Position numbers and translations under genes: made by a program. A DNA stretch of 64,000 nucleotides from Penicillus capitatus (taxonomy: Eukaryota > Plantae > Chlorophyta), in the NCBI GenBank assembly GCA_965649825.1, contig OZ287709.1, positions 186,001-250,000 on the forward strand, read 5' to 3'. This document shows, one piece after another, positions 1 to 64,000 of the stretch (within the stretch, counting starts at the first letter, position 1; the number at the start of each line of letters is the position of its first letter). The notes below the pieces were generated by a model. The model made no database searches and was not told the origin of the DNA. It saw only the letters and a list, made by a program, of their open reading frames with translations.

Positions 1-1320
1 GTTCTGAAACGGCAGCAGACGATGGGACGTATGCGATGGCATCGATGTGGCACATGTGGGTGTGTCTCCCACTCTTCCAGTTGGCTTATCTCGCCTCCGC
101 ACTTCCCACCGATATCTAGTGGCGAATGGTGCAATAGACGAGAAGGCAAAGTCATCGTCGCCGCTTTTCATAAGGCCATCATCGAAGAGGTGAAATTGCG
201 TGTCCTTCGCATTGTGCGTGTTTCTATTTGGGGCTTTAGGACGAGCACTGTCCGGATGAGAGTCGTCACGTTGGCAGAATGGCCAAAGCTGTGGATTTGA
301 GATCGCGACTCCTGGATGCCCTACAGCTTCCCACACTCGTGTTGCCAAAATACTCTCTGGTACATCCATCGAGTGTGGATGAAGAAGATGTGGATGGCTG
401 CTATGTTGACATGCTAAACGACGAAGCGCTGTCGAGTTTTGAACAGAGCCGAGTGGAAGAACAACTGAACAGCAAAAAAGTGTGACTCGTCCATACGGTT
501 GCTGCTTATATAGATCATGGAATGTGTGTCTCCAGCTCATACCCATTCTTCCATGGCTTCAGGTGACAACGGGACGATTGGCCCAGCCAGATATTTTGGA
601 ACTGGCCAGTCAATGTGCCCTGCAGTGTCTCCTGGAGCTACGGCTGCATCTGTGCGACAACGGTGTGGCGTTGGCTGGAGTGCCTTGTCAGAAAAACGAT
701 CCAATTCTGGGACTGGTCATTTCTGCCGCCACTCTTCATCGACTGGTAATACGCCGAAAGGCGATGATGCGACAGGACATCCATTCCTGCAACGTGCTGC
801 TTCACTGTGAGGAAGAAATGACAGCCGCCGTCGGGACATTGCTGGCGGCTTATTACTACTGGTTTGGAATGATCGACGTCGACGAGGCCATCAGCCTTGC
901 CGAGATGGCCCTTACAACCACCATCTCCAAGGTGCAGAATTTTTGGAACAGAGAATGCACGTGTGGGATGGTCTGTGTCTTTAGGATCTGTTGCACGAGG
1001 CGTCTGATTTTCTGTACAGACAAGCGACAGAGAGATCGGAAACGGTTACCGTTTTGTGGCCTTATGGAGGCAACCATGTCCAGGTGGCAGGAGAATTGGT
1101 TGGAGGATGGGATCAGAGAGCGATCTTGCATCAGGCGCCATCGAATTTCTCTCCCTGTTTCAATATCCCTCCAGCTGCGCATTACCTCAGAGTCCGAGGA
1201 CTATCGTCCGGCACCTATCATTACAAATTCATTGTCGACAACCGATGGACGATCGATCGCCGAGCTCCGACAGATGCCGATCGAAGCGGCAACTGGAACA
1301 ATGTCTTGACGGTCAGGTAA
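1..1320 (+). CDS. SEX4/LSF-like dual-specificity-phosphatase-fold + CBM48 glucan-binding protein, 5'-truncated by window edge, multi-exon, degenerate catalytic loop
   Basis: Last exon encodes an AMPK-beta-type CBM48 (VTVLWPYGGNHVQVAG...GTYHYKFIVDNRW...GNWNNVLTV, stop 1318-1320). Upstream exon has VLLHCEEEMTAAVGTLLAAYYYWFGMIDVDEA, aligning to the SEX4 HCTAGMGRAPAVALTYMFW..LMEA region. GT-AG introns near 30-80, 196-240 and 934-984. Confidence 0.7.
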
Positions 1321-1529
1321 GCACCACACATTAGGGATGCTCTTTGCAGAGATGTGACAATAGGGAGAGATCTGTGGATCGCAGCCTGTTTCGACAGGAT
1401 CTCTGTCGGTCGTTTGCCGCGTCGATCGCGTTGCGTATCAAACGCACTTCGCGGAATCCGTCGTAGACAACTTACAACTTGCATCTGTCGACTCTTCGGT
1501 TTTGGATCGTTAGGTTCTTTGTGGATCCA

Positions 1530-2875
1530 CTAGGTTTCGTTTTGCTCGTTTTCTGGTGTGTTCAACTTCGGTGCCGCGGTTTTGTGGAGTTCTTTCTCTG
1601 CCACGAACGGGATGTCTGTCACTCTCGTTCCAAATTTAATCAGATCTTCGATCTGCTCAGAAGCGACCCCACTCAATATCTCCGAAACAGAACCGACATA
1701 AACCTCTCTCTCTTCACCTAGTCACATCATATCACACATTACACTTTCTTAAATCACAGCCCAAGGAGTCTGTCCGTCACTTTGGATGGGATGGATCATT
1801 GCGGATGGGTCGTAAAGAGGATCCTGGTCGGGTACGTGTGACGCAGGAAAGGCAGGAGCAGGCCATTCCGTATTCTGCTCAGGCGTTTTGAGGACGGCGA
1901 TGTTCGTTGCCTCGTCAACAGCATAGAGAACAAGTTCAAGATTCTTCGAATCTTCTTGCTGGACCACATAACTGGTGGCACCCTGCAAAGCCATTCGACA
2001 CATCGGTCAACAAATCACTGATATCACACATCAGACTTTGAGTTCGCTGTATGGGACGACCACATGTCCACGGTCTCCCCAGACCACACCCTTCACTTCT
2101 CCCACCTCTTCTGCGGAGATCAGAACGAGCGATCTCGGCTGATACTGTTGGACTTGAACCTAGAAAACGTCACATCATTGATGTGACAGCTCAAGCGTAA
2201 AAGCTACGGTTTCTGTCATAGCAATGGTTGGTCGGTCGACAGGAGGTGGCAGGGCGTCGCCCTCTCGATACATCGCTGCCGATGTCAACAGACACACCAA
2301 CAACAGTATCACCGGCACGAGTTTCTGGATCCGCTTATAGAAAACCTAACCACCTTTATCACTCTCTCTTCCACATCGAAACACAATGATGCACTTTCTG
2401 TAGCCAGGCAAGGAACGGATGTTGCCTTCTTGGTCCCACATCAATGATCATGTGCTTTGGCGTCTCATCTGGCTCCTCGGTGTAGTTGGGAGGGAGAACA
2501 ATGGGCTCGATGACGGATGATCGGCATACGAGGCTGAAAGAACCGGCGAACAGAGGCCTCCCTGTGCCAAGCATACACTCAGTGTCTCGATGACGATGTG
2601 TTGCTGTGTCTACTGCTGATGGGGATCGTGTCTCCACGTTTCCGTAGGGGGGAATCGCGTGGAGGACAGCTGTTGGGTAAAGGAACGTCGATGCTGGGCA
2701 GTGCAGGCAACAACCGCATCCCCAACCTGACGGGCAGCGACATCGGAATCATGAAACCGTCATCATCGTCGCGAAATGCGCATAGCAATTTGTCGCGCAA
2801 ACTTTGCCAGTTATTTAGCTCTCTGCACGCATTCCGATCGTCCTCGTTTTGATGGTTCGGTGCCTCGTCTGTCAA
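1530..2875 (-). CDS. Membrane-anchored Deg/HtrA-like pseudo-protease, multi-exon, 5' end uncertain
   Basis: Spliced product: ...LAWLQK|VFYKRIQKLVPVILLLVCLLTSAAMY (TM)...TET|VQVQQYQPRSLVLIS...KGVVWGDRGHVVVPYSELK|GATSYVV...AVDEATNIAVLK...IQ|SEEREVYVGSVSEILSGVASEQIEDLIKFGTRVT...NET*. Resembles Deg1 [28 protein letters not shown] and IVDQLVRFGKVTR. TGTAA downstream of the stop. Confidence 0.55.
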
Positions 2876-3031
2876 ACACGCCTTCGTTTTGTACAGCTTC
2901 CCATGTACAGGAGTCCGGGAATCGACGCATCACATTCGGTCACACCAAACCAGGGACCGCTGCTCCGCGCTCGGGCGCCCAAAAAGACACGTAATGCTCC
3001 GCTGGCTGCGTTTTGTCACTGAGGAGAGAGC

Positions 3032-3845
3032 GATGTCAGAAAGACACTGGCCGAAATCGTCCGGCACGATTTTTTTGAGGAAAGACCCATGTGGCCATTC
3101 ACGTGTTATGCCCCTCATGGATTATGGATGACGGACGTGGGCATGGACAAGTCGTTTGAAGAGCTGCGTTATATTGAGCTTCGTGCGCTCAAAGTGGAAA
3201 GACAAAATATGGCACACGTTCTGGCTCGAACGCATGAAATGCTGGAAGAAGCGCGTACCAGTATGCAAATCTATTATCACGCTGTCAGGCGTTTCTCACT
3301 CTTTTTATGCATTCCTCACTCTTGGTGTGATCTTCAGAAGTGTGGAATGGTTAGCGGAAATGCGGGGAGTCAGTTTTTCTTCAGGCGAAATCGCGGAGGA
3401 GGCAACGCTGGATTCGGAACATCCGATCCCTATCAAGGCAACTACGGTTGGCCACCTCTTCGACCTTTCAACCCTCTCACTCTTCTCACACATTCTATTT
3501 CGCAGGACCTGGTTCACCAGTCGTCGAGCTGCCCAACTCTTCTGTACATAAATCCAGCAACGATCTGCCGCCCGCCTTTACTTTTGACCACATGGATTTC
3601 CCACAGCTGACGACAGCTCCGAATGGATCAGCGACGTTGCCTCGGCGATTAACGCCGTTGCAGGACATCGTTCCGTCAGAAGAATGCACCAATCCTCCAG
3701 TCGAGGCCGAAATAGAAGAAGATCAAGAGAACCCTTGGCTCGCCGCCGAGTTCACTTATGTAAGATTGAATCCCTCGGCTCGCCGTTTGTCAGGACTGTC
3801 GTTTTCTAGATTCCTGAAACTGCACCGCCGGACAAGTACATTTGA
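3032..3845 (+). CDS. Nucleoporin NUP42/CG1-like (plant C3H16-like), multi-exon, true start unresolved
   Basis: HDFFEERPMWPFTCY...DKSFEELRY matches plant CG1 DDFKNERPMWKLTCY..DISYEELRA. C-terminus after intron 3760-3809 is NPWLAAEFTY|IPETAPPDKYI*, like CG1 W..GEIPEQAPP. Confidence 0.7.
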
Positions 3846-3889
3846 TCGATCTGTAAAATGCGCTTTATTATCGCGAGGGTTTCCGGATC

Positions 3890-6800
3890 ATGCGCAAAGC
3901 CTGGCGTCATGCCACGTCAAGCGGCCCTGTCTTATGCCCTGCCGTCCGATCTTCTCTCAGAACGCTTTTTACAGCGCCGCCGACGATGAATCTATCGAAT
4001 TCGAGTTTTATGGTGTGGGGTGCCGGAACCGACGTTGGGAAAACGTTGATCTGTGCCGCTTACGCCTACTATGCCAAAAAATTCGAGGTCCTCCTATCCG
4101 CCCGCTCTTTTCTCCCTCTATCCTGCTGACAGAGGAGGCTGCGCTACATCAAACCGGTGCAAACGGGCTTCCCCGAATCGAGCGACGCTGCATTTGTGGT
4201 AAGGGATGTTACATTACATGACACGGGTAGGTAGATAGGGTCATAACGTTCATCTCGTTGAGCAGTTCGGGAAAGGAGTTACGTTTTGGGATCAAGCAAC
4301 ATTCGGGGGCGAATTTCATACATTGCCGTTTTTTACGGCCTGCGTTTGGCTTTGTGCTTGACTCGTGGCTTTTTCGTCGCATATTCAGACGGACTAGTGA
4401 CGCTTGGATAGACAGGAAGGAACCAGTTCGATCTGTAGTTCGCGGCTTCTTCATCTTCACTACTACTCTCTTTGTCTTCCGGATCTACGCCGCACCAGCG
4501 CGGGAGAGGTGTCTCGTTCGAAAGTGGTTCTTCCGCCACTGTGGGTAATGTACTGGGCGGCGGCGTACTGGACGATCTTGACGTGCCAGATGCAACGATT
4601 GGCCTTTGTCTGTTCAGCATACGATGCGTCTTGGAACTGCTTCCTATGCTGAAAACGTTGGCTGTGCTGGAACAGCTGAGCGCATTGCTCTGATGACTGG
4701 CGTCACTGGGCAGTGGACTGGGTGGTACGCTGGGCGCTGTCCAGAGCGCCGAACTGCTTTCCGTGTTGGAAAGTACGAGCGCATTGCTCTGATGACTGGC
4801 GTCACTGGGCAGTGGACTGGGCGCCGTCCAGAGCTCCGAGTTGCTCCCTGTGCTGAAGACGTTGGCTGTGCTGGAACATGTAAGTGCATTGCTCTGATGA
4901 CTGGCGTCACTGGGCGGTGCACTGGGCACTTTTGAGAGCTCTGTTCGCCCGTCGACCTCCATTTCGATCGAAGGCGGCGGGTTCATCGAAGGTGAAGGCT
5001 TTTGAAATCGAGTCCTCTGACCAGGACGTCGTCTGTGTCTGCGATCCAAGCATTTTCCCGACGTAAAATGGCAGACATCTGGCGGTCGATCCGGCATCGA
5101 TTGAGAGGGGCACGTGGCTGGTTGTGGTTTCGTCGGTCGCGTCGAAGGAAGGTTGTCGTGACATATCGGTCGCGTCGAAAGAAGGTTGTTGTGCCATATC
5201 GGTTGCGGAGGTGTCGGGTACGGCGACATGGACAATGAAACGCTCGCCGCATCCTCCCGCATGTCTTCGTTCGAAGACATATCCGTATCCACTAACGGCG
5301 TCAGTATGCTGGTCGGTGTCATCGTGTCGTTCGTCGGCGCCATCTCTGCCGTGCGCTTTGCAGAAGGGAGCATTCGTTTGAACGTTCTGGCTCGAGACAG
5401 GAGGGGGTCTTGTTTTTCGCGTGGTCTTTCCCATTTGCCGTCTTCCGTATAGACCAACGCGACGTCGGGAATTGTCACCATTTCCCGCTTCTTTGGCATC
5501 CCCTGCCTTTTCAGCTCTCTCTGCACCACAGCTGAGATCCTCTGCATCGCCGTAGCTTCTCTCGACTGCCGAAGCGCTGCATCCCGCTCATCATCTTTGC
5601 TCTCCGCAAAAGAATGATGGCCGTCGGCATACCCTAGAGACCATTTCCGATCCGGATCTATGGAGGATGCGAGGACGGACCTAGAACAGAGATCTCCGGT
5701 GGTTTCTCGACATACGACGAAGCAATGAAGTCATCGTCACCTGGGAAGAGACAACAGTCTGCTAGTCCTACATGACGTAAAGCGCTCACCTAACCCCAAG
5801 TCACGTGGCGTAAGGCTTACCGATGACGTGTTGTGGCTTTTTGGCAAATAACTGAGCGCCGGGCTTGATAGAAGGACGCGTTTGCGACATATTGTTTACG
5901 CTGCCAATGCTCGTTGCATTGAAAACGCGCAAATGCCAAACGGCATGACGAAACGAGCGAATAAACGAAAGAGTACTGCCGTTTTGACGCTAAAGATAGT
6001 CGCACCGCGTATCCGTTTGGATGCGACGTCTTCGACGAACTCGCATGCGAGACATCTAACGCGATCTTGGTTGCGGAATTGAAGATCTCGTTGATGTTTG
6101 TAGGCTTCCAAGGGCAAAGGAGTGGAGTTCCTGGGTGAACATGCCAGAAAAGCACATCCAAAGTTTGTTTCCAGAAAAGGTGACAGTCATGTCCACTGTC
6201 ACACGCTCTTTGCCTGGAAAACGGCGTGCAGTCCACATCTTGCCGTGCAGAAAGAGGGTCGGAATCATGGGACTGTTTGGAAGAAAGCATGCGATGTCGT
6301 GTAGGAAGAGGTATTACGGACGGGGCCCTGATCTCTGCTCTTGGCAATCTGCTATTCGATAAAGATATCTCACACATGACACTTGTCGAAACGGCAGGCG
6401 GTGTTGCCTCGCCAGCGCCGTCAGGAATGCTGCAGGTCAGAGAGATGATCACAGGGTTGTCATTTCTGTATGTAAAGTGTGATTAGTGTGATGTCTACCG
6501 AGCAGTGCGTATGCCTTCTGTCCTGGTCGGCGATGCCACACTGGGAGGCATTTCGCATACATTGTGTGCCTACGACAGTCTGATTATGAGAGGCTACGAG
6601 ATCTCGGCCATTCCTATCTTCATGGATGATGATCTGGACAACGCCGATTATCTCGATCATCTGACGAAGCGGCTGGTCCACTGGCAAGGTTTCCAGAGAG
6701 CATTCGTCATTCCTTTCCCTAAGCTTCCAAAAAGTAAACACCGATGCTGGTGGCACGGAGATGACGCTGAGATGTGTGTCTGCTAAGACAAAAGTGCGAA

Positions 6801-8899
6801 AGATCTGACGCAGTGGTTTGAGAAGTGTGAGAAGGCTGTGGATTCATTGGATGCGTTTCTGTGGGATACCTCGCGTCGCAGATTTCGGAAACTCGCCACG
6901 ATGGCAGACATCGCAGAGAGGCATTACTGGTGGCCCTTTACGCAGCACAAGAGATTTCCTAAAGACCGCATCACCGTCGTCGATTCTCGACAGGGCCTCT
7001 TTCTGAAATCTTTTAGAAATCAGGTCCCTTCTGACGACGATACCGGACTGAAAACCGATGGCGAGATCCGGCCTCTCTTTGACGCGTGCTGCAGCTGGTG
7101 GACGCAGGTCACTCATTGGAAAGAGTGAGAACGTGTGTATGTGTGATGACAGGGAGCGGAGAGCACGGTAGAGTTCGATCTGCACAGCGAATTGGTACGG
7201 GCGCTGTCGTTCGGAGCTGGGCGATTTGGACACGTCCTCTTTCCAGAAGTGGCCCACGAACCGGTTACGCGTCTCACACAGAAGCTCCTCCAGACCGTTG
7301 GTACAGCCACGTTGAGATGTGTGACTAAAAGAGTGAGCAAATGCCTTCGCAGGAACTGGATGGGCATCCCGTGTGTTCTTCAGCGACGATGGATCGACGG
7401 CAGTCGAAGTCGCACTCAAAATGGCGTTTGGCAAGTACAGGATGGACAACAAGAAAGATCTCTTCGAGAACGATCAGCTCTATGTACGCGAGAGGATCGC
7501 TCAGTCCATCTCATACGTTATCCTGCCGTTAGGTGCTTGGGTTCTCCAATTCTTACCATGGAGATACCCTGGGTTCCATGGAGGCATCGCCAGAGAGCAT
7601 CTTCAATCGACAGGTCTCTTGGTATCGTTCCATGACGAAATGCATTGAGCCGCCGACCCTTATCTACCACAAGGGCGAATGGAAGATCCGGGTTCCGGAG
7701 ACGTGGCCGGAAGAGATCGTACGTGAGATGTGCCGTTGGAAAGTGGGCAACTGGGAATCCTATCATACCATTCAGCACGACAGCGTCGAGTGAGTAGTCA
7801 CTTCATCCATACAACGGAGCATGGCGTTGTACTTAGTGAACAGAATTACTTTGACTGCTGCGAGTTCTATGTGAATACCTTCATCGATGAATGTCAGGAA
7901 CAGCATCCGATCAGCGATGGACGACACATGATTGGTGCGTGCATCTTGGAACCCGTTATCCAGGCTGCTGGTGGTATGGTGATGATCGAACCGTGGTTTC
8001 AACGTGTCGTTCATCGAGTAAAGAAGATTCTAACCTCGGCAAGGGGAAACAAGAGATGTATGTGGTTCGGTAGATCTGTCAGCAGAGAGATATCCCGGTC
8101 ATTGTGGATGAAGTCTTTACCGGTTTCTGGCGATTGGGGTACATTTCGGGAGCCAAGATGCTCGGCATCATGCCAGACATCGCCTGTTATGGAAAGCTCA
8201 TTACGGGAGGGATGGTGACGCTCGGTGTGACGTTGGCATCGGAAGACGTGTTCGATGCTTTTGAAGGCGATGGAAAAGTGAGAGCTCTCGCCTCTCTGTT
8301 AAAGTCAGTAGGCATCTCACTTTAAATGGCCACAGGAGAAGGCGCTGCTCCATGGCCACTCATACACTGCCAATCCTGCCGCCTGTTGCGCAGCGATCAC
8401 GGCGATCAATATCTTCCATACCAAAAGATTCAACCCGAATCTGAGAAACGAGGAAGACACGTTTGAAAAGCAGCAGCTCCCGGTCGCCTTTCCCAAGGAG
8501 CCCAAATTGCAGCCGCAGGAATGCATGCTGGTCAATCTGTGGGACCGCGCAAAGGTCGATGCACTCTCACACCTGTCCTGCATCGAAGGCCTCGTTTCAA
8601 TCGGAACCGTCCTCGCTGTCACACTCAAAGTGCCTCCTGCGATTTCTTATGCGTTTGGTAAAAGAGATGGCACTGTGCAGACGGAAGGGGAGAAGGGATA
8701 CGGCTCCGGTGCTTCGGTGGATGTGGTCATGGCGCTCAGGGAAAGAGGCATCTACACCCGTCCCTTAGGCAACGTTGTCTACATCATGGTGGCACCCAAT
8801 ACGCCACGCGAGACGTGCGATTGGCTGATTCAGACACTCGTGGATGTCATTGTAAAAAGCACGTCCAGGGAACAGACCGACATCAGTGTCTCTCCCTAA
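3890..8899 (+). CDS. BIO3-BIO1: Bifunctional dethiobiotin synthetase / 7,8-diaminopelargonic acid aminotransferase, multi-exon
   Basis: VWGAGTDVGKT P-loop, YIKPVQTGFP, TLFAWKTACSPHLA, LVETAGGVASPAPSG, LVGDATLGGIS, WWPFTQH, FDACCSWWTQ, DDGSTAVEVALKMA, SYHGDTLG, ILEPVIQAAGGM, DEVFTG, PDIACYGKLITGG, HSYTANP, GIYTRPLGNVVY. Second intron is 4199-6103 (1905 nt, phase 0). Confidence 0.95.
4209..4218 (-). promoter_or_regulatory. Tandem TGTAA polyadenylation signals of the nested gene
   Basis: Plus-strand ttacattaca reads TGTAATGTAA on the minus strand, about 115 nt downstream of the nested gene stop at 4333. TGTAA is the established chlorophyte poly(A) signal. Confidence 0.55.
4333..5890 (-). CDS. 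Uncharacterised low-complexity Ser/Pro-rich protein, 3 exons, nested antisense in BIO3-BIO1 intron 2
   Basis: ATG at 5890 (MSQTRPSIKPGAQLFAKKPQHVI), two phase-1 GT-AG introns (about 80 and 47 nt), then a ~1.3 kb terminal exon containing the 404-aa ORF. Ends in basic KKPRVKHKAKRRP; internal repeats PSDASHQSNAL x3. Confidence 0.65.
4682..4915. repeat. Three copies of a 30-nt core with 99 and 105 nt period inside the nested gene
   Basis: gcattgctctgatgactggcgtcactgggc at 4682, 4781 and 4886; periods are multiples of 3 and encode PSDASHQSNA. Confidence 0.9.
5133..5206. repeat. 33-nt tandem repeat, about 2.2 copies
   Basis: tcggtcgcgtcgaaggaaggttgtcgtgacata / tcggtcgcgtcgaaagaaggttgttgtgccata / tcggttgc. 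Confidence 0.85.
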
Positions 8900-10193
8900 A
8901 CGGTTGGAAAATGTCGAATGTGTGACGTCACTCTCTTTGTGAATCGAAGCAAAAAGGACTTTATCTGGATTATTTACTTATGCTAGGTTTCTGTGGGCAT
9001 AAGGAGTGACAATCCCTCCCCTTCAAATCCGATCGCATCAGAGTCACCCATCTCCATGTCGTACTCACTCTATTGCTTTTTCTTCGAGCCAGTAACCCTC
9101 CCGTCTCTGCATCCACCAGATGGGTTGCCATGCCTTTGCTAAAAAGGGCAATCATCTGACGTTATGTTATTTTTGAAATCGCACCTGCAGCGATCTTCGA
9201 AAACAAGAAGCCAGATACGATGTGGGCGCTAGAGTGTGATGTGACATGCCGAATGCCGTGGTAAGGCAAATTGATCGGATTCTCTCGATGGGCGACGTCG
9301 CGATACATCATCATGTGAAAACACCTTTGCCAAGAACATAGGTCTTCCCATCTAACACCGCATTCCATCATACAAGTTCTATCGATCACAAGACGGGTCA
9401 AATCATTCCATTGCCATGTCCTTTTCCGAACAGCTGTTCTTATCTCAATGCAGAAAGAAGCCTCTCTGACAAACATCGATACAAGGTCAAGAGTTGCCTG
9501 TCCATAGAACGGCGTTGTGAGTTTGATGGGACGGCGTCATGTGTTTTACTTCTCTCTGTTACCCTCCCGTGTCAAAGAAGTGCGGTCGCACTTCAATCGT
9601 AACGAAGACAAATCGCTTTCCAAGCACTCTATCTACTTGTTCGCGCGCGCCTTCTTCTTCGATGTCCTCGCAAGAGCTGGAAGACCTATCGCGAAGATCC
9701 ACACCGACTGGTTGTCCATCTCTGTTGCCAAATTGATCACGGACGATAAGAATGGTGGAGTGCGTGTCAGGAACAAAGACGCTTTCTATAAACTGCAGGG
9801 TAGGAATGCAGGTTCTGGCGACAAACCAACAGATTCATCGAAAAGAGTAGCGAGTGCATAATGCCTTACGATACCTCTCGAGAGACGATCGCCAGAGTCA
9901 GGGCAGAGAAACGTGTGGCGTCATCTCGTCATACTAGCTCGTTTCATACAGAGACATGCTTCTTGTGTAGCTCGGCTCCTTCTCCTTCTGTGCATAAAAC
10001 GGACAGTTGGCAGCCTTCGATCTTAGTCGAATACCCTCATAATTTATGATAATTGCGTCGTGAACCTGCTTGATGACGACCAAAAACGTGTGGAGCGGGA
10101 GCACCAGCACCAGCGGATTGAGGCTGACTCTACCCTAGACAGCACAAAGCGACACCTCAAGTACAAACCACGCATTTGTCTGAACAGAGAAAA

Positions 10194-11878
10194 ATGTGGC
10201 GTGTTTACACAGGAATCTTCATCGCTTACTTGGGTTCCTTTAACTTCGGTAAGGACTTTGCGGAAGATCTTTTTGTTTTGGTCTTCATGCGGCCGTGCCC
10301 GCAGGCATCGCACTCGTCATCGTCAACACGATGCTCGATAACTTGTCCGAGGATTTGACGTTCGAGAAAAACGTCGGAGGTGCCGCGGTCTCATCGATCT
10401 TCTACGTTGGTGCCATGCTCGGCGGACTCGTAGCTGGGCCATTCGAAAAAGCGAGCGGCAAATTCGCGCAGCTGTGGATCGGCGTGTTGTACGCGTGCGG
10501 CAACATCATCGCCGGCCTCACCGCAGACCACAAGTTCTGTTGGGGAGGACCGTTCGATGGATGCGTTGCCGACATGCTGTTTGCTGGACGCGTTCTAACC
10601 GGATTTGCGTCGGGTCTCATGCTCGTCGTCTCGCCAAAGTACGACATGGCAGGAGAGATTTTTTGTTTTGATATCTGTGTGGCCAGGTATCTGGCAACAG
10701 TCTCGCCTCCAGAGATACGAGGAAAAATTGGAGCTTGCTCCCAGGTACGCCTTCTCTCATTCTATCTCACTCTTGTTCATCCAGTGTCGCAGTTGGCCCA
10801 GACTATTGGCGTGTTCTTCGGGCTGCTGCTAGGCATTCCGTACGAGTTCAACGAAGACTTTAAGATCGGAGAGTACGAGTGGTGGCGACTCATGTTTCTC
10901 TGCGTTTCGGTGCCGCCCATTGTTCAAGTAATCGACCTGTTGCGTCTCGCGCTTGTCTTACATTCTTTCGTTTAGTGTGCATTGACATTTCTCACATTTC
11001 CACTCTTTCGCCAGTCCATTGAAGAAGTGAGAAAGGACTTTAGCAAGAAGATATCTAAGCAAGACATCGAGCTTCAGCCTGCGACAGAACAGAACGAAAC
11101 TGCTGCAGGTTCTCAGTCATCAGCAAACGAGGGTCCCCGCGAAACGAACGGGACATTGCCTGTTACAACAGACGAAAAACCGATTCAAAAACCGCTTCAA
11201 AAAAGACTTCCGTTCGTGACTGCATGGACAAGCTTCAAGAGACAGGTCATCTTGGTATTCAAACCGAAGTATCGTCACTGTGTCATCCTGGGGATCGGTG
11301 TTCCGACTGTGGCCCGGCTCTGCGGCGTTAACATACTGGCATCCTACACGACGACGATCTTCGAGAACGCTGGAATGGATCGCGCCATCATCGGCAGCGC
11401 CCTTTACGGTGCGAGCAGCATCATCAGCAGCTTCATTTCGGTTGGTCTCTTTGATAAGTTTCAACGCAAGACCATGGCATACGCAAGTTTCTCTATCATG
11501 GCAGCCAGTTACTTGGGCCTGTCGCTGTCAGATCTAGCCGGATCCAGCGTCGCCGGTCCTTCTTCCGTGGTGTTCGCTATCATGTTTACCTTCGGTTTTC
11601 GCACGGCAAGCGGAATTCTGTATACCTCATATGCACCAGAAGTCGTTCCGTCCGAGATTGCCGGAATCGTCTTAGGACTCGGCCAATCGCTTTCATTGCT
11701 CGTATCTTTCACTCTGGTGTTGGCGTTCCCTTCCGTTCTCGACGCGATCGGGGCACTGGGCGCGTTCCTCATTCTTTTCTGTTTCTGCATTTTATCATTG
11801 CTCTTCCTGAAGGCCTTTATGATCGAGACAAAAGGCCGAGAGTTGAGTGACATTGCAAATGAGCTTGTTGGCGCTTAG
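10194..11878 (+). CDS. MFS sugar porter ST1 (pGlcT/GLUT-like), 5 exons
   Basis: MWRVYTGIFIAYLGSFNF|GIALVIVNTMLDNLSEDL...GRVLTG...PK|YLATVSPPEIRG...SQ|L...WWRLMF...Q|...IETKGRE. Architecture matches pGlcT (VNGALEYLAKDLG, YISEISPTEIRG, WWRTMF, ETKGR). Four ~50-nt introns. Confidence 0.9.
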
Positions 11879-13535
11879 CAAGCGCGTAGCGTTTTTCTTA
11901 TGAGACAAGTAAGGTCCAAGAACGGTGACGTGTGGTAATCCTCTCAGATTTTTGTTTTTCCTGTTTTGAAAGAGGCTGTAGTTTATTCAGCGCTCGGATC
12001 AGGCAGGTTTTTTGGATGGCTCCATACTATTTCAAATCAGCAGGGTTTTTTAGAGACGATGAACTCAAGCAGAATGGCAGATTTAGGATCAAACAAAGAG
12101 TCCCATTAATCACATAACACGTTCTAGCGTAGTTCCAGTGAATCCAACAATCCTTCGACATCTGCAGAGTTGGGAAGTGATTCATGGTTCTTAGAGAATT
12201 TTTGGCGTTGATCAATGAGCTGGTAGGATTAATCGAAGAATAACCTCCTTCCCGAATGTCGGAATGGTATTTGCAAAAATCCAAAGATACCAATCCCCTG
12301 TTGTGCATGAAATTTCTGATTGTCGAACATATTATGTGTCGAAGTCTTATCATTTTAATTGCAATCATTAGAATTTGTTGTTGCTCAAATAGCGCCGATC
12401 CATTTCGTTACGTATCTTCTTTCAATCGCTCCATGCGGAAGACTCTCGACAACAATGCATCTCCATATGTTTCAAACAAGATCATGGAAGAACGTGATAC
12501 TGGAGATGCAAGGGAGTCTAATATTGGACGAAGACGGCACACACCGTGACAGAGAACGAACGACGCGCCGTCTTTCGAATCCGAATGAACAGAATAACTT
12601 ACCGAGCGACTTCCGAGAGAATGAAGGCCAAGGACTCTCTTCTCTGTACGTAGTCCATTCAAGACCTAGCTGAACAGAAAGAAAGCCTCGACCAAATCTC
12701 ATTAGCTTCGAAACTTCGGACTATTGGCCGGAGAACTTCGAGAGTAAGAAGGAGTGTGCTTGCCATCCGGCGGTAAGACAAACCTGCCATGCTTTCGGTG
12801 TCATCTTTATTGGGTCTGCATACTTTGTTCGAGCTTGAAGACGAAGATGTGTCGTGGCAAGACGTGCATCTTTCGCCAATTCCTCTGATATATCAACATC
12901 GGATAATGTGACCCAGATTTGCCATCGCCATTTACCAGATTTCCGTGTTCTTTTAACAAGCCAGTCCAGCCAAGTAACCGTTGACGGTAAAAGACCCTCG
13001 CCGATCTTGATCCCTTCGAGGGTATTCGAGGCATCTTGAGTCGGCTGTGTCTTCTGCACTGGCAGAGGCGGGTCCAAAACCTGTTCCATTAGTCATTTTC
13101 AAGAGTAAGAAGACGACGAACATCCTCACTCGCAGACGATCTGGCTCTGAATCAGACAAGGCATGGTGTGAACAAGAAGTCGCCCAGAAGGTGATTTCAA
13201 AAGACTTTCGTGCTGCTTTCGAGAGGCATAAAAAGCACAGTTGATTTGGGATTCGTTACGTGCGAAGCTCGACGACCGAGTAGGACTTGACACCGCGAGT
13301 CACAAGTCAAAGTCGTCCGCGACACTCTGCTGACAGAGGAGCTGCAGTGCGTGCGCGTACGACAGAGGAGCTGTCACACGAGTGGTCGTCAGTAACGCTC
13401 GTCGACGCATGTCGACGTTCATGACGCGTAACCATGCTCTTTATACTAAACAATCGCTTCAGATTTGGGTTCCCCTGTTACTATCTTCTCGGTCGTTTTG
13501 CGTTCTGTCCTTCACGTTCAAGAAATCCGTACTCT

Positions 13536-14278
13536 GACTCGCCTCTGGAGAGAGATTCTTAAATCCAGGAGGGGCTTCGCCAGCGGCATGTTGCCATGTT
13601 CTCCTGGTGGTTCGTGCATCATTTGTTAGGTTGTTAGCGTATGTGTACATTGTACTGTTTTGAGTACGTGCAAGGGTCGATCCGTGACAGTTGTCTCATG
13701 TTGCTTCTCTCTTGTGTATGCCGAAGATGTCTTTGCAGTATACTGCAAACCGAAAGTAGAGTCGGCTTTCTTGGATCAGTGTTCCTAGTTCCTCAATTAA
13801 CAGATCGTCTTGGTAAAACAGCTGTCTTCGTTTCTCTTTCAAGGCTTCACACTGGAGAAGATGGTCCCTTGTTTCTCTTTGCTTCCCACATCCTCAGCAT
13901 AATTCATTGTCTATCTCGGTTCCCTTGTTTCGGAGGTATTTTAATGTTGGGAGATGTCCCGAGAATACTTGATTGATGTGTGAGATACTTGCCCTGGTCC
14001 AGCTCAGATCTTGGAACCATGGACGTTGGTGGATGCAATGTTTCCAGTTCAATTGTTTCAATAGAGTACCCCGGCCACTGTTGTGCCATTGTCTTGAGGC
14101 TTGCCATTCATAAAACTGCCCCGTCTGTTGTCTGAATCGTCGTCGTCTTAGTCGGGTTTTGGTGAGGATTGAAATCGTCTCCGCCGAGCCATTCCTGTCT
14201 GATGGTAACTGGGATTTTTGGATGCGCATTCATTTAGCTCTGAGGAAGTCTATAGCGTGAGGGACTCGCCTCTGGAGA
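13536..14278 (-). mobile_element. 5'-truncated non-LTR retrotransposon (LINE) fragment of 711 bp between 16-bp target-site duplications
   Basis: gactcgcctctggaga at 13536-13551 and 14263-14278. The intervening DNA is absent from the paralogous site near 54405. Minus frame 14229-13696 reads FSGHLPTLKYLRNKG..LC*GCGKQRETRDHLLQCEAL, a CCHC knuckle typical of LINE ORF2 C-termini, with one internal stop. Confidence 0.75.
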
Positions 14279-15643
14279 TGCTCGACTTCGTCTTGCCGCT
14301 TCGAGGCAGTTCCGTGACGTTCCTTTCCGACTCCGCACTGACTCCACGTCGTATCGCGTCGGCTGCCGATAACGTCTCTTTGCTTTTCTCGACGTTTCCT
14401 TTCTCGTCTGATTTTGTGCTTCTTGTGCGCTGCCTTGAAGTTTGCTCGAAGAAGTCGACGTTCTCTGCGTCTGGCTGACTGAAATCGCTATTGTACACGC
14501 CGCCACCCAAAACCTCGAAAGTGTGTAAATCCCCCACTTCTCTGTCATTCTTGTCGATTACTCAGTGTTTGCCAGTAACGGTGACATTTATCCTGTCCAC
14601 TTCGCGAACTCATCTTGCCTTAAAGCGACCAAGTGAAAGGCCTCTGGGCAGGATTCGCACTCGGGTCATCGGAGGACTTTACACGAACTCGGAGCAAGGT
14701 GTTGAAAGGTTCAGATCGCCATTTCATATTCACGTGGTGACGCGACTTCCCAGTCAGGTGAGTCATCCCGTGCGCAGAGCCACAGAAAAGAGCCCATTCG
14801 GGGCTCAAAAACCTCATTCGACAAGACAGCCAATGCCCCCGAGCAGATGATCCCTGCCACAACAAGACAGTTACAGTGACAAGGAAACTCTGGTCGACAA
14901 AGTATGCAAGAGAACTACAACATACTCAGCATCGTGAACTGTCCTGACGACAGCGGCTATTCAATGATCCATGGATCATTGCAACTCGGCATGTTGGTCG
15001 CGACATTCATTATCCGCGCTGCATCCGAAGGCCGATGTTAGAAACGCGTTTCTCTCTAACAGGCGCTGTTCCTTTCGTGCCTCTTCTCCTTTCCTTCCCC
15101 GTTTGGTCGTCGTGAATTCTCAGACGCCCAGAGTTTCGTTCGACGCGTTTTGTTTTTCGGCAAATGCCCCACCCGTCGTCGCTCGAACTCCCACGTCCGT
15201 CAGGTTTGGCGTCGTCCATTCACGATACCGCGGCAGCCGCGCAGACAATCCAATGACAAACTTGCCAGCCCAGCAGAAATCTCGCATACGTTTAGCGAAC
15301 GTCATGTCTGAGAATTTTGGCAAAGACCGTTGGCAGCACAATACTGTGTACAAGACAGAGATCGAAGCGGAGCTGTCAGTGATCTCGTAGGAGAAACCCT
15401 GGCGGCGTCAAAAAACGAGTTCGTAGTCGTGCCGAGCATCATTTGCGCAGAGATTTCTTTGTCGCCAAGGCGTAAACGTGATAACCGCGTCGTCTGCGGT
15501 TTGATGTGCGACGCTCACTTCGTAAACGGCGCGCAGCAGACGTTTCGTTTACCATCAGAGTCGACACGTTTGACAAGGAGACGGGTGCATCATGTTACTG
15601 CAAAAAGGGATCTCTGATTTCTTCGACGTCGAGGTCGACGAAA

Positions 15644-15934
15644 TCACTCAGTAGGGGATGCTTCCTCCTCATAGGAAACGCACATACCTTTACAAAAAGG
15701 GCAGAAAACGTCGGTACAATCAGCATCGAAAAAGCATGCCTTCAACTAAACAAACAAAGGTCTGTTTAGCTCGAACGTGTGGCGCCTGTGTCTTACGCAG
15801 CCAGCATTCGTGACGAAATTTTCCAGACGGGAGCCGTGCGGGTCGGGGTGAATGACCCTTCCTTCCGCGACGAGCGCGAGGTGCGCCACTGCGACGAGGC
15901 AGATCAACAGAAGAGCGCGAGCTTTGAACGCCAT
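15644..15934 (-). CDS. Secreted 79-aa six-cysteine knottin-like peptide, 2 exons
   Basis: Exon 1 15934-15797 (signal peptide MAFKARALLLICLVAVAHLALVAEG...NAGC), 51-nt gtaag..tttag intron, exon 2 15745-15644 LKACFFDADCTDVFCPFCKGMCVSYEEEASPTE*. Cys spacing C-x3-C-x5-C-x4-C-x2-C-x3-C. Confidence 0.75.
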
Positions 15935-17038
15935 CCTCGAAACTGGAAAACGATGCTGTCTGAACGGAAAAAAAGCTCATGGCCGACCGTTCAGACTTTA
16001 TACGTGAAGTTCACGATCGCGATGGTCCCTTCATTTCCCAAAAGACGCTGGTCGTGCTGTCTGAGCCTTTCGTTCAGATGCAACGATCATGATGATTTGG
16101 CAGCAATTCCCAGCAGGACAGGCACAGCGAAATGGAGAATGCAAGAAACAACAGCTGTTGCCATGTGCTGAACGAGGACTACAAAAAAGCTGCAGTCAAG
16201 ATGAGGATGGGAGGGTCAACAGTTAATCCATGGGCCTCCTTTGCGATGTTCACCCATCAGGGCACAGATCGGTAGACTCAGTTGCTGAAACCCAACAGGC
16301 TTCCAGCCACTCCAAGCGGTGAAGCACAACAGGCCAGCTTGATCGGTTCAGGCTCTACATAACAAGAGGTGTGAGGTGAAGCCGAAGAACAGGTCATGTG
16401 TCCAAGGGTCAGACATCTGCCGTCTGGCGAATCACACGGAAGAGACAGCAGAGAAACACGATTGGCAACGGATAGATTGTGAAATACGTTGACACCAGTG
16501 CATCCTGATTCCCATTTGTTTCTCAGATCTTATATTCGTCAAGATCTAGCCCGACATCTACGTTTCTTTTTGCCTTTTTCGTGTTAACTACATGGCTTTG
16601 TGTATGAGTGTCTCGAGTGAACCGGACTATGACGAAATCCCTGAGCGTACATCTTTCACCAAATCGTTAATCGTAAAAAGGCTCTGCAGATTGTATAAAA
16701 GCATTAACAGCAGCCACGGTATCTGGAAACAGAGAGATAAGTATCGCATTTCTATTACAAATAGTGTTGATTGCCAATATCTGTCGACCAACTTTGACGC
16801 CGAATGCCAGACGGTTGTCCATTTCACCAGGGGTTGGTGACCTTATGATTTCCCAGCTATTGCTTCTTGCAGCGACCCTCTACATTTCTTCCGAAATGTG
16901 CCAGTTCTCAATTCATCTCGTCCTACTCCTATCCGTTTTGATGAAACTGTCACCGTCATGCATTTTTTCGCCTACTCATCTGATCGCACGCAAATTGGCC
17001 ATCGCGTTATCTTTATCGTCAGACCGTGCAGTCGGACA

Positions 17039-17215
17039 ATGGGACCAGCAAAGAAAGCAGGCGCTATTTTTGTCAAACTCGTCAGCACAGCCGGGACGGG
17101 TTTCTTCTACGTGACGAAGCGCAATCCGAAGAAGCTGACTCGGAAACTGCAGTTCGTCAAATACGATCCCAGAGTGAACGCACACGTTCTCTTCACGGAA
17201 CAGAAATTAAAATAA
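17039..17215 (+). CDS. RPL33: Ribosomal protein bL33, organellar (probably mitochondrial), 58 aa, intronless
   Basis: [58 protein letters not shown]; hallmark VKLVS.AGTG.FY and KYDP. Confidence 0.92.
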
Positions 17216-17252
17216 ACAACCTTTAAACACCCTGTCTTTGGCTCTGTTCTCT

Positions 17253-18370
17253 TTAACTAATCTTCGCCTGAGAGAAATCCATCTCGGGATGCGCAGCCAT
17301 GAATTTCTGTAAGATCTCATTCTTTTTTTGTTCCTCGCTTGTCGGCAGTCCCATCTGTTTCTGGCGCTGGTCAAACTACAGCATCACTCCTGTGAGCACC
17401 CACCCTTCATGCCGTCACGCCGTACCATCATTTTTTCGACGGTCTGTCGGGTTTCGCTGTCGAGGTCTGAGAGGTTGCTGTTTTCGGGCGTGACCTTTTG
17501 TGTGTTGATCTCGGCATCACCCTCCAAGACGTTCTTCCACCACGTCATTCCGGTCTGTTTCGCCAGGGTCAGTTCCACCCTTCCATCCACTAACCACACA
17601 TCGCCTTTAACTGTTCGGCCATCGGCACATATCTTACCCATATTCCAAAAACACTCTTCTGGTCGAATCGCAGCTGAAAACTCTCCCTGCAGTACAATAG
17701 ACATATGAGGACTGGACAGAATGGACGTCGTTTCGCACTTCGAGGATCGGGTGCTCCGCATTTTTGCGAGCGATTCTGAGATGCTTCTTCTCGTAAACGA
17801 CATCCAAATCTCGAGCTCGGATGTTCGCGTCGACAGGCACGGACAGACACACTTCACTCAGCGTCTGTGTCCAACTGTAGTTCTCGTAGTCTGCCCCATT
17901 TCCGGAATTTGGCACTATAGGCAAGTAGACCATTCAGCAACTCCCGCACCCACGTGGCATCTCTCTACCCATTCCCTTCTCTTCTTCTGCCGTCTCTTCT
18001 TCTGCCGGTTCCTCTTCCTTTGAGCTGGTGGCTGGCGGCGGTTCATGACTCGGCGCTTCCTGAGTTCTCTACACGGCACATGGATGTTGTCACATCGTCA
18101 TTCAGAAACGGCTACCGGTTGGGATTGGGGTTTAGTCGTCGTTCCACGTGTGTGTTTCTTGACGCCTGCTTTCTGCAACGCCTTGATAACGGGAACGCGG
18201 GGATCGTTGACGCTTTGAAAGTAATTCGTCTTCCTGTTGACAAAGGTGAAGACCGTGCTCAAAAACGCATCGACGTTGTCATTATGACGGTCAAGCATCT
18301 CCGTCAGGGAGCGAAAAAAAGTCGAAGGGTCGACTTCATGCGTGATATCTTCAATCTCGCCAACGCTCAT
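17253..18370 (-). CDS. NUDC: NudC/BOBBER-family co-chaperone, multi-exon
   Basis: [73 protein letters not shown]|[18 protein letters not shown]...[16 protein letters not shown]. Confidence 0.93.
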
Positions 18371-18954
18371 GACGTCACAGAAAAAGCGTTAAGCCAGACG
18401 TGATGCAAAATTCGCACTGCCTGACGTGACGGAAGATGTTCGCGGGCACTTAACGTTAACGACCTCCCTGCCTTCTGTCGAAATTCGCAAACGCCGCATG
18501 CGGCAGTACGGTTGTTTGCAGAAGAGTCCATCGTCAGCGTATGGCTCGCCAAAACGCCGTTTGTGGCCTATATCTCTTATAATATTAAAAAATGCACGGC
18601 AAGGTGTAATGAAGGTTCTGAATTTTATCGTGCCAAATGTCAACGTCTGTTACGGAATTCAGACGTTCTGCTGTTTGGTGAGAGCAAGACGGAGCAGCGT
18701 CGATACTGAGCTGCGTCTGGTGTCGATATACGAACGGAGATGGATAGCCCGGTGGCGAAGTCGTCGACAGTACACGACGGAGCTCGCGAAAACGAACTGT
18801 CGTATATCATCCGTCCGTATGCGCCTACTTCACTTCTTCTTCACAGCATCGATGGTCCGTTCAATCAAGGGAGTCGCTGTCTAGACCGTTGACGGTACAA
18901 ATGACAGGCCTCTGCAAAATAGTCTCGCACTGTTAGTTCTGTCTGTCTTCAAAC

Positions 18955-20628
18955 ATGTCAACCTACGGCCCAGCCGTACTCGTTTGCTTGCTTGGACCCT
19001 TACAATTCGGTAGACGGTATATCCAAGCCTGTTAACCGAATGCAGTGTATTTAGGGATGGCTATGGTTGCGATGAATGCCTCATCCGGCGCCATGTCGGT
19101 ATCCTTAGGATTCGAAAAAAACGCCGGCGGCGCGTTCGCTTCAGCGGCGTTGTTTCTCGGCATGGCCTTGGGAAACCTCGGGTCGGCGGCTTTTGAGCGG
19201 TGGACTGGGCGCTACGTGCAAACGTGGATCGGTGTCCTGTACGCAACAGGGAACCTGCTCTGTGCTTGCACAACGGCGCACAAAGTGTATTGGGGCGGCG
19301 AGTTCCACGGATGCGTGGCTGTCATGCTCCTTGTTGGCCGTATCGTGACCGGGATTGGCTGCGGACTCTCCACAGCGACCTCACCAAAGTACACACGCAT
19401 CTACTGTCGCAGAGCGGAGCAAAGCAAGCGTGCAGGATCTTGACACGCATGTTCCCTCCTGACCAGCGCTATGCCGTTGTCGGAAGCTCACAGGTTTGGC
19501 TGTTAAGGATTCGACCACGATAATACCTATTCTGCTCTCATAGGTCTCCATTGTCACGGGCGTTTTCATTGGCTTGTATTCCGGACTACCATACGCCGTC
19601 AAGAATATTCCAAGCCTCCATAATATCTGGTGGAGAGGCGTTTTTATTCTCGCGACGGTTCCAGCAGTTCTGCAAGTAACCCTCAACCGCACGCTTGCTG
19701 CTGCACTTGTACAGAAATGCTCTTTCAGATGTTGCTGGGATGGTGGGTTTGTTCAAGCTTTGAACAGCCCCTTGAAGAATGTATGAGCTATCCTTCGGAG
19801 GCTTCATTTGGGGGCAATCCAGCGCAGTCCATGGAGGATGATATCGAGGAAGGAAACAATCTTGCCGAGCCAGATCTCGAAGGAAGCTGCTCCTCCCTCT
19901 CCACAGCGCCATCGTCTTCGGCCAAATCGATAAGCTCTCCTCAACCTCCTAAAGCAAAAAAGCCGAGCATCGAATGGCGCGACGTCTTCAGTGTAGAAAA
20001 TAGACAGTCAACCATCTTAGCGATCGGTGTCCCCGTCACAAGCGCATCGGTCGGCTTGTATACGACCACGATGTATTCGGTAGATATCTTAGAAACGGTC
20101 GAGTTCCAAGATACTGTCTCGGGAAGCATTCTTCTCGGTTTCTGTATGTTCGTCTCCAGTGCCTTCATTGCCTTATACTTAAAAGCAGTCGGTTGTTCAA
20201 AAACCTTACTTGTTAGTTTGTTCGGTCTCTCTTTAGCTTGTATCGGAATGTCGATCTTCGATGTGTTAGGACGACATCTGGGAGAACCGTTAGCTGCAGT
20301 CATTCTCATTCTTTGCTTTCCGGTCTTTGTTCCCGGGTGTATACTGTTTCCTCACAGTATAGAACCATCTTCAACTCGGATACCAACATTTTTTTGGACC
20401 ACTGGACGTGTTCTGACATCCTTCGTCGCGTTTTTCCACGCTCTGTTTTTTCCAAGTCTGCTGAAAGCAATAGGTGTCCAATGGTCTTTTTTGATTTTTG
20501 CATTCTTCGGCCTTTCAACTTTTCTTACCGTCGATAGGACACTGTTAGAGGATTGTGGGCAGAGAGAAGAGTCAGCCAAGAGGACCTCGAATGAAACACA
20601 TGGATTAGAGAATGCGGAATGCGCTTGA
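18955..20628 (+). CDS. MFS sugar porter ST2 (most divergent paralogue), 5 exons
   Basis: MSTYGPAVLVCLLGPLQF|GMAMVAMNA...HKVYWGGEFHGCVAVMLLVGRIVTG...WWRGVF. Same four intron positions as ST1; C-terminal ETKG motif lost. Confidence 0.8.
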
Positions 20629-21035
20629 TGGGATCGTGTATAGAGAGAGACTCAACAATCTCAACCCTAGATGTCAGGAATGGATATAAAGTGCGGAGTC
20701 CATCCATCCTGTTACCTAGATTTACGCCGCTGTACATTAGGTACGATGGCAACCGCGCAAGATCAATAAAGCACGGTCTCGGTTTCTGGATCTTTCATCA
20801 GAAGACAGCTGTAAGATGAAAGGTGGTTATTGACGATGACCCACACGATGATCGTCTGTACACGTCTTCAATAAAACGACAGACGATATATATATCTCTG
20901 CAGAAAGAGTGGGTGTTTGGTGATCATACTTCAATCAGTAAGTTATGTGCACTCTCGATGATGTTAATATGATGAGTTCTATGAGTTATTTCGCTTCATT
21001 TATTTTCTTTAACGTGTCAAGGCAGGCTGTACGAG

Positions 21036-23967
21036 ATGAGTGGGGATGCACCGACTTATGACCTTAAGGCGCGCCGTATTAAGCAGCTGTTGTCCAGTTA
21101 CTACGGCACGGACCAGCAGCCAGATGTCGAGACGAATTCTCAACAGTCGGGTGGACCAACCGACGATGTGTCGTCCAGTACTTCCGTCGGAACGCCAAAG
21201 TTCTCGAGCATTGACTCGCCGGCTTTTCACGTGGAGACCTACGTCGCGACGCTCGTCAGGACGGCTCGAGTTGATACACTGCTGAAGAAACACGCAGAGA
21301 TGGTGAAAGAAATTCGAGCCCTTGACAGTGACATGCAGATGCTCGTCTATGAAAACTACAACAAATTCATCTCGGCCACCGATACCATTCGCAGCATGAA
21401 GAGTAATGTCGATGGGATGGGTGAAAAGATGGAAGAACTCAAGAGCATCATGGGATGCGTGGCTCAAACGAGCGACGGCGTCAATTCCAAACTACAGAAG
21501 CACAGGGATGGCATCGAGGAGCTCAGTCGCGTCAAGGTCCTCCTGCAGAAGATCCAAGTCCGAACAAGTTCCGTCAGGGCTCAGTGTTTGACACGACTTG
21601 CCTACGTAGAGTATCATCGACTTGCCAAAGCGACTGGAGATTGCGCTGAGACAGGAGGCGTATTCTGTGGCCGTTGCTAACTACTGTGAAGCACGACCAT
21701 TGCTGAAGAAGTATGGACATCAAGGGGCGTTTCGTTCTGTTGCGGCAGATTGCGAGACAGTGATGGAAAGAGTGACAGAAAATCTCAAAGAGCGATTACA
21801 GGATCCCCAACAGAGCGCCGATGCGTGTGTCCAACTTCTTCGCGAACTCGGAAACGATTTTGGCAATCTCCAGGTCCGTCACGCCACGATGACACACGAG
21901 CTGACAAAATGCGCCGCCACACTAGGACCTCTTTCTTTCTGGCCGGCAGAAACAAATCGATAATATCCTTGAAGAAGCGGGTTCCGTCGTGGTCTCCGTC
22001 GCCTCGGACTTCCTGATCGAGAACAGAAGTCCCAGCGAAGGTCCGATCATCATCGGGTATCTGCTTGGATGCGTCAGGAGTGTTGTGCGGCAGAAGTGGA
22101 TGCTGCGTGGAAGGACAGCGAGTCCGGGACGGTCACGATGGTTTCGTTTGTTCAGCATCTGAATGGCACGGCACTGCGTCTGCTTTGCGAGACCGTTGCA
22201 AGCTTCAATGCCACATTCTCCTCCGTCCGATCGGAATCGGACACGCCGTTGGATCGGAGTCAGCTCGTGCAGATGTCGAAACGCATTCTGGATGCTTACC
22301 AGCAATGCATCCATCGTATCTGCGCCCTCTCCGTCGCTCGCATAGCAGCAGATTCGCTGTCGCTTCCTCCACGCGGAATGATTCGTTTTCCTCAAGAAAC
22401 GGAAGACGATACAGAAATCACTGCGCTAAAAATTCGCGTCCACTTTGGTGCCCAAGACTTGGCTCAGTGCCTGATATCTATCGTTCAGGCAATGCAGATG
22501 GTCGACAGTCGTCTGCCAGAGGTCGATCCAGTTGGCTTAGCACAATCTCTCTGCCGTTCGCTGATCGAACATCACACCACACTCTGTTTCCGTATGTTGA
22601 TCCACAGAGTCATCGGAACACTTAACGGAATCAAGAAGAGAACCCTCGATTCTCAAATGTCCTCCGGAAGCATTCTTCGAGGTAGCTATCAACCACCGAG
22701 TGAGGGACTGAGTCTATTACCCTTTCGCTTGCCGTTGCAGAATTCGGCACCCTCGATTTGCAACGTGTCTACACACATCTCTGCGATGTGCTGCTCAGAG
22801 GGCTCCACTCAGTTATCGAAGACTTGAAGCACTACGAAGCTTCTCCTCTGCTTCTCGAATCGTGGAAGAGTTCTTTTATCGATGTGCTACAGGGACAGAT
22901 CCAGCATCTCTTCTTAACTCTACTCAGTGCCTTGACGGTTCTTGTAAAGCAACACGATGCGAACAGTCCACTGTTTACCGAAGTCCGTGAAGGCGTGGGC
23001 GGGTTACCTTTGCCGTCCGATCTCAAAGAGGAGAAGCTGTATGAATTGGCCGGAATTTCGCAACCTGAGAAGAAGAGTGAGATCAGTCCTGAAGAGCCGC
23101 CAAAGAGAAGCAGGCATCGAATGAAGTGTCCGACAGGCGTGGCATTGCTCAGCGCTCGTCTCTGTACTTTTCTAGAGATCACTCTCGTCCCGAATGCAGT
23201 GGAGATGATGGCGACGATGTTTCCAGAAGCTGGCAGCGGTGATCAACCCGCGTTCAATCCTTCAGAAGTGATACGAAAGTCAAACACGATGGCATCCGAG
23301 CTGCTCCGAGAGTACATTGAAGTTTACGGACGCAGTTTGACACTTATGATCCGACAGAGCATCGCCGCCGCAAACTGGCTGAATCATAAGGAGCCTAGAG
23401 GACCCCGTCCAATCTGCGATCTGATCGTGACTCGACTCGAAGCTGCCGAGAAAGAGATCGTTCAGTTGATTGACGATGGAGGCAACAGATCACGTTAGGC
23501 GTTTCGCTTCCCATTTCATACCAAGTGCATCATTCTTTGCAGGGAGAAAAGGTCAGAGCTCTCCTAGACACCGCCGTGAAGCCAGCGCGACAGATGTGGT
23601 GGATCCGGCATTGGAAGGCACAGCATTGGAACGAAACGTCGCAAAGCTCTTTCGACAACGCGTTCAGCTAGAGAGAAAGGCAGAGTTCACTCAGTCCAGC
23701 ATCCAAGCGTCTATTCTCGGCAGTGGACTCAAGTCACTCATCGAGTGCATTCGTATGGAGACATTGGGTCGTGCTGGACTGCAGCAACTGCAGTTGGATG
23801 TGCTCTACCTGCGCCCATTGGTCACAGGCTTTGTGCGTGGCAAGGAGAGTGAAAGCATTGCCGCTTTGCTGGAAGAGGTCGTTGCAGCCGCCGTTGAACG
23901 CAGCCTGGACCCGACGCTGTTGGAACCAGCCGTCGTCGACAAGATTCTACTCACTGAAAACGAGTGA
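21036..23967 (+). CDS. VPS51: GARP/EARP complex subunit VPS51 (Ang2), multi-exon
   Basis: LLSSYYG, IDSPAF, EIRALDSDMQMLVYENYNKFISATDTIRSMK, NWLNHKEPRGPR, ERNVAKLFRQRV, KSLIECIRMETLGRAGLQQLQLD. Confidence 0.93.
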
Positions 23968-24188
23968 TACCATCCTTAGATAACTCCACTTTATTAGTGA
24001 ACACACATTTGAACATGTCTCACAACTTTGGAGAGGAGCACTGTTCAATCTTGTTCAGTTCATTTATACCATGAACCCGGATTGACAAAAAGAATCAAAA
24101 AAGTCACGTGCAATCGATGGACAAATTCTTCAGTTAGGAAAGCTATCGAAGAAGCTTGATAATGCATGCAAGGGCGGCGACGGTTCCG

Positions 24189-25115
24189 TCAGTAGTACTC
24201 TTTTTTGGGCATCATGGGCAAAGCCGCAATGGCATGTATCGCGAAGAAAGAAGCGACGACCACACCCACAAACAGCCCACACGTCACATCCCAAATATGA
24301 TGTCTGTTATCTATAATGCGCGAGATACCCACAACATAGGCAAACCCCAATTGGATCACCACGAGGTAAAGGATTGTACCATGTGTAAACTCATGCAGAA
24401 AACGTTCACTCCATGTTTTGCGTATGTGACAGGAAGGGGCGGCATAATCATGCGAGACCCTTCGAAAATAAACCAACCAGAGAAGATAGATGGAAGAATA
24501 GACGGCTGAGAGAGCAGCAGATGAAGCATGTCCAGAGAAGAACGATCGTAAACCATCTTCCGTTTCCCCTGTACAATGACCGCTGTCGTTCACTCGACAA
24601 CGGTCTGCAAAATCCGGCCGCGGCTCTGCCACGGCAATGGCAGAGATCTGTTGAGTAAAGATATGTACAGCGAAGGCGCAGAACCAGTTCAGCACGAAAT
24701 AGACAATGACATACACGGCTTCCGTGATATTCCGATGGTGTGTCTTGAAGATCGAGAGCTCTCCGATGAGGAGTGTGGTCAGGAAGAGCAGGAAGGGGAC
24801 AATGACGGCGGCCACTGCAGGAATGGTGCCAGATTTCTTCGGCCGGGCGTAGTCTGGATTGTCAAGGACATCTGCGACATCTACGTCCAGTTCCGGTTCG
24901 ACATCAAAAGACCAGAGAACTAAGCCCAGTGCCACGCAGGGAAAGAGTGTGTAAAACAGTGTGCCGTAGTGCTGCTGTTTCACTATGAAACCCCAATCAA
25001 CGTCACGCATGTTCCAATCAATGCGCCGTCCGTTGGTCAAACCCTCAAAGGAGTCTTCCTGTGACCTCATCTTGTGCCGACTGCTCGTCGTATGCGACGT
25101 AGACACCAGCGCCAT
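24189..25115 (-). CDS. PAP2/lipid phosphate phosphatase-family membrane protein, intronless
   Basis: AVAEPRPDFADRC (C1), SFFSGHAS (C2), SRIIDNRHHIWDV (C3) and multiple TM segments. Start may be 25115, 25178 or a downstream Met. Confidence 0.85.
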   Translation of the reverse strand: MALVSTSHTTSSRHKMRSQEDSFEGLTNGRRIDWNMRDVDWGFIVKQQHYGTLFYTLFPCVALGLVLWSFDVEPELDVDVADVLDNPDYARPKKSGTIPAVAAVIVPFLLFLTTLLIGELSIFKTHHRNITEAVYVIVYFVLNWFCAFAVHIFTQQISAIAVAEPRPDFADRCRVNDSGHCTGETEDGLRSFFSGHASSAALSAVYSSIYLLWLVYFRRVSHDYAAPSCHIRKTWSERFLHEFTHGTILYLVVIQLGFAYVVGISRIIDNRHHIWDVTCGLFVGVVVASFFAIHAIAALPMMPKKEYY

Positions 25116-25650
25116 AAGACGTTTGCAAACAGTAAATGACTGGATGTTGATGCGTCTCTGCGGTTTTCCGCCGAACACAAGCTCGACTGTCGACTCTTGT
25201 GTCTTCTCGCTTTCTTAGCGGCCACGAGGCGCGTCCTGGTGTCTGCGCTTTAAGTATGCGAATTTCTGGAGCTACCTGTGCACGACAGAGTATCTTCAAG
25301 TGTGATGGAATGATATCCTGTGCCACGTGTGCTCTTTTGGCGGTGGTAGTGCTCGTGGAGGGCAGCGGCCTCGAAGGGCGTTCTCTTGCGTCCTATCCAA
25401 GTCATGCTGAAAAGGAAGGTCGCGTCCATTTGGACGAGAGATTTCCCTCTGCTGTTCATATCGGCACGTCAGCAGTCGCTTCATTGTGACAGCGCATGCG
25501 CACTGCGGATGGTCTGAACTTCATTCTTCTGTTCCCTTATAAACTCGCGATTTGCTAATACGCGTCGATAACGCAAAAGCTTATTCGTTTCTGGACGAGT
25601 TAAGAAAAACCGTTTGAGAAAACCTTCTGTATATTGCGACAGAGACAAAA

Positions 25651-26319
25651 ATGGCCAGACGTTCGCCTTTTGTCCATTCTATGTGTTTCGCAGCTTTGCT
25701 TTGTTTATTGGCGGCGTTTGCTACGACGGCCAATGCTCAACAAAGTCAGTGCGTTCTGCTCTGCTCGAGGCTGAAATTCAATGGCGTTGTGATGATGTGC
25801 TCAGGCCGCGACGCATCGGTGACCGAGACGGAGGACGGCGTTGAGGCGACAGCCAGCGCCACTGGAACAACAAACGCCACGGTCGGGTCGAGTGTCTCTA
25901 TCGGAGAAGACGGCGTCACCGCCACCGCTCGGGCCGAAAATGAAGAGGGCGAAAGTGCAGCCCACCTCACCACCATTGCCCCTACTGAACAGCTTCTCGC
26001 TGTCCTGTAGCCAAAGCATCGCTACCGGCTCCGGGCGAAGACGATGAAGACACAGAGGAGGAAACAGAATCCGATGACGAGACAGGTCTGTCCGGCATTT
26101 TTGATAGGACCCCACAGGAGGCCTTGTCTGTTCGGTAGATGCCGAAGATATGGAGGATGAGAATGAGGAGCCAGAACCGGAGGACGATGGTATGTCATCG
26201 TGTGTGAGTGTGTGCGAGTGTTTTGTTGTTTATTAGGTGTGGGATCTGTGTCATCATCGAGGCTCATGTTGATGACGAGTGCTGGTGCCACGGCTCTGCT
26301 GTTAGCCACTTTTGCATAA
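25651..26319 (+). CDS. Small secreted, highly acidic, putatively GPI-anchored surface protein, 5 exons
   Basis: Signal peptide ...MCFAALLCLLAAFATTANA; phase-1 introns 25745-25804, 25955-26010, 26086-26138, 26190-26236; Thr/Ala-rich then D/E-rich body; C-terminus DGVGSVSSSRLMLMTSAGATALLLATFA*. Confidence 0.7.
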
Positions 26320-27000
26320 AATCATACGCAATGCGTACTGTCTATGGCGCATTCATATGTCTATTTCATTAACCCGTTCGTGAATATGAAAGCTCTTGGC
26401 AAGAGTTAGATTCTGTTGCCTGTTGTGAGTGAACAGCTACTGGGGCATGTGAAAGCTCGAGTCAAATTCTATGTTCAAAAAGTCGACAGCAGTCGATCCG
26501 CGTCGAACTCCCAAACAGACCTTTGATCCGACAACTCGCCGTTACACGCCCACGACACGCTTTGGGGCAAAGAACAGGCAATAAGACGGCTTCGTGAAGA
26601 GCGTCATCGCACGACAAGCCTGGAAGAAAGCCGTTCGAAAGAGAAAGGCGATTCGTGTGAAGACAACAAAGAGTGTGTCCATGGCTGATGTGACTGACAC
26701 ACGAAGAGAGAAAAAGATTCAGCAACGGCGATGCCGTCACGTCAGACAACGACACCACGCTTTTTCTTTTTCGGATGTCGAAAAAAACGCGTCGTATGCG
26801 AAACGGCGTCACCCTTCAGGACAGGCGTCTTACGCGTAGAAAGTGTGCAGCGACGTCGATTCTCTTTGATACCTTAAACGACGACGATCCGTTTACACTA
26901 AGAATTCGTCGAACGCCGCCAGAGAGGCCGAAAACGTTTTCGAGTCTCTGTCATGTATTCGGGATAGGCGTGTGGACTGCGGTCAGGACGCAATGGGCGA

Positions 27001-28399
27001 TCAGCGGTTTTCGACGACGAACGGACGTATGTCACCTTTATAGATGGCGCCGAGGCCATTCCGGACGCTTGGATAGGCGAGGCAAACACCAAGCTCTTTT
27101 ATCTTGTCATTCCGCACGCGCTTGCTCTCCACTCTCTCCATTGCGGGCGGTCGCTTTACCGCTTTGCGGCTTCTGTTTCGTATTGGGAGGAGATACGTCG
27201 ATCTGTCCACCATCGCGTTAGATCCTCCTCCTAGCAACTCTCGGCAGACAGAGAACGCCTCACTACGCGGCATAGGATCGTCGTCGACGACATTGTAGAT
27301 CTCGCCAGGCGACGGATTCTCCATAGAACCGTGCAACACCTGCCGAGAGGCATCGGTATGATGCATCCCTCCAGGAGATAGCGAAGGTACCTGACACACA
27401 TCGTAGACATGGCAGCGACTCACGAATGGTTTTGCAGGACCCCTCGCAGCATCGGCCGATCCAACACGATCCAAAAGACTCCTTCCCGGACCGTAGATTC
27501 CTGCAAACCACTCGTCGAGGTGGGCGCATGGTAGATAGACTCACCGCCGAGTCTGAAGGTATGCACCGGCAGGCTGTGGACTGAGAACAGTGACATCCAT
27601 TCTTCCTCGGCACGGCGTCTCGATGCGCCGGCCGTGGAGGTGGTCTTCGTCTCAGAGCTATCAGCAAAGCCACACCTCAGTCGTGCGAACAGTGTGTGAC
27701 AATTTGGCTTAGAGGGGCTACCTCTCGTCCACCCAGTCTCCTTCCCAATCTCCGTAGACAGCTGCGAAGGCGGGACACTGTCAGTGGTCGTGATCGATAG
27801 AGAAAGGCAGACCGACAAGTCGAACTTATGTTCCCGATCCAGACAGCTCGCGGCATCAAGTGAGCAATATCCTCGCCCAAACAATCCAAGACCTGCACAG
27901 GCGAGATCGTTAAGGGACACGCGTGACAGCAAGGGCAAAAAGAGGACGACCCGATCGGCTGTTTCCTTTATCCGACGCGGCGGAATGGTATTAAGCACGT
28001 AGGGGGAGTCCTTCAATGCTTCCAAAATCGCGTGACTGCCATACATCGAGCATAACTGGATGCCACCACATTGCAGAATATCTCGCACTCGACCATTCTT
28101 CCGTTGAAAACGTGAACAGGTATATCGAAACGCTTTAGCCATTGGGCTTGCTTCTTTTTCATACAGGTTCCTTGCACGACCCTGCCCAAGGCCTCAAGGT
28201 CGTGGTGTTGTTTAGGGAATGGCTACCATCCACGGGATCGTAGGTAATGCACCAAACCCAGACCGACGTATCCGATGCCGAAACAGAACAGACGACGTGG
28301 GGTTGTGTCTTGTGCAGCAGCTCGGAGGGGACGGATCGCATTCGAGTGTCGTCGACTGTTGAAAGGTCTGTCGATCGTCCGCGATGCGATCGACGACAT
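27001..28399 (-). CDS. NAD(P)-dependent epimerase/dehydratase-like (YeeZ-like SDR), multi-exon, probable transit peptide
   Basis: LFCFGIGYVG Rossmann start, HTFRLGG, SRCHVYDVCQVL, PGEIYNVVDDDPMPR, ESKRVRNDKIKELGVCLAYPS. Confidence 0.85.
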
Positions 28400-28407
28400 T
28401 ACGACGA

Positions 28408-29395
28408 ATGGGCCAAGTCTGTCGCGTCCACGACGCCGCACTGCGCCAGACAGGTCTCCCAAAACCGAACCCCCGAGCGTTCGACACTGAGAGAGCAATG
28501 CATAGGACGCTTGGCGCGACCCTTCGGCCGATGGCGTCTCGCTGGCGGCGCAGAAAAACGCGCCGGCAAGAAATCAGCCTCGTGGCCACGATATGCACTC
28601 CCTGAGAATGCGCGGTCGATCCCCGCATCATCGGCCATCTTCATCGGTATTGACCCAGACGTCGCGGGAGCCTTAGGCGTGCTAAGGGTGGCGAGAAACC
28701 CGCATGGCATTGTACTTGGCGATATCAAGGTCGTCGATATGCCATCCGAGATCCAGATCATCAACCGAAAGAAAAGAAGGTATGTCGATGGCTGAGATGA
28801 CGGTGGACGTGATTGGTGCTTGGGTCGTGGAAGGAGGCTGCATGTGGATTCCGTGATACACATTGTCCAGGATGTCGTTCGTACGGCTCGCGAGTGTCCT
28901 ATGTTTGCTTGTCTGGAGACGCCTGGGTGTATTCCAGCGAACGGTGCCAACAGCAACCGACTGACAGGCATTTGGCATGATCACGTGTGATGTGACCTCT
29001 GTGATCCGTCTCAGGATATGTGTATGGAGTGTGGCATGGCGTCTTGCTGGCATGCGGTATTCCGGTAGAAGTTGTGCATGCGACCAGTTGGAAACGGCAG
29101 CTGAATTTGTGCGGCGCTGGAAAAGAAGGGAGTCTGAAATTGGCCAGAGATCTGTTTCCTTCCGCCGAGAAGCTCTTACAGTGCACTTGGTCTTCCTCGT
29201 CTGCCATGTCGCTCAGTCTGGCAATGTTCCAGGCGGAAGAAAGACCACGGCAGGGCCGAAGCTTTGCTGCTGGCGGCGTGGAAATCTGGATTGCGCGTCG
29301 TCGCAGAGGACCCCTGTCCGACGACTTACGAGGAGGCTATGACGCAACAAATAGTGCAAGACGAAGACGAAGTGGAAAATGCGCCTGTCGGATAA
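28408..29395 (+). CDS. MOC1: Holliday junction resolvase MOC1 (RuvC fold), multi-exon, start codon tentative
   Basis: FIGIDPDVAGAL, YGVWHGVL, SWKRQL, LFPS..LLQ|RKKDHGRAEALLLAAW. Includes GC-AG intron 28968-29014. Confidence 0.88.
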
Positions 29396-29537
29396 CAGTG
29401 GCCCTTTCGACGGGCTTTTCGAGGCCCGTCTGCGAAACCTGTGTAAAAGGAGAAACGTTCGCTCCTTCGAGCGTTTGACAACAGTCGCTTGTTGTTGAGA
29501 GGCGGAACGCTTTCTCGATAGCGTCGTGACGTAAACT

Positions 29538-30503
29538 ATGGATGTCGTTTATTTCAAGCCTCCAGCGCGTTTGAGTTCGCTCGCACGCAAAGGCGAGTTT
29601 TTGGCTTCGCTGGAGCGACAGGAAGATACGCAGCCGGCGGCTCGAGAGAGTCGTCGAGGGATCAAGCGATCGCCCGTCGGAGAGCGACGGCAGCCCAAAG
29701 TTGCTGCAGATGCCATACGAGAGTCGATAGCGGTGGGTTCGATGCCTCGCTCAGCTAGCCGAGTTACCGACGGTGTACGTGTCTATCTAGACACCGAGCG
29801 CGTCGAGCGCAACCGATACTCTGACGGCTACATCGAGCGCCGGGTTAGAGTTTTCGTTTGAGATAAAATGTGGCTCGACGGCGCGGCTGCTCTAGAGATG
29901 TTTGCGTTGCCGATGCTGTCAGCCCGATGTATTTGTGTGCCGTTCCACGCGAGTTTTGGAATCCGCATTCTCGCGTCGGTCGGGCTTTCCTTGAGTTCGC
30001 ATACGATGACGACCATGCGCTGTCGGAGGCCTTGCTAAAAAACTTCGTTGCCGCTGCGATTCAGGCAAACGTCCCATCACCGTTGCGTCGCTTGGCGACA
30101 TGTGTGTGCATTTTTCAAGGCTGTATGGCGCGGCCACATTCTGCGCAAGAAGTTTCGGGATGTCATCATCCGAGCGCGAATCGAGGCAAGGGACAAGCTT
30201 CCCGGGGCGATGGCTCCTACCCAAGAAGAAACGCCGAAGAAGGAGCGCATTCAGCGACAATATTCTGTCGAAGCACAGATGGAGCAGCAGACAGCTATGA
30301 CGCGACCTGTCGCTATCCCTGCAGTAAATCACCCCTCAGGCGAATTGCCGGCATCTCAAACTCGCTTCTCGTTTGGCTTCACACCTATGGCGGCGGATTC
30401 GGATTCGGACTGGAGCGACCTCGACATCGAGGAGTTGGAAGTAAGACGCCGCCGTCATCGCGCGTGCATCGCGTTCCGTGATCTTTCTGATGCCGAACGT
30501 TGA
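29538..30503 (+). CDS. Uncharacterised IQ-motif (calmodulin-binding) protein, exon structure partly unresolved, may extend to ~30880
   Basis: Splicing 30065-30119 gives AAAIQ|AVWRGHILRK, matching IQxxxRGxxxR. Flanking ORFs 29538-29861 and 30048-30503. Confidence 0.5.
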
Positions 30504-32128
30504 TCGCGTGTCAACTTGTGTCGCGTTAGGGCCTAAAGTATCGATGCAGGACACCTCCATGGCAGCGACAGGAGGATGCTCGATGGGCAGGAGTGCAGGC
30601 AAAGATTAACTATCAGGTCGGGCGTCGCGGCCTCGAAGCCCTATGGGATCCGACAGACTGTCAGACCAGAATTCACAGCGTCAGCACGATCTCTACCGCG
30701 GCAATAAAGGCAGCCGTGTGCGAATGCAGGTTATGGCCCGTCGTTCTGTACCGAATACACGACGAGGAATCGACCATGGCAACGAAACGAGTCTGCCGGT
30801 TCATCTCATTCGCACTTTACTCCTCGAGCGTTACGCCAGAAAACAGAGGCAGTGGTACAGGAATGACAGGTAAGTCGAGCGTACCCCCGACCAATTTCTT
30901 CGCATCGCATATGGTGACCGACAGACGCCTTAGGAATGATGGGCGAGAGGACAGCTAGATAGACGGTTGTCTAAAAAAACCGTGGCTGCGATCACTGAGT
31001 CTATAGGTGTTGATGCATAAGGATTCATGATCCATGATCGTTTTAAATACCGTGTGTTTGTTCATCACGATCGACAAAACGCAAGGTGGTGTGATTTTGA
31101 GTGTTGTTATACAATGGCATGCATCTTCTGTAACGATCATGCACGCGGCTGCTTCAACTGGCCCCTCTTGGCAACGACATTCCAGTAGCAATCCATATGG
31201 CATGGGAAAAATCATAGGAGCCGCCTATCTGAGTAAGATGAAACGGTCAGCTAAAGGTGAGACAGTCTTCACGTGTCAAGACCGCAGATGGCAGCGAGGC
31301 GATCAACGTCGACACGCGCAGTATACGTGATACCATAAGCGACGACAGGCACACTTTCTAGCGTTGCACCATGTCTGAACCACATTGGGTCCTGAAGAGT
31401 GTCGGTTTCCGTGATACTGTCTGGAGAGGAGTCCGTTCTGTGCGTATTGCTGTCAGATGTAGTCGGAATCGATCCAGCAGCGACTTGTTCGCCTTGACTG
31501 CTGGCTTTCGCATTTGAGATGTGGTGGACACGTCACATCCGGACAAAGCAAAAGTGATGTGACAGACGACAACGGAACCCCCAACTGGTGTCAAATCTGT
31601 CCGAGGATGTTACTGAATATCCATCCTCGACAGCTCATTGCAAAAACGCCGTTCGATCAGCAACCGTAACATAGTACCTTCGCACAAGAGCAAACCGCCA
31701 TCGATTTCTGCGTCGCCTCGCAGCTCGACTGGACAACAAGGAATATCCCCTCGGTTCAGAACACGCATGTATGCGATGCCGCCCTCGTCCAAGGGTCCAG
31801 CACAAAGAGGCCTTTCAAATGAAGGTCGAGAGACAACGACAGATAAGACCGAGTCTCCGAACTCAGCAGAGATGGCCTGCTTTCTACGAAGACCCATACG
31901 GCTGCATTCCTGCAGCCTTCTGCCAGCGCACACCATCGGATTACCAAAGATTTGACGCAGTTCAGGAGAATGCGTGTAACTGGTTGCCGTATGGGTTGGC
32001 TGGCACTGCGTTTCGAGAGGCTTCCCTGATGGTGCGATCATAATCATAAGAGCGTCCATCATGATCGTTGGTGTCGAGTTTAACGTTCAAAATTGAAGAT
32101 CGTCAATTCCTGCCTAGTGGAGTTGGGG

Positions 32129-34073
32129 ATGTCATTTTCCGAAGCCGTCAAGCAATCCACCGAACACGCGACTCGACAACAGCCAATTGAAGTCCAGCAG
32201 ACGGCCAAGTCACTCAACGTGGTGCGTTTTATCGACGGATGCGGCAAGATTGTCGTTGGCGCAATTTAGGCCGTCATAGGATCCGGTCTTTCCGGACTGG
32301 TCTGCGCACGCGAATGCCTCCGCCAACATCACCGCGTCGCCATCTTCGAGAAGAAGAAAGATTTCGGCGGAACGTGGAGTTTCGAAGCGGTGCCGCCGGA
32401 ATTGCAGACGAAGAGCGGTCCGTTCGCCGCCACTCTTAAGCACTCAGCGTAACGACTTTGTTACAGTGTTCGACGTCGACTGGCCGAGTCTCACACGCTC
32501 CGTACAGAGCAGTCTTTACGATGAGCTGCGTGTGAATCTGCCTCGTGAAATCATGGGTTTCACCGACTTCCCTTTCGATGCGTTCGAAGGATCCCTCGAC
32601 AAGCGACGGTACTGTCATCACGAAGAGGTAATACTTCGTCCGGGTCGCAGGACGCTATCCATTGCCGATTCGCGGCCACAAGGTGAACCGATACATCAAG
32701 GCCTTCGTTCGTCACTTCGAGCTCGAGCCATACATTCATCTCGAGTCCGAGGTGGTCAACGTCGACGTTTGCGAGAATAGCCACGTGAAGTGGAACGTCG
32801 AGGTGAAGTCTGGTGAAAAAACAAAGGTAGGGATAGGGAGAGGGTAAGGTCACTGTCGTGATGGATGGAGGATGTTTTGAGGTACATGAATTTGACGCAG
32901 TCGTGGTGTCAAACGGACAGTACACCGTTCCAAACATTCCAGATATCAAAAACATCGATCGATTCGGCCGTCCATGTTTGCACAGTCACCTCTATCGCAA
33001 TGCAGATCCCTTTCGAGGAAAGACCGTCGTCGTCCACGGTCAGCCATCGTCGATGATGATGATGACCCATGGGTCAGTGAGGGCGTACCCTGCAGGAGGC
33101 TCCTTTTCGGGAAAAGATATTGCGTTGCAAGTTGGATCCGTTGCCCATAGTGTCTACATCTGTTCCAGAACTTATTTGAAAGGACTGGATGTTTCGCAGG
33201 CCCTAGGACAACAGAAGAACATCCATCTCCTTACAGACATTGCTGAATGCACTGGAGAGGGCGAACTCAAACTGAAGGTGTGTCTGTCTCTTCAGACTCG
33301 GATTCGGATGAGGTTTCTGTGCGGATGATATTTCTGCACCCCACGTGTCACTGACAGTAACAAGTGTCACCTCACTGATGTACGGGTTCCTGCAGGAAGG
33401 ACGTGTCTTGAAGAACATCGACGTGTTGATCTTCTGCACGGGCTACCGTTTCGAATTTCCATTCTTGGAGAAGTCTGGTTTCCTACAACTGAAACAAGAC
33501 TGTGTCTATCCAGTCTATCGCCAGATATTCCACCCCCGTTACCCAACACTTGCTTTCACGAGTCACCCTTTCGACATCTCGATCGAGATGTGTGACGGAC
33601 ATCTGTGTTGTGTGTAGCCCTGCCGCGTCGCCGTATCTCAGCAATGCTTGCCGAATACCAGTCCAAGTACATTGCACGTGTGTTTGCCGGTAAATGCACG
33701 CTCCCAGATACCCAAACGATGCTAGATGCGATTAACCGTTCCATCGAGCAACACAAGAGAGAACACGGATCCCTCAAGTATGCCCTTCCTCTCTACCGTC
33801 CCCTCTGCATCGCATCTGCGCAGAACATTCCATTACTTGAGAATGGAGCAGTATAATCATATGAACGCCTTAGCCGCGGACTGTGGTGACGTGGCACCTT
33901 TGCCAGAATGGAGGGAGGAGATGCATCGCCTCATATTGGACCTCATGACTAAGTTTCCAGATACCTACAAAGACATAGAGATGCATCATATCTGTTTTCA
34001 TCAAGCTAAACAAGAATTCGATGCCATACGTGCGAACATGAAGTCTGCTGATCCCCAGAGATACCCAAAGTAG
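32129..34073 (+). CDS. Flavin-containing monooxygenase (class B, FMO GS-OX-like), multi-exon
   Basis: KSLNV|AVIGSGLSGL (FAD site), SSLYDELRVNLPREIMGFTDFPF, VVSNGQY, FGRPCLHSHLYR (FMO motif), VVVHG|GSFSGKDIA (NADPH site), FCTGYRFEFPFL. Confidence 0.92.
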
Positions 34074-35260
34074 AGCGCAAATGTGTTTGTTTGTTCGGTC
34101 ATTTCGCTGTTTCGCTTTTTTCCTGTCTCAAGTATCCCACATAATTTCTTAGCGAAAAAATTTCACTCTGTGCACGTGACGATGCACCAGAGCGATGCTT
34201 GTGCATTTTCTCGCTGATCACACCCTCACTTAGAACACCTTTGAGCGTCAGCATTTCTGGATGCAGCTGTCTGCACTTGATGGATTCTGTTCAGATGAAA
34301 CGTGGCGCCCTGCGTGTTCAGAAGTTTTTTGCATTTGCCGACCGAGACGATGAAGATCGTTCGAAGTATTCAACAACGCTGGCACAGCAGAAAGAACGGT
34401 GACTGAAGAGGATCGTAGCGCGAATAGTGTTTTTGTGTATCCCCTGTTGCCGTCTCTTGGACGATGCATGCTGTGGGCACTATCAATGTTACGTGATGCG
34501 TCCGACTTCACGACGACGCCATTTTCACCAAAGTGTTGCTGTCGGATGAACGCGCTCGCGCACTCTCGTGGCCGTTTGTCGGCGAGGTCGGCAGTCAAAC
34601 GTCGTGCTCTTCTCACAGAAGCGTCCTTCTCGCACAACGGACATCTACAGACGCTGGTATTGCCTCCGCCGCCGCGTCGTTATGTGCATTGGCTTTGACG
34701 CTTTCCGCCGCATTCCGAATTTTCTTGACGGCGCCGGGCATTGTTTGGAGGCATTTGTCGACGGAGATCCGTCCTCGTAGAGCATCCATCCACAGCACTG
34801 TCGTGCAACCGGCTGACAGTTCCGCGACAGAAGCTGAGCAATTCGCGCCACATTCCTCAACTTCGCCGACCTGGTCAGGCTGCCGCTCAGAAAAGAAGTG
34901 GGCGATTGAGAATAGCAGTCATCTTTATGAGAACGGGCCCGTCGGTCGCTATCCCCATCCTCAAACCATCATCTTCCCGTTTACTGGCCCTCTACTTCCA
35001 TACCATACAACGATACCCGTCTTGCCACCCCATGGCATCTTTCTGGCCTTCTCTTTGCCGTCGTTTGCAATGCACTTTCTGACTTGACAGCTTCGCAGTT
35101 TTCAAATTCGATGCCTGGCATCGTACCTCACTCGACGCACCGGGATGAGGTTCGGTCGGCGACTTAAGGTCTCATCTGCTGTACGACAGCCATCGCTGTA
35201 CGAGATCCACACCGCATTTCGCATATCCACGACTTTTCTCAATTAAAATCTCCTGCTGTC

Positions 35261-36929
35261 ATGACTGTCGTAAGCTGGAGGCCATCCTATGTCTGGATAC
35301 GCACAACAGCGTGGTGGATTCTTTGGCTCGTCGTCCATTTGGACGCCTACATTCATCGAAAATCACGCGGACGCGGTTGGCGTCTGCACTTGGGCATTGT
35401 CGCCTTCTTAAACACAGCGGTCGACTCAACGATACTTCACGACACAAGACGAGACTTCTTTCGCAGGTCATCTTCCAGACGATTCACCTCTTCGTCGCTC
35501 TGCGGGATGCCAATGACGAGAGCTTCAATCGGGCGGACAGCAACGCATTCAAAGTCGAAATCTTTTTCCGCTGGTTGACGGAGTCGGTATTCCTGGTAAG
35601 ACTCCACAGCATGGGACACTCAGCTGTCACATCATTTCGTACAGTGCTTGATACTGTTGGTCTCTGTCGGCTACTGGTAGGCGCTATCGAAATCTCTATC
35701 TCTGTTCGATACTTGACTGTCGCAGTATTTTGCGAGATCGATTGGGGGAGAGTCTGCGAAAAGTCATCGCCATTCCCATCACCTATGGTGTCACTAGTAT
35801 GGTAAGGTAACCCGATCACCTCACTCTTCTTTGTGATCGGGGTTCTGCTGAATGGATAGATGTTTGATTACATCTTGCTCAGTACCAGCAACGAACAGGT
35901 CGTCACACAGCAGTCCGATGGCGAAGACGCTGAGCTCGATGCGCAAGATTTCAAAGTCCTTGCTCTGGTGACCTGTCTGGTAAGTGCCTCGTCCGTCACA
36001 TCATCTGCCTGGATAAAGGGGAGGCCACATCGGTGTGGCAGTTGGTGAAGGCCATCGTGTTCGTTTGTGCATGGATCTTCGTCTTCGAACATCTCAATGC
36101 CGAAATCCGTCAGCTGCGAGGGGAGAACGATGAGGATGCGGTGACACCGATCCCAGAGATCGAAGAAAACGGAGATTACACGCGTCCCGGTATCGACCTC
36201 GGTCCATCTCCATCCCTACCGTCGTCGACGCATCTGTTTGTTCGGCAGAAATGCAGGACGCGGCGGAACGGAATGACCCGGAGACGGGTTCCAACGAGCC
36301 CAAGACAATGGCCGATGCGATTGGCGATCAAGCAAAGCTCCTGCTGCTCACGCGTTTCAGAACGTTGCTTATCATCTACGTTCTCGCCATCATCTGTTCG
36401 TTCGCCTCCAATCTCGTCAACGAGTGGACATGCGTCCTGCTGTAGTGGTCAATATTCTACCCGTCTACATCAGCAACAGCTCTGTCGAGAAAATCCAGAG
36501 TGTGATCGTTGTCTGCGAGAATGTGCTGCTCATTGGCTTCGTCGCTTCCCTCGCCGTCATCTTCAGGTCACATCCACCCCGTCTCACACGCATACATATC
36601 ACCCACCATATGCCTATCGATTCAGGCCTGTGGGAGACAATCCATATTTGCTCTTGATGGATGATTTTGATGAGGGCGATGAGAGGAAGGAGGTGACGAC
36701 GGAGCTGGGAATGATCTCCTTTGAACCGCCCACTCCGCAGCAAGCGACAACGCTGCCAGATGCAAGGAGTGCTCAGGAACAGCCGACATTTGCCCTGGCA
36801 GATGACGAGGATATGGCTCTCGTCAGTCCTGTAGGACATGCATCTGCCCAACCGTCAACGGACGCACCATTCACGCCTAAGCTGGAGCCAACGCGGCCAG
36901 ACAACCCCTCTGAACAGCAGGAGCACTGA
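35261..36929 (+). CDS. GPR107/GPR108/TMEM87-like seven-TM (Lung_7-TM_R) protein, multi-exon, 5' end unresolved
   Basis: Spliced TM series AWWILWLVVH..., LILLVSVGYCILRDRL, KLLLLTRFRTLLIIY, IFR|PVGDNPYLLL (GPR107 has FRP..NPYLQL). TGTAA near 36959. Confidence 0.65.
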
Positions 36930-37212
36930 GGCAGTGATAACTATGGACGCCACTGCCTTTGTAAAACGCTGTGAGACTGACTGAGATCTGTAAACGGAGA
37001 TATCATCCTCGACGTCGACCGATCGATAGAAATGCCCCCAATCGACTCAAAGAGCTCCTTTCCCTGCCCGTCTCTAGAGGGAAGCGGTGTGGTGGCATCC
37101 TCCTGTCACATCATGTTGTGATGGATGGCGGCGGAAGAGAGGCGAAGCGTCGACGTTAATAAATTTAAACAATGTCTCATAGCAGATGGCGTGACAGACA
37201 GCACAGATATGG

Positions 37213-38871
37213 TCACGCTCGAAGGGTCTTGACTTTCATGGAGCGTCGTTGTTTGAGCTTCTGTTGTTTCTCCATCCATTTCTGCTGCTCTTCGGGAGGC
37301 AGACGACGGATGCGTTCCATTTCCGCCTGATATGTCACAGGACTCAGGGATACCTCACCTTTCATCAAGAGAGACGGCATCTCACTTTCTGCTCCTCTGC
37401 TTTCTTCTGCTGAAAAGCTTCTTTGCGTTCCTCTGCTCCTTCTTTCCAGAGACGTTCAGATTCCAACGCTCGATGCTTCTCTGCTCTCTAGAAGCACAGA
37501 TTTCTGTCTGCGCCTAGCCGCCTAACCGTTCTTCACCTTTTTCGTCTCCTGGGAAGGAACGTATTCGGCGACGAGATCGATCAGCAGAGGCACCAGTGCC
37601 ATCCATCTGGACAGCTCCTTCATTCTGCCGGCAGAAAAAGTCCGCGCGCCGCCAACTGGAAAGATGGACGGACTTCTCTTTGGAGGGAAGGTTGAACGAG
37701 AACTTGATCACTTTCTTGTGTGAACCCTTGTCATAGTCTGAAGTGATATAAATATAGCGGAAGTATTTCCCATAGACGCGCTCAAAATCGGGCGACAGGA
37801 AGACACTCCTCACTTCAGGTGTCTGTCAAGACAGAGAGTGAGATCACACTTTTGGTCTCGATGCCTACCATAAGGTCATAGAAGACGTCTTGCGACTCAG
37901 TCCATACATTGACCTTATCCAACGGCCATTTCGACATCTGTTTCACCGAAATCTCGTGCGCGTAGATTCCGATGTCGCCGTTCTCTCGAAGCAACACCTT
38001 GAGCTGCTTTGGCGAGGCCAAGACGACCACCATCGGTCCCATATCCACCTCATTCATATACACCTACACCACCACGCATCTCGCCATCCCATGTCCGTCC
38101 AAAATCCGCAGACATCGATGTCGAGTGTGTCTTGCTTGGCAGTGAGGGTGCTGAAGGCCATAGATACCAAATCTTGCCTCGCCTTGAGGTCGAGGGTGGC
38201 AAGCAGTCCTTGGCAGTAACGCCGCCCACTGGCATAGAACTTGAAAATGTTGTGTGTCTCTTTCAGCATCATCTCTTCCTCCACATCGTCGACGCCCAAC
38301 AAGGCGAAGTTCTTCTCGAGGATGCTGCCCTCTGAGGCGAAGGCGTCGGTCCAGGCCGCGGCGATGCTTTCGTTCAAACGCTTTCCAAACATGATGTTCA
38401 CCAGATACCCAACCAAAACAAAGAGGGCTATCAGCTCCTTGGTATACGACTCCTGCTTCTTCCAAATCGATCGCTTGCGTGAGACGCCCGGTTTTGCATC
38501 GCGGGTCCATTCCTCACGTGATGAATGCATCACCGTCTCGAATCCTGCTATCAGTTTCATGGCCAAGACCATTCACCCTTCTCGTGTGCACCTTCGAATT
38601 CGTCGGTGTCGAACAAGTTGGGACGGCGGACGGGCGGAGTCGTCTCTCGCGTCTGCGTTCGCTGCGCCGTCGCTTCATCTGCTCCACCAACGCCTCCATG
38701 AATCTTGTCAAACAGCTCGGCTTCGACATGGCTCGTTATCTCGCCAACGGTGTCCTCTTCGTCTTCTTCGAATCCTTCGAGCTTGTCTGTTCCATGGACA
38801 GCAACGAAGGCCATCCATACGAGCAGCAGGAGGCGGCAGAGCCATGCCGAATGCGACGTCCTTCGCGACAT
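37213..38871 (-). CDS. CCDC47: PAT complex subunit CCDC47 (DUF1682), multi-exon
   Basis: Signal peptide, acidic region with FDTDEFEG, KETHNIFKFYASGRRYCQGLLATLDLKARQDL, HKKVIKFSFNLP, C-terminal charged coiled coil ...QKLKQRRSMKVKTLRA*. Confidence 0.88.
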
Positions 38872-38921
38872 CTTCGTTCAAAATGGATGGATCGATCAGA
38901 AATACCGATGATGTGTTTGTC

Positions 38922-40213
38922 ATGGCGGTCTCGCAGGACGACGAAGATGATAGACGTGCAGTGATGACCGTCTATGCTGTCTTTGTAAGCGACCCCTGTC
39001 GCCTGTGCCTGTCAGCAATGCGCTATGTCTGCTTCAGTTCACGGTCTTTATCGGACAGGTCAGTCTGTTCTGCTGGAGGCGATTTCACAGGCGCTCCTTC
39101 GAACTGGTCTGACCCACTCCTCCCCTCACCGCTTCAGAATCGCGATACAGGTGACGTTGATCGGGTTATGGCTCGTGCCTAGTCTGTTTAGCCTCTCCAT
39201 GCATTTCTGGAGATTTCTATCGGTATCTTGCCACCCTACCACCTGACAAAGCCATCGACACGCTGCTCTAGGTGTGGCTGGTCTATTCTGTTGTAACGGC
39301 GTATCTCCTATGGCAGTGCCTGTCCAAAGATCTTTCCTCCTTAACCCCCAGAAGAGTAAGTGCAATTCTTCTGCTGACGATGATGTCACATCAGCACCTG
39401 TCACATCAGGTTTACACCTGGTTTTTTACGGTTTATCGCATCAGCGTTGTCATGGGCATCTGTGGATACGCCGCTTTGCTGATAGAGCTCTTTGGCATGG
39501 CGCCTCTCTTTTTGCTTCTGGGCATTGGAGAGGTTCCAACACTCCTGCTCTGGTATGGACTCTACTTCGGCATCCTTGGACGTGACTGCGCCGAAATCGC
39601 ATCCGATTGGATGGTACGTGATATGCCGTACGATCATTCTGGTCAAAGAGAGGGCCACTGTGCAGCAATCTGGAGTCATGGGAGGGCGGCGACAACTTGG
39701 TGTCGAGATCAATAAATGCGCCATCTGCAGAAAGGACCTGAACGATGTGCCCGGTCTTCCAGAAGAGGTCCCCGTCATCACGCGTCTCCTTTTCCATACA
39801 CTGCACTGTCTTTCAGTCAAGTGCTGAAAAATCTGTCCAACTCAACTGCAAGCACATCTTCCACGAATTCTGCATACGGTACGCTTTTGCAAGCACCAGA
39901 GAGATAAGAGTGAGCGATGGGACAAAGCAGAGGATGGACATTGATCGGCAAAAAAGATATCTGTCCGATCTGTGGAGAGAAAGTGGATCTCAAGGCACTC
40001 TATGTCAATCGACCGTGGGAAACGACCAATCTGACATGGCAGGTTCCTTTCGATATGGACGGTCTGCAATTGCTCTCTGTTCTCAGGATTAAGATGCTCA
40101 ACATCGCACGCTACTTGATCGTCTGGAACCCTCTCCTTTTTCTCGCATTGCACTGTATTTTATATCTTGCCGGTTTCGAAGAACAGCGATCATCCCAGGA
40201 AGGCAGGCTTTAA
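38922..40213 (+). CDS. RNF121: Multi-TM RING E3 ligase RNF121/RNF175 family, multi-exon
   Basis: VTLIGLWLVP...[69 protein letters not shown], PWE. Confidence 0.9.
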
Positions 40214-40248
40214 ACGATAGCGATCTCGGCTGCATCGATGCTGTCACA

Positions 40249-41607
40249 TCAAATGAGGAGCTTGTACTTTACGTCTGATGGAACTTTGTTCAAAGCAAAC
40301 CGTCCGTCGTAAGACAGCGAGGCAAAACTCCAGTCGTCTTTGAGACTCCAACAGACACCGTAGACACTCTCATCGTGATCCGTATACGTACACACCTTCT
40401 TCTCCTCGCTCATGACACTGAGACGGCACGCATATGCCAGAATGAAAAGACAGGTCAGATGCAGGGACCTGGTGGGAGATGCAGCAGCATCGACGGTTAG
40501 CGATACGTCCCACAGAATAACGGAAGCGTCTGATGAGGCGGACAGCAGCAAGGATGGATGGGTTCTATTGAAGGCACAGTCCCAAACCCAATGCGAATGA
40601 CCTGACAGTTCCATCAATGCCTTGTTCAGATTTCTGCATGCAATGGCATTTGGGTGAAGATATCGAAGAGAGGAGGGTGGCAATGCCTGCTATCCCAGAG
40701 CTTCACCATGCAATCGTCTCCGCATGTGGCGATCCATTGTTGACTGTCATCGACGTTTCGCAACGGCATGTCATGACAGTGACTGACGGACTGATGCATT
40801 TTCATGTCCCGTACATCCCACACCTATCATGGCCATCAGCCGAGAGTTGGAAGCAGAGTGGGGGCAGACCTGATAGCCTAGGCCGTTGGTGATATACAGC
40901 ACATGGGGATCAGCATTCGAGACGTGCAGATTAGAGAACTGATCTAATTCCTGCCCCATACCTGTCCCCACTTCCTGTTGCAAACACACCCCGACCGCAT
41001 CTCACTCCAAGATCCAATGACATCCACACCTTCACTGCGCCGTCCAGTACATCCCATGCACGTATTCGTGTATCTTCCAATGTCAGGATGTTTGTTTGTT
41101 CGCTCCATTGAACCCTCCACGTCAGCCTTCGTCCAAGAGTGCCTGATGGATGTGGTGTTCGCACCTCTTGACAGTCGTCTCGTATTGTCCGACATCACAG
41201 ATCTTCTGCAGCCGGTCCTCTCCGGTCAACATATGCCAGAGCGTCACACCAAATCCCGATCCTTCATGGGCCATTCACTCACTCCCCTCTCTCATCTGAC
41301 ATCCGTCACTTGAGTTGTGTGCCGTCACGATCTTTGTGGATGCGTCAGGGGATAGAGCAATGTCCCACACTTCGTCTGGATGTACATAGACGACGGAAGA
41401 CGTCAGTGCGTCACTCTTCTCGTCATACTCCACAAGACGAATCTGCGGTCACTCTTTTCGCAAAGCATTTCGAGGGAGGACACAGTGATGTGACACTTCG
41501 TTCTCTTCTCTGAGACTATTGGTCGCCGCAATCCATGTGCTCCCTTCGGAAAAGGGAAAGGGACGGAGGACACGCGATTGAAACTTCAGTCCGAATGTTT
41601 TCGACAT
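40249..41607 (-). CDS. EIPR1: WD40 protein EIPR1/TSSC1, multi-exon
   Basis: MSKTFGLKFQSR..., HPDEVWDI, GHSHWVWDCAFNRTHPSLLLSASSD, HDESVYGVCWS..FASLSYDGR..KVPSDVKYKLLI*. Confidence 0.88.
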
Positions 41608-41703
41608 GAAACGTCACAACTGTCCTTTCCGTTACATCCCCATGCCCTTCACACTTCCTGCCTCACAATAATGTTAACAGATGGCGATCATGCAGCTGTC
41701 TAT

Positions 41704-43758
41704 TCAATAAGCCGAGGCATTGCTCTTCATAGCAGCTGTTGCTTTCTCCAGTGCAAGTGCTGTCCAATTGTTCCACTTCTGCGTAATCTCGCCTGCCACA
41801 TTGGCAACTTCTTCATTCGGATGGCGGCGCAGTGCCGAAATGGGCTGACCCAAAGAACTCAACTCCAGCAGCTTTAAACACGACTCCTTCCTGGAAACAG
41901 AAAAAAAGTGACGGCTATCTTTTGTGTGACACAAAGAGCGTAAACGGACTGTTGAATATCTTGCAGCAGTTCCAGGAGTTCGTGCGGATCTGTCTTGTCA
42001 TTGTTGTCAGTATCAAGTCCTCTAGGACCAACGGTTAGCTTTTTCCTAAAACAAAAAAGAGTGCGTGAGAATGGAAACGATGTGATAGGTACCTCCAGTC
42101 ATAGAACATGTCGATTTCTTCAGAGGATGGTTTTCGCAGAACCCAGCGCGTCAATTCTGCATCTCCAAAAATTGCTTGCATCTCATCTATCTTCGACAAC
42201 ATCCTAAATCTCACACTTTATCACACACAGCCTTATCAAATCACACAAAGAGGTACATTCGCCGTTTGGACGATGAACCCTCTGGCAAGGAACTGGAATA
42301 ACACTCCTGCATGAAAAGTGTGAGATAGAGTGAGTAGGAAAAGGGCAAGAGGGACTCTGCTTCGAATGGCTTTGTCAAGTTCTTTCTTCAGGAAGCGTTC
42401 TGGCGGTTTCTCAGACTTGCCCACACACCATTCCATCCATGCAATGACGTCCAAGCGGTCATCAAATATCACATCATGATCTGGGATGACGCAACGGTAT
42501 CGGGAACTGAACACACAGGTATCCTCAGACATGACCTCCTCACACTTTAAAAGAGTGACCAATCGTCTTGAGTGCCGCCACATATCACAAGGCGTTCTTG
42601 TCCTTCTGCATCGACGAAGTAGAAGTTCTCAGATTCTATGTCACCATCGATCCCCTTTTCCACACGATAGTCACAGTACTCCCTGTACATCACTGCATTT
42701 CGCTCTTTTGAATGAGACTTCTGATGTGACTTGTTAAAAGAAGGGCGTTGCAACGTCTTGCCCGATCGGTTTAATGGCAGACAAAAAGAAGAACCGTCAG
42801 CCGGTCTCTCGATTCCTCGAACGGCGCCCATGTCTTCCAGCCATGCACGCACCAATCTCCTGTTCTTGCATTTGAGTGGAGGATGAAATCCTTCCACCGA
42901 TTCGTAAGTGAAATGTCCAGTTCCACGAGGATCATTTCCCTATGCCGTCACACACCTACCTCATCTCGGTCATCCAGACGTCACGTCAACCCACAATTAA
43001 AGCCAGCTTCTCGACACCTTCGGTATCGTAAACGTAGAACAGTACTTTTTTGGCATGAGATCCGTCGGCTTGACGGTCACAGCTGAACGCGATGTAAGGA
43101 CCCGGCGAATCCGACGCCTCCACAATAGATGATCTAAGTCAGCGAATGTCGTCGGCGGCATAACGAGATGATGTGTGTATGACGTGTGTGAGACGTCAAC
43201 ACTGTCGTCTTGACGTTCTTCGTAAAAAGACGACTCGAGTTTGCCGTTCTTGAACTGCAGGCCGCATCTGCATTCGCATTCCTGATATCGGCTGTCAAGT
43301 ACGTGACAGTATATCTACCTGTTGCAGAGGTTCGCGGAGAAATCGCCGACCTTCCAGCCGCGCCGCCAGCATCCAGCAGTCGAATCTGTGCCGCATTTGG
43401 CGCAGGTGTTCGGCAGCGTCGGCTTTGTTCCGCAAAAAATTGGCAAGTTCGTGTCCGACATTGAGATAAAATAGATGAACGTGATCTTGCTGTTCAACAG
43501 AGACGTACGAACACACAGCATCGATCGCGAAAATTATGCGCATGACTTCATTGACTCTCTCGTTCATACCGTCGACCGCTCAATCGCTCTCCCGTCCATC
43601 TTCTGCGGCATATGTCGTTGAACGCCCGACCGCGAGGACATGAGGATCACCCTACTCACTGTACAAATGATAATTCGACGACCCGATTTTGAGCGTTTGT
43701 GCGCATCAGATGTCACTGAGACATCACTTTGCGAAGGTTTAAAGGATCTGTCTGTCAT
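41704..43758 (-). CDS. Protein with C-terminal TFIIS-N/LW domain and two copies of an uncharacterised beta-rich domain, multi-exon, 5' part tentative
   Basis: C-terminus LLELSSLGQPISALRRHPNEEVANVAGEITQKW (TFIIS-N). Two internal similar units: FYVYDTEGVEKLALIVG..RLVRAWL and FYFVDAEGQERLVICGG..RLDVIAWM. Intron phases are consistent when spliced by hand. Confidence 0.6.
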
Positions 43759-44107
43759 ACCAGAACACTCACGCTCGTTAAGTACTAAAAACGAGGAAGA
43801 AGTGCGGGGTCGGCATAAAGCGCAGAAACACGACTTATGCGTTCAGTTCAGCGTAATAAGCGTGACATGTAGACATGGCTAAAGGGACAGAGATACAAAA
43901 AGTGAGTGCAGTCATCAAGAACGTTCAAAGAAAGGTGTCACACTAGTTAGGTCATGGACAACAGTTGCCATCGCCTTAGTTGACTGTCGCACAGTTCGCC
44001 AGTGTCTCCGACGCCAAGAAAGACGTCGTTGCGGTTGCGGCAAACCATTAAGTGGTCTCGTCCTTCTGCTATAAGACAACCGAAGCGGCAGGCACATCTC
44101 ATGTCTT

Positions 44108-44197
44108 TCATCGTGATCCGTTTATCATAATGCAATCCGTTTTCTGCGTCTGTCATCGTGGTCCGTTTATCATAATGCAATCCGTTTTCTGCAGCTG
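44108..44197. repeat. 45-nt tandem duplication
   Basis: tcatcgtgatccgtttatcataatgcaatccgttttctgcgtctg followed by a near-identical second copy. Confidence 0.9.
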
Positions 44198-44579
44198 TCG
44201 TCTCCGACGCTCTGCGCAATGATGCCAGATTGCCGTCACGTCGAAACAGTTGGAAGTGCCGATTCATTCCTAAAGAAGCAACTGGAAGTTCTAACAGAAC
44301 GCCGTTTTATCAGAATGTCGTTGTGGATGCATCTGTGCGTTCGGCTTTCTCGAATTCTTTCCTGCTTGCTGCCTGAACGAACACCTTTCGGAAACAAAGA
44401 GAGTTTGAGTTTCTTCTCGAAAGATCGTCGCGTTTCTGCAAACTGTGAGTGACTGAGACGCTCACGATCGACTGACGCGCGGAGAGGAAAATCAATCAAT
44501 CGAGTTGTTTGCAGAGAAATGTTCTTCTGCACAAAAAACGGCTACTGCTGCTAGAATTGCAGCTGCAAAAGGCGCTGGT

Positions 44580-47183
44580 TCAAGGAGACAGGAGTCCAAT
44601 GATCGCCTTTCGGACTTTGTCTGAACACTTGGCATTCTTGTCTTTGCAGACAAGGTCGAGCGGAGTCGCAGCATCGTTATCCATGGGCGTCTTGATTGCC
44701 CCAGCGTCTACCAGAATCTACCAAAATACCTCTGAGGAAGAGCGACGCCAGTTGCGGGTTACCTTAGCCATCAAGAAACGACCATACAAAGCTGCCAAAT
44801 GGAGTGGCGTCCTTCCGGCCGCATCGAGCACTTCGATTTCTGCACCGTGGTCGACCAGCATCTTTAAACATTACTGGCAACGCAGAAAGCCAATCAGAGA
44901 CGACTCACTTTGGTGATCTGGACTCTGTTATAAATTGCAGCGACGTGCAGTGGAGCGGCGCCATGAATATTGAAATTGTTGAACTTCGCGCCAGCTTCAA
45001 TTAAAATCTTCCTCGCACAAACAACACCTGTACTTAAGAACCGATGCGGTGCGAAACGCACCTTCGCAATCTGCGCGTATCCGTTGTAGATAGATCCTGT
45101 CAGCGGAGTCCAGAAATTGTTGTTATACGTTTTTAGGTCTGCCCCGGCTTCGACAAGAATCTACCGCAGATGTGTCCAAGGTAGAATGTGAACAGATAGG
45201 AATAAAGCGACCTTTGCAATATTAGTGTGTCCATTTACTGATGCTTCGTAAAGTGGAGTCCAGCCGTTGTTCGCGATAGTGTTCACTTCCGCGCCGTGCT
45301 CGACAAGAAGCTTTCGCAGTCTTCAACAGATAATCGGAAATACAGAAAGGCATTACCTGTACGACGAAGTTGAAACGTTTTACCGTTGCCAAGTAAAGAG
45401 GTGTCATGCCGTCTGCATTGATAGCATTGATGTCCGCCCCATGGTTAAGGAGAACCTGTTCATACAGCGAATGCTGCAACACTGAAAGAGGTCTCGCCCA
45501 CTTTGAGGACTGCGTGTCTATTGTGGTTTGCTGCCGTAGCCAGAGGAGTAACTGCTAAAGAATCCCGGCTATCAACTCTGGCACAGTGCTTCAGCAAAAC
45601 CTGCAGACCAGAAGCAGTTACAGGGAACCAGAGAAGAACACATCTGTGTGGCGACATCTATAGATTCTGCACAGGAGTCCCCGGATTTACCTTGGCGCAC
45701 TCCACGGCGTTGAGCGTGGCGGCTGCGTGAAGGAACGTCGAGCCAGTCGCTTCAGAAAGATCCGAACCCCCTGCCGATCCATAGGGGGTGTCAACATACA
45801 GACCATTCAGGAGAATGGCCTCGGCGTCAAGGCAGTTGTCTGTTTTCACGGCAGCAATCATCGCCTGCGCAAAACGATCGTATGACACTCGACTGGCAGC
45901 GAGGCTTACCGAGATCAACTCTGCTTCCGATTTCCCTTCGTACGCCTTCTTTTTCTCCATAAGCTTCTTATCGTAACCTCGCCCTCTATCGACGCACAAC
46001 GGGCGCCTTGCGGTTGCACGTGATGAAGATAACTGCGTGCGCTGCTTTGTTCCCAATGTGGGATAGGTGTTGACAGTCGACTCGATCCAGTCGAGATAGT
46101 AGTCCACTTTTGTGTACACGACAGACTCTTCTCTCGAATTCTGTTCGGATCCTTGCAGCGCATACCCAAAGGATGCAATTCCCACGACCGAGTCCCGGTG
46201 CGCCATCCCGACCGTCGTTTTTTCGTCGGTGGCGCCGTCCGCCGCCCATATCAAAGGACCTCCCGATTCGCCTGTCAAACAGCGTGCATGAAAGACGCGA
46301 CAGGATATCATCCGGATAACCTTTGCCTACGGTCTGTCGCAGTGATCTCGCGCAGATCCAACTGTCCGAGTCGATGCCTCTCAGTCGCTCTTTGCACTCG
46401 CCTTGGTCGACCACGACGAGACGGTCCGCCACGCGCAACGTGTTCGCGATGTCGTCGAATTCCGTCGTTGCCCATCCGGCGGCGGCAAGGTCATCCTCAG
46501 AAAATAGAGGCACGTTGCCGGAACCCAGACTAGGCAGAGGCAGGTTAGCGTCTCTGTCAAGCTTCAAAACAGCCACGTCGTGCCCGCCGGCGACATCACC
46601 AGTCCACGCCGGATGCACGTATCCTGCCACCGCGTTAAACACCTGCGTCGACGTCGCCGTATCGTGTGCCGTCCGGGGAAACTAAGCTCTTGCCTTGTCC
46701 TTTTCGCTGTCCGTGGAGCCATGTGTCCCGCAGTCGACGATGGGGGTCAGGCCAACAGAACCGTCGACTTTCGGATCCACACAGTGCGCCGCCGTCAGAA
46801 CCCAGCCTTGGCGGAAAAGCGCAGCTCCGCATGTGTGCGCGTGGCTGCTTCGTTCTCTCAGGCTGCAAACGTATGGAAACCTACCACTCGAAGCTTCCAT
46901 TCCTCCCTGCCGGCCATCATCTAGTCGAGTTAATGCGACGGAGATTTCGCGCAGCTTACCGCCTTTTTCGCGTAGACGGTCGCAGCTGACGCGGTCTGCA
47001 GGTAGTCGCCGTTCAAAGCTACACGCACATAAGAAGGCGCTTCGCGAAGATCGGCGTTTCGTTTTCCGCACCTTTGCTGGCGGCCGATGTCTTCGGCAAG
47101 AGCAGCAGCAAGCATGTTGCCAAGTTCAGCAGCGCAGCCGTCGAGCTGCATGCCTGCTTAGAAGACCAACGAAGTTCGAACAT
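44580..47183 (-). CDS. Secreted S1 (trypsin-like) peptidase fused to C-terminal ankyrin repeats, multi-exon
   Basis: Hydrophobic N-terminus (AALLNLATCLLLLLPKTSA), GRFPYVCSL, VLTAAHC, GHDVAVLKL, KG|ESGGPL, VYTKVDYYLDWIE, then about seven ankyrin repeats (six on 99-nt exons) and tail TPLDLVCKDKNAKCSDKVRKAIIGLLSP*. Confidence 0.88.
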
Positions 47184-48769
47184 TTTCTCCGACGCGAAAT
47201 GGGTCCAAGATGCGAAAACAGTCAGCTAAATACCCGATCGCGTGCTGTACAAGAATGATGTCGCGTCATCTCTAACGCGAACTGATTCATGTTCTCAATG
47301 CATGTGATCGCTCTCTCGTAAAGTCGCCTTCGTGTCCGTCTACGCTCTCGTCATGCTTCGAGCAGCAGAACGCCCTCGCGCCAAAATGCGCACACGCGAT
47401 CGACAAACTCGGCGTCTGCCGAAGGACTGTTCGTCGAAGAACATGATGGCGAAGATGTGACAGCAAGTGTGGAAGTGGGGCAGCATTCCAAGCATTGTCT
47501 CCTCCATTAACTGCATGATTCAAGTGACTGCAGTTGCGGATGGCCTTCAGAGAGGACGGTGACGAAGATACAACGGTAAGAGGTAACAGTTCTGTCACAT
47601 TGTCTTGAACGTTATCTCCAAAGATCATTGACCAAGAACGCATATCCATTTAACACCAGCCAGAAGTGCGAACAACACCAGTTATTGTGTGTTTCCGTTG
47701 GCGTCGAAGGCACACAACCATCTCGATAGGTTGCGTAACGTCGGCAAAGAGTTCTATTAAGGTCAAGAGTTGTCTGTCTATAGAACGGCGTTGTTACAGA
47801 ACGGCGTAGTGAGTTTGATGGGACGGCGTCATGTGTTTTGCTTCCGTCCGTTACCCTCCCTTGTTGTCGTGCGCGCGGCGCGCATGCGGATGCGAGGCGG
47901 CGGGAAACGACGAACGAACGCGGATTAATGTTAATGTTCTTTCTGATGTCCATTTCGTAGTGTCTTCGCTACCATGCCGACATTTTCAATCCATCACTTG
48001 TCACAAAAACGCTGTCGCACTTTAGTCGTAAAGAACACAAATCGCCTTCCAAGCATTCTATCTTCTTGTTCGGGCACACTCTTTTTGCTTCAATGTCTTC
48101 GGTAAAGCTGGGAGACCTATCGCGAAGGTCAAATCGGTTGGCTGGACATCTATGTTGACAAATTGATCATAGACGATAAGAATGGTGGACTGCGTGTCGG
48201 GAACAAAGGCTCTCTATAAACTGCAGGGCACAAATGCAGGTTCTGGCGACAGCCAAGGCTCATTCATCAAAAGCGTGACGAGCACATAGCGCCTTAAGAT
48301 ATCTCTGGAAAGATGAGCGCCAGAGTCACGGCGTAGAAACGTGTGGCGTCGTTTCGTCATCGTCGCACGTTTCATGGGGAGACTATGCGTCTTGTTGTGC
48401 AGCTCAACTCCATCTTGTCGAATGTTCCACAGAACCCCGCCGTGATTCTCCAGTTACGATTCCGAATAGAGCATGGTTCGACAACAACGTGTTCCGGCTG
48501 CGGCGTGTTACGACATGAGATTTGTGTGACGGTTCGTTCTCGTGCGGTTCGAGTGACGGAGATGATAAGAATGCGTCTGACTGGCGCCACAGGATGCATG
48601 CGTGAGTATGGATCGTGACTCCCAGAATTGACACTGACAGCGCGCAGAACGGCCGTTTCTCACGTACGACAGAGATTTTACTCATGACAAATCTAAACCT
48701 TTAAATGCGTTGCGAAACTCGAGCACGGCAGATTTACTGCCTTTCATTCTTAGACTTCGGCCGAATCGA

Positions 48770-50427
48770 ATGCCATTCCGACTCGACATCGCCGTGGCCC
48801 TTTTGGGCCCGTTCAACTTCGGTAAGCACAAAAATGTCTCTGGTTGTCATCCAGAGTCGAGTGTTTCGTCGACAGGCTTGGCCATGTCCATCATGAACAC
48901 GATGCTGGAAGCAATCTCAGATGATCTGGGAATCGAAGAGAATGTCGGCGGCGCTGTGGCGGCCGCCGCCCTTTACGCCGGTGCAGTTATAGGCGGTTTC
49001 GTCGTCGGTCCCTTCGAGAAGTGCTGTGGACGATTCGTACAGTTCTGGATCGCCTTTCTGTATCTGCTGGCGAGTCTTCTCTGTGGCCTGACGACCGACC
49101 ACAAAATCTGTTGGGGTGGGCCATTTGACGGATGTGTGCCTTACATGCTGCTATTTGGGCGAGTGATCTCCGGTGTCGCATTCGGATTCTCGATCGTCAT
49201 TTCGCCAAAGTGGAGCGAAAGGAAATTTAAAGCTCGTCAATAATCTGTGCTTAGGTTCTTGGTCGCTGCTTCCGAGCCAACGCAACGTGGCTGTCTCATG
49301 GCGTTTGTACAGGTCTGGGATTTTATTAAGATTTCCCAGATGGAAAAGTGTCTGCAGGTCGTTGTTGCCACGGGTCAGTTTCTTGGACTGATTATCGGCC
49401 TCCCGTACGAATTCGACGACGCATTTGAACTCCGCTACGAATGGTGGAGAACCATGTTTCTCCTCATGTGTCTACCCGCAATTCTCCAGGTACGGTCTCA
49501 TTCATCGCCTAGTACATCTCATTGGTTCTGCAGGGCTCACTGGCACTCTTAACGTTGTACCGTCAATCTATGATCGGCGAAGTGCGTGGCCCGGTGTGCG
49601 AGTCCGTCGCCGTTCAGATGCCGGAGTGCGAAGAGAAGAGTCAAGAAACGGGTCACCGCTCTTCCGCATCGACCAGCGAAACGCATCCAAATGATAAAGA
49701 AGACGATTCGGAGGTGGCGGATAGTGGAAAGGCCTCTCCGTCACAGTCCCAACGCGAAAGGAGCTCTCGTCCGAATCTCAACACCATGCAGCAATTCCAA
49801 TCCATCTTCACAAAACAATATCGCCCGTGTGTCATCCTCGCCATCGGCATCCCCGTCTTCTGCCAACTGAGTGGCGTCAATGTGTTGGTCTCGTACTCGA
49901 CCAAAGTCTTCGAGGATGCTGGAATGGATGCAGCGATCGTTGGCAGTGCGATCTTCGGCCTGGCCAACATCGTTGCAAGCTCGTTTGGCATGTGGTCCTA
50001 TGAGAAGTTCGGTCGGGTCAAAACCACTCGCGTAAGCGTCATTATCATGATTCTCTGTTATTCGATCATTGCCTTGATCGACTTGGCATCGTCGACGGTT
50101 TCTGGCATCGTGTCAGCCGTGTGTGTCACTGTGTTCATTATGGCATTCGTTTCCTCTTGTGGACCCATGAACATCACCTACGCTGCCGAAGTCGTCCCTC
50201 CCGAGATCGCGTCTGTTGTTCTGGGATTGGGCCAGTCACTGTCGCTGATCGTCATTCTTATTCTAGTACTTGTCTTTCCTGGCATACTTGACGCCATTGG
50301 TGCACTGCTTTCTTTCTTATTCTTCAGCGTCGTTTGCATATTTTTCTTAGCTTTCCTCGAACTGTACATGATCGAAACGAAGGGACAAGATCCCGAAGAG
50401 ATCTGGAAGAAATCGACGAGATGCTAA
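48770..50427 (+). CDS. MFS sugar porter ST3, 5 exons
   Basis: MPFRLDIAVALLGPFNF|G...HKICWGGPFDGC...GRVISG...WWRTMF...FCQLSGVN...IETKGQ; same intron positions as ST1. Confidence 0.9.
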
Positions 50428-51133
50428 ATGCAGGATGTTATGCTTATCAACATAAGTGTATTTTTTCTTTCTTTCTTTTTTACTTTGGACAACAGAATCG
50501 AAGAATCAGCAATGCAATTGGCACCGCTGCTGAGATGCATTCAGCGTTGTTGTCTGGGTGGGATTTCAATGATGCATCATTGAACGGTTCTTGCTTTTTC
50601 ACGCATTAGTATATCCGAAATGAAAGAGTCTGCATCAACATGCAAGGTCTTTCTCTAAACTGGGTGAATTCTTATTCCTGTCACATGCAACACTGTTGCT
50701 GCAGTCCATTTTTGCAGCACCTCTAATTCCAGAACTGGATTTCGTACAAACTTGATAGAACTGCGGTTATGCACCGGCGGCCTGGCAGCACACTAATGTT
50801 AAGGATGGAGAAATACAGTTGGTGTGACAAACGAGTTTACTTTGCGCGACGTTGACGAGACATCGATCTGCACAGATGCGTCTGCTAATGGTTCGTTGGA
50901 GCTTTGTGTGCATCTGCGTTCTCTACAGGTGCATGGAACGGGACAGCTGGCAGTTTTCGATCTTAGTCGACGATCCTCATTTTTTTATGATAATTGCGTC
51001 GTAGACGTCTTGATGACGACAAAAAAAGATATGCTGTGGTACCTACAGCAACCTAAGCGGAAGTTAACTGCATCGTGGACCCTAAACCAGTATACCTCAA
51101 ATACGGACCGCACATCCGTCCGAGCAGAGAAAA

Positions 51134-52829
51134 ATGTGGCGCGTCTACACGGCAATCCTCATCGCCCTTCTGGGTTCTTTTAACTTCGGTAAGGGCTTGC
51201 CGGTGGTTTTATGTTCGGTTTTTTCATGCGGCAGTGTTCGCAGGTATCGCACTCGTCATCGTCAATACGATGCTCGATAACCTGTCCGAGGATTTGACGT
51301 TCGAGAAAAACGTCGGAGGTGCCGCGGTCTCATCGATCTTCTACGTTGGTGCCATGCTCGGCGGACTCGTAGCTGGGTCATTCGAAAAAGCGAGCGGCAA
51401 ATTCGCGCAGCTGTGGATCGGCGTGTTGTACGCGTTCGGCAACATCATCGCCGGCCTCACCGCAGACCACAAGTTCTGTTGGGGAGGGCCGTTCGATGGA
51501 TGCGTTACCAGCATGCTGTTCGCGGCGCGCATTCTAACCGGATTTGCTTCGGGCCTCATGCTGGTCGTTTCGCCTAAGTACGACATGGCAGGAGAGACTT
51601 TTAGTTTTGATATTTGTGTGACCAGGTATCTGGCAACAGTCTCGCCTCCAGAGATACGAGGAACAATTGGAGCTTGCTCTCAGGTACGCCTTCTCTTATT
51701 CTATCTCACTCTTTCTCATCCATTGTCGCAGTTGGCCCAGACTATTGGTGTGTTCTTCGGGCTGCTGTTAGGCATTCCGTACGAGTTCGATGAGAGCTTT
51801 ATGATCGGAGAGTACGAGTGGTGGCGACTCATGTTTCTCTGCGTTTCGGTGCCGCCCATTGTTCAAGTAATCGACCTGTTGCGTGTCGCGCTTGTCTTAG
51901 ATTCTTTCATATAGTGTGCATTGACATTTCTTACATTTCCACTCTTTCGCCAGTCCATTGAAGAAGTGAGAAAGGACTTCAGCAACAAGATATCTAAAAG
52001 AGACATCGAGCTTCAGCCTACGACAGAACAGAACGAAACTGCTGCAGGTTCTCAGTCATCAGCAAACGAGGGTCCCCGCGAAACAAATGGGACATTGCCT
52101 GTTACAACAGACAAAAAACCGATTGAAAAACCGATGAAAAAACCGTTTCAAAAAAGACTTCCGTTCGTGACTGCATGGACAAGCTTCAAGAGACAGGTCA
52201 TTTTGGTATTCAATCCGAAGTATCGTCACTGTGTCATCCTGGGGATCGGTGTTCCAACAGTGGCCCGACTCTGCGGCGTTAACATACTGGCATCCTACAC
52301 GACGACGATCTTCGAAAATGCTGGAATGGATCGTGCCATCATCGGCAGTGCACTTTACGGTGCGAGCAGCATCATCAGCAGCTTCATTTCGGTTAGTCTC
52401 TTTGATAAGTTTCAGCGCAAGACCATGGCATATGCAAGTTTTTCTATCATGGCAGCCAGTTACTTGGGCCTGTCGCTGTCAGATTTAGCCGGATCCAGCG
52501 TCGCCGGTCCTTCTTCTGTGGTGTTCGCTATCATGTTTACCTTCGGTTTTCGCACAGCAAGCGGAATTCTGTATACCTCATATGCACCAGAAGTTGTTCC
52601 GTCCGAGATTGCTGGAATCGTCTTAGGATTCGGCCAATCGCTTTCATTGCTCGTATCTTTCACTCTGGTGTTGGCGTTTCCTTCCGTTCTTGACGCGATC
52701 GGGGCACTTGGGGCGTTCCTCATTCTTTTCAGCTTCTGCATTTTTTCATTGCTCTTCCTGAAGCTCTTTATGATCGAAACCAAAGGCCGAGAGTTGAGTG
52801 ACATTGCAAATGAGCTTGTTGGCGCTTGA
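51134..52829 (+). CDS. MFS sugar porter ST4 (close paralogue of ST1), 5 exons
   Basis: Nearly identical to ST1 in exons and introns; ends ELVGA-TGA where ST1 has TAG. Confidence 0.9.
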
Positions 52830-55800
52830 TAAGCGCGCAGCATTTTTACGAGATAAGTTACAAGAATGGTGGTATGGTAATGATTTCAGATTTTGTTTTT
52901 CTTGTTTCAAAGAGGTCGCAGTTTATTCAGCGTCAAAATCAGGAAGGTTTTTTGGGAGGTTCTATACTATTTCAAATCAGCAGGGTTCTCGAGCGACGAT
53001 GAACTCGAGCAGCACGGCAGATTTAGGATCAAATAAAGACTCCCATTTATTACATAACACGTTCTAACGCAGTTCCAGTCAATCGATCGATCCTTCGACA
53101 ACTAAAGAGATGGGCAGGGCTTAGTGGTTCGAAGAGAAGTTTTGGCCTTAATTAACGAGATGGTGGACTTAATGTACAGCTAACCTCCTGTCTAGAATGG
53201 CATTGTACAAGAATCCAAGGATGTCGATTTCTTGATGTGTATGGATAGTCCGATTGCCGAACATTTCATATGTCGAGGTCTTATCATTCAGATTGCAACC
53301 ATCAAAAGATGTGGTAGATCAAATCGCGTTGAAACATTTCGTTACGTGTCTTCGTTCAATCGCTCTGTGTCGAAGACTTTCGGCTTCAACGTTTTTTTTG
53401 TGTTTAGGCAAGCCAGTGGAAAAAAAGATGCTGGAGACGCCAGGTACCGTGATAGAGAACGAGCAACACGTTTATCTTTCGAATCTGAATGAACAGGATA
53501 ACTTAGTGAGCGACTTCTAAGAGTACGAAGACCAAGGTCTCTCTTTTCTATACGTAGTCCGTTCAAGACTTTGCTGAACAGATAGAAAGCTTCGATCAAA
53601 TCTCACAAACTTCAAAACTTCAGACCAACGGCTCGAGAACTTCGCGAGTAAGAAGGAATGCGCTTGACATCCGGAGGTGAACAGACTTGCCACACTTTCT
53701 GTTGCGTTTGCATTGGGTCTAAGTACTTTGTTCGTGCTTGAAGACAAAGATGTGTCGTGACAAGACATGCATCTTTCGCCAATTCCTCTAATCCATCGAC
53801 CTTGGATAATGTAACCAAGGTTTGTTGTCGCTGTGCACGAGATTGCCGTGTTTTGTCGTCAATCCAGCCAAACAACCATTGATAAGAAGAAACCGTCGTT
53901 GATCTTGATTCCTCCGCTTTATTTAAGACATCTTTAGTCAGCTGTCTCTTGGGCATTAGCAGAGACGGGACCAAACTTGCTCCATTATGCATTTTCAAGA
54001 GGAAGAAGACAACGAACATCCTCACTTGCAGACGATTTGGCTCTATCGAATCAGACAAAGCATGGTGTACACAAGAAGTAAGTACCCCCAGAAAATAAAT
54101 CCATGAACCTTCACAGTACTCTCTAGAAGTGCAAAAAAGTAGGTGGATTTGGGACTCGTTACGTGCGAAGTTCGACGACCGATAGGACGTGAATAACACT
54201 GCGAGTTACAAGTCAAAGTCGCCCGCAACGCTCTGCTGTTGCACGAATGGTCGTCAGTAACGTTCGACCACGCTGGCCGACGTTCACAATGCGTGACCAT
54301 GTTCTTCACCCTCAACGCAAACTCTAGATTCTTGCTCCTCTCGTTACTATGTTTTCCGTTCGTTTTGCGTTCTCAGCCTTCACGTTCAAGAAATCCGTAT
54401 TCTGACTCGGCTCTGGAGTTTCTTAGTTTCATTCCGCCATGTAAGCCGGTTCCCTAACGTTTCTTTCCGACTCCGCGGTGACTCCACGTTGTGTCGCGTT
54501 GGCTGCCGATAACGTCGCTTTGCTTTTTCGCGGTTTCCGTCCATCGTCTGATTTTGTGCTTCTTGTGTGCCACCTTGAAGTTTGCTATAAGAAGTCGACA
54601 GTCTCTGCGTCTGGCAGATCGAAATCACTATTGTACACGCCGTCACCAAAACCTCGAGTGTGCAAATCCTCGCTTCTTTGTCAGTCTTCCCAATGACTCG
54701 GCGTTTGCGAATGACGTTGACGTCTATTTTGTCTCGTTCACGAACTCATCTTGCCCTAACGCAATCAAGTAAAAAGATATCTGAACGGGATTCGCGCTAC
54801 CATATCACAATGGCCACGTCGTACAACACGTCCGTCTTGAGACCACTTCGACTCCTTCGTACTCTAACTGGAACGCACTCCAGATGAAACTTGAGAACAC
54901 GAGGTACTTTACAGGGGAACGCTGTCGTTGTGTGCATCCAGTGGTTAAGGAATCACAACCTTAGCCTCTAACAGTCAAGAAGTACAAGCGATTTTTTAAG
55001 CAACCGCTCTAGTGTTATTAGGAAGTTACGAGAATGCTATCCACTAGTCGCTCTCGATGGGTCATGAGGTGTCTTGGTGGTTATTTGGCCCGCAGCAGTC
55101 ACAATGGTTGTGCGCTCGCCGCTGGCATACGAACCTCGCACAATTACTTCTGATCTTTTGAGGAACGGATGACTCACCTGTTGTGTGTAGTCATGTCGCG
55201 ATTATCGTATAAATCTGTGAAGTTGAACTTGATAATAACCTTGTTCTGTAAACGTAAAGCCTTCCGCTGTGTTCGATCGTTTAGCGCGGTTCCTCCCGCA
55301 TGACAGTAATGGCATGCCTTGGGACATCACAAAAAGATGAGTGATTAAGTGCGATACCAAAATGCACATCACAAATGCCACGCCGAAGCCAGACGAACGC
55401 GCGCTAACGAGCGCAAAAAAGAACGGCGACAAATTCGTATCGCTTACAAAGACTGTCAGATCGTTCGTGAACTGGAATTTATCATGGTAGAACGAAGTAA
55501 CAGGTCCCTTCTGACATATTAATATCCTTCTCCGCCTCTCCTTGGTCAGCTGCGCGAAGCTGAGCACAATGCTAACACGACACAATCACTTTGTAAGAAT
55601 GCTAAAGCCATCCACGTTGTTCAAAAGTTGCATCTTCTGCGGTGTTGGATTCAAACATTGTGCCTTCGATTCTTAGTTCCTTCTTTTTTGACGCCAACGT
55701 GAAAAGCGTTTCAGGTCTTGGCACAAAAGCAATGTCCTTCTCTGGCAAACAAAAGTCGTCTACTACAAACAATAGGGGCGAGCGACTACGGGTACGAAGC

Positions 55801-56354
55801 CATCGATGTTCGAAACGCTATTTGCCTTACCTGTTTACCAACTACTAACCACGTGTCGAACAGCGAGCCAGGTCAAACATCTCTAGAACTTTGCGAAAAT
55901 ACAGTGAGAGATTCTGTCCAATGGAAATTATGAGTTTAAACACTTGGTTGAGCGCTTATTGAAACTTTCACAATACAGAAGCATATAGGATCACCTACCC
56001 TCCTACGGACATGTCTTTGGCTTTTAGTGTTTACTACACCAGCAGAAAGGCGAGTGGGCCTCTTGACCTTCGTGTTTCATAAATAGGTCGTGGCGGCGAC
56101 AGTTACTTATGTCGCAATACGAAACGAGGAACAAACTAATGCAGAAACCTCATCGTTGAAAAGACGGACGTGGCGGCCTCAACGAAGAGCATCGAAACGT
56201 ACCAGTTCTAGTAACGTCATGTTGCAAGAGATGCCCAAGCGCGACATCTGTTACATCATGAGCTCAGGTCCATTTAACCTCAAATAAAAGGCGATGTGAC
56301 ACGGAACAGAGTATACCTGATTTCATCCGCAAACGTCCTTTTCGCGTTCAACAG

Positions 56355-58019
56355 ATGTGGCGCGTATGGACAGCGATTGTTGTTGCTCTCCTCGGCCCGT
56401 TGAGTTACGGTATAACCTACCGCAACAGCTGCGGGACAAATACGATGTTGACGTTTGAAGGAGTGGGTCTCGTTATCGTCAACACCATGCTCAAAACCAT
56501 GTCTGAAGACCTCGGGTTTGACGAGAACGTTGGCGGTGCTGTGGCCACATCTGTCTTCTACATCGGCGCCATGGTTGCTGGACTCGTGACCGGTCCATTC
56601 GAAAAAGCGAGCGGCAAATTTGCGCAGCTGTGGATCGGCGCATTCTATGCGTTTGGCAACATACTCGCGGGTCTTACGACAGACCACAAGTTCTGTTGGG
56701 GAGGACCGTTTGATGGCTGCGTTGCCGATATGCTGTTTGCTGGACGCGTTCTAACCGGATTTGCGTCGGGTCTCATGCTGGTCGTCTCGCCAAAGTACGA
56801 CATCACAGGAGAGACTTTTTGTTTCCGATATCTCTACTGTCAGGTATCTGGCAGCAGTATCACCTCCAGAGATACGAGGTAGAATTGGAGCTTGCTCTCA
56901 GGTACGCCCCTCTCATGTTATTTAACTATTGCTCATCTATTACTCCAGCTGACCGTTGCGCTGGGAGTGTTTCTCGGGTTGTTGCTCGGTGTTCCATACG
57001 AGATTGACAAAAACCTCACAGCTGGATACGAGTGGTGGCGGTTCATGTTCCTTTTGGCTTCAGTACCACCCATTTTTCAGGTAACTAACCTGTCACCTGT
57101 CACATCCACCTGAATATTCTGTATCTAGATTATTATGACAGTTCCCACATTCCCGCTCTTTCATCAGTCACATCAAGAACTGAGAAAAAGTTTCAGCTCG
57201 AAGAAGTCTGTGCAATCCATCGAGTTTCAGCGGACGACAGAACAGAACGAAGGTGCGGCAGATTTGCATACATCTAGAAACAAGAGTTCTTGTGAAACAA
57301 ACGGGACGTTACCTGTTAATCCAAATGACACGAAGCTTCAAAAAAGTTCTTCGTTCATGACTGCATTGAACGATTTCAAGCAGCAGATCATTTTGGTCTT
57401 CGAACCAAGATATCGTCACTGCGTCATCCTGGGGGTTGGTGTTCCGACAGTGACACAGCTAAGTGGTATTGCTATACTGGCATCCTACACAACGATCATC
57501 TTTGAGAACGCTGGAATGGATCATGCCATCATTGCCAGCGCACTTTACGGTGTGAGTGCCATCATCGGCAGCTTCATTTCAGTCTGCCTTTTTGACAAGC
57601 TCGGACGAAAGACCATGGCGTACATTAGCCTTTCTGGCATGTCCATCAGCTACTTGGGTCTGGCGCTTTCGGATCTGGGCAGATCGAGTGTCTCCGGTCC
57701 CTTTTCAGTGATGTTTGCTATAACATGTTGTTTTACTTTTTGTATGGCGACTGGGACTCTCTGTGTTGCCTATGCACCGGAAGTGGTACCGCCTGAGATT
57801 GCTGGAGTCATCTTAGGATTTGGTCAATCTCTTTCATTGCTCGTTTCTTTTACTTTAGTATTGGCCTTCCCTTCGGTTCTCGACGCAGTCGGGGCACTGG
57901 GGGCATTCCTCATCCTATTCTTTTTCTGTGCATGTATTTTGCTCTTTCTCAAAGTCTACATGGTCGAAACAAAAGGCCGAGAATTGAATGATATCGTTAT
58001 AGAACTTGTGAAGGCGTAA
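56355..58019 (+). CDS. MFS sugar porter ST5, 5 exons
   Basis: MWRVWTAIVVALLGPLSY|G...CWGGPFDGC...WWRFMF...TQLSGIA...VETKGRE. Confidence 0.9.
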
Positions 58020-58489
58020 AGAGAAGGATTTGTTTTCATCAGGCAACCTGGCAGTTTGATGCAATGTAGGGAAGGAACGACCGAACAGCTATCTTGGTTA
58101 CATACCAGAGGGAGGTTTGAGATGGGAAGATGTCACGAATTGTCTCATTCTTAATTGAATTGTTCATTGATCATCACAGTTCTAAACGGTGTCCTCTGCG
58201 AATTCGCTCGATTTCCAAAACAAACGCTAGAGATCGAAGCCCGAACAGCCGAAAACAATGGTGTTGTCACAAGGCAGTTGCTGCCTTTCTCGGGAGTTTC
58301 GGCACCGCTGTCGCGTTGGCCGTCTTTCCTAGTCTGGATGACAGTTTTCGTCCTGTTGCATAGTAACGATGACCAATCCACATATTGCATCGAGGAATGT
58401 ATTCAGATGCTGTCTCATCTTCGGTTTCATTCCTCAGCCGGGATCCGTTTCGGGTATCATTATCCACCAACGCTTTTCGCCGTCAGCAA

Positions 58490-60162
58490 ATGTGGCGTGT
58501 ACGGACAGCGATCGTCGTTGCTCTGCTGGGTCCACTGAACTACGGTATAACCCTTGCGACGACTTCGGAACGAGCTCGATGTTGACGTTTGAAGGAATGG
58601 GGCTCGTCATCGTCAACACGATGCTCGAGCCCATGTCCGAAGACCTCGGGTTCGATAAGAACGTCGGCGGTGCAGTGGCCACGGCTGCTTTTTACGTTGG
58701 CGCCATTCTCGGCGGTTTTGTCATTGCCCCATTCGAAAAAGCAAGTGGCAAATTCGCGCAACTATGGATCGGCGCACTGTATGCACTCGGCAACATCCTT
58801 GCCGGTCTCACCACAGACCACAACCTGTGCTGGGGAGGACCGCTTGATGGGTGTGTTGCCAACATGTTAGTCGCCGGACGCGTTCTGACAGGATTCGCTT
58901 CAGGCCTCATGCTGGTCGTCTCGCCAAAGTACATTAGAGGTTGACATTTCTGTCCTGATGTCTAACGTATGAGATCAGGTATCTGGCAGAAGTGTCGCCT
59001 CCTGCCATACGTGGTGCTCTGGGATCATGTTCGGTGGTAAGCAGACAACACTGTTTCCTGTACCTTACCTCTCTCTTTGGCAGTTAGCGATCACTGTTGG
59101 GGCATTCATTGGTTTACTGCTCGGTATTGCATACGAAGTCGATGATGATTTCAAAGTGCGTTATGGATGGTGGAGACTCATGTTTCTTATCGCTTCCATA
59201 CCTCCGATTCTTCAAGTATGCAGCTCATCACACAATTTCATCTCCCTGATGTCCACATCCAGAGTCTGTTGTCTATCTTCACGTTTCCACTCTTCCATCA
59301 GCCTCAACAGGAACTGGGAAGGCTGTTGAGCTTACGCAAATCGTCGAAGACAATCGAGCTCCAGCCGACGGAAAGAAACGACGAAACGGAAGCCCATTCT
59401 CAACTGTCTGATCGCCGGAAGTCTGTAGAGGGAGTGACAACCCTTCCAGTGAAGAACGCAGATGCGGCGCTGACGTCTTCAAACCTTACTGGACAGTTTT
59501 CAGCTACATGGAATGATTTCAAGAGGCAAATTGCTCTAGCAGTGAAACCGCGTTACCGTCGTTCTGTTATCCTGGGAATTGGAGTCCCTGTCATCTGTCA
59601 GCTCGTCGGAATGAATGTACTGTCATCATATACAACGACTATATTTGAGGACTCGGGCGTGGATCAAGCAATCGTTGGGAGTTCAGTGGTTGGGCTTGCT
59701 TTTATCGTTGGCAGCGTCATTGCAATTGCGATATACGATAGATACAAACGCAAGAACTTGGCTTACATCAGTTTTTCTGGTATGGCTCTTAGCTACCTCG
59801 GCGTTGCTCTCTCATCCCTTGCCAAATCAAGTGTTTCTGGTCCCTTATCTGTCATTTTTATTATCAAATTTTCGTTGTCGTGCACATTGGCCTGTGGAAC
59901 GTTGAGTGTTGCTTATGCCCCGGAGGTGGTGCCTTCTGAAATTGCAAGTCTTGTATTGGGAATCGGTCAGTCTGCTGGGCTGTTTGTCACCTTTCTGCTG
60001 GTCCTCCTCTTTCCATCCGTTCTCGATGCCATTGGTGCACTGCTGTGCTTCTTAATCTTCTTTTCTTTTTGTGTCTTCTCTTTGATCTTTCTCAAGTTCT
60101 ACATGATCGAAACAAAAGGCAGAGAGCTCGCAGATATTATGGCCGAAGTTATCAAATCATAA
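58490..60162 (+). CDS. MFS sugar porter ST6, 5 exons
   Basis: MWRVRTAIVVALLGPLNY|G...CWGGPLDGC...WWRLMF...CQLVGMN...IETKGRE. Confidence 0.9.
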
Positions 60163-60609
60163 CCGTCATTGTTTTTTTTTTGTTTTCTGCAGAGATGCAA
60201 AACGAAGGAAGGTTGCATTCGTATCCATGTACTCCAAACAAATTCTGTGAGATAGTGCCTAGCCCATGTGCATTACAAAACATTCACAAACAGTCTGTCC
60301 ACTCCATAAAGAACGATCGGTCCATCGCCTTCGATCATCCACGAAATCCATAACCTATATATTACAAGATCACCGTATTTAACTTCTGCATCACGCCGTA
60401 CTTACATGTCTTCAGGCCACGCGGCACGCGACATGCTTCTCTTTTCTACCTGGATCGAACGAACGCATTTTGGCCAAACGACCGTCTGTCAAACAAAAAT
60501 GATCGGAAACAGCTAAATCGTGGTGATAGACTGGACGTCGCTCGTGGCTCCGTTCTGCTGTCGTCGCGTCTATTCTTCAGCTGTCATATCGGATCATTGG
60601 ATTGGCGGG

Positions 60610-61674
60610 ATGGCTGTGGTCTCTCCTGTCGGTTGGTCTCCTCCGTGCCTCTTCTTTTCTCAGTTCTTTTCTGTTGATCTCGTAGACTTCGATACGCTCA
60701 AGCGTCATTGCGTCGAGTTACCGCATTCAAGTGTCACGGCGTCGATCTGCTCTCTCACTAAAGTGGTTCTTGACAGAGGAGCGGATCGTGCTTTGTATCA
60801 GTGAAGATAATGATCTGTTTCGCCTGGACAGATACAGGGATACTCCCAGCTCTCTTCTCACATCCCATGGAGTGATCCAAGGTCAATTGCATCTATTAAA
60901 GGAACAGTAAGATTCTTCTCGTGTTGCTGTAGATGGCTCCATTTACTTCGTCACACCCGTTGACGTTTTGTTCCTGGTGCTGCCTTTGTTGGAGACAAAA
61001 GTCAAATGATCTTCGACTTGACACTAGCAATGATTTGCTCTATGTGTCTAGGGGCATGGAGAATACGTGAGTTTAGAGGAATGTATGGAATCCTGCGGAT
61101 TCGGGTTTCTAAAAGATCTGGTCGAGAAGTCAAGACGAGCGTTGGAACACATATGTGAATCCAGAACAGTCGAGGGCGTCATTCAGCACCGACTATCGGA
61201 ATCTGGGGTGACTTGCCGCAGAAGCAGGCCGAGTTTTGAACGGTGACATCTGGTCTAGGTGATTCAGTGGCTCCTTCTGAAACTCCAGACAACGATGCAG
61301 TGCCTCGAGCATCATCGAGTCAAGGACTTCCTGAGACAGTCGGAGTCTGGACGGATGCGCTACGCAGTGGGTCTAATGTTGGAATACCTGCCAGACGTCT
61401 GGCTATCGAAACTGATGGATTCACTGAAACTGGAGATGCCTAAGGGTGAGTGACCCACCGCAGTGCACGTGTTCTCAGCGGGTACGGTTTTTAGATGATC
61501 CCGTTCCCGCTCCCGTTTCAGATCCAGCGACTGGTTCCCACAAGACAGCCAAAGTAAAGCAATCGCATGCTCACGAAATCAGATGCGACTGAACAGATAC
61601 AGGGAGAGCTGACGAAAGAGGAAAAGCAAAAGAAAAGACGGGTGGTGAAGAGGACGCAAAAGAAGAAGGGTTGA
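60610..61674 (+). CDS. RNASEH2B: Ribonuclease H2 subunit B, about 7 short exons (largely missed by the ORF track)
   Basis: Spliced: CVELPHS|KERIVLCISEDNDLFRL...VIQ|DGSIYFVTPVDVLFLVLPLLETK|...LEHICE...|VIQWLLLKL...AVGLMLEYLPDVWLSKL. The DG.lY..TP.D.lF.lLP.L motif is characteristic of the Ydr279/RNase H2B family. Start and last exon tentative. Confidence 0.8.
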
Positions 61675-62315
61675 CATTCGGATGGCATCTCATTTACCAT
61701 CTCACTCAAACCTATTCGGTAAAGTATTGATAGATAGCACTGTCTTACTAGTCGTAAGTACTCGACAAATCTTCGCAGTCCACATACAGCTTCCTCAAGT
61801 TCATCGTCATTTCTCGGGGACGCGGCAGCGTGGCACAATGCTTACCAGCAGTCAAGTCCAATGATCAGCTAAACGTCGTGTGTCTAAAAACGCCACGTGT
61901 ACCGATGTCAGTCGCTTTCGTCTGCGCTTCGTTATGCGTCTTTGTGTTTATCCTCTCTGGTTTTTAACGCATAGCGCTAGTGTAGGGCAGTACACAGAAT
62001 GATTGCACTGAAGGCGTGGCGCATACGGATTCTGATCTGTCCTGTCGACGGCCACTTGAGTCGCTTCTGTCTCAAGGCAGTCGGATTGAATGCACGACCT
62101 ACAGCAAGAATGGGAAGGGACCATGTAGAGCAGTACAGCTTCATGGCCATTCAGCGCGAGTCCTTAAATTCAGACCTCTGTACGCAGACCGTTTCCAATT
62201 TGTGTCTCGCTTGGCGTGCTAGACAGTCGAGCGCCGTATTGGAGCGTCTGTACTCCTTTAACGTCTAGGCGATTGCCTCATTCCATCAGCCGGGCATACT
62301 TCCCACTTGTGAACG

Positions 62316-64000
62316 ATGTGGCGCGTTCGGGCAGCAGTAGCCGTGGCATTTTTGGGTCCGTTTAATTCGGGTAGAAACCCCAGCATTGGCACCATCTTCC
62401 CGATCGAGGCGTTTCTATGTGCGTAGCTGTGGCCCTTGTCCTCGTCAACACAATGCTAACGCAGTTATCCGAAGACTTGAGATTCGACAAGAATAGTGGC
62501 GGTGCTGTGGGGACTGCTGCGCTTTACGTCGGTGGCCTGGCCGGCGGTCTTAGCGCTGTGCACTTCGAGAAAGCCAGCGGTACATTCATGCAGCTGTGGA
62601 CGGGTATCCTATTTTCGGTCGGGAATACCCTCGCGGCGTTCGCCACCGAACAGAAGGTCTGTTGGAGTGGACTGCACGGATGTAGCCCAAGCATGTTACT
62701 GGGCGGACGCCTACTAACGGGGTTCGCCTGCGGTCTTGTGCTCGCTCTTACTCCAAAGTACGCCGACTTACCTACAGCATTACAACAACGATATTCATGT
62801 GGTAGGTATCCGGCTGAAGTTTCGTCAACCGACGAAAGAAACGCGGTTAAATCATACTCGCAGGTGTACTGACTGTTATACGCGTTTCGCTTACACACAT
62901 CTTGTGACAGGTATCATTCGCCACTGGATCTCTTTATGGGCTGCTCCTTGGCCTGCCATACGAATTTGATGTTCGATTTTGCATCGGCTGTGAGTGGTGG
63001 AGGATCATGTTCCTCATGGCATCACTACCGTCAACGTTACAGGTAAGCATCGACTCCTCTACTTCCCTCCTGAAGAAAGCCATAAGCAGTGTTTATTGAC
63101 GCTGGCGGCGTTCCCTCTGTTTCAACACTCGCATGCTTCGACTGAAGCGACCGAGACAAGTGTATCCTCTATACAGATTGAATCTGGGTACACGACTGAT
63201 CAAACGAATGAATCTGGACTCAACTTGAAGGATGGACTCATCGATAAAAATACCACAACGAATGAAGTGAGCACTGGAATGTCACTTAACTCACTATGTA
63301 TGCCCCCCAAGTACATAACCCAGACCGCCGAGCAAAGCCTACCAACTCCCTCTCTGTTCGCCTGTCTATTCGACAGGAAATACCTTCGATCTATCATATT
63401 GGGAATCGGCTTCCCAGTTCTTTGCCAACTCACTGGAGTCAGTGTCTTTGCTTCCTACTCGACAACAATCTTGCAGAATACCGGAATGGAGAGAGCAATT
63501 CTGGGCAGTGTCACTTGCGGATCGGCGGCCGTCATTGGCAGTATCGTCTCCGTTTTTCTTTTTCACAGATTTAGCAGAAAAGCGATGGCCTGTGTAAGTT
63601 TCTCTGCTATGGCAATGTGCTGCCTGGCTCTCTCACTTTCAGATTTAGCGCCAACAATAATCTCCGGACTTTTCTCCGTTATCTGCATTTTTGGATTTGT
63701 TTTTTTCTATGCATCAGTGTGTAGTACTTTACACACGGGTCTTCCGACAGAAATCTTGCCTCCTGAAGTTGCAAGTGCTGCCTTTGAATTGGGTCGGTTT
63801 CTTTCATGGCTGTGTGCTTTTATCATCGTCCTCATTTCACCTGCCATTCTCGACGCTGCTGGGGCACTTTGGCTGTACCTTGCATTTTTTGCTTCGTGTT
63901 TCGTTTCTTTACTCTTTTGGAAATGCGCCATCGAACCGAAGGAACAAGAATTGAAGGATATCGTGGAGGAGCTCATGAACATGCCTGATACCTCTGTGGC
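62316..64000 (+). CDS. MFS sugar porter ST7, 5 exons, runs off the window end
   Basis: MWRVRAAVAVAFLGPFNS|AVAL...QKVCWSGLHGC...GRLLTG...WWRIMF...CQLTGVS...IEPKEQELKDIVEEL; final exon open to 64000. Confidence 0.85.

Follow-up and report, generated by a model that had tools for sequence, protein, structure and literature searches.

We identified on the minus strand of a 64,000-nucleotide stretch of DNA (hereafter the window) an unannotated spliced gene that in our judgement is likely to be real. With a fair degree of confidence, although less than we attach to the existence of the gene itself, we interpret it as a two-exon nuclear gene for a lineage-restricted small secreted cysteine-rich peptide, made as a 79-aa precursor. 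The product specified by the two exons is MAFKARALLLICLVAVAHLALVAEGRVIHPDPHGSRLENFVTNAGCLKACFFDADCTDVFCPFCKGMCVSYEEEASPTE, and the positions of all features are compiled in Table 1. The coordinates, the splice and the spliced peptide given in the initial annotation of this DNA were all found to be exact in the sequence. The ATG of exon 1 is the first one in its frame and is preceded by an in-frame stop codon 45 nt upstream. The three terminal bases of the intron form an in-frame TAG (15748-15746), the sole in-frame stop, which closes the 62-aa open reading frame that appears in a plain ORF listing and which is removed by splicing.

Table 1. Features of the candidate gene, of its alternative models and of the upstream region (positions in the window).
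Feature	Position	Strand	Description
Upstream element	15960..16003	(-)	GTATAAAG...TTTTTTTCCGTTCAG, 44 nt; starts with GTATAA
Exon 1	15797..15934	(-)	138 nt, 46 codons; ATG at 15934-15932; final codon Cys46 (15799-15797)
Predicted signal peptide (residues 1-25)	15860..15934	(-)	n-region MAFKAR, h-region ALLLICLVAVAHLALV, c-region AEG; passed a rule-based test
Intron	15746..15796	(-)	51 nt, GTAAGA...GCTAAAC...TTTGTTTAG; boundaries GTAAGA...TTTAG
Exon 2	15644..15745	(-)	33 codons (Leu47-Glu79) plus TGA at 15646-15644; Cys50, 56, 61, 64 and 68; Tyr71
Six-Cys core, main part	15671..15745	(-)	C-LKA-C-FFDAD-C-TDVF-C-PF-C-KGM-C-VSY, with Cys46 at 15799-15797
Acidic tail	15670-15647	(-)	EEEASPTE, in exon 2
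Hypothetical second intron	15598..15647	(-)	50 nt, GTGATT...CCCTTTTTGCAG; donor starting 1 nt ahead of the stop codon
Hypothetical exon 3 (eight-Cys model)	15555..15597	(-)	Completes an Asp codon, then 13 codons and TGA; too short for a coding test

Of the precursor, 25 aa belong to the predicted signal peptide and 20 aa to the spacer; a core of 26 aa and an acidic extension of 8 aa follow. By the -3/-1 rule, the predicted signal peptide would be cleaved after Gly25 (A-x-G) or after Ala23. For the mature part, a length of 54 aa with six Cys, a mass of ~6 kDa, a GRAVY value of -0.15, a net charge of -5 and a pI of ~4.7 were computed. The six Cys lie inside 23 residues with a spacing of 3-5-4-2-3, a Tyr follows 3 residues past the last of them, and the core of ~26 residues that they span is hydrophobic and aromatic, with four Phe, Tyr, Val and Met. 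The product thus displays the features of the generic class of small secreted Cys-rich proteins, that is, a signal peptide, a mature part below ~150 aa, an even number of Cys (at least four) and no later transmembrane segment.

In order to judge the intron, we used as a reference 13 homology-supported introns, three of them from transporter A, three from transporter E and seven from the BioD-BioA gene; these were preferred to an unsupervised intron-length histogram obtained by ORF joining, which was too noisy. The reference introns measured 45, 47, 47, 47, 48, 48, 48, 49, 50, 51, 54, 56 and 58 nt, with a median of 48 nt. The splice-site position weight matrix (PWM) gave the candidate intron a score of 10.0, compared with a leave-one-out median of 9.5 for the true introns, and placed it in the top 1.9% among 6518 length-matched GT..AG pairs. 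Read in frame, the intron had a coding log-likelihood ratio (LLR) of -0.42 per codon and thus scored as non-coding. The 51-nt intron is therefore credible, its length and splice sites being typical of this genome.

The window consists of eukaryotic nuclear DNA. It carries seven tandem paralogues of an MFS sugar transporter, genes for an organellar bL33, NudC, Vps51, PAP2 and a BioD-BioA fusion, and also FMO-like, mevalonate-diphosphate-decarboxylase-like and trypsin-like protease genes; neither tRNA nor Rfam matches were found in it. Since the neighbours (bL33, NudC, Vps51, the MFS transporters and BioD-BioA) are ordinary nuclear genes, the setting counts for a real gene. Apart from sequences in two ENA assemblies and two Logan contigs, no relative of the transporters exceeded 25% identity. 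For the BioD-BioA protein, identity to the best named relatives was only 41-47%; these relatives come from Chlorokybus, Trebouxia, Pavlova, plants and oomycetes, and in a neighbour-joining tree the protein formed a deep branch of its own, shared with one Logan sequence, a position that lends no support to the algal origin supposed in the initial annotation. The candidate gene itself sits in a gene-poor interval of about 5 kb. An alternative genetic code with readthrough of TAG was rejected, because the in-frame stops of the transporter genes fall inside 48-nt GT..AG introns. Blastocystis-style polyadenylation, which the TGTTTGTT in the intron (a Blastocystis poly(A)-associated motif) had brought into consideration, was rejected as well: the motif was hardly enriched (7 occurrences vs 3 expected), and it did not occur in the 3' flanks of the ten genes checked, all of which have genomic stop codons.

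As to the fold of the peptide, a knottin (cystine-knot) topology is a possible one and our leading candidate, given that the Cys framework is compatible with it: loop a has 3 residues, and the arrangement C-x3-C-x5-C...C-x2-C is common to the peptide and to the carboxypeptidase-inhibitor class of the KNOTTIN database. A knottin has its six Cys in a domain of 30-50 residues and is defined by three disulfides, I-IV, II-V and III-VI, the last of which passes through the ring closed by the other two. In knottins, the lengths of loop a are biased to 3 or 6 and loop e tends to be long (PMC2238874); with six Cys, the candidate has one of the two preferred lengths in loop a and a short loop e of 3 residues. 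Single-sequence AlphaFold2 models of the precursor (pLDDT 57.7, helical) and of the mature peptide (pLDDT 56.7, with short strands at Cys50-Phe52, Val59-Cys61 and around Cys64-Ser70) were both of low confidence and contradict each other. A Foldseek search of the PDB with the low-confidence model retrieved insignificant zinc-ribbon fragments, with a best E value of 2.1, and no knottin. A zinc-binding reading was rejected on account of the signal peptide and of the non-canonical knuckles.

A secreted peptide with three disulfides that are not knotted, either as a helical hairpin built on the two C-x3-C motifs or as another disulfide-rich fold, may be entertained as a tentative alternative. Two C-x3-C motifs (Cys46/50 and Cys64/68) do flank the core, the precursor model places helices over both, and the 3-residue loop e is short for the beta-hairpin of a knottin, in which this loop is usually long (PMC2238874). 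Against this stand the low confidence of both models, the strands rather than helices in the model of the mature peptide, and a loop a whose length is among the two preferred by knottins (PMC2238874).

We also considered that the locus might be a chance configuration devoid of function, in which a GT..AG pair and a Cys-rich open frame come by accident after a random ORF whose start is hydrophobic. In a rule-based scan for an ATG with a signal-peptide-like head, an optional 44-55-nt GTA..YAG intron, a product of 50-150 aa and an even number of at least six Cys within 35 aa, the candidate gene was the only locus detected in the window, whereas the random expectation was 0.008 per order-3 Markov window (5 of 617 replicates), these rules having been chosen post hoc, with the candidate already known. 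One locus found against 0.008 expected means that the configuration exceeds chance. Signal-peptide-like ATG heads as such numbered 6 in the window vs 2.0 expected in random sequence, and the same six-Cys framework occurred nowhere else in its six frames. It has to be considered that the candidate came from an initial annotation in which many windows were screened, so that an event of 0.008 per window is expected somewhere; on the other side, the density of real small secreted Cys-rich genes is, by our own estimate, at least ten times higher than that. An intron of exactly typical length and score that is itself non-coding, an even number of Cys and a signal peptide of canonical n-h-c build all argue against a random origin.

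Coding potential was assessed by full-codon log-likelihood, with 2,919 codons of homology-supported genes as the training set of the model. The candidate scored +0.16 per codon in its own frame vs -0.25 and -0.47 in the other frames, a value that corresponds to the median for windows of true exons (0.20 ± 0.14) and lies above 96% of 110 null ORFs. Since the training set was rich in transporters, part of this score is due to the hydrophobic signal peptide. By exon, the same model gave LLR values of +0.21 per codon for exon 1 and +0.09 for exon 2, and a test based on synonymous codons had no discriminating power in this genome once amino-acid composition was removed; the low value of exon 2 and the weakness of codon evidence freed from composition are points in favour of a chance origin. 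The possibility that the ORF is an antisense shadow was rejected, as the overlapping ORFs of the plus strand all scored negative for coding.

Searches for relatives of the peptide were negative throughout. A word-indexed search of 5.8 billion protein clusters yielded no word-sharing candidate, phmmer against 1.84 billion representatives gave no match at E <= 0.001, and no relative was present in JGI metagenome contigs. Weak phmmer matches in the PDB to the Cys repeats of copepod-type luciferases (E ~0.8) were judged to be due to chance. With tblastn, no homologue was found in the 64-kb window or in 86 fetched loci. The initial annotation had named such a search as a way to paralogues; it produced none in the window, which counts among the points against the gene. 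Taken with the even Cys count, the lack of paralogues or repeats leaves nothing that suggests an artefact.

Two contigs of the ENA assembly ERZ26696514, ctg303746_191.13x_l (814,653 bp) and ctg302572_147.77x_l (200,644 bp), are collinear with positions 44.5-64 kb of the window at 75-82% identity, intergenic DNA included, and belong to a sister species. Approximately 90 kb of DNA of this species contained no homologue of the peptide; the counterpart of the candidate gene should lie ~30 kb past the pieces fetched, near 600-615 kb of ctg303746_191.13x_l (past position 580,255) and/or past position 33,999 of ctg302572_147.77x_l. At this divergence, which is ideal for judging conservation, some 45-50 substitutions would be expected over the 240-nt coding sequence. 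When the neighbouring bL33 was looked up by exact match, no syntenic locus of the sister species was recovered, and a JGI scan with bL33 gave matches of 66% identity or less, none of them syntenic. The lack of conservation in the protein clusters, metagenome contigs and sister-species DNA searched, and of expression evidence, is a point that a chance origin has in its favour; weighing both sides, we consider such an origin unlikely. That the gene had been missed by annotation, as the initial annotation supposed, was borne out: the gene calls of the 314,878-bp contig, from the ENA metagenome assembly ERZ25074695, are prokaryote-style only, for which reason no spliced model exists, and the peptide is absent from the protein databases searched.

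If the gene is real, its model might still differ from the one proposed here, which we regard as decidedly unlikely. What makes the C-terminus ambiguous is a 50-nt stretch that may be a further intron (Table 1). Its removal would put DNMMHPSPCQTCRL in place of the terminal Glu and give a product of 92 aa with 8 Cys, ending in ...EEEASPTDNMMHPSPCQTCRL. This hypothetical second intron is of typical length, its pyrimidine tract is good and ends in CAG, and its PWM score of 6.9 falls within the range of true introns (0.4-20.5); against it, its donor scores just 0.2, and equally good GT..AG pairs make up 5.5% of length-matched pairs. A different splice from a GTATGT donor at 15687 to the acceptor at 15598 (90 nt) would lead to a product ending in ...CPFCKVT, with 5 Cys. 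With a score of 6.5, this GTATGT in exon 2 is the best donor of all, but 90 nt is far beyond the 45-58 nt of the 13 reference introns, and secreted peptides do not usually have an odd number of Cys. At the other end of the gene, a TATA box may be present in the TATAAAG at 16002-15996, which lies 62-68 nt upstream of the ATG; another possibility is that the element at 15960..16003 is an intron of the 5' UTR, its PWM score being 10.5 and its length 1 nt short of the shortest reference intron. Neither possibility affects the start codon, because the upstream frame lacks an ATG and is interrupted by a stop at 16089-16087.

With regard to the two-exon model, the initial annotation had likened its product to potato carboxypeptidase inhibitor (PCI). 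The PCI sequence that it quoted is exact, being that of residues 8-37 of 4cpa_I, and the shared residues that it listed are real: Asp before Cys3, Phe before Cys4 and the C-x-x-Y that places a Tyr 3 residues past Cys6. A Lys in loop a is shared as well. PCI and its relatives of potato and tomato (MCPI and TCMP; PF02977; 'Carboxypeptidase inhibitor' in KNOTTIN) have in common with the candidate the six Cys and the lengths of loops a (3), b (5) and d (2). The remaining loops depart from the PCI framework, C-x3-C-x5-C-x5-C-x2-C-x6-C: loop c has 4 residues instead of 5 and loop e 3 instead of 6, so that they are shorter by 1 and 3, respectively. The core is far more hydrophobic than that of PCI.

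The HMM search that had been put forward as a check did not uphold a family assignment, as PF02977 reached 12.3 bits (E 0.15), half of its gathering threshold of 25. It was the sole family out of 24,736 in Pfam at E <= 10 for the peptide devoid of its signal peptide (12.3 bits for the domain, 11.7 for the mature peptide), and neither the full precursor nor the 8-Cys variant gave the match. Of 18 shuffles with fixed Cys, none matched PF02977, while one matched Stomagen, a Cys-rich family, with 15 bits and an E value of 0.026, which is stronger than the real PF02977 match; matches of such strength to Cys-rich families are therefore at chance level on this scaffold. In a Cys-anchored global alignment to PCI, a score of 37 was obtained, and 5,000 shuffles with fixed Cys gave 20.5 ± 8.6 (P = 0.048, with a single family chosen beforehand). 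Against all PDB sequences, phmmer did not retrieve PCI.

All known proteinaceous metallocarboxypeptidase inhibitors carry a tail of 2-5 residues after the last Cys that binds in a substrate-like manner and usually has an aliphatic P1 residue (PMC9966942). The tail of PCI has 5 residues (GPYVG), whereas that of the candidate, VSYEEEASPTE, has 11, with four Glu and a charge of ~-4; since the encoded tail is that long and acidic, a PCI-like use of it would be conceivable only after trimming to about Tyr71. The C-terminal extension of PCI itself is removed during maturation (PMC5877539). The PCI precursor comprises a signal peptide, an N-terminal pro-segment, the knottin and a C-terminal extension, and is encoded by a gene with a single intron (PMC5877539, PMC12388987). 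The candidate shows the same architecture and a single intron, which are common to many unrelated secreted peptides, and it is of similar size (79 aa vs 80 aa for chuPCI; PMC5877539, PMC12388987). The cystine-knot carboxypeptidase inhibitors known so far all come from Solanaceae (PMC5877539); from the BioD-BioA tree, the host was taken to be a non-plant.

It is thus highly improbable that the candidate is a homologue or functional analogue of PCI, that is, a cystine knot whose tail would plug the active site of an A/B-type metallocarboxypeptidase once EEEASPTE is removed like the C-terminal propeptide of PCI: the sole Pfam family, the shuffles that all failed to match it, the equal loops, the common residues, the marginal alignment and the parallel precursor are set against a sub-threshold and unstable match, unequal loops c and e, an acidic tail, the PDB search and the confinement to Solanaceae. 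As judged by these comparisons, the resemblance to PCI is no stronger than chance. Three defining features of the PCI family were tested and are not displayed by the candidate, and hence membership in the family is not demonstrated; nor is homology of the peptide to any described family established. Of the initial proposal as a whole, the secreted, spliced six-Cys peptide stands as likely, and the relationship to PCI is unsupported, the PF02977 match being sub-threshold and at chance level.

Other known systems offer partial parallels to the secreted six-Cys peptide. Plant alpha-hairpinins are helical hairpins of the type C-x3-C ... C-x3-C, and both outer Cys pairs of the candidate are C-x3-C; unlike the hairpinins, it has Cys56 and Cys61 between the pairs, its C-P-F-C is unlikely to be helical, and no sequence similarity to them was detected. 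The Avr9-type fungal knottins of Cladosporium fulvum and its relatives, likened here by description only, are small secreted six-Cys proteins with a signal peptide; they form the family 'Fungi1' of the KNOTTIN database, which shares Cys-IV class 77 with the carboxypeptidase inhibitors (PMC2238874). No Pfam or PDB match of the candidate points to this family. The closest description is that of the generic small secreted Cys-rich orphans of fungi, oomycetes and protists, which have fewer than 150 aa, a signal peptide, an even number of Cys, no detectable homologues and a location in a gene-poor interval. Such orphans usually occur in families or clusters, in contrast to the candidate, which is without a paralogue in the 64 kb of the window and in the ~90 kb of sister-species sequence. 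Until a transcript or a conserved copy comes to light, we therefore prefer to class it as an ordinary orphan Cys-rich secreted peptide, of a well-known kind.

In the pathway that we propose, the precursor would enter the ER by means of its signal peptide, as the sequence-level evidence suggests, and the signal peptide would be removed near Gly25. The six Cys would then form three disulfides, locking the hydrophobic, aromatic core of ~26 residues into a compact, protease-resistant mini-protein. The N-terminal spacer and the acidic C-terminal tail might be trimmed before the anionic peptide is released, either extracellularly or into an endomembrane compartment. Because the peptide is acidic, it would most likely bind a protein target, as an enzyme inhibitor or a ligand, rather than disrupt membranes. 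A role in defence would be speculation and is unsupported, as an anionic peptide (-5) is unlike the typical cationic antimicrobial peptides.

Should the candidate prove to be a PCI-type inhibitor after all, which we hold to be very doubtful, this class of fold and function would gain its first representative outside Solanaceae, in a deep-branching microbial eukaryote, and the finding would imply an ancient origin, a transfer between plants and microbes, or a striking convergence on the Cys framework and the C-x-x-Tyr tail; the view of the inhibitor family as an invention of Solanaceae would then change. As an orphan secreted peptide, if real, the gene would be an example of the short spliced secreted peptides that are missed by prokaryote-style gene calling on eukaryotic metagenome contigs. 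A eukaryotic lineage without a sequenced close relative would then have supplied a mini-protein scaffold rich in disulfides, and such scaffolds matter to protease-inhibitor biology and to peptide engineering.

Introns in this genome were short and sharply peaked in length (45-58 nt, median 48; n = 13, all from homology-supported genes of the window, namely the transporter genes and BioD-BioA), with a weak donor consensus, GT[ACG]..., and the acceptor [CTA]AG. Several of them had lengths divisible by three and were open in frame, because of which naive ORF finding runs straight through them. Examples are listed in the table together with the other features described here.

Within window positions 12000-17000 (about 5 kb), no homology-supported genes were found and coding signals were weak, the best-scoring coding element being the candidate gene for the six-cysteine peptide. 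A further 50-nt intron is possible at the 3' end of this gene and, if used, would add a C-terminal DNMMHPSPCQTCRL with another C-x2-C pair, giving a total of eight cysteines. About 150 nt upstream of the candidate ATG, and on the same strand, lies the MATAVVSCILHFAVPVLLGIAAKSS ORF, for which three readings are open: a uORF, a micro-ORF unrelated to the candidate, or chance. We also observed that the genes for bL33 and a NudC-family protein, 1.1 kb from the candidate, are arranged tail-to-tail with a gap of only about 170 nt.

Features of the window and their coordinates.
Feature	Window position	Strand	Remarks
MFS sugar-transporter paralogues (PF00083)	10295-11878, 19054-20628, 48875-50427, 51075-52829, 56460-58019, 58594-60162, 62429-64000	+	seven in tandem
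Example introns	10639-10686, 10745-10792, 10928-10975, 58929-58978, 6436-6486, 8278-8335
BioD-BioA, bifunctional dethiobiotin synthetase / DAPA aminotransferase	~6100-8900	+	at least 9 short introns
Stretch 3' of possible extra intron	15555-15597	-	alternative candidate model
Possible extra intron	15598-15647	-	50 nt; starts one base before candidate stop codon
MATAVVSCILHFAVPVLLGIAAKSS ORF	16164-16087	-	25 codons from ATG; signal-peptide-like or transmembrane-like
Organellar ribosomal protein bL33	17039-17215	+
NudC-family gene	17387-18388	-	Nudc_N + CS domain
Trypsin-like S1 serine protease	45661-46681	-	weak PF00089 matches, two adjacent open segments

Outside their own organism group (two ENA assemblies and two Logan contigs), the seven transporters showed no relative above 25% identity. 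The 10.15-13.25 kb segment of the window is a copy of 51-54 kb that arose by recent segmental duplication, and the transporter copy it contains is about 86% identical to its counterpart there (tblastn, unspliced locus), rising to 96% in the C-terminal part.

The BioD-BioA protein formed a deep branch with one Logan sequence (64% identity), separate from the clusters of oomycetes, green algae, plants and haptophytes, and the host lineage is therefore unplaced. A sister-species contig (locus L006, 17433-20772) encodes a MyTH4-FERM kinesin whose motor is C-terminal, a KCBP-like architecture according to precomputed Pfam matches, and this gene may help in placing the lineage.

Three sister-species loci (L003, L005 and L006, on contigs ctg303746_191.13x_l and ctg302572_147.77x_l of another metagenome assembly, ENA ERZ26696514) were collinear with window 44.5-64 kb at 75-82% nucleotide identity, intergenic DNA included, and the synteny of the trypsin-like protease gene next to the transporter array was kept (L003 3104-3574). 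For finding genes anywhere in the window, the sister species thus offers a ready-made comparison.
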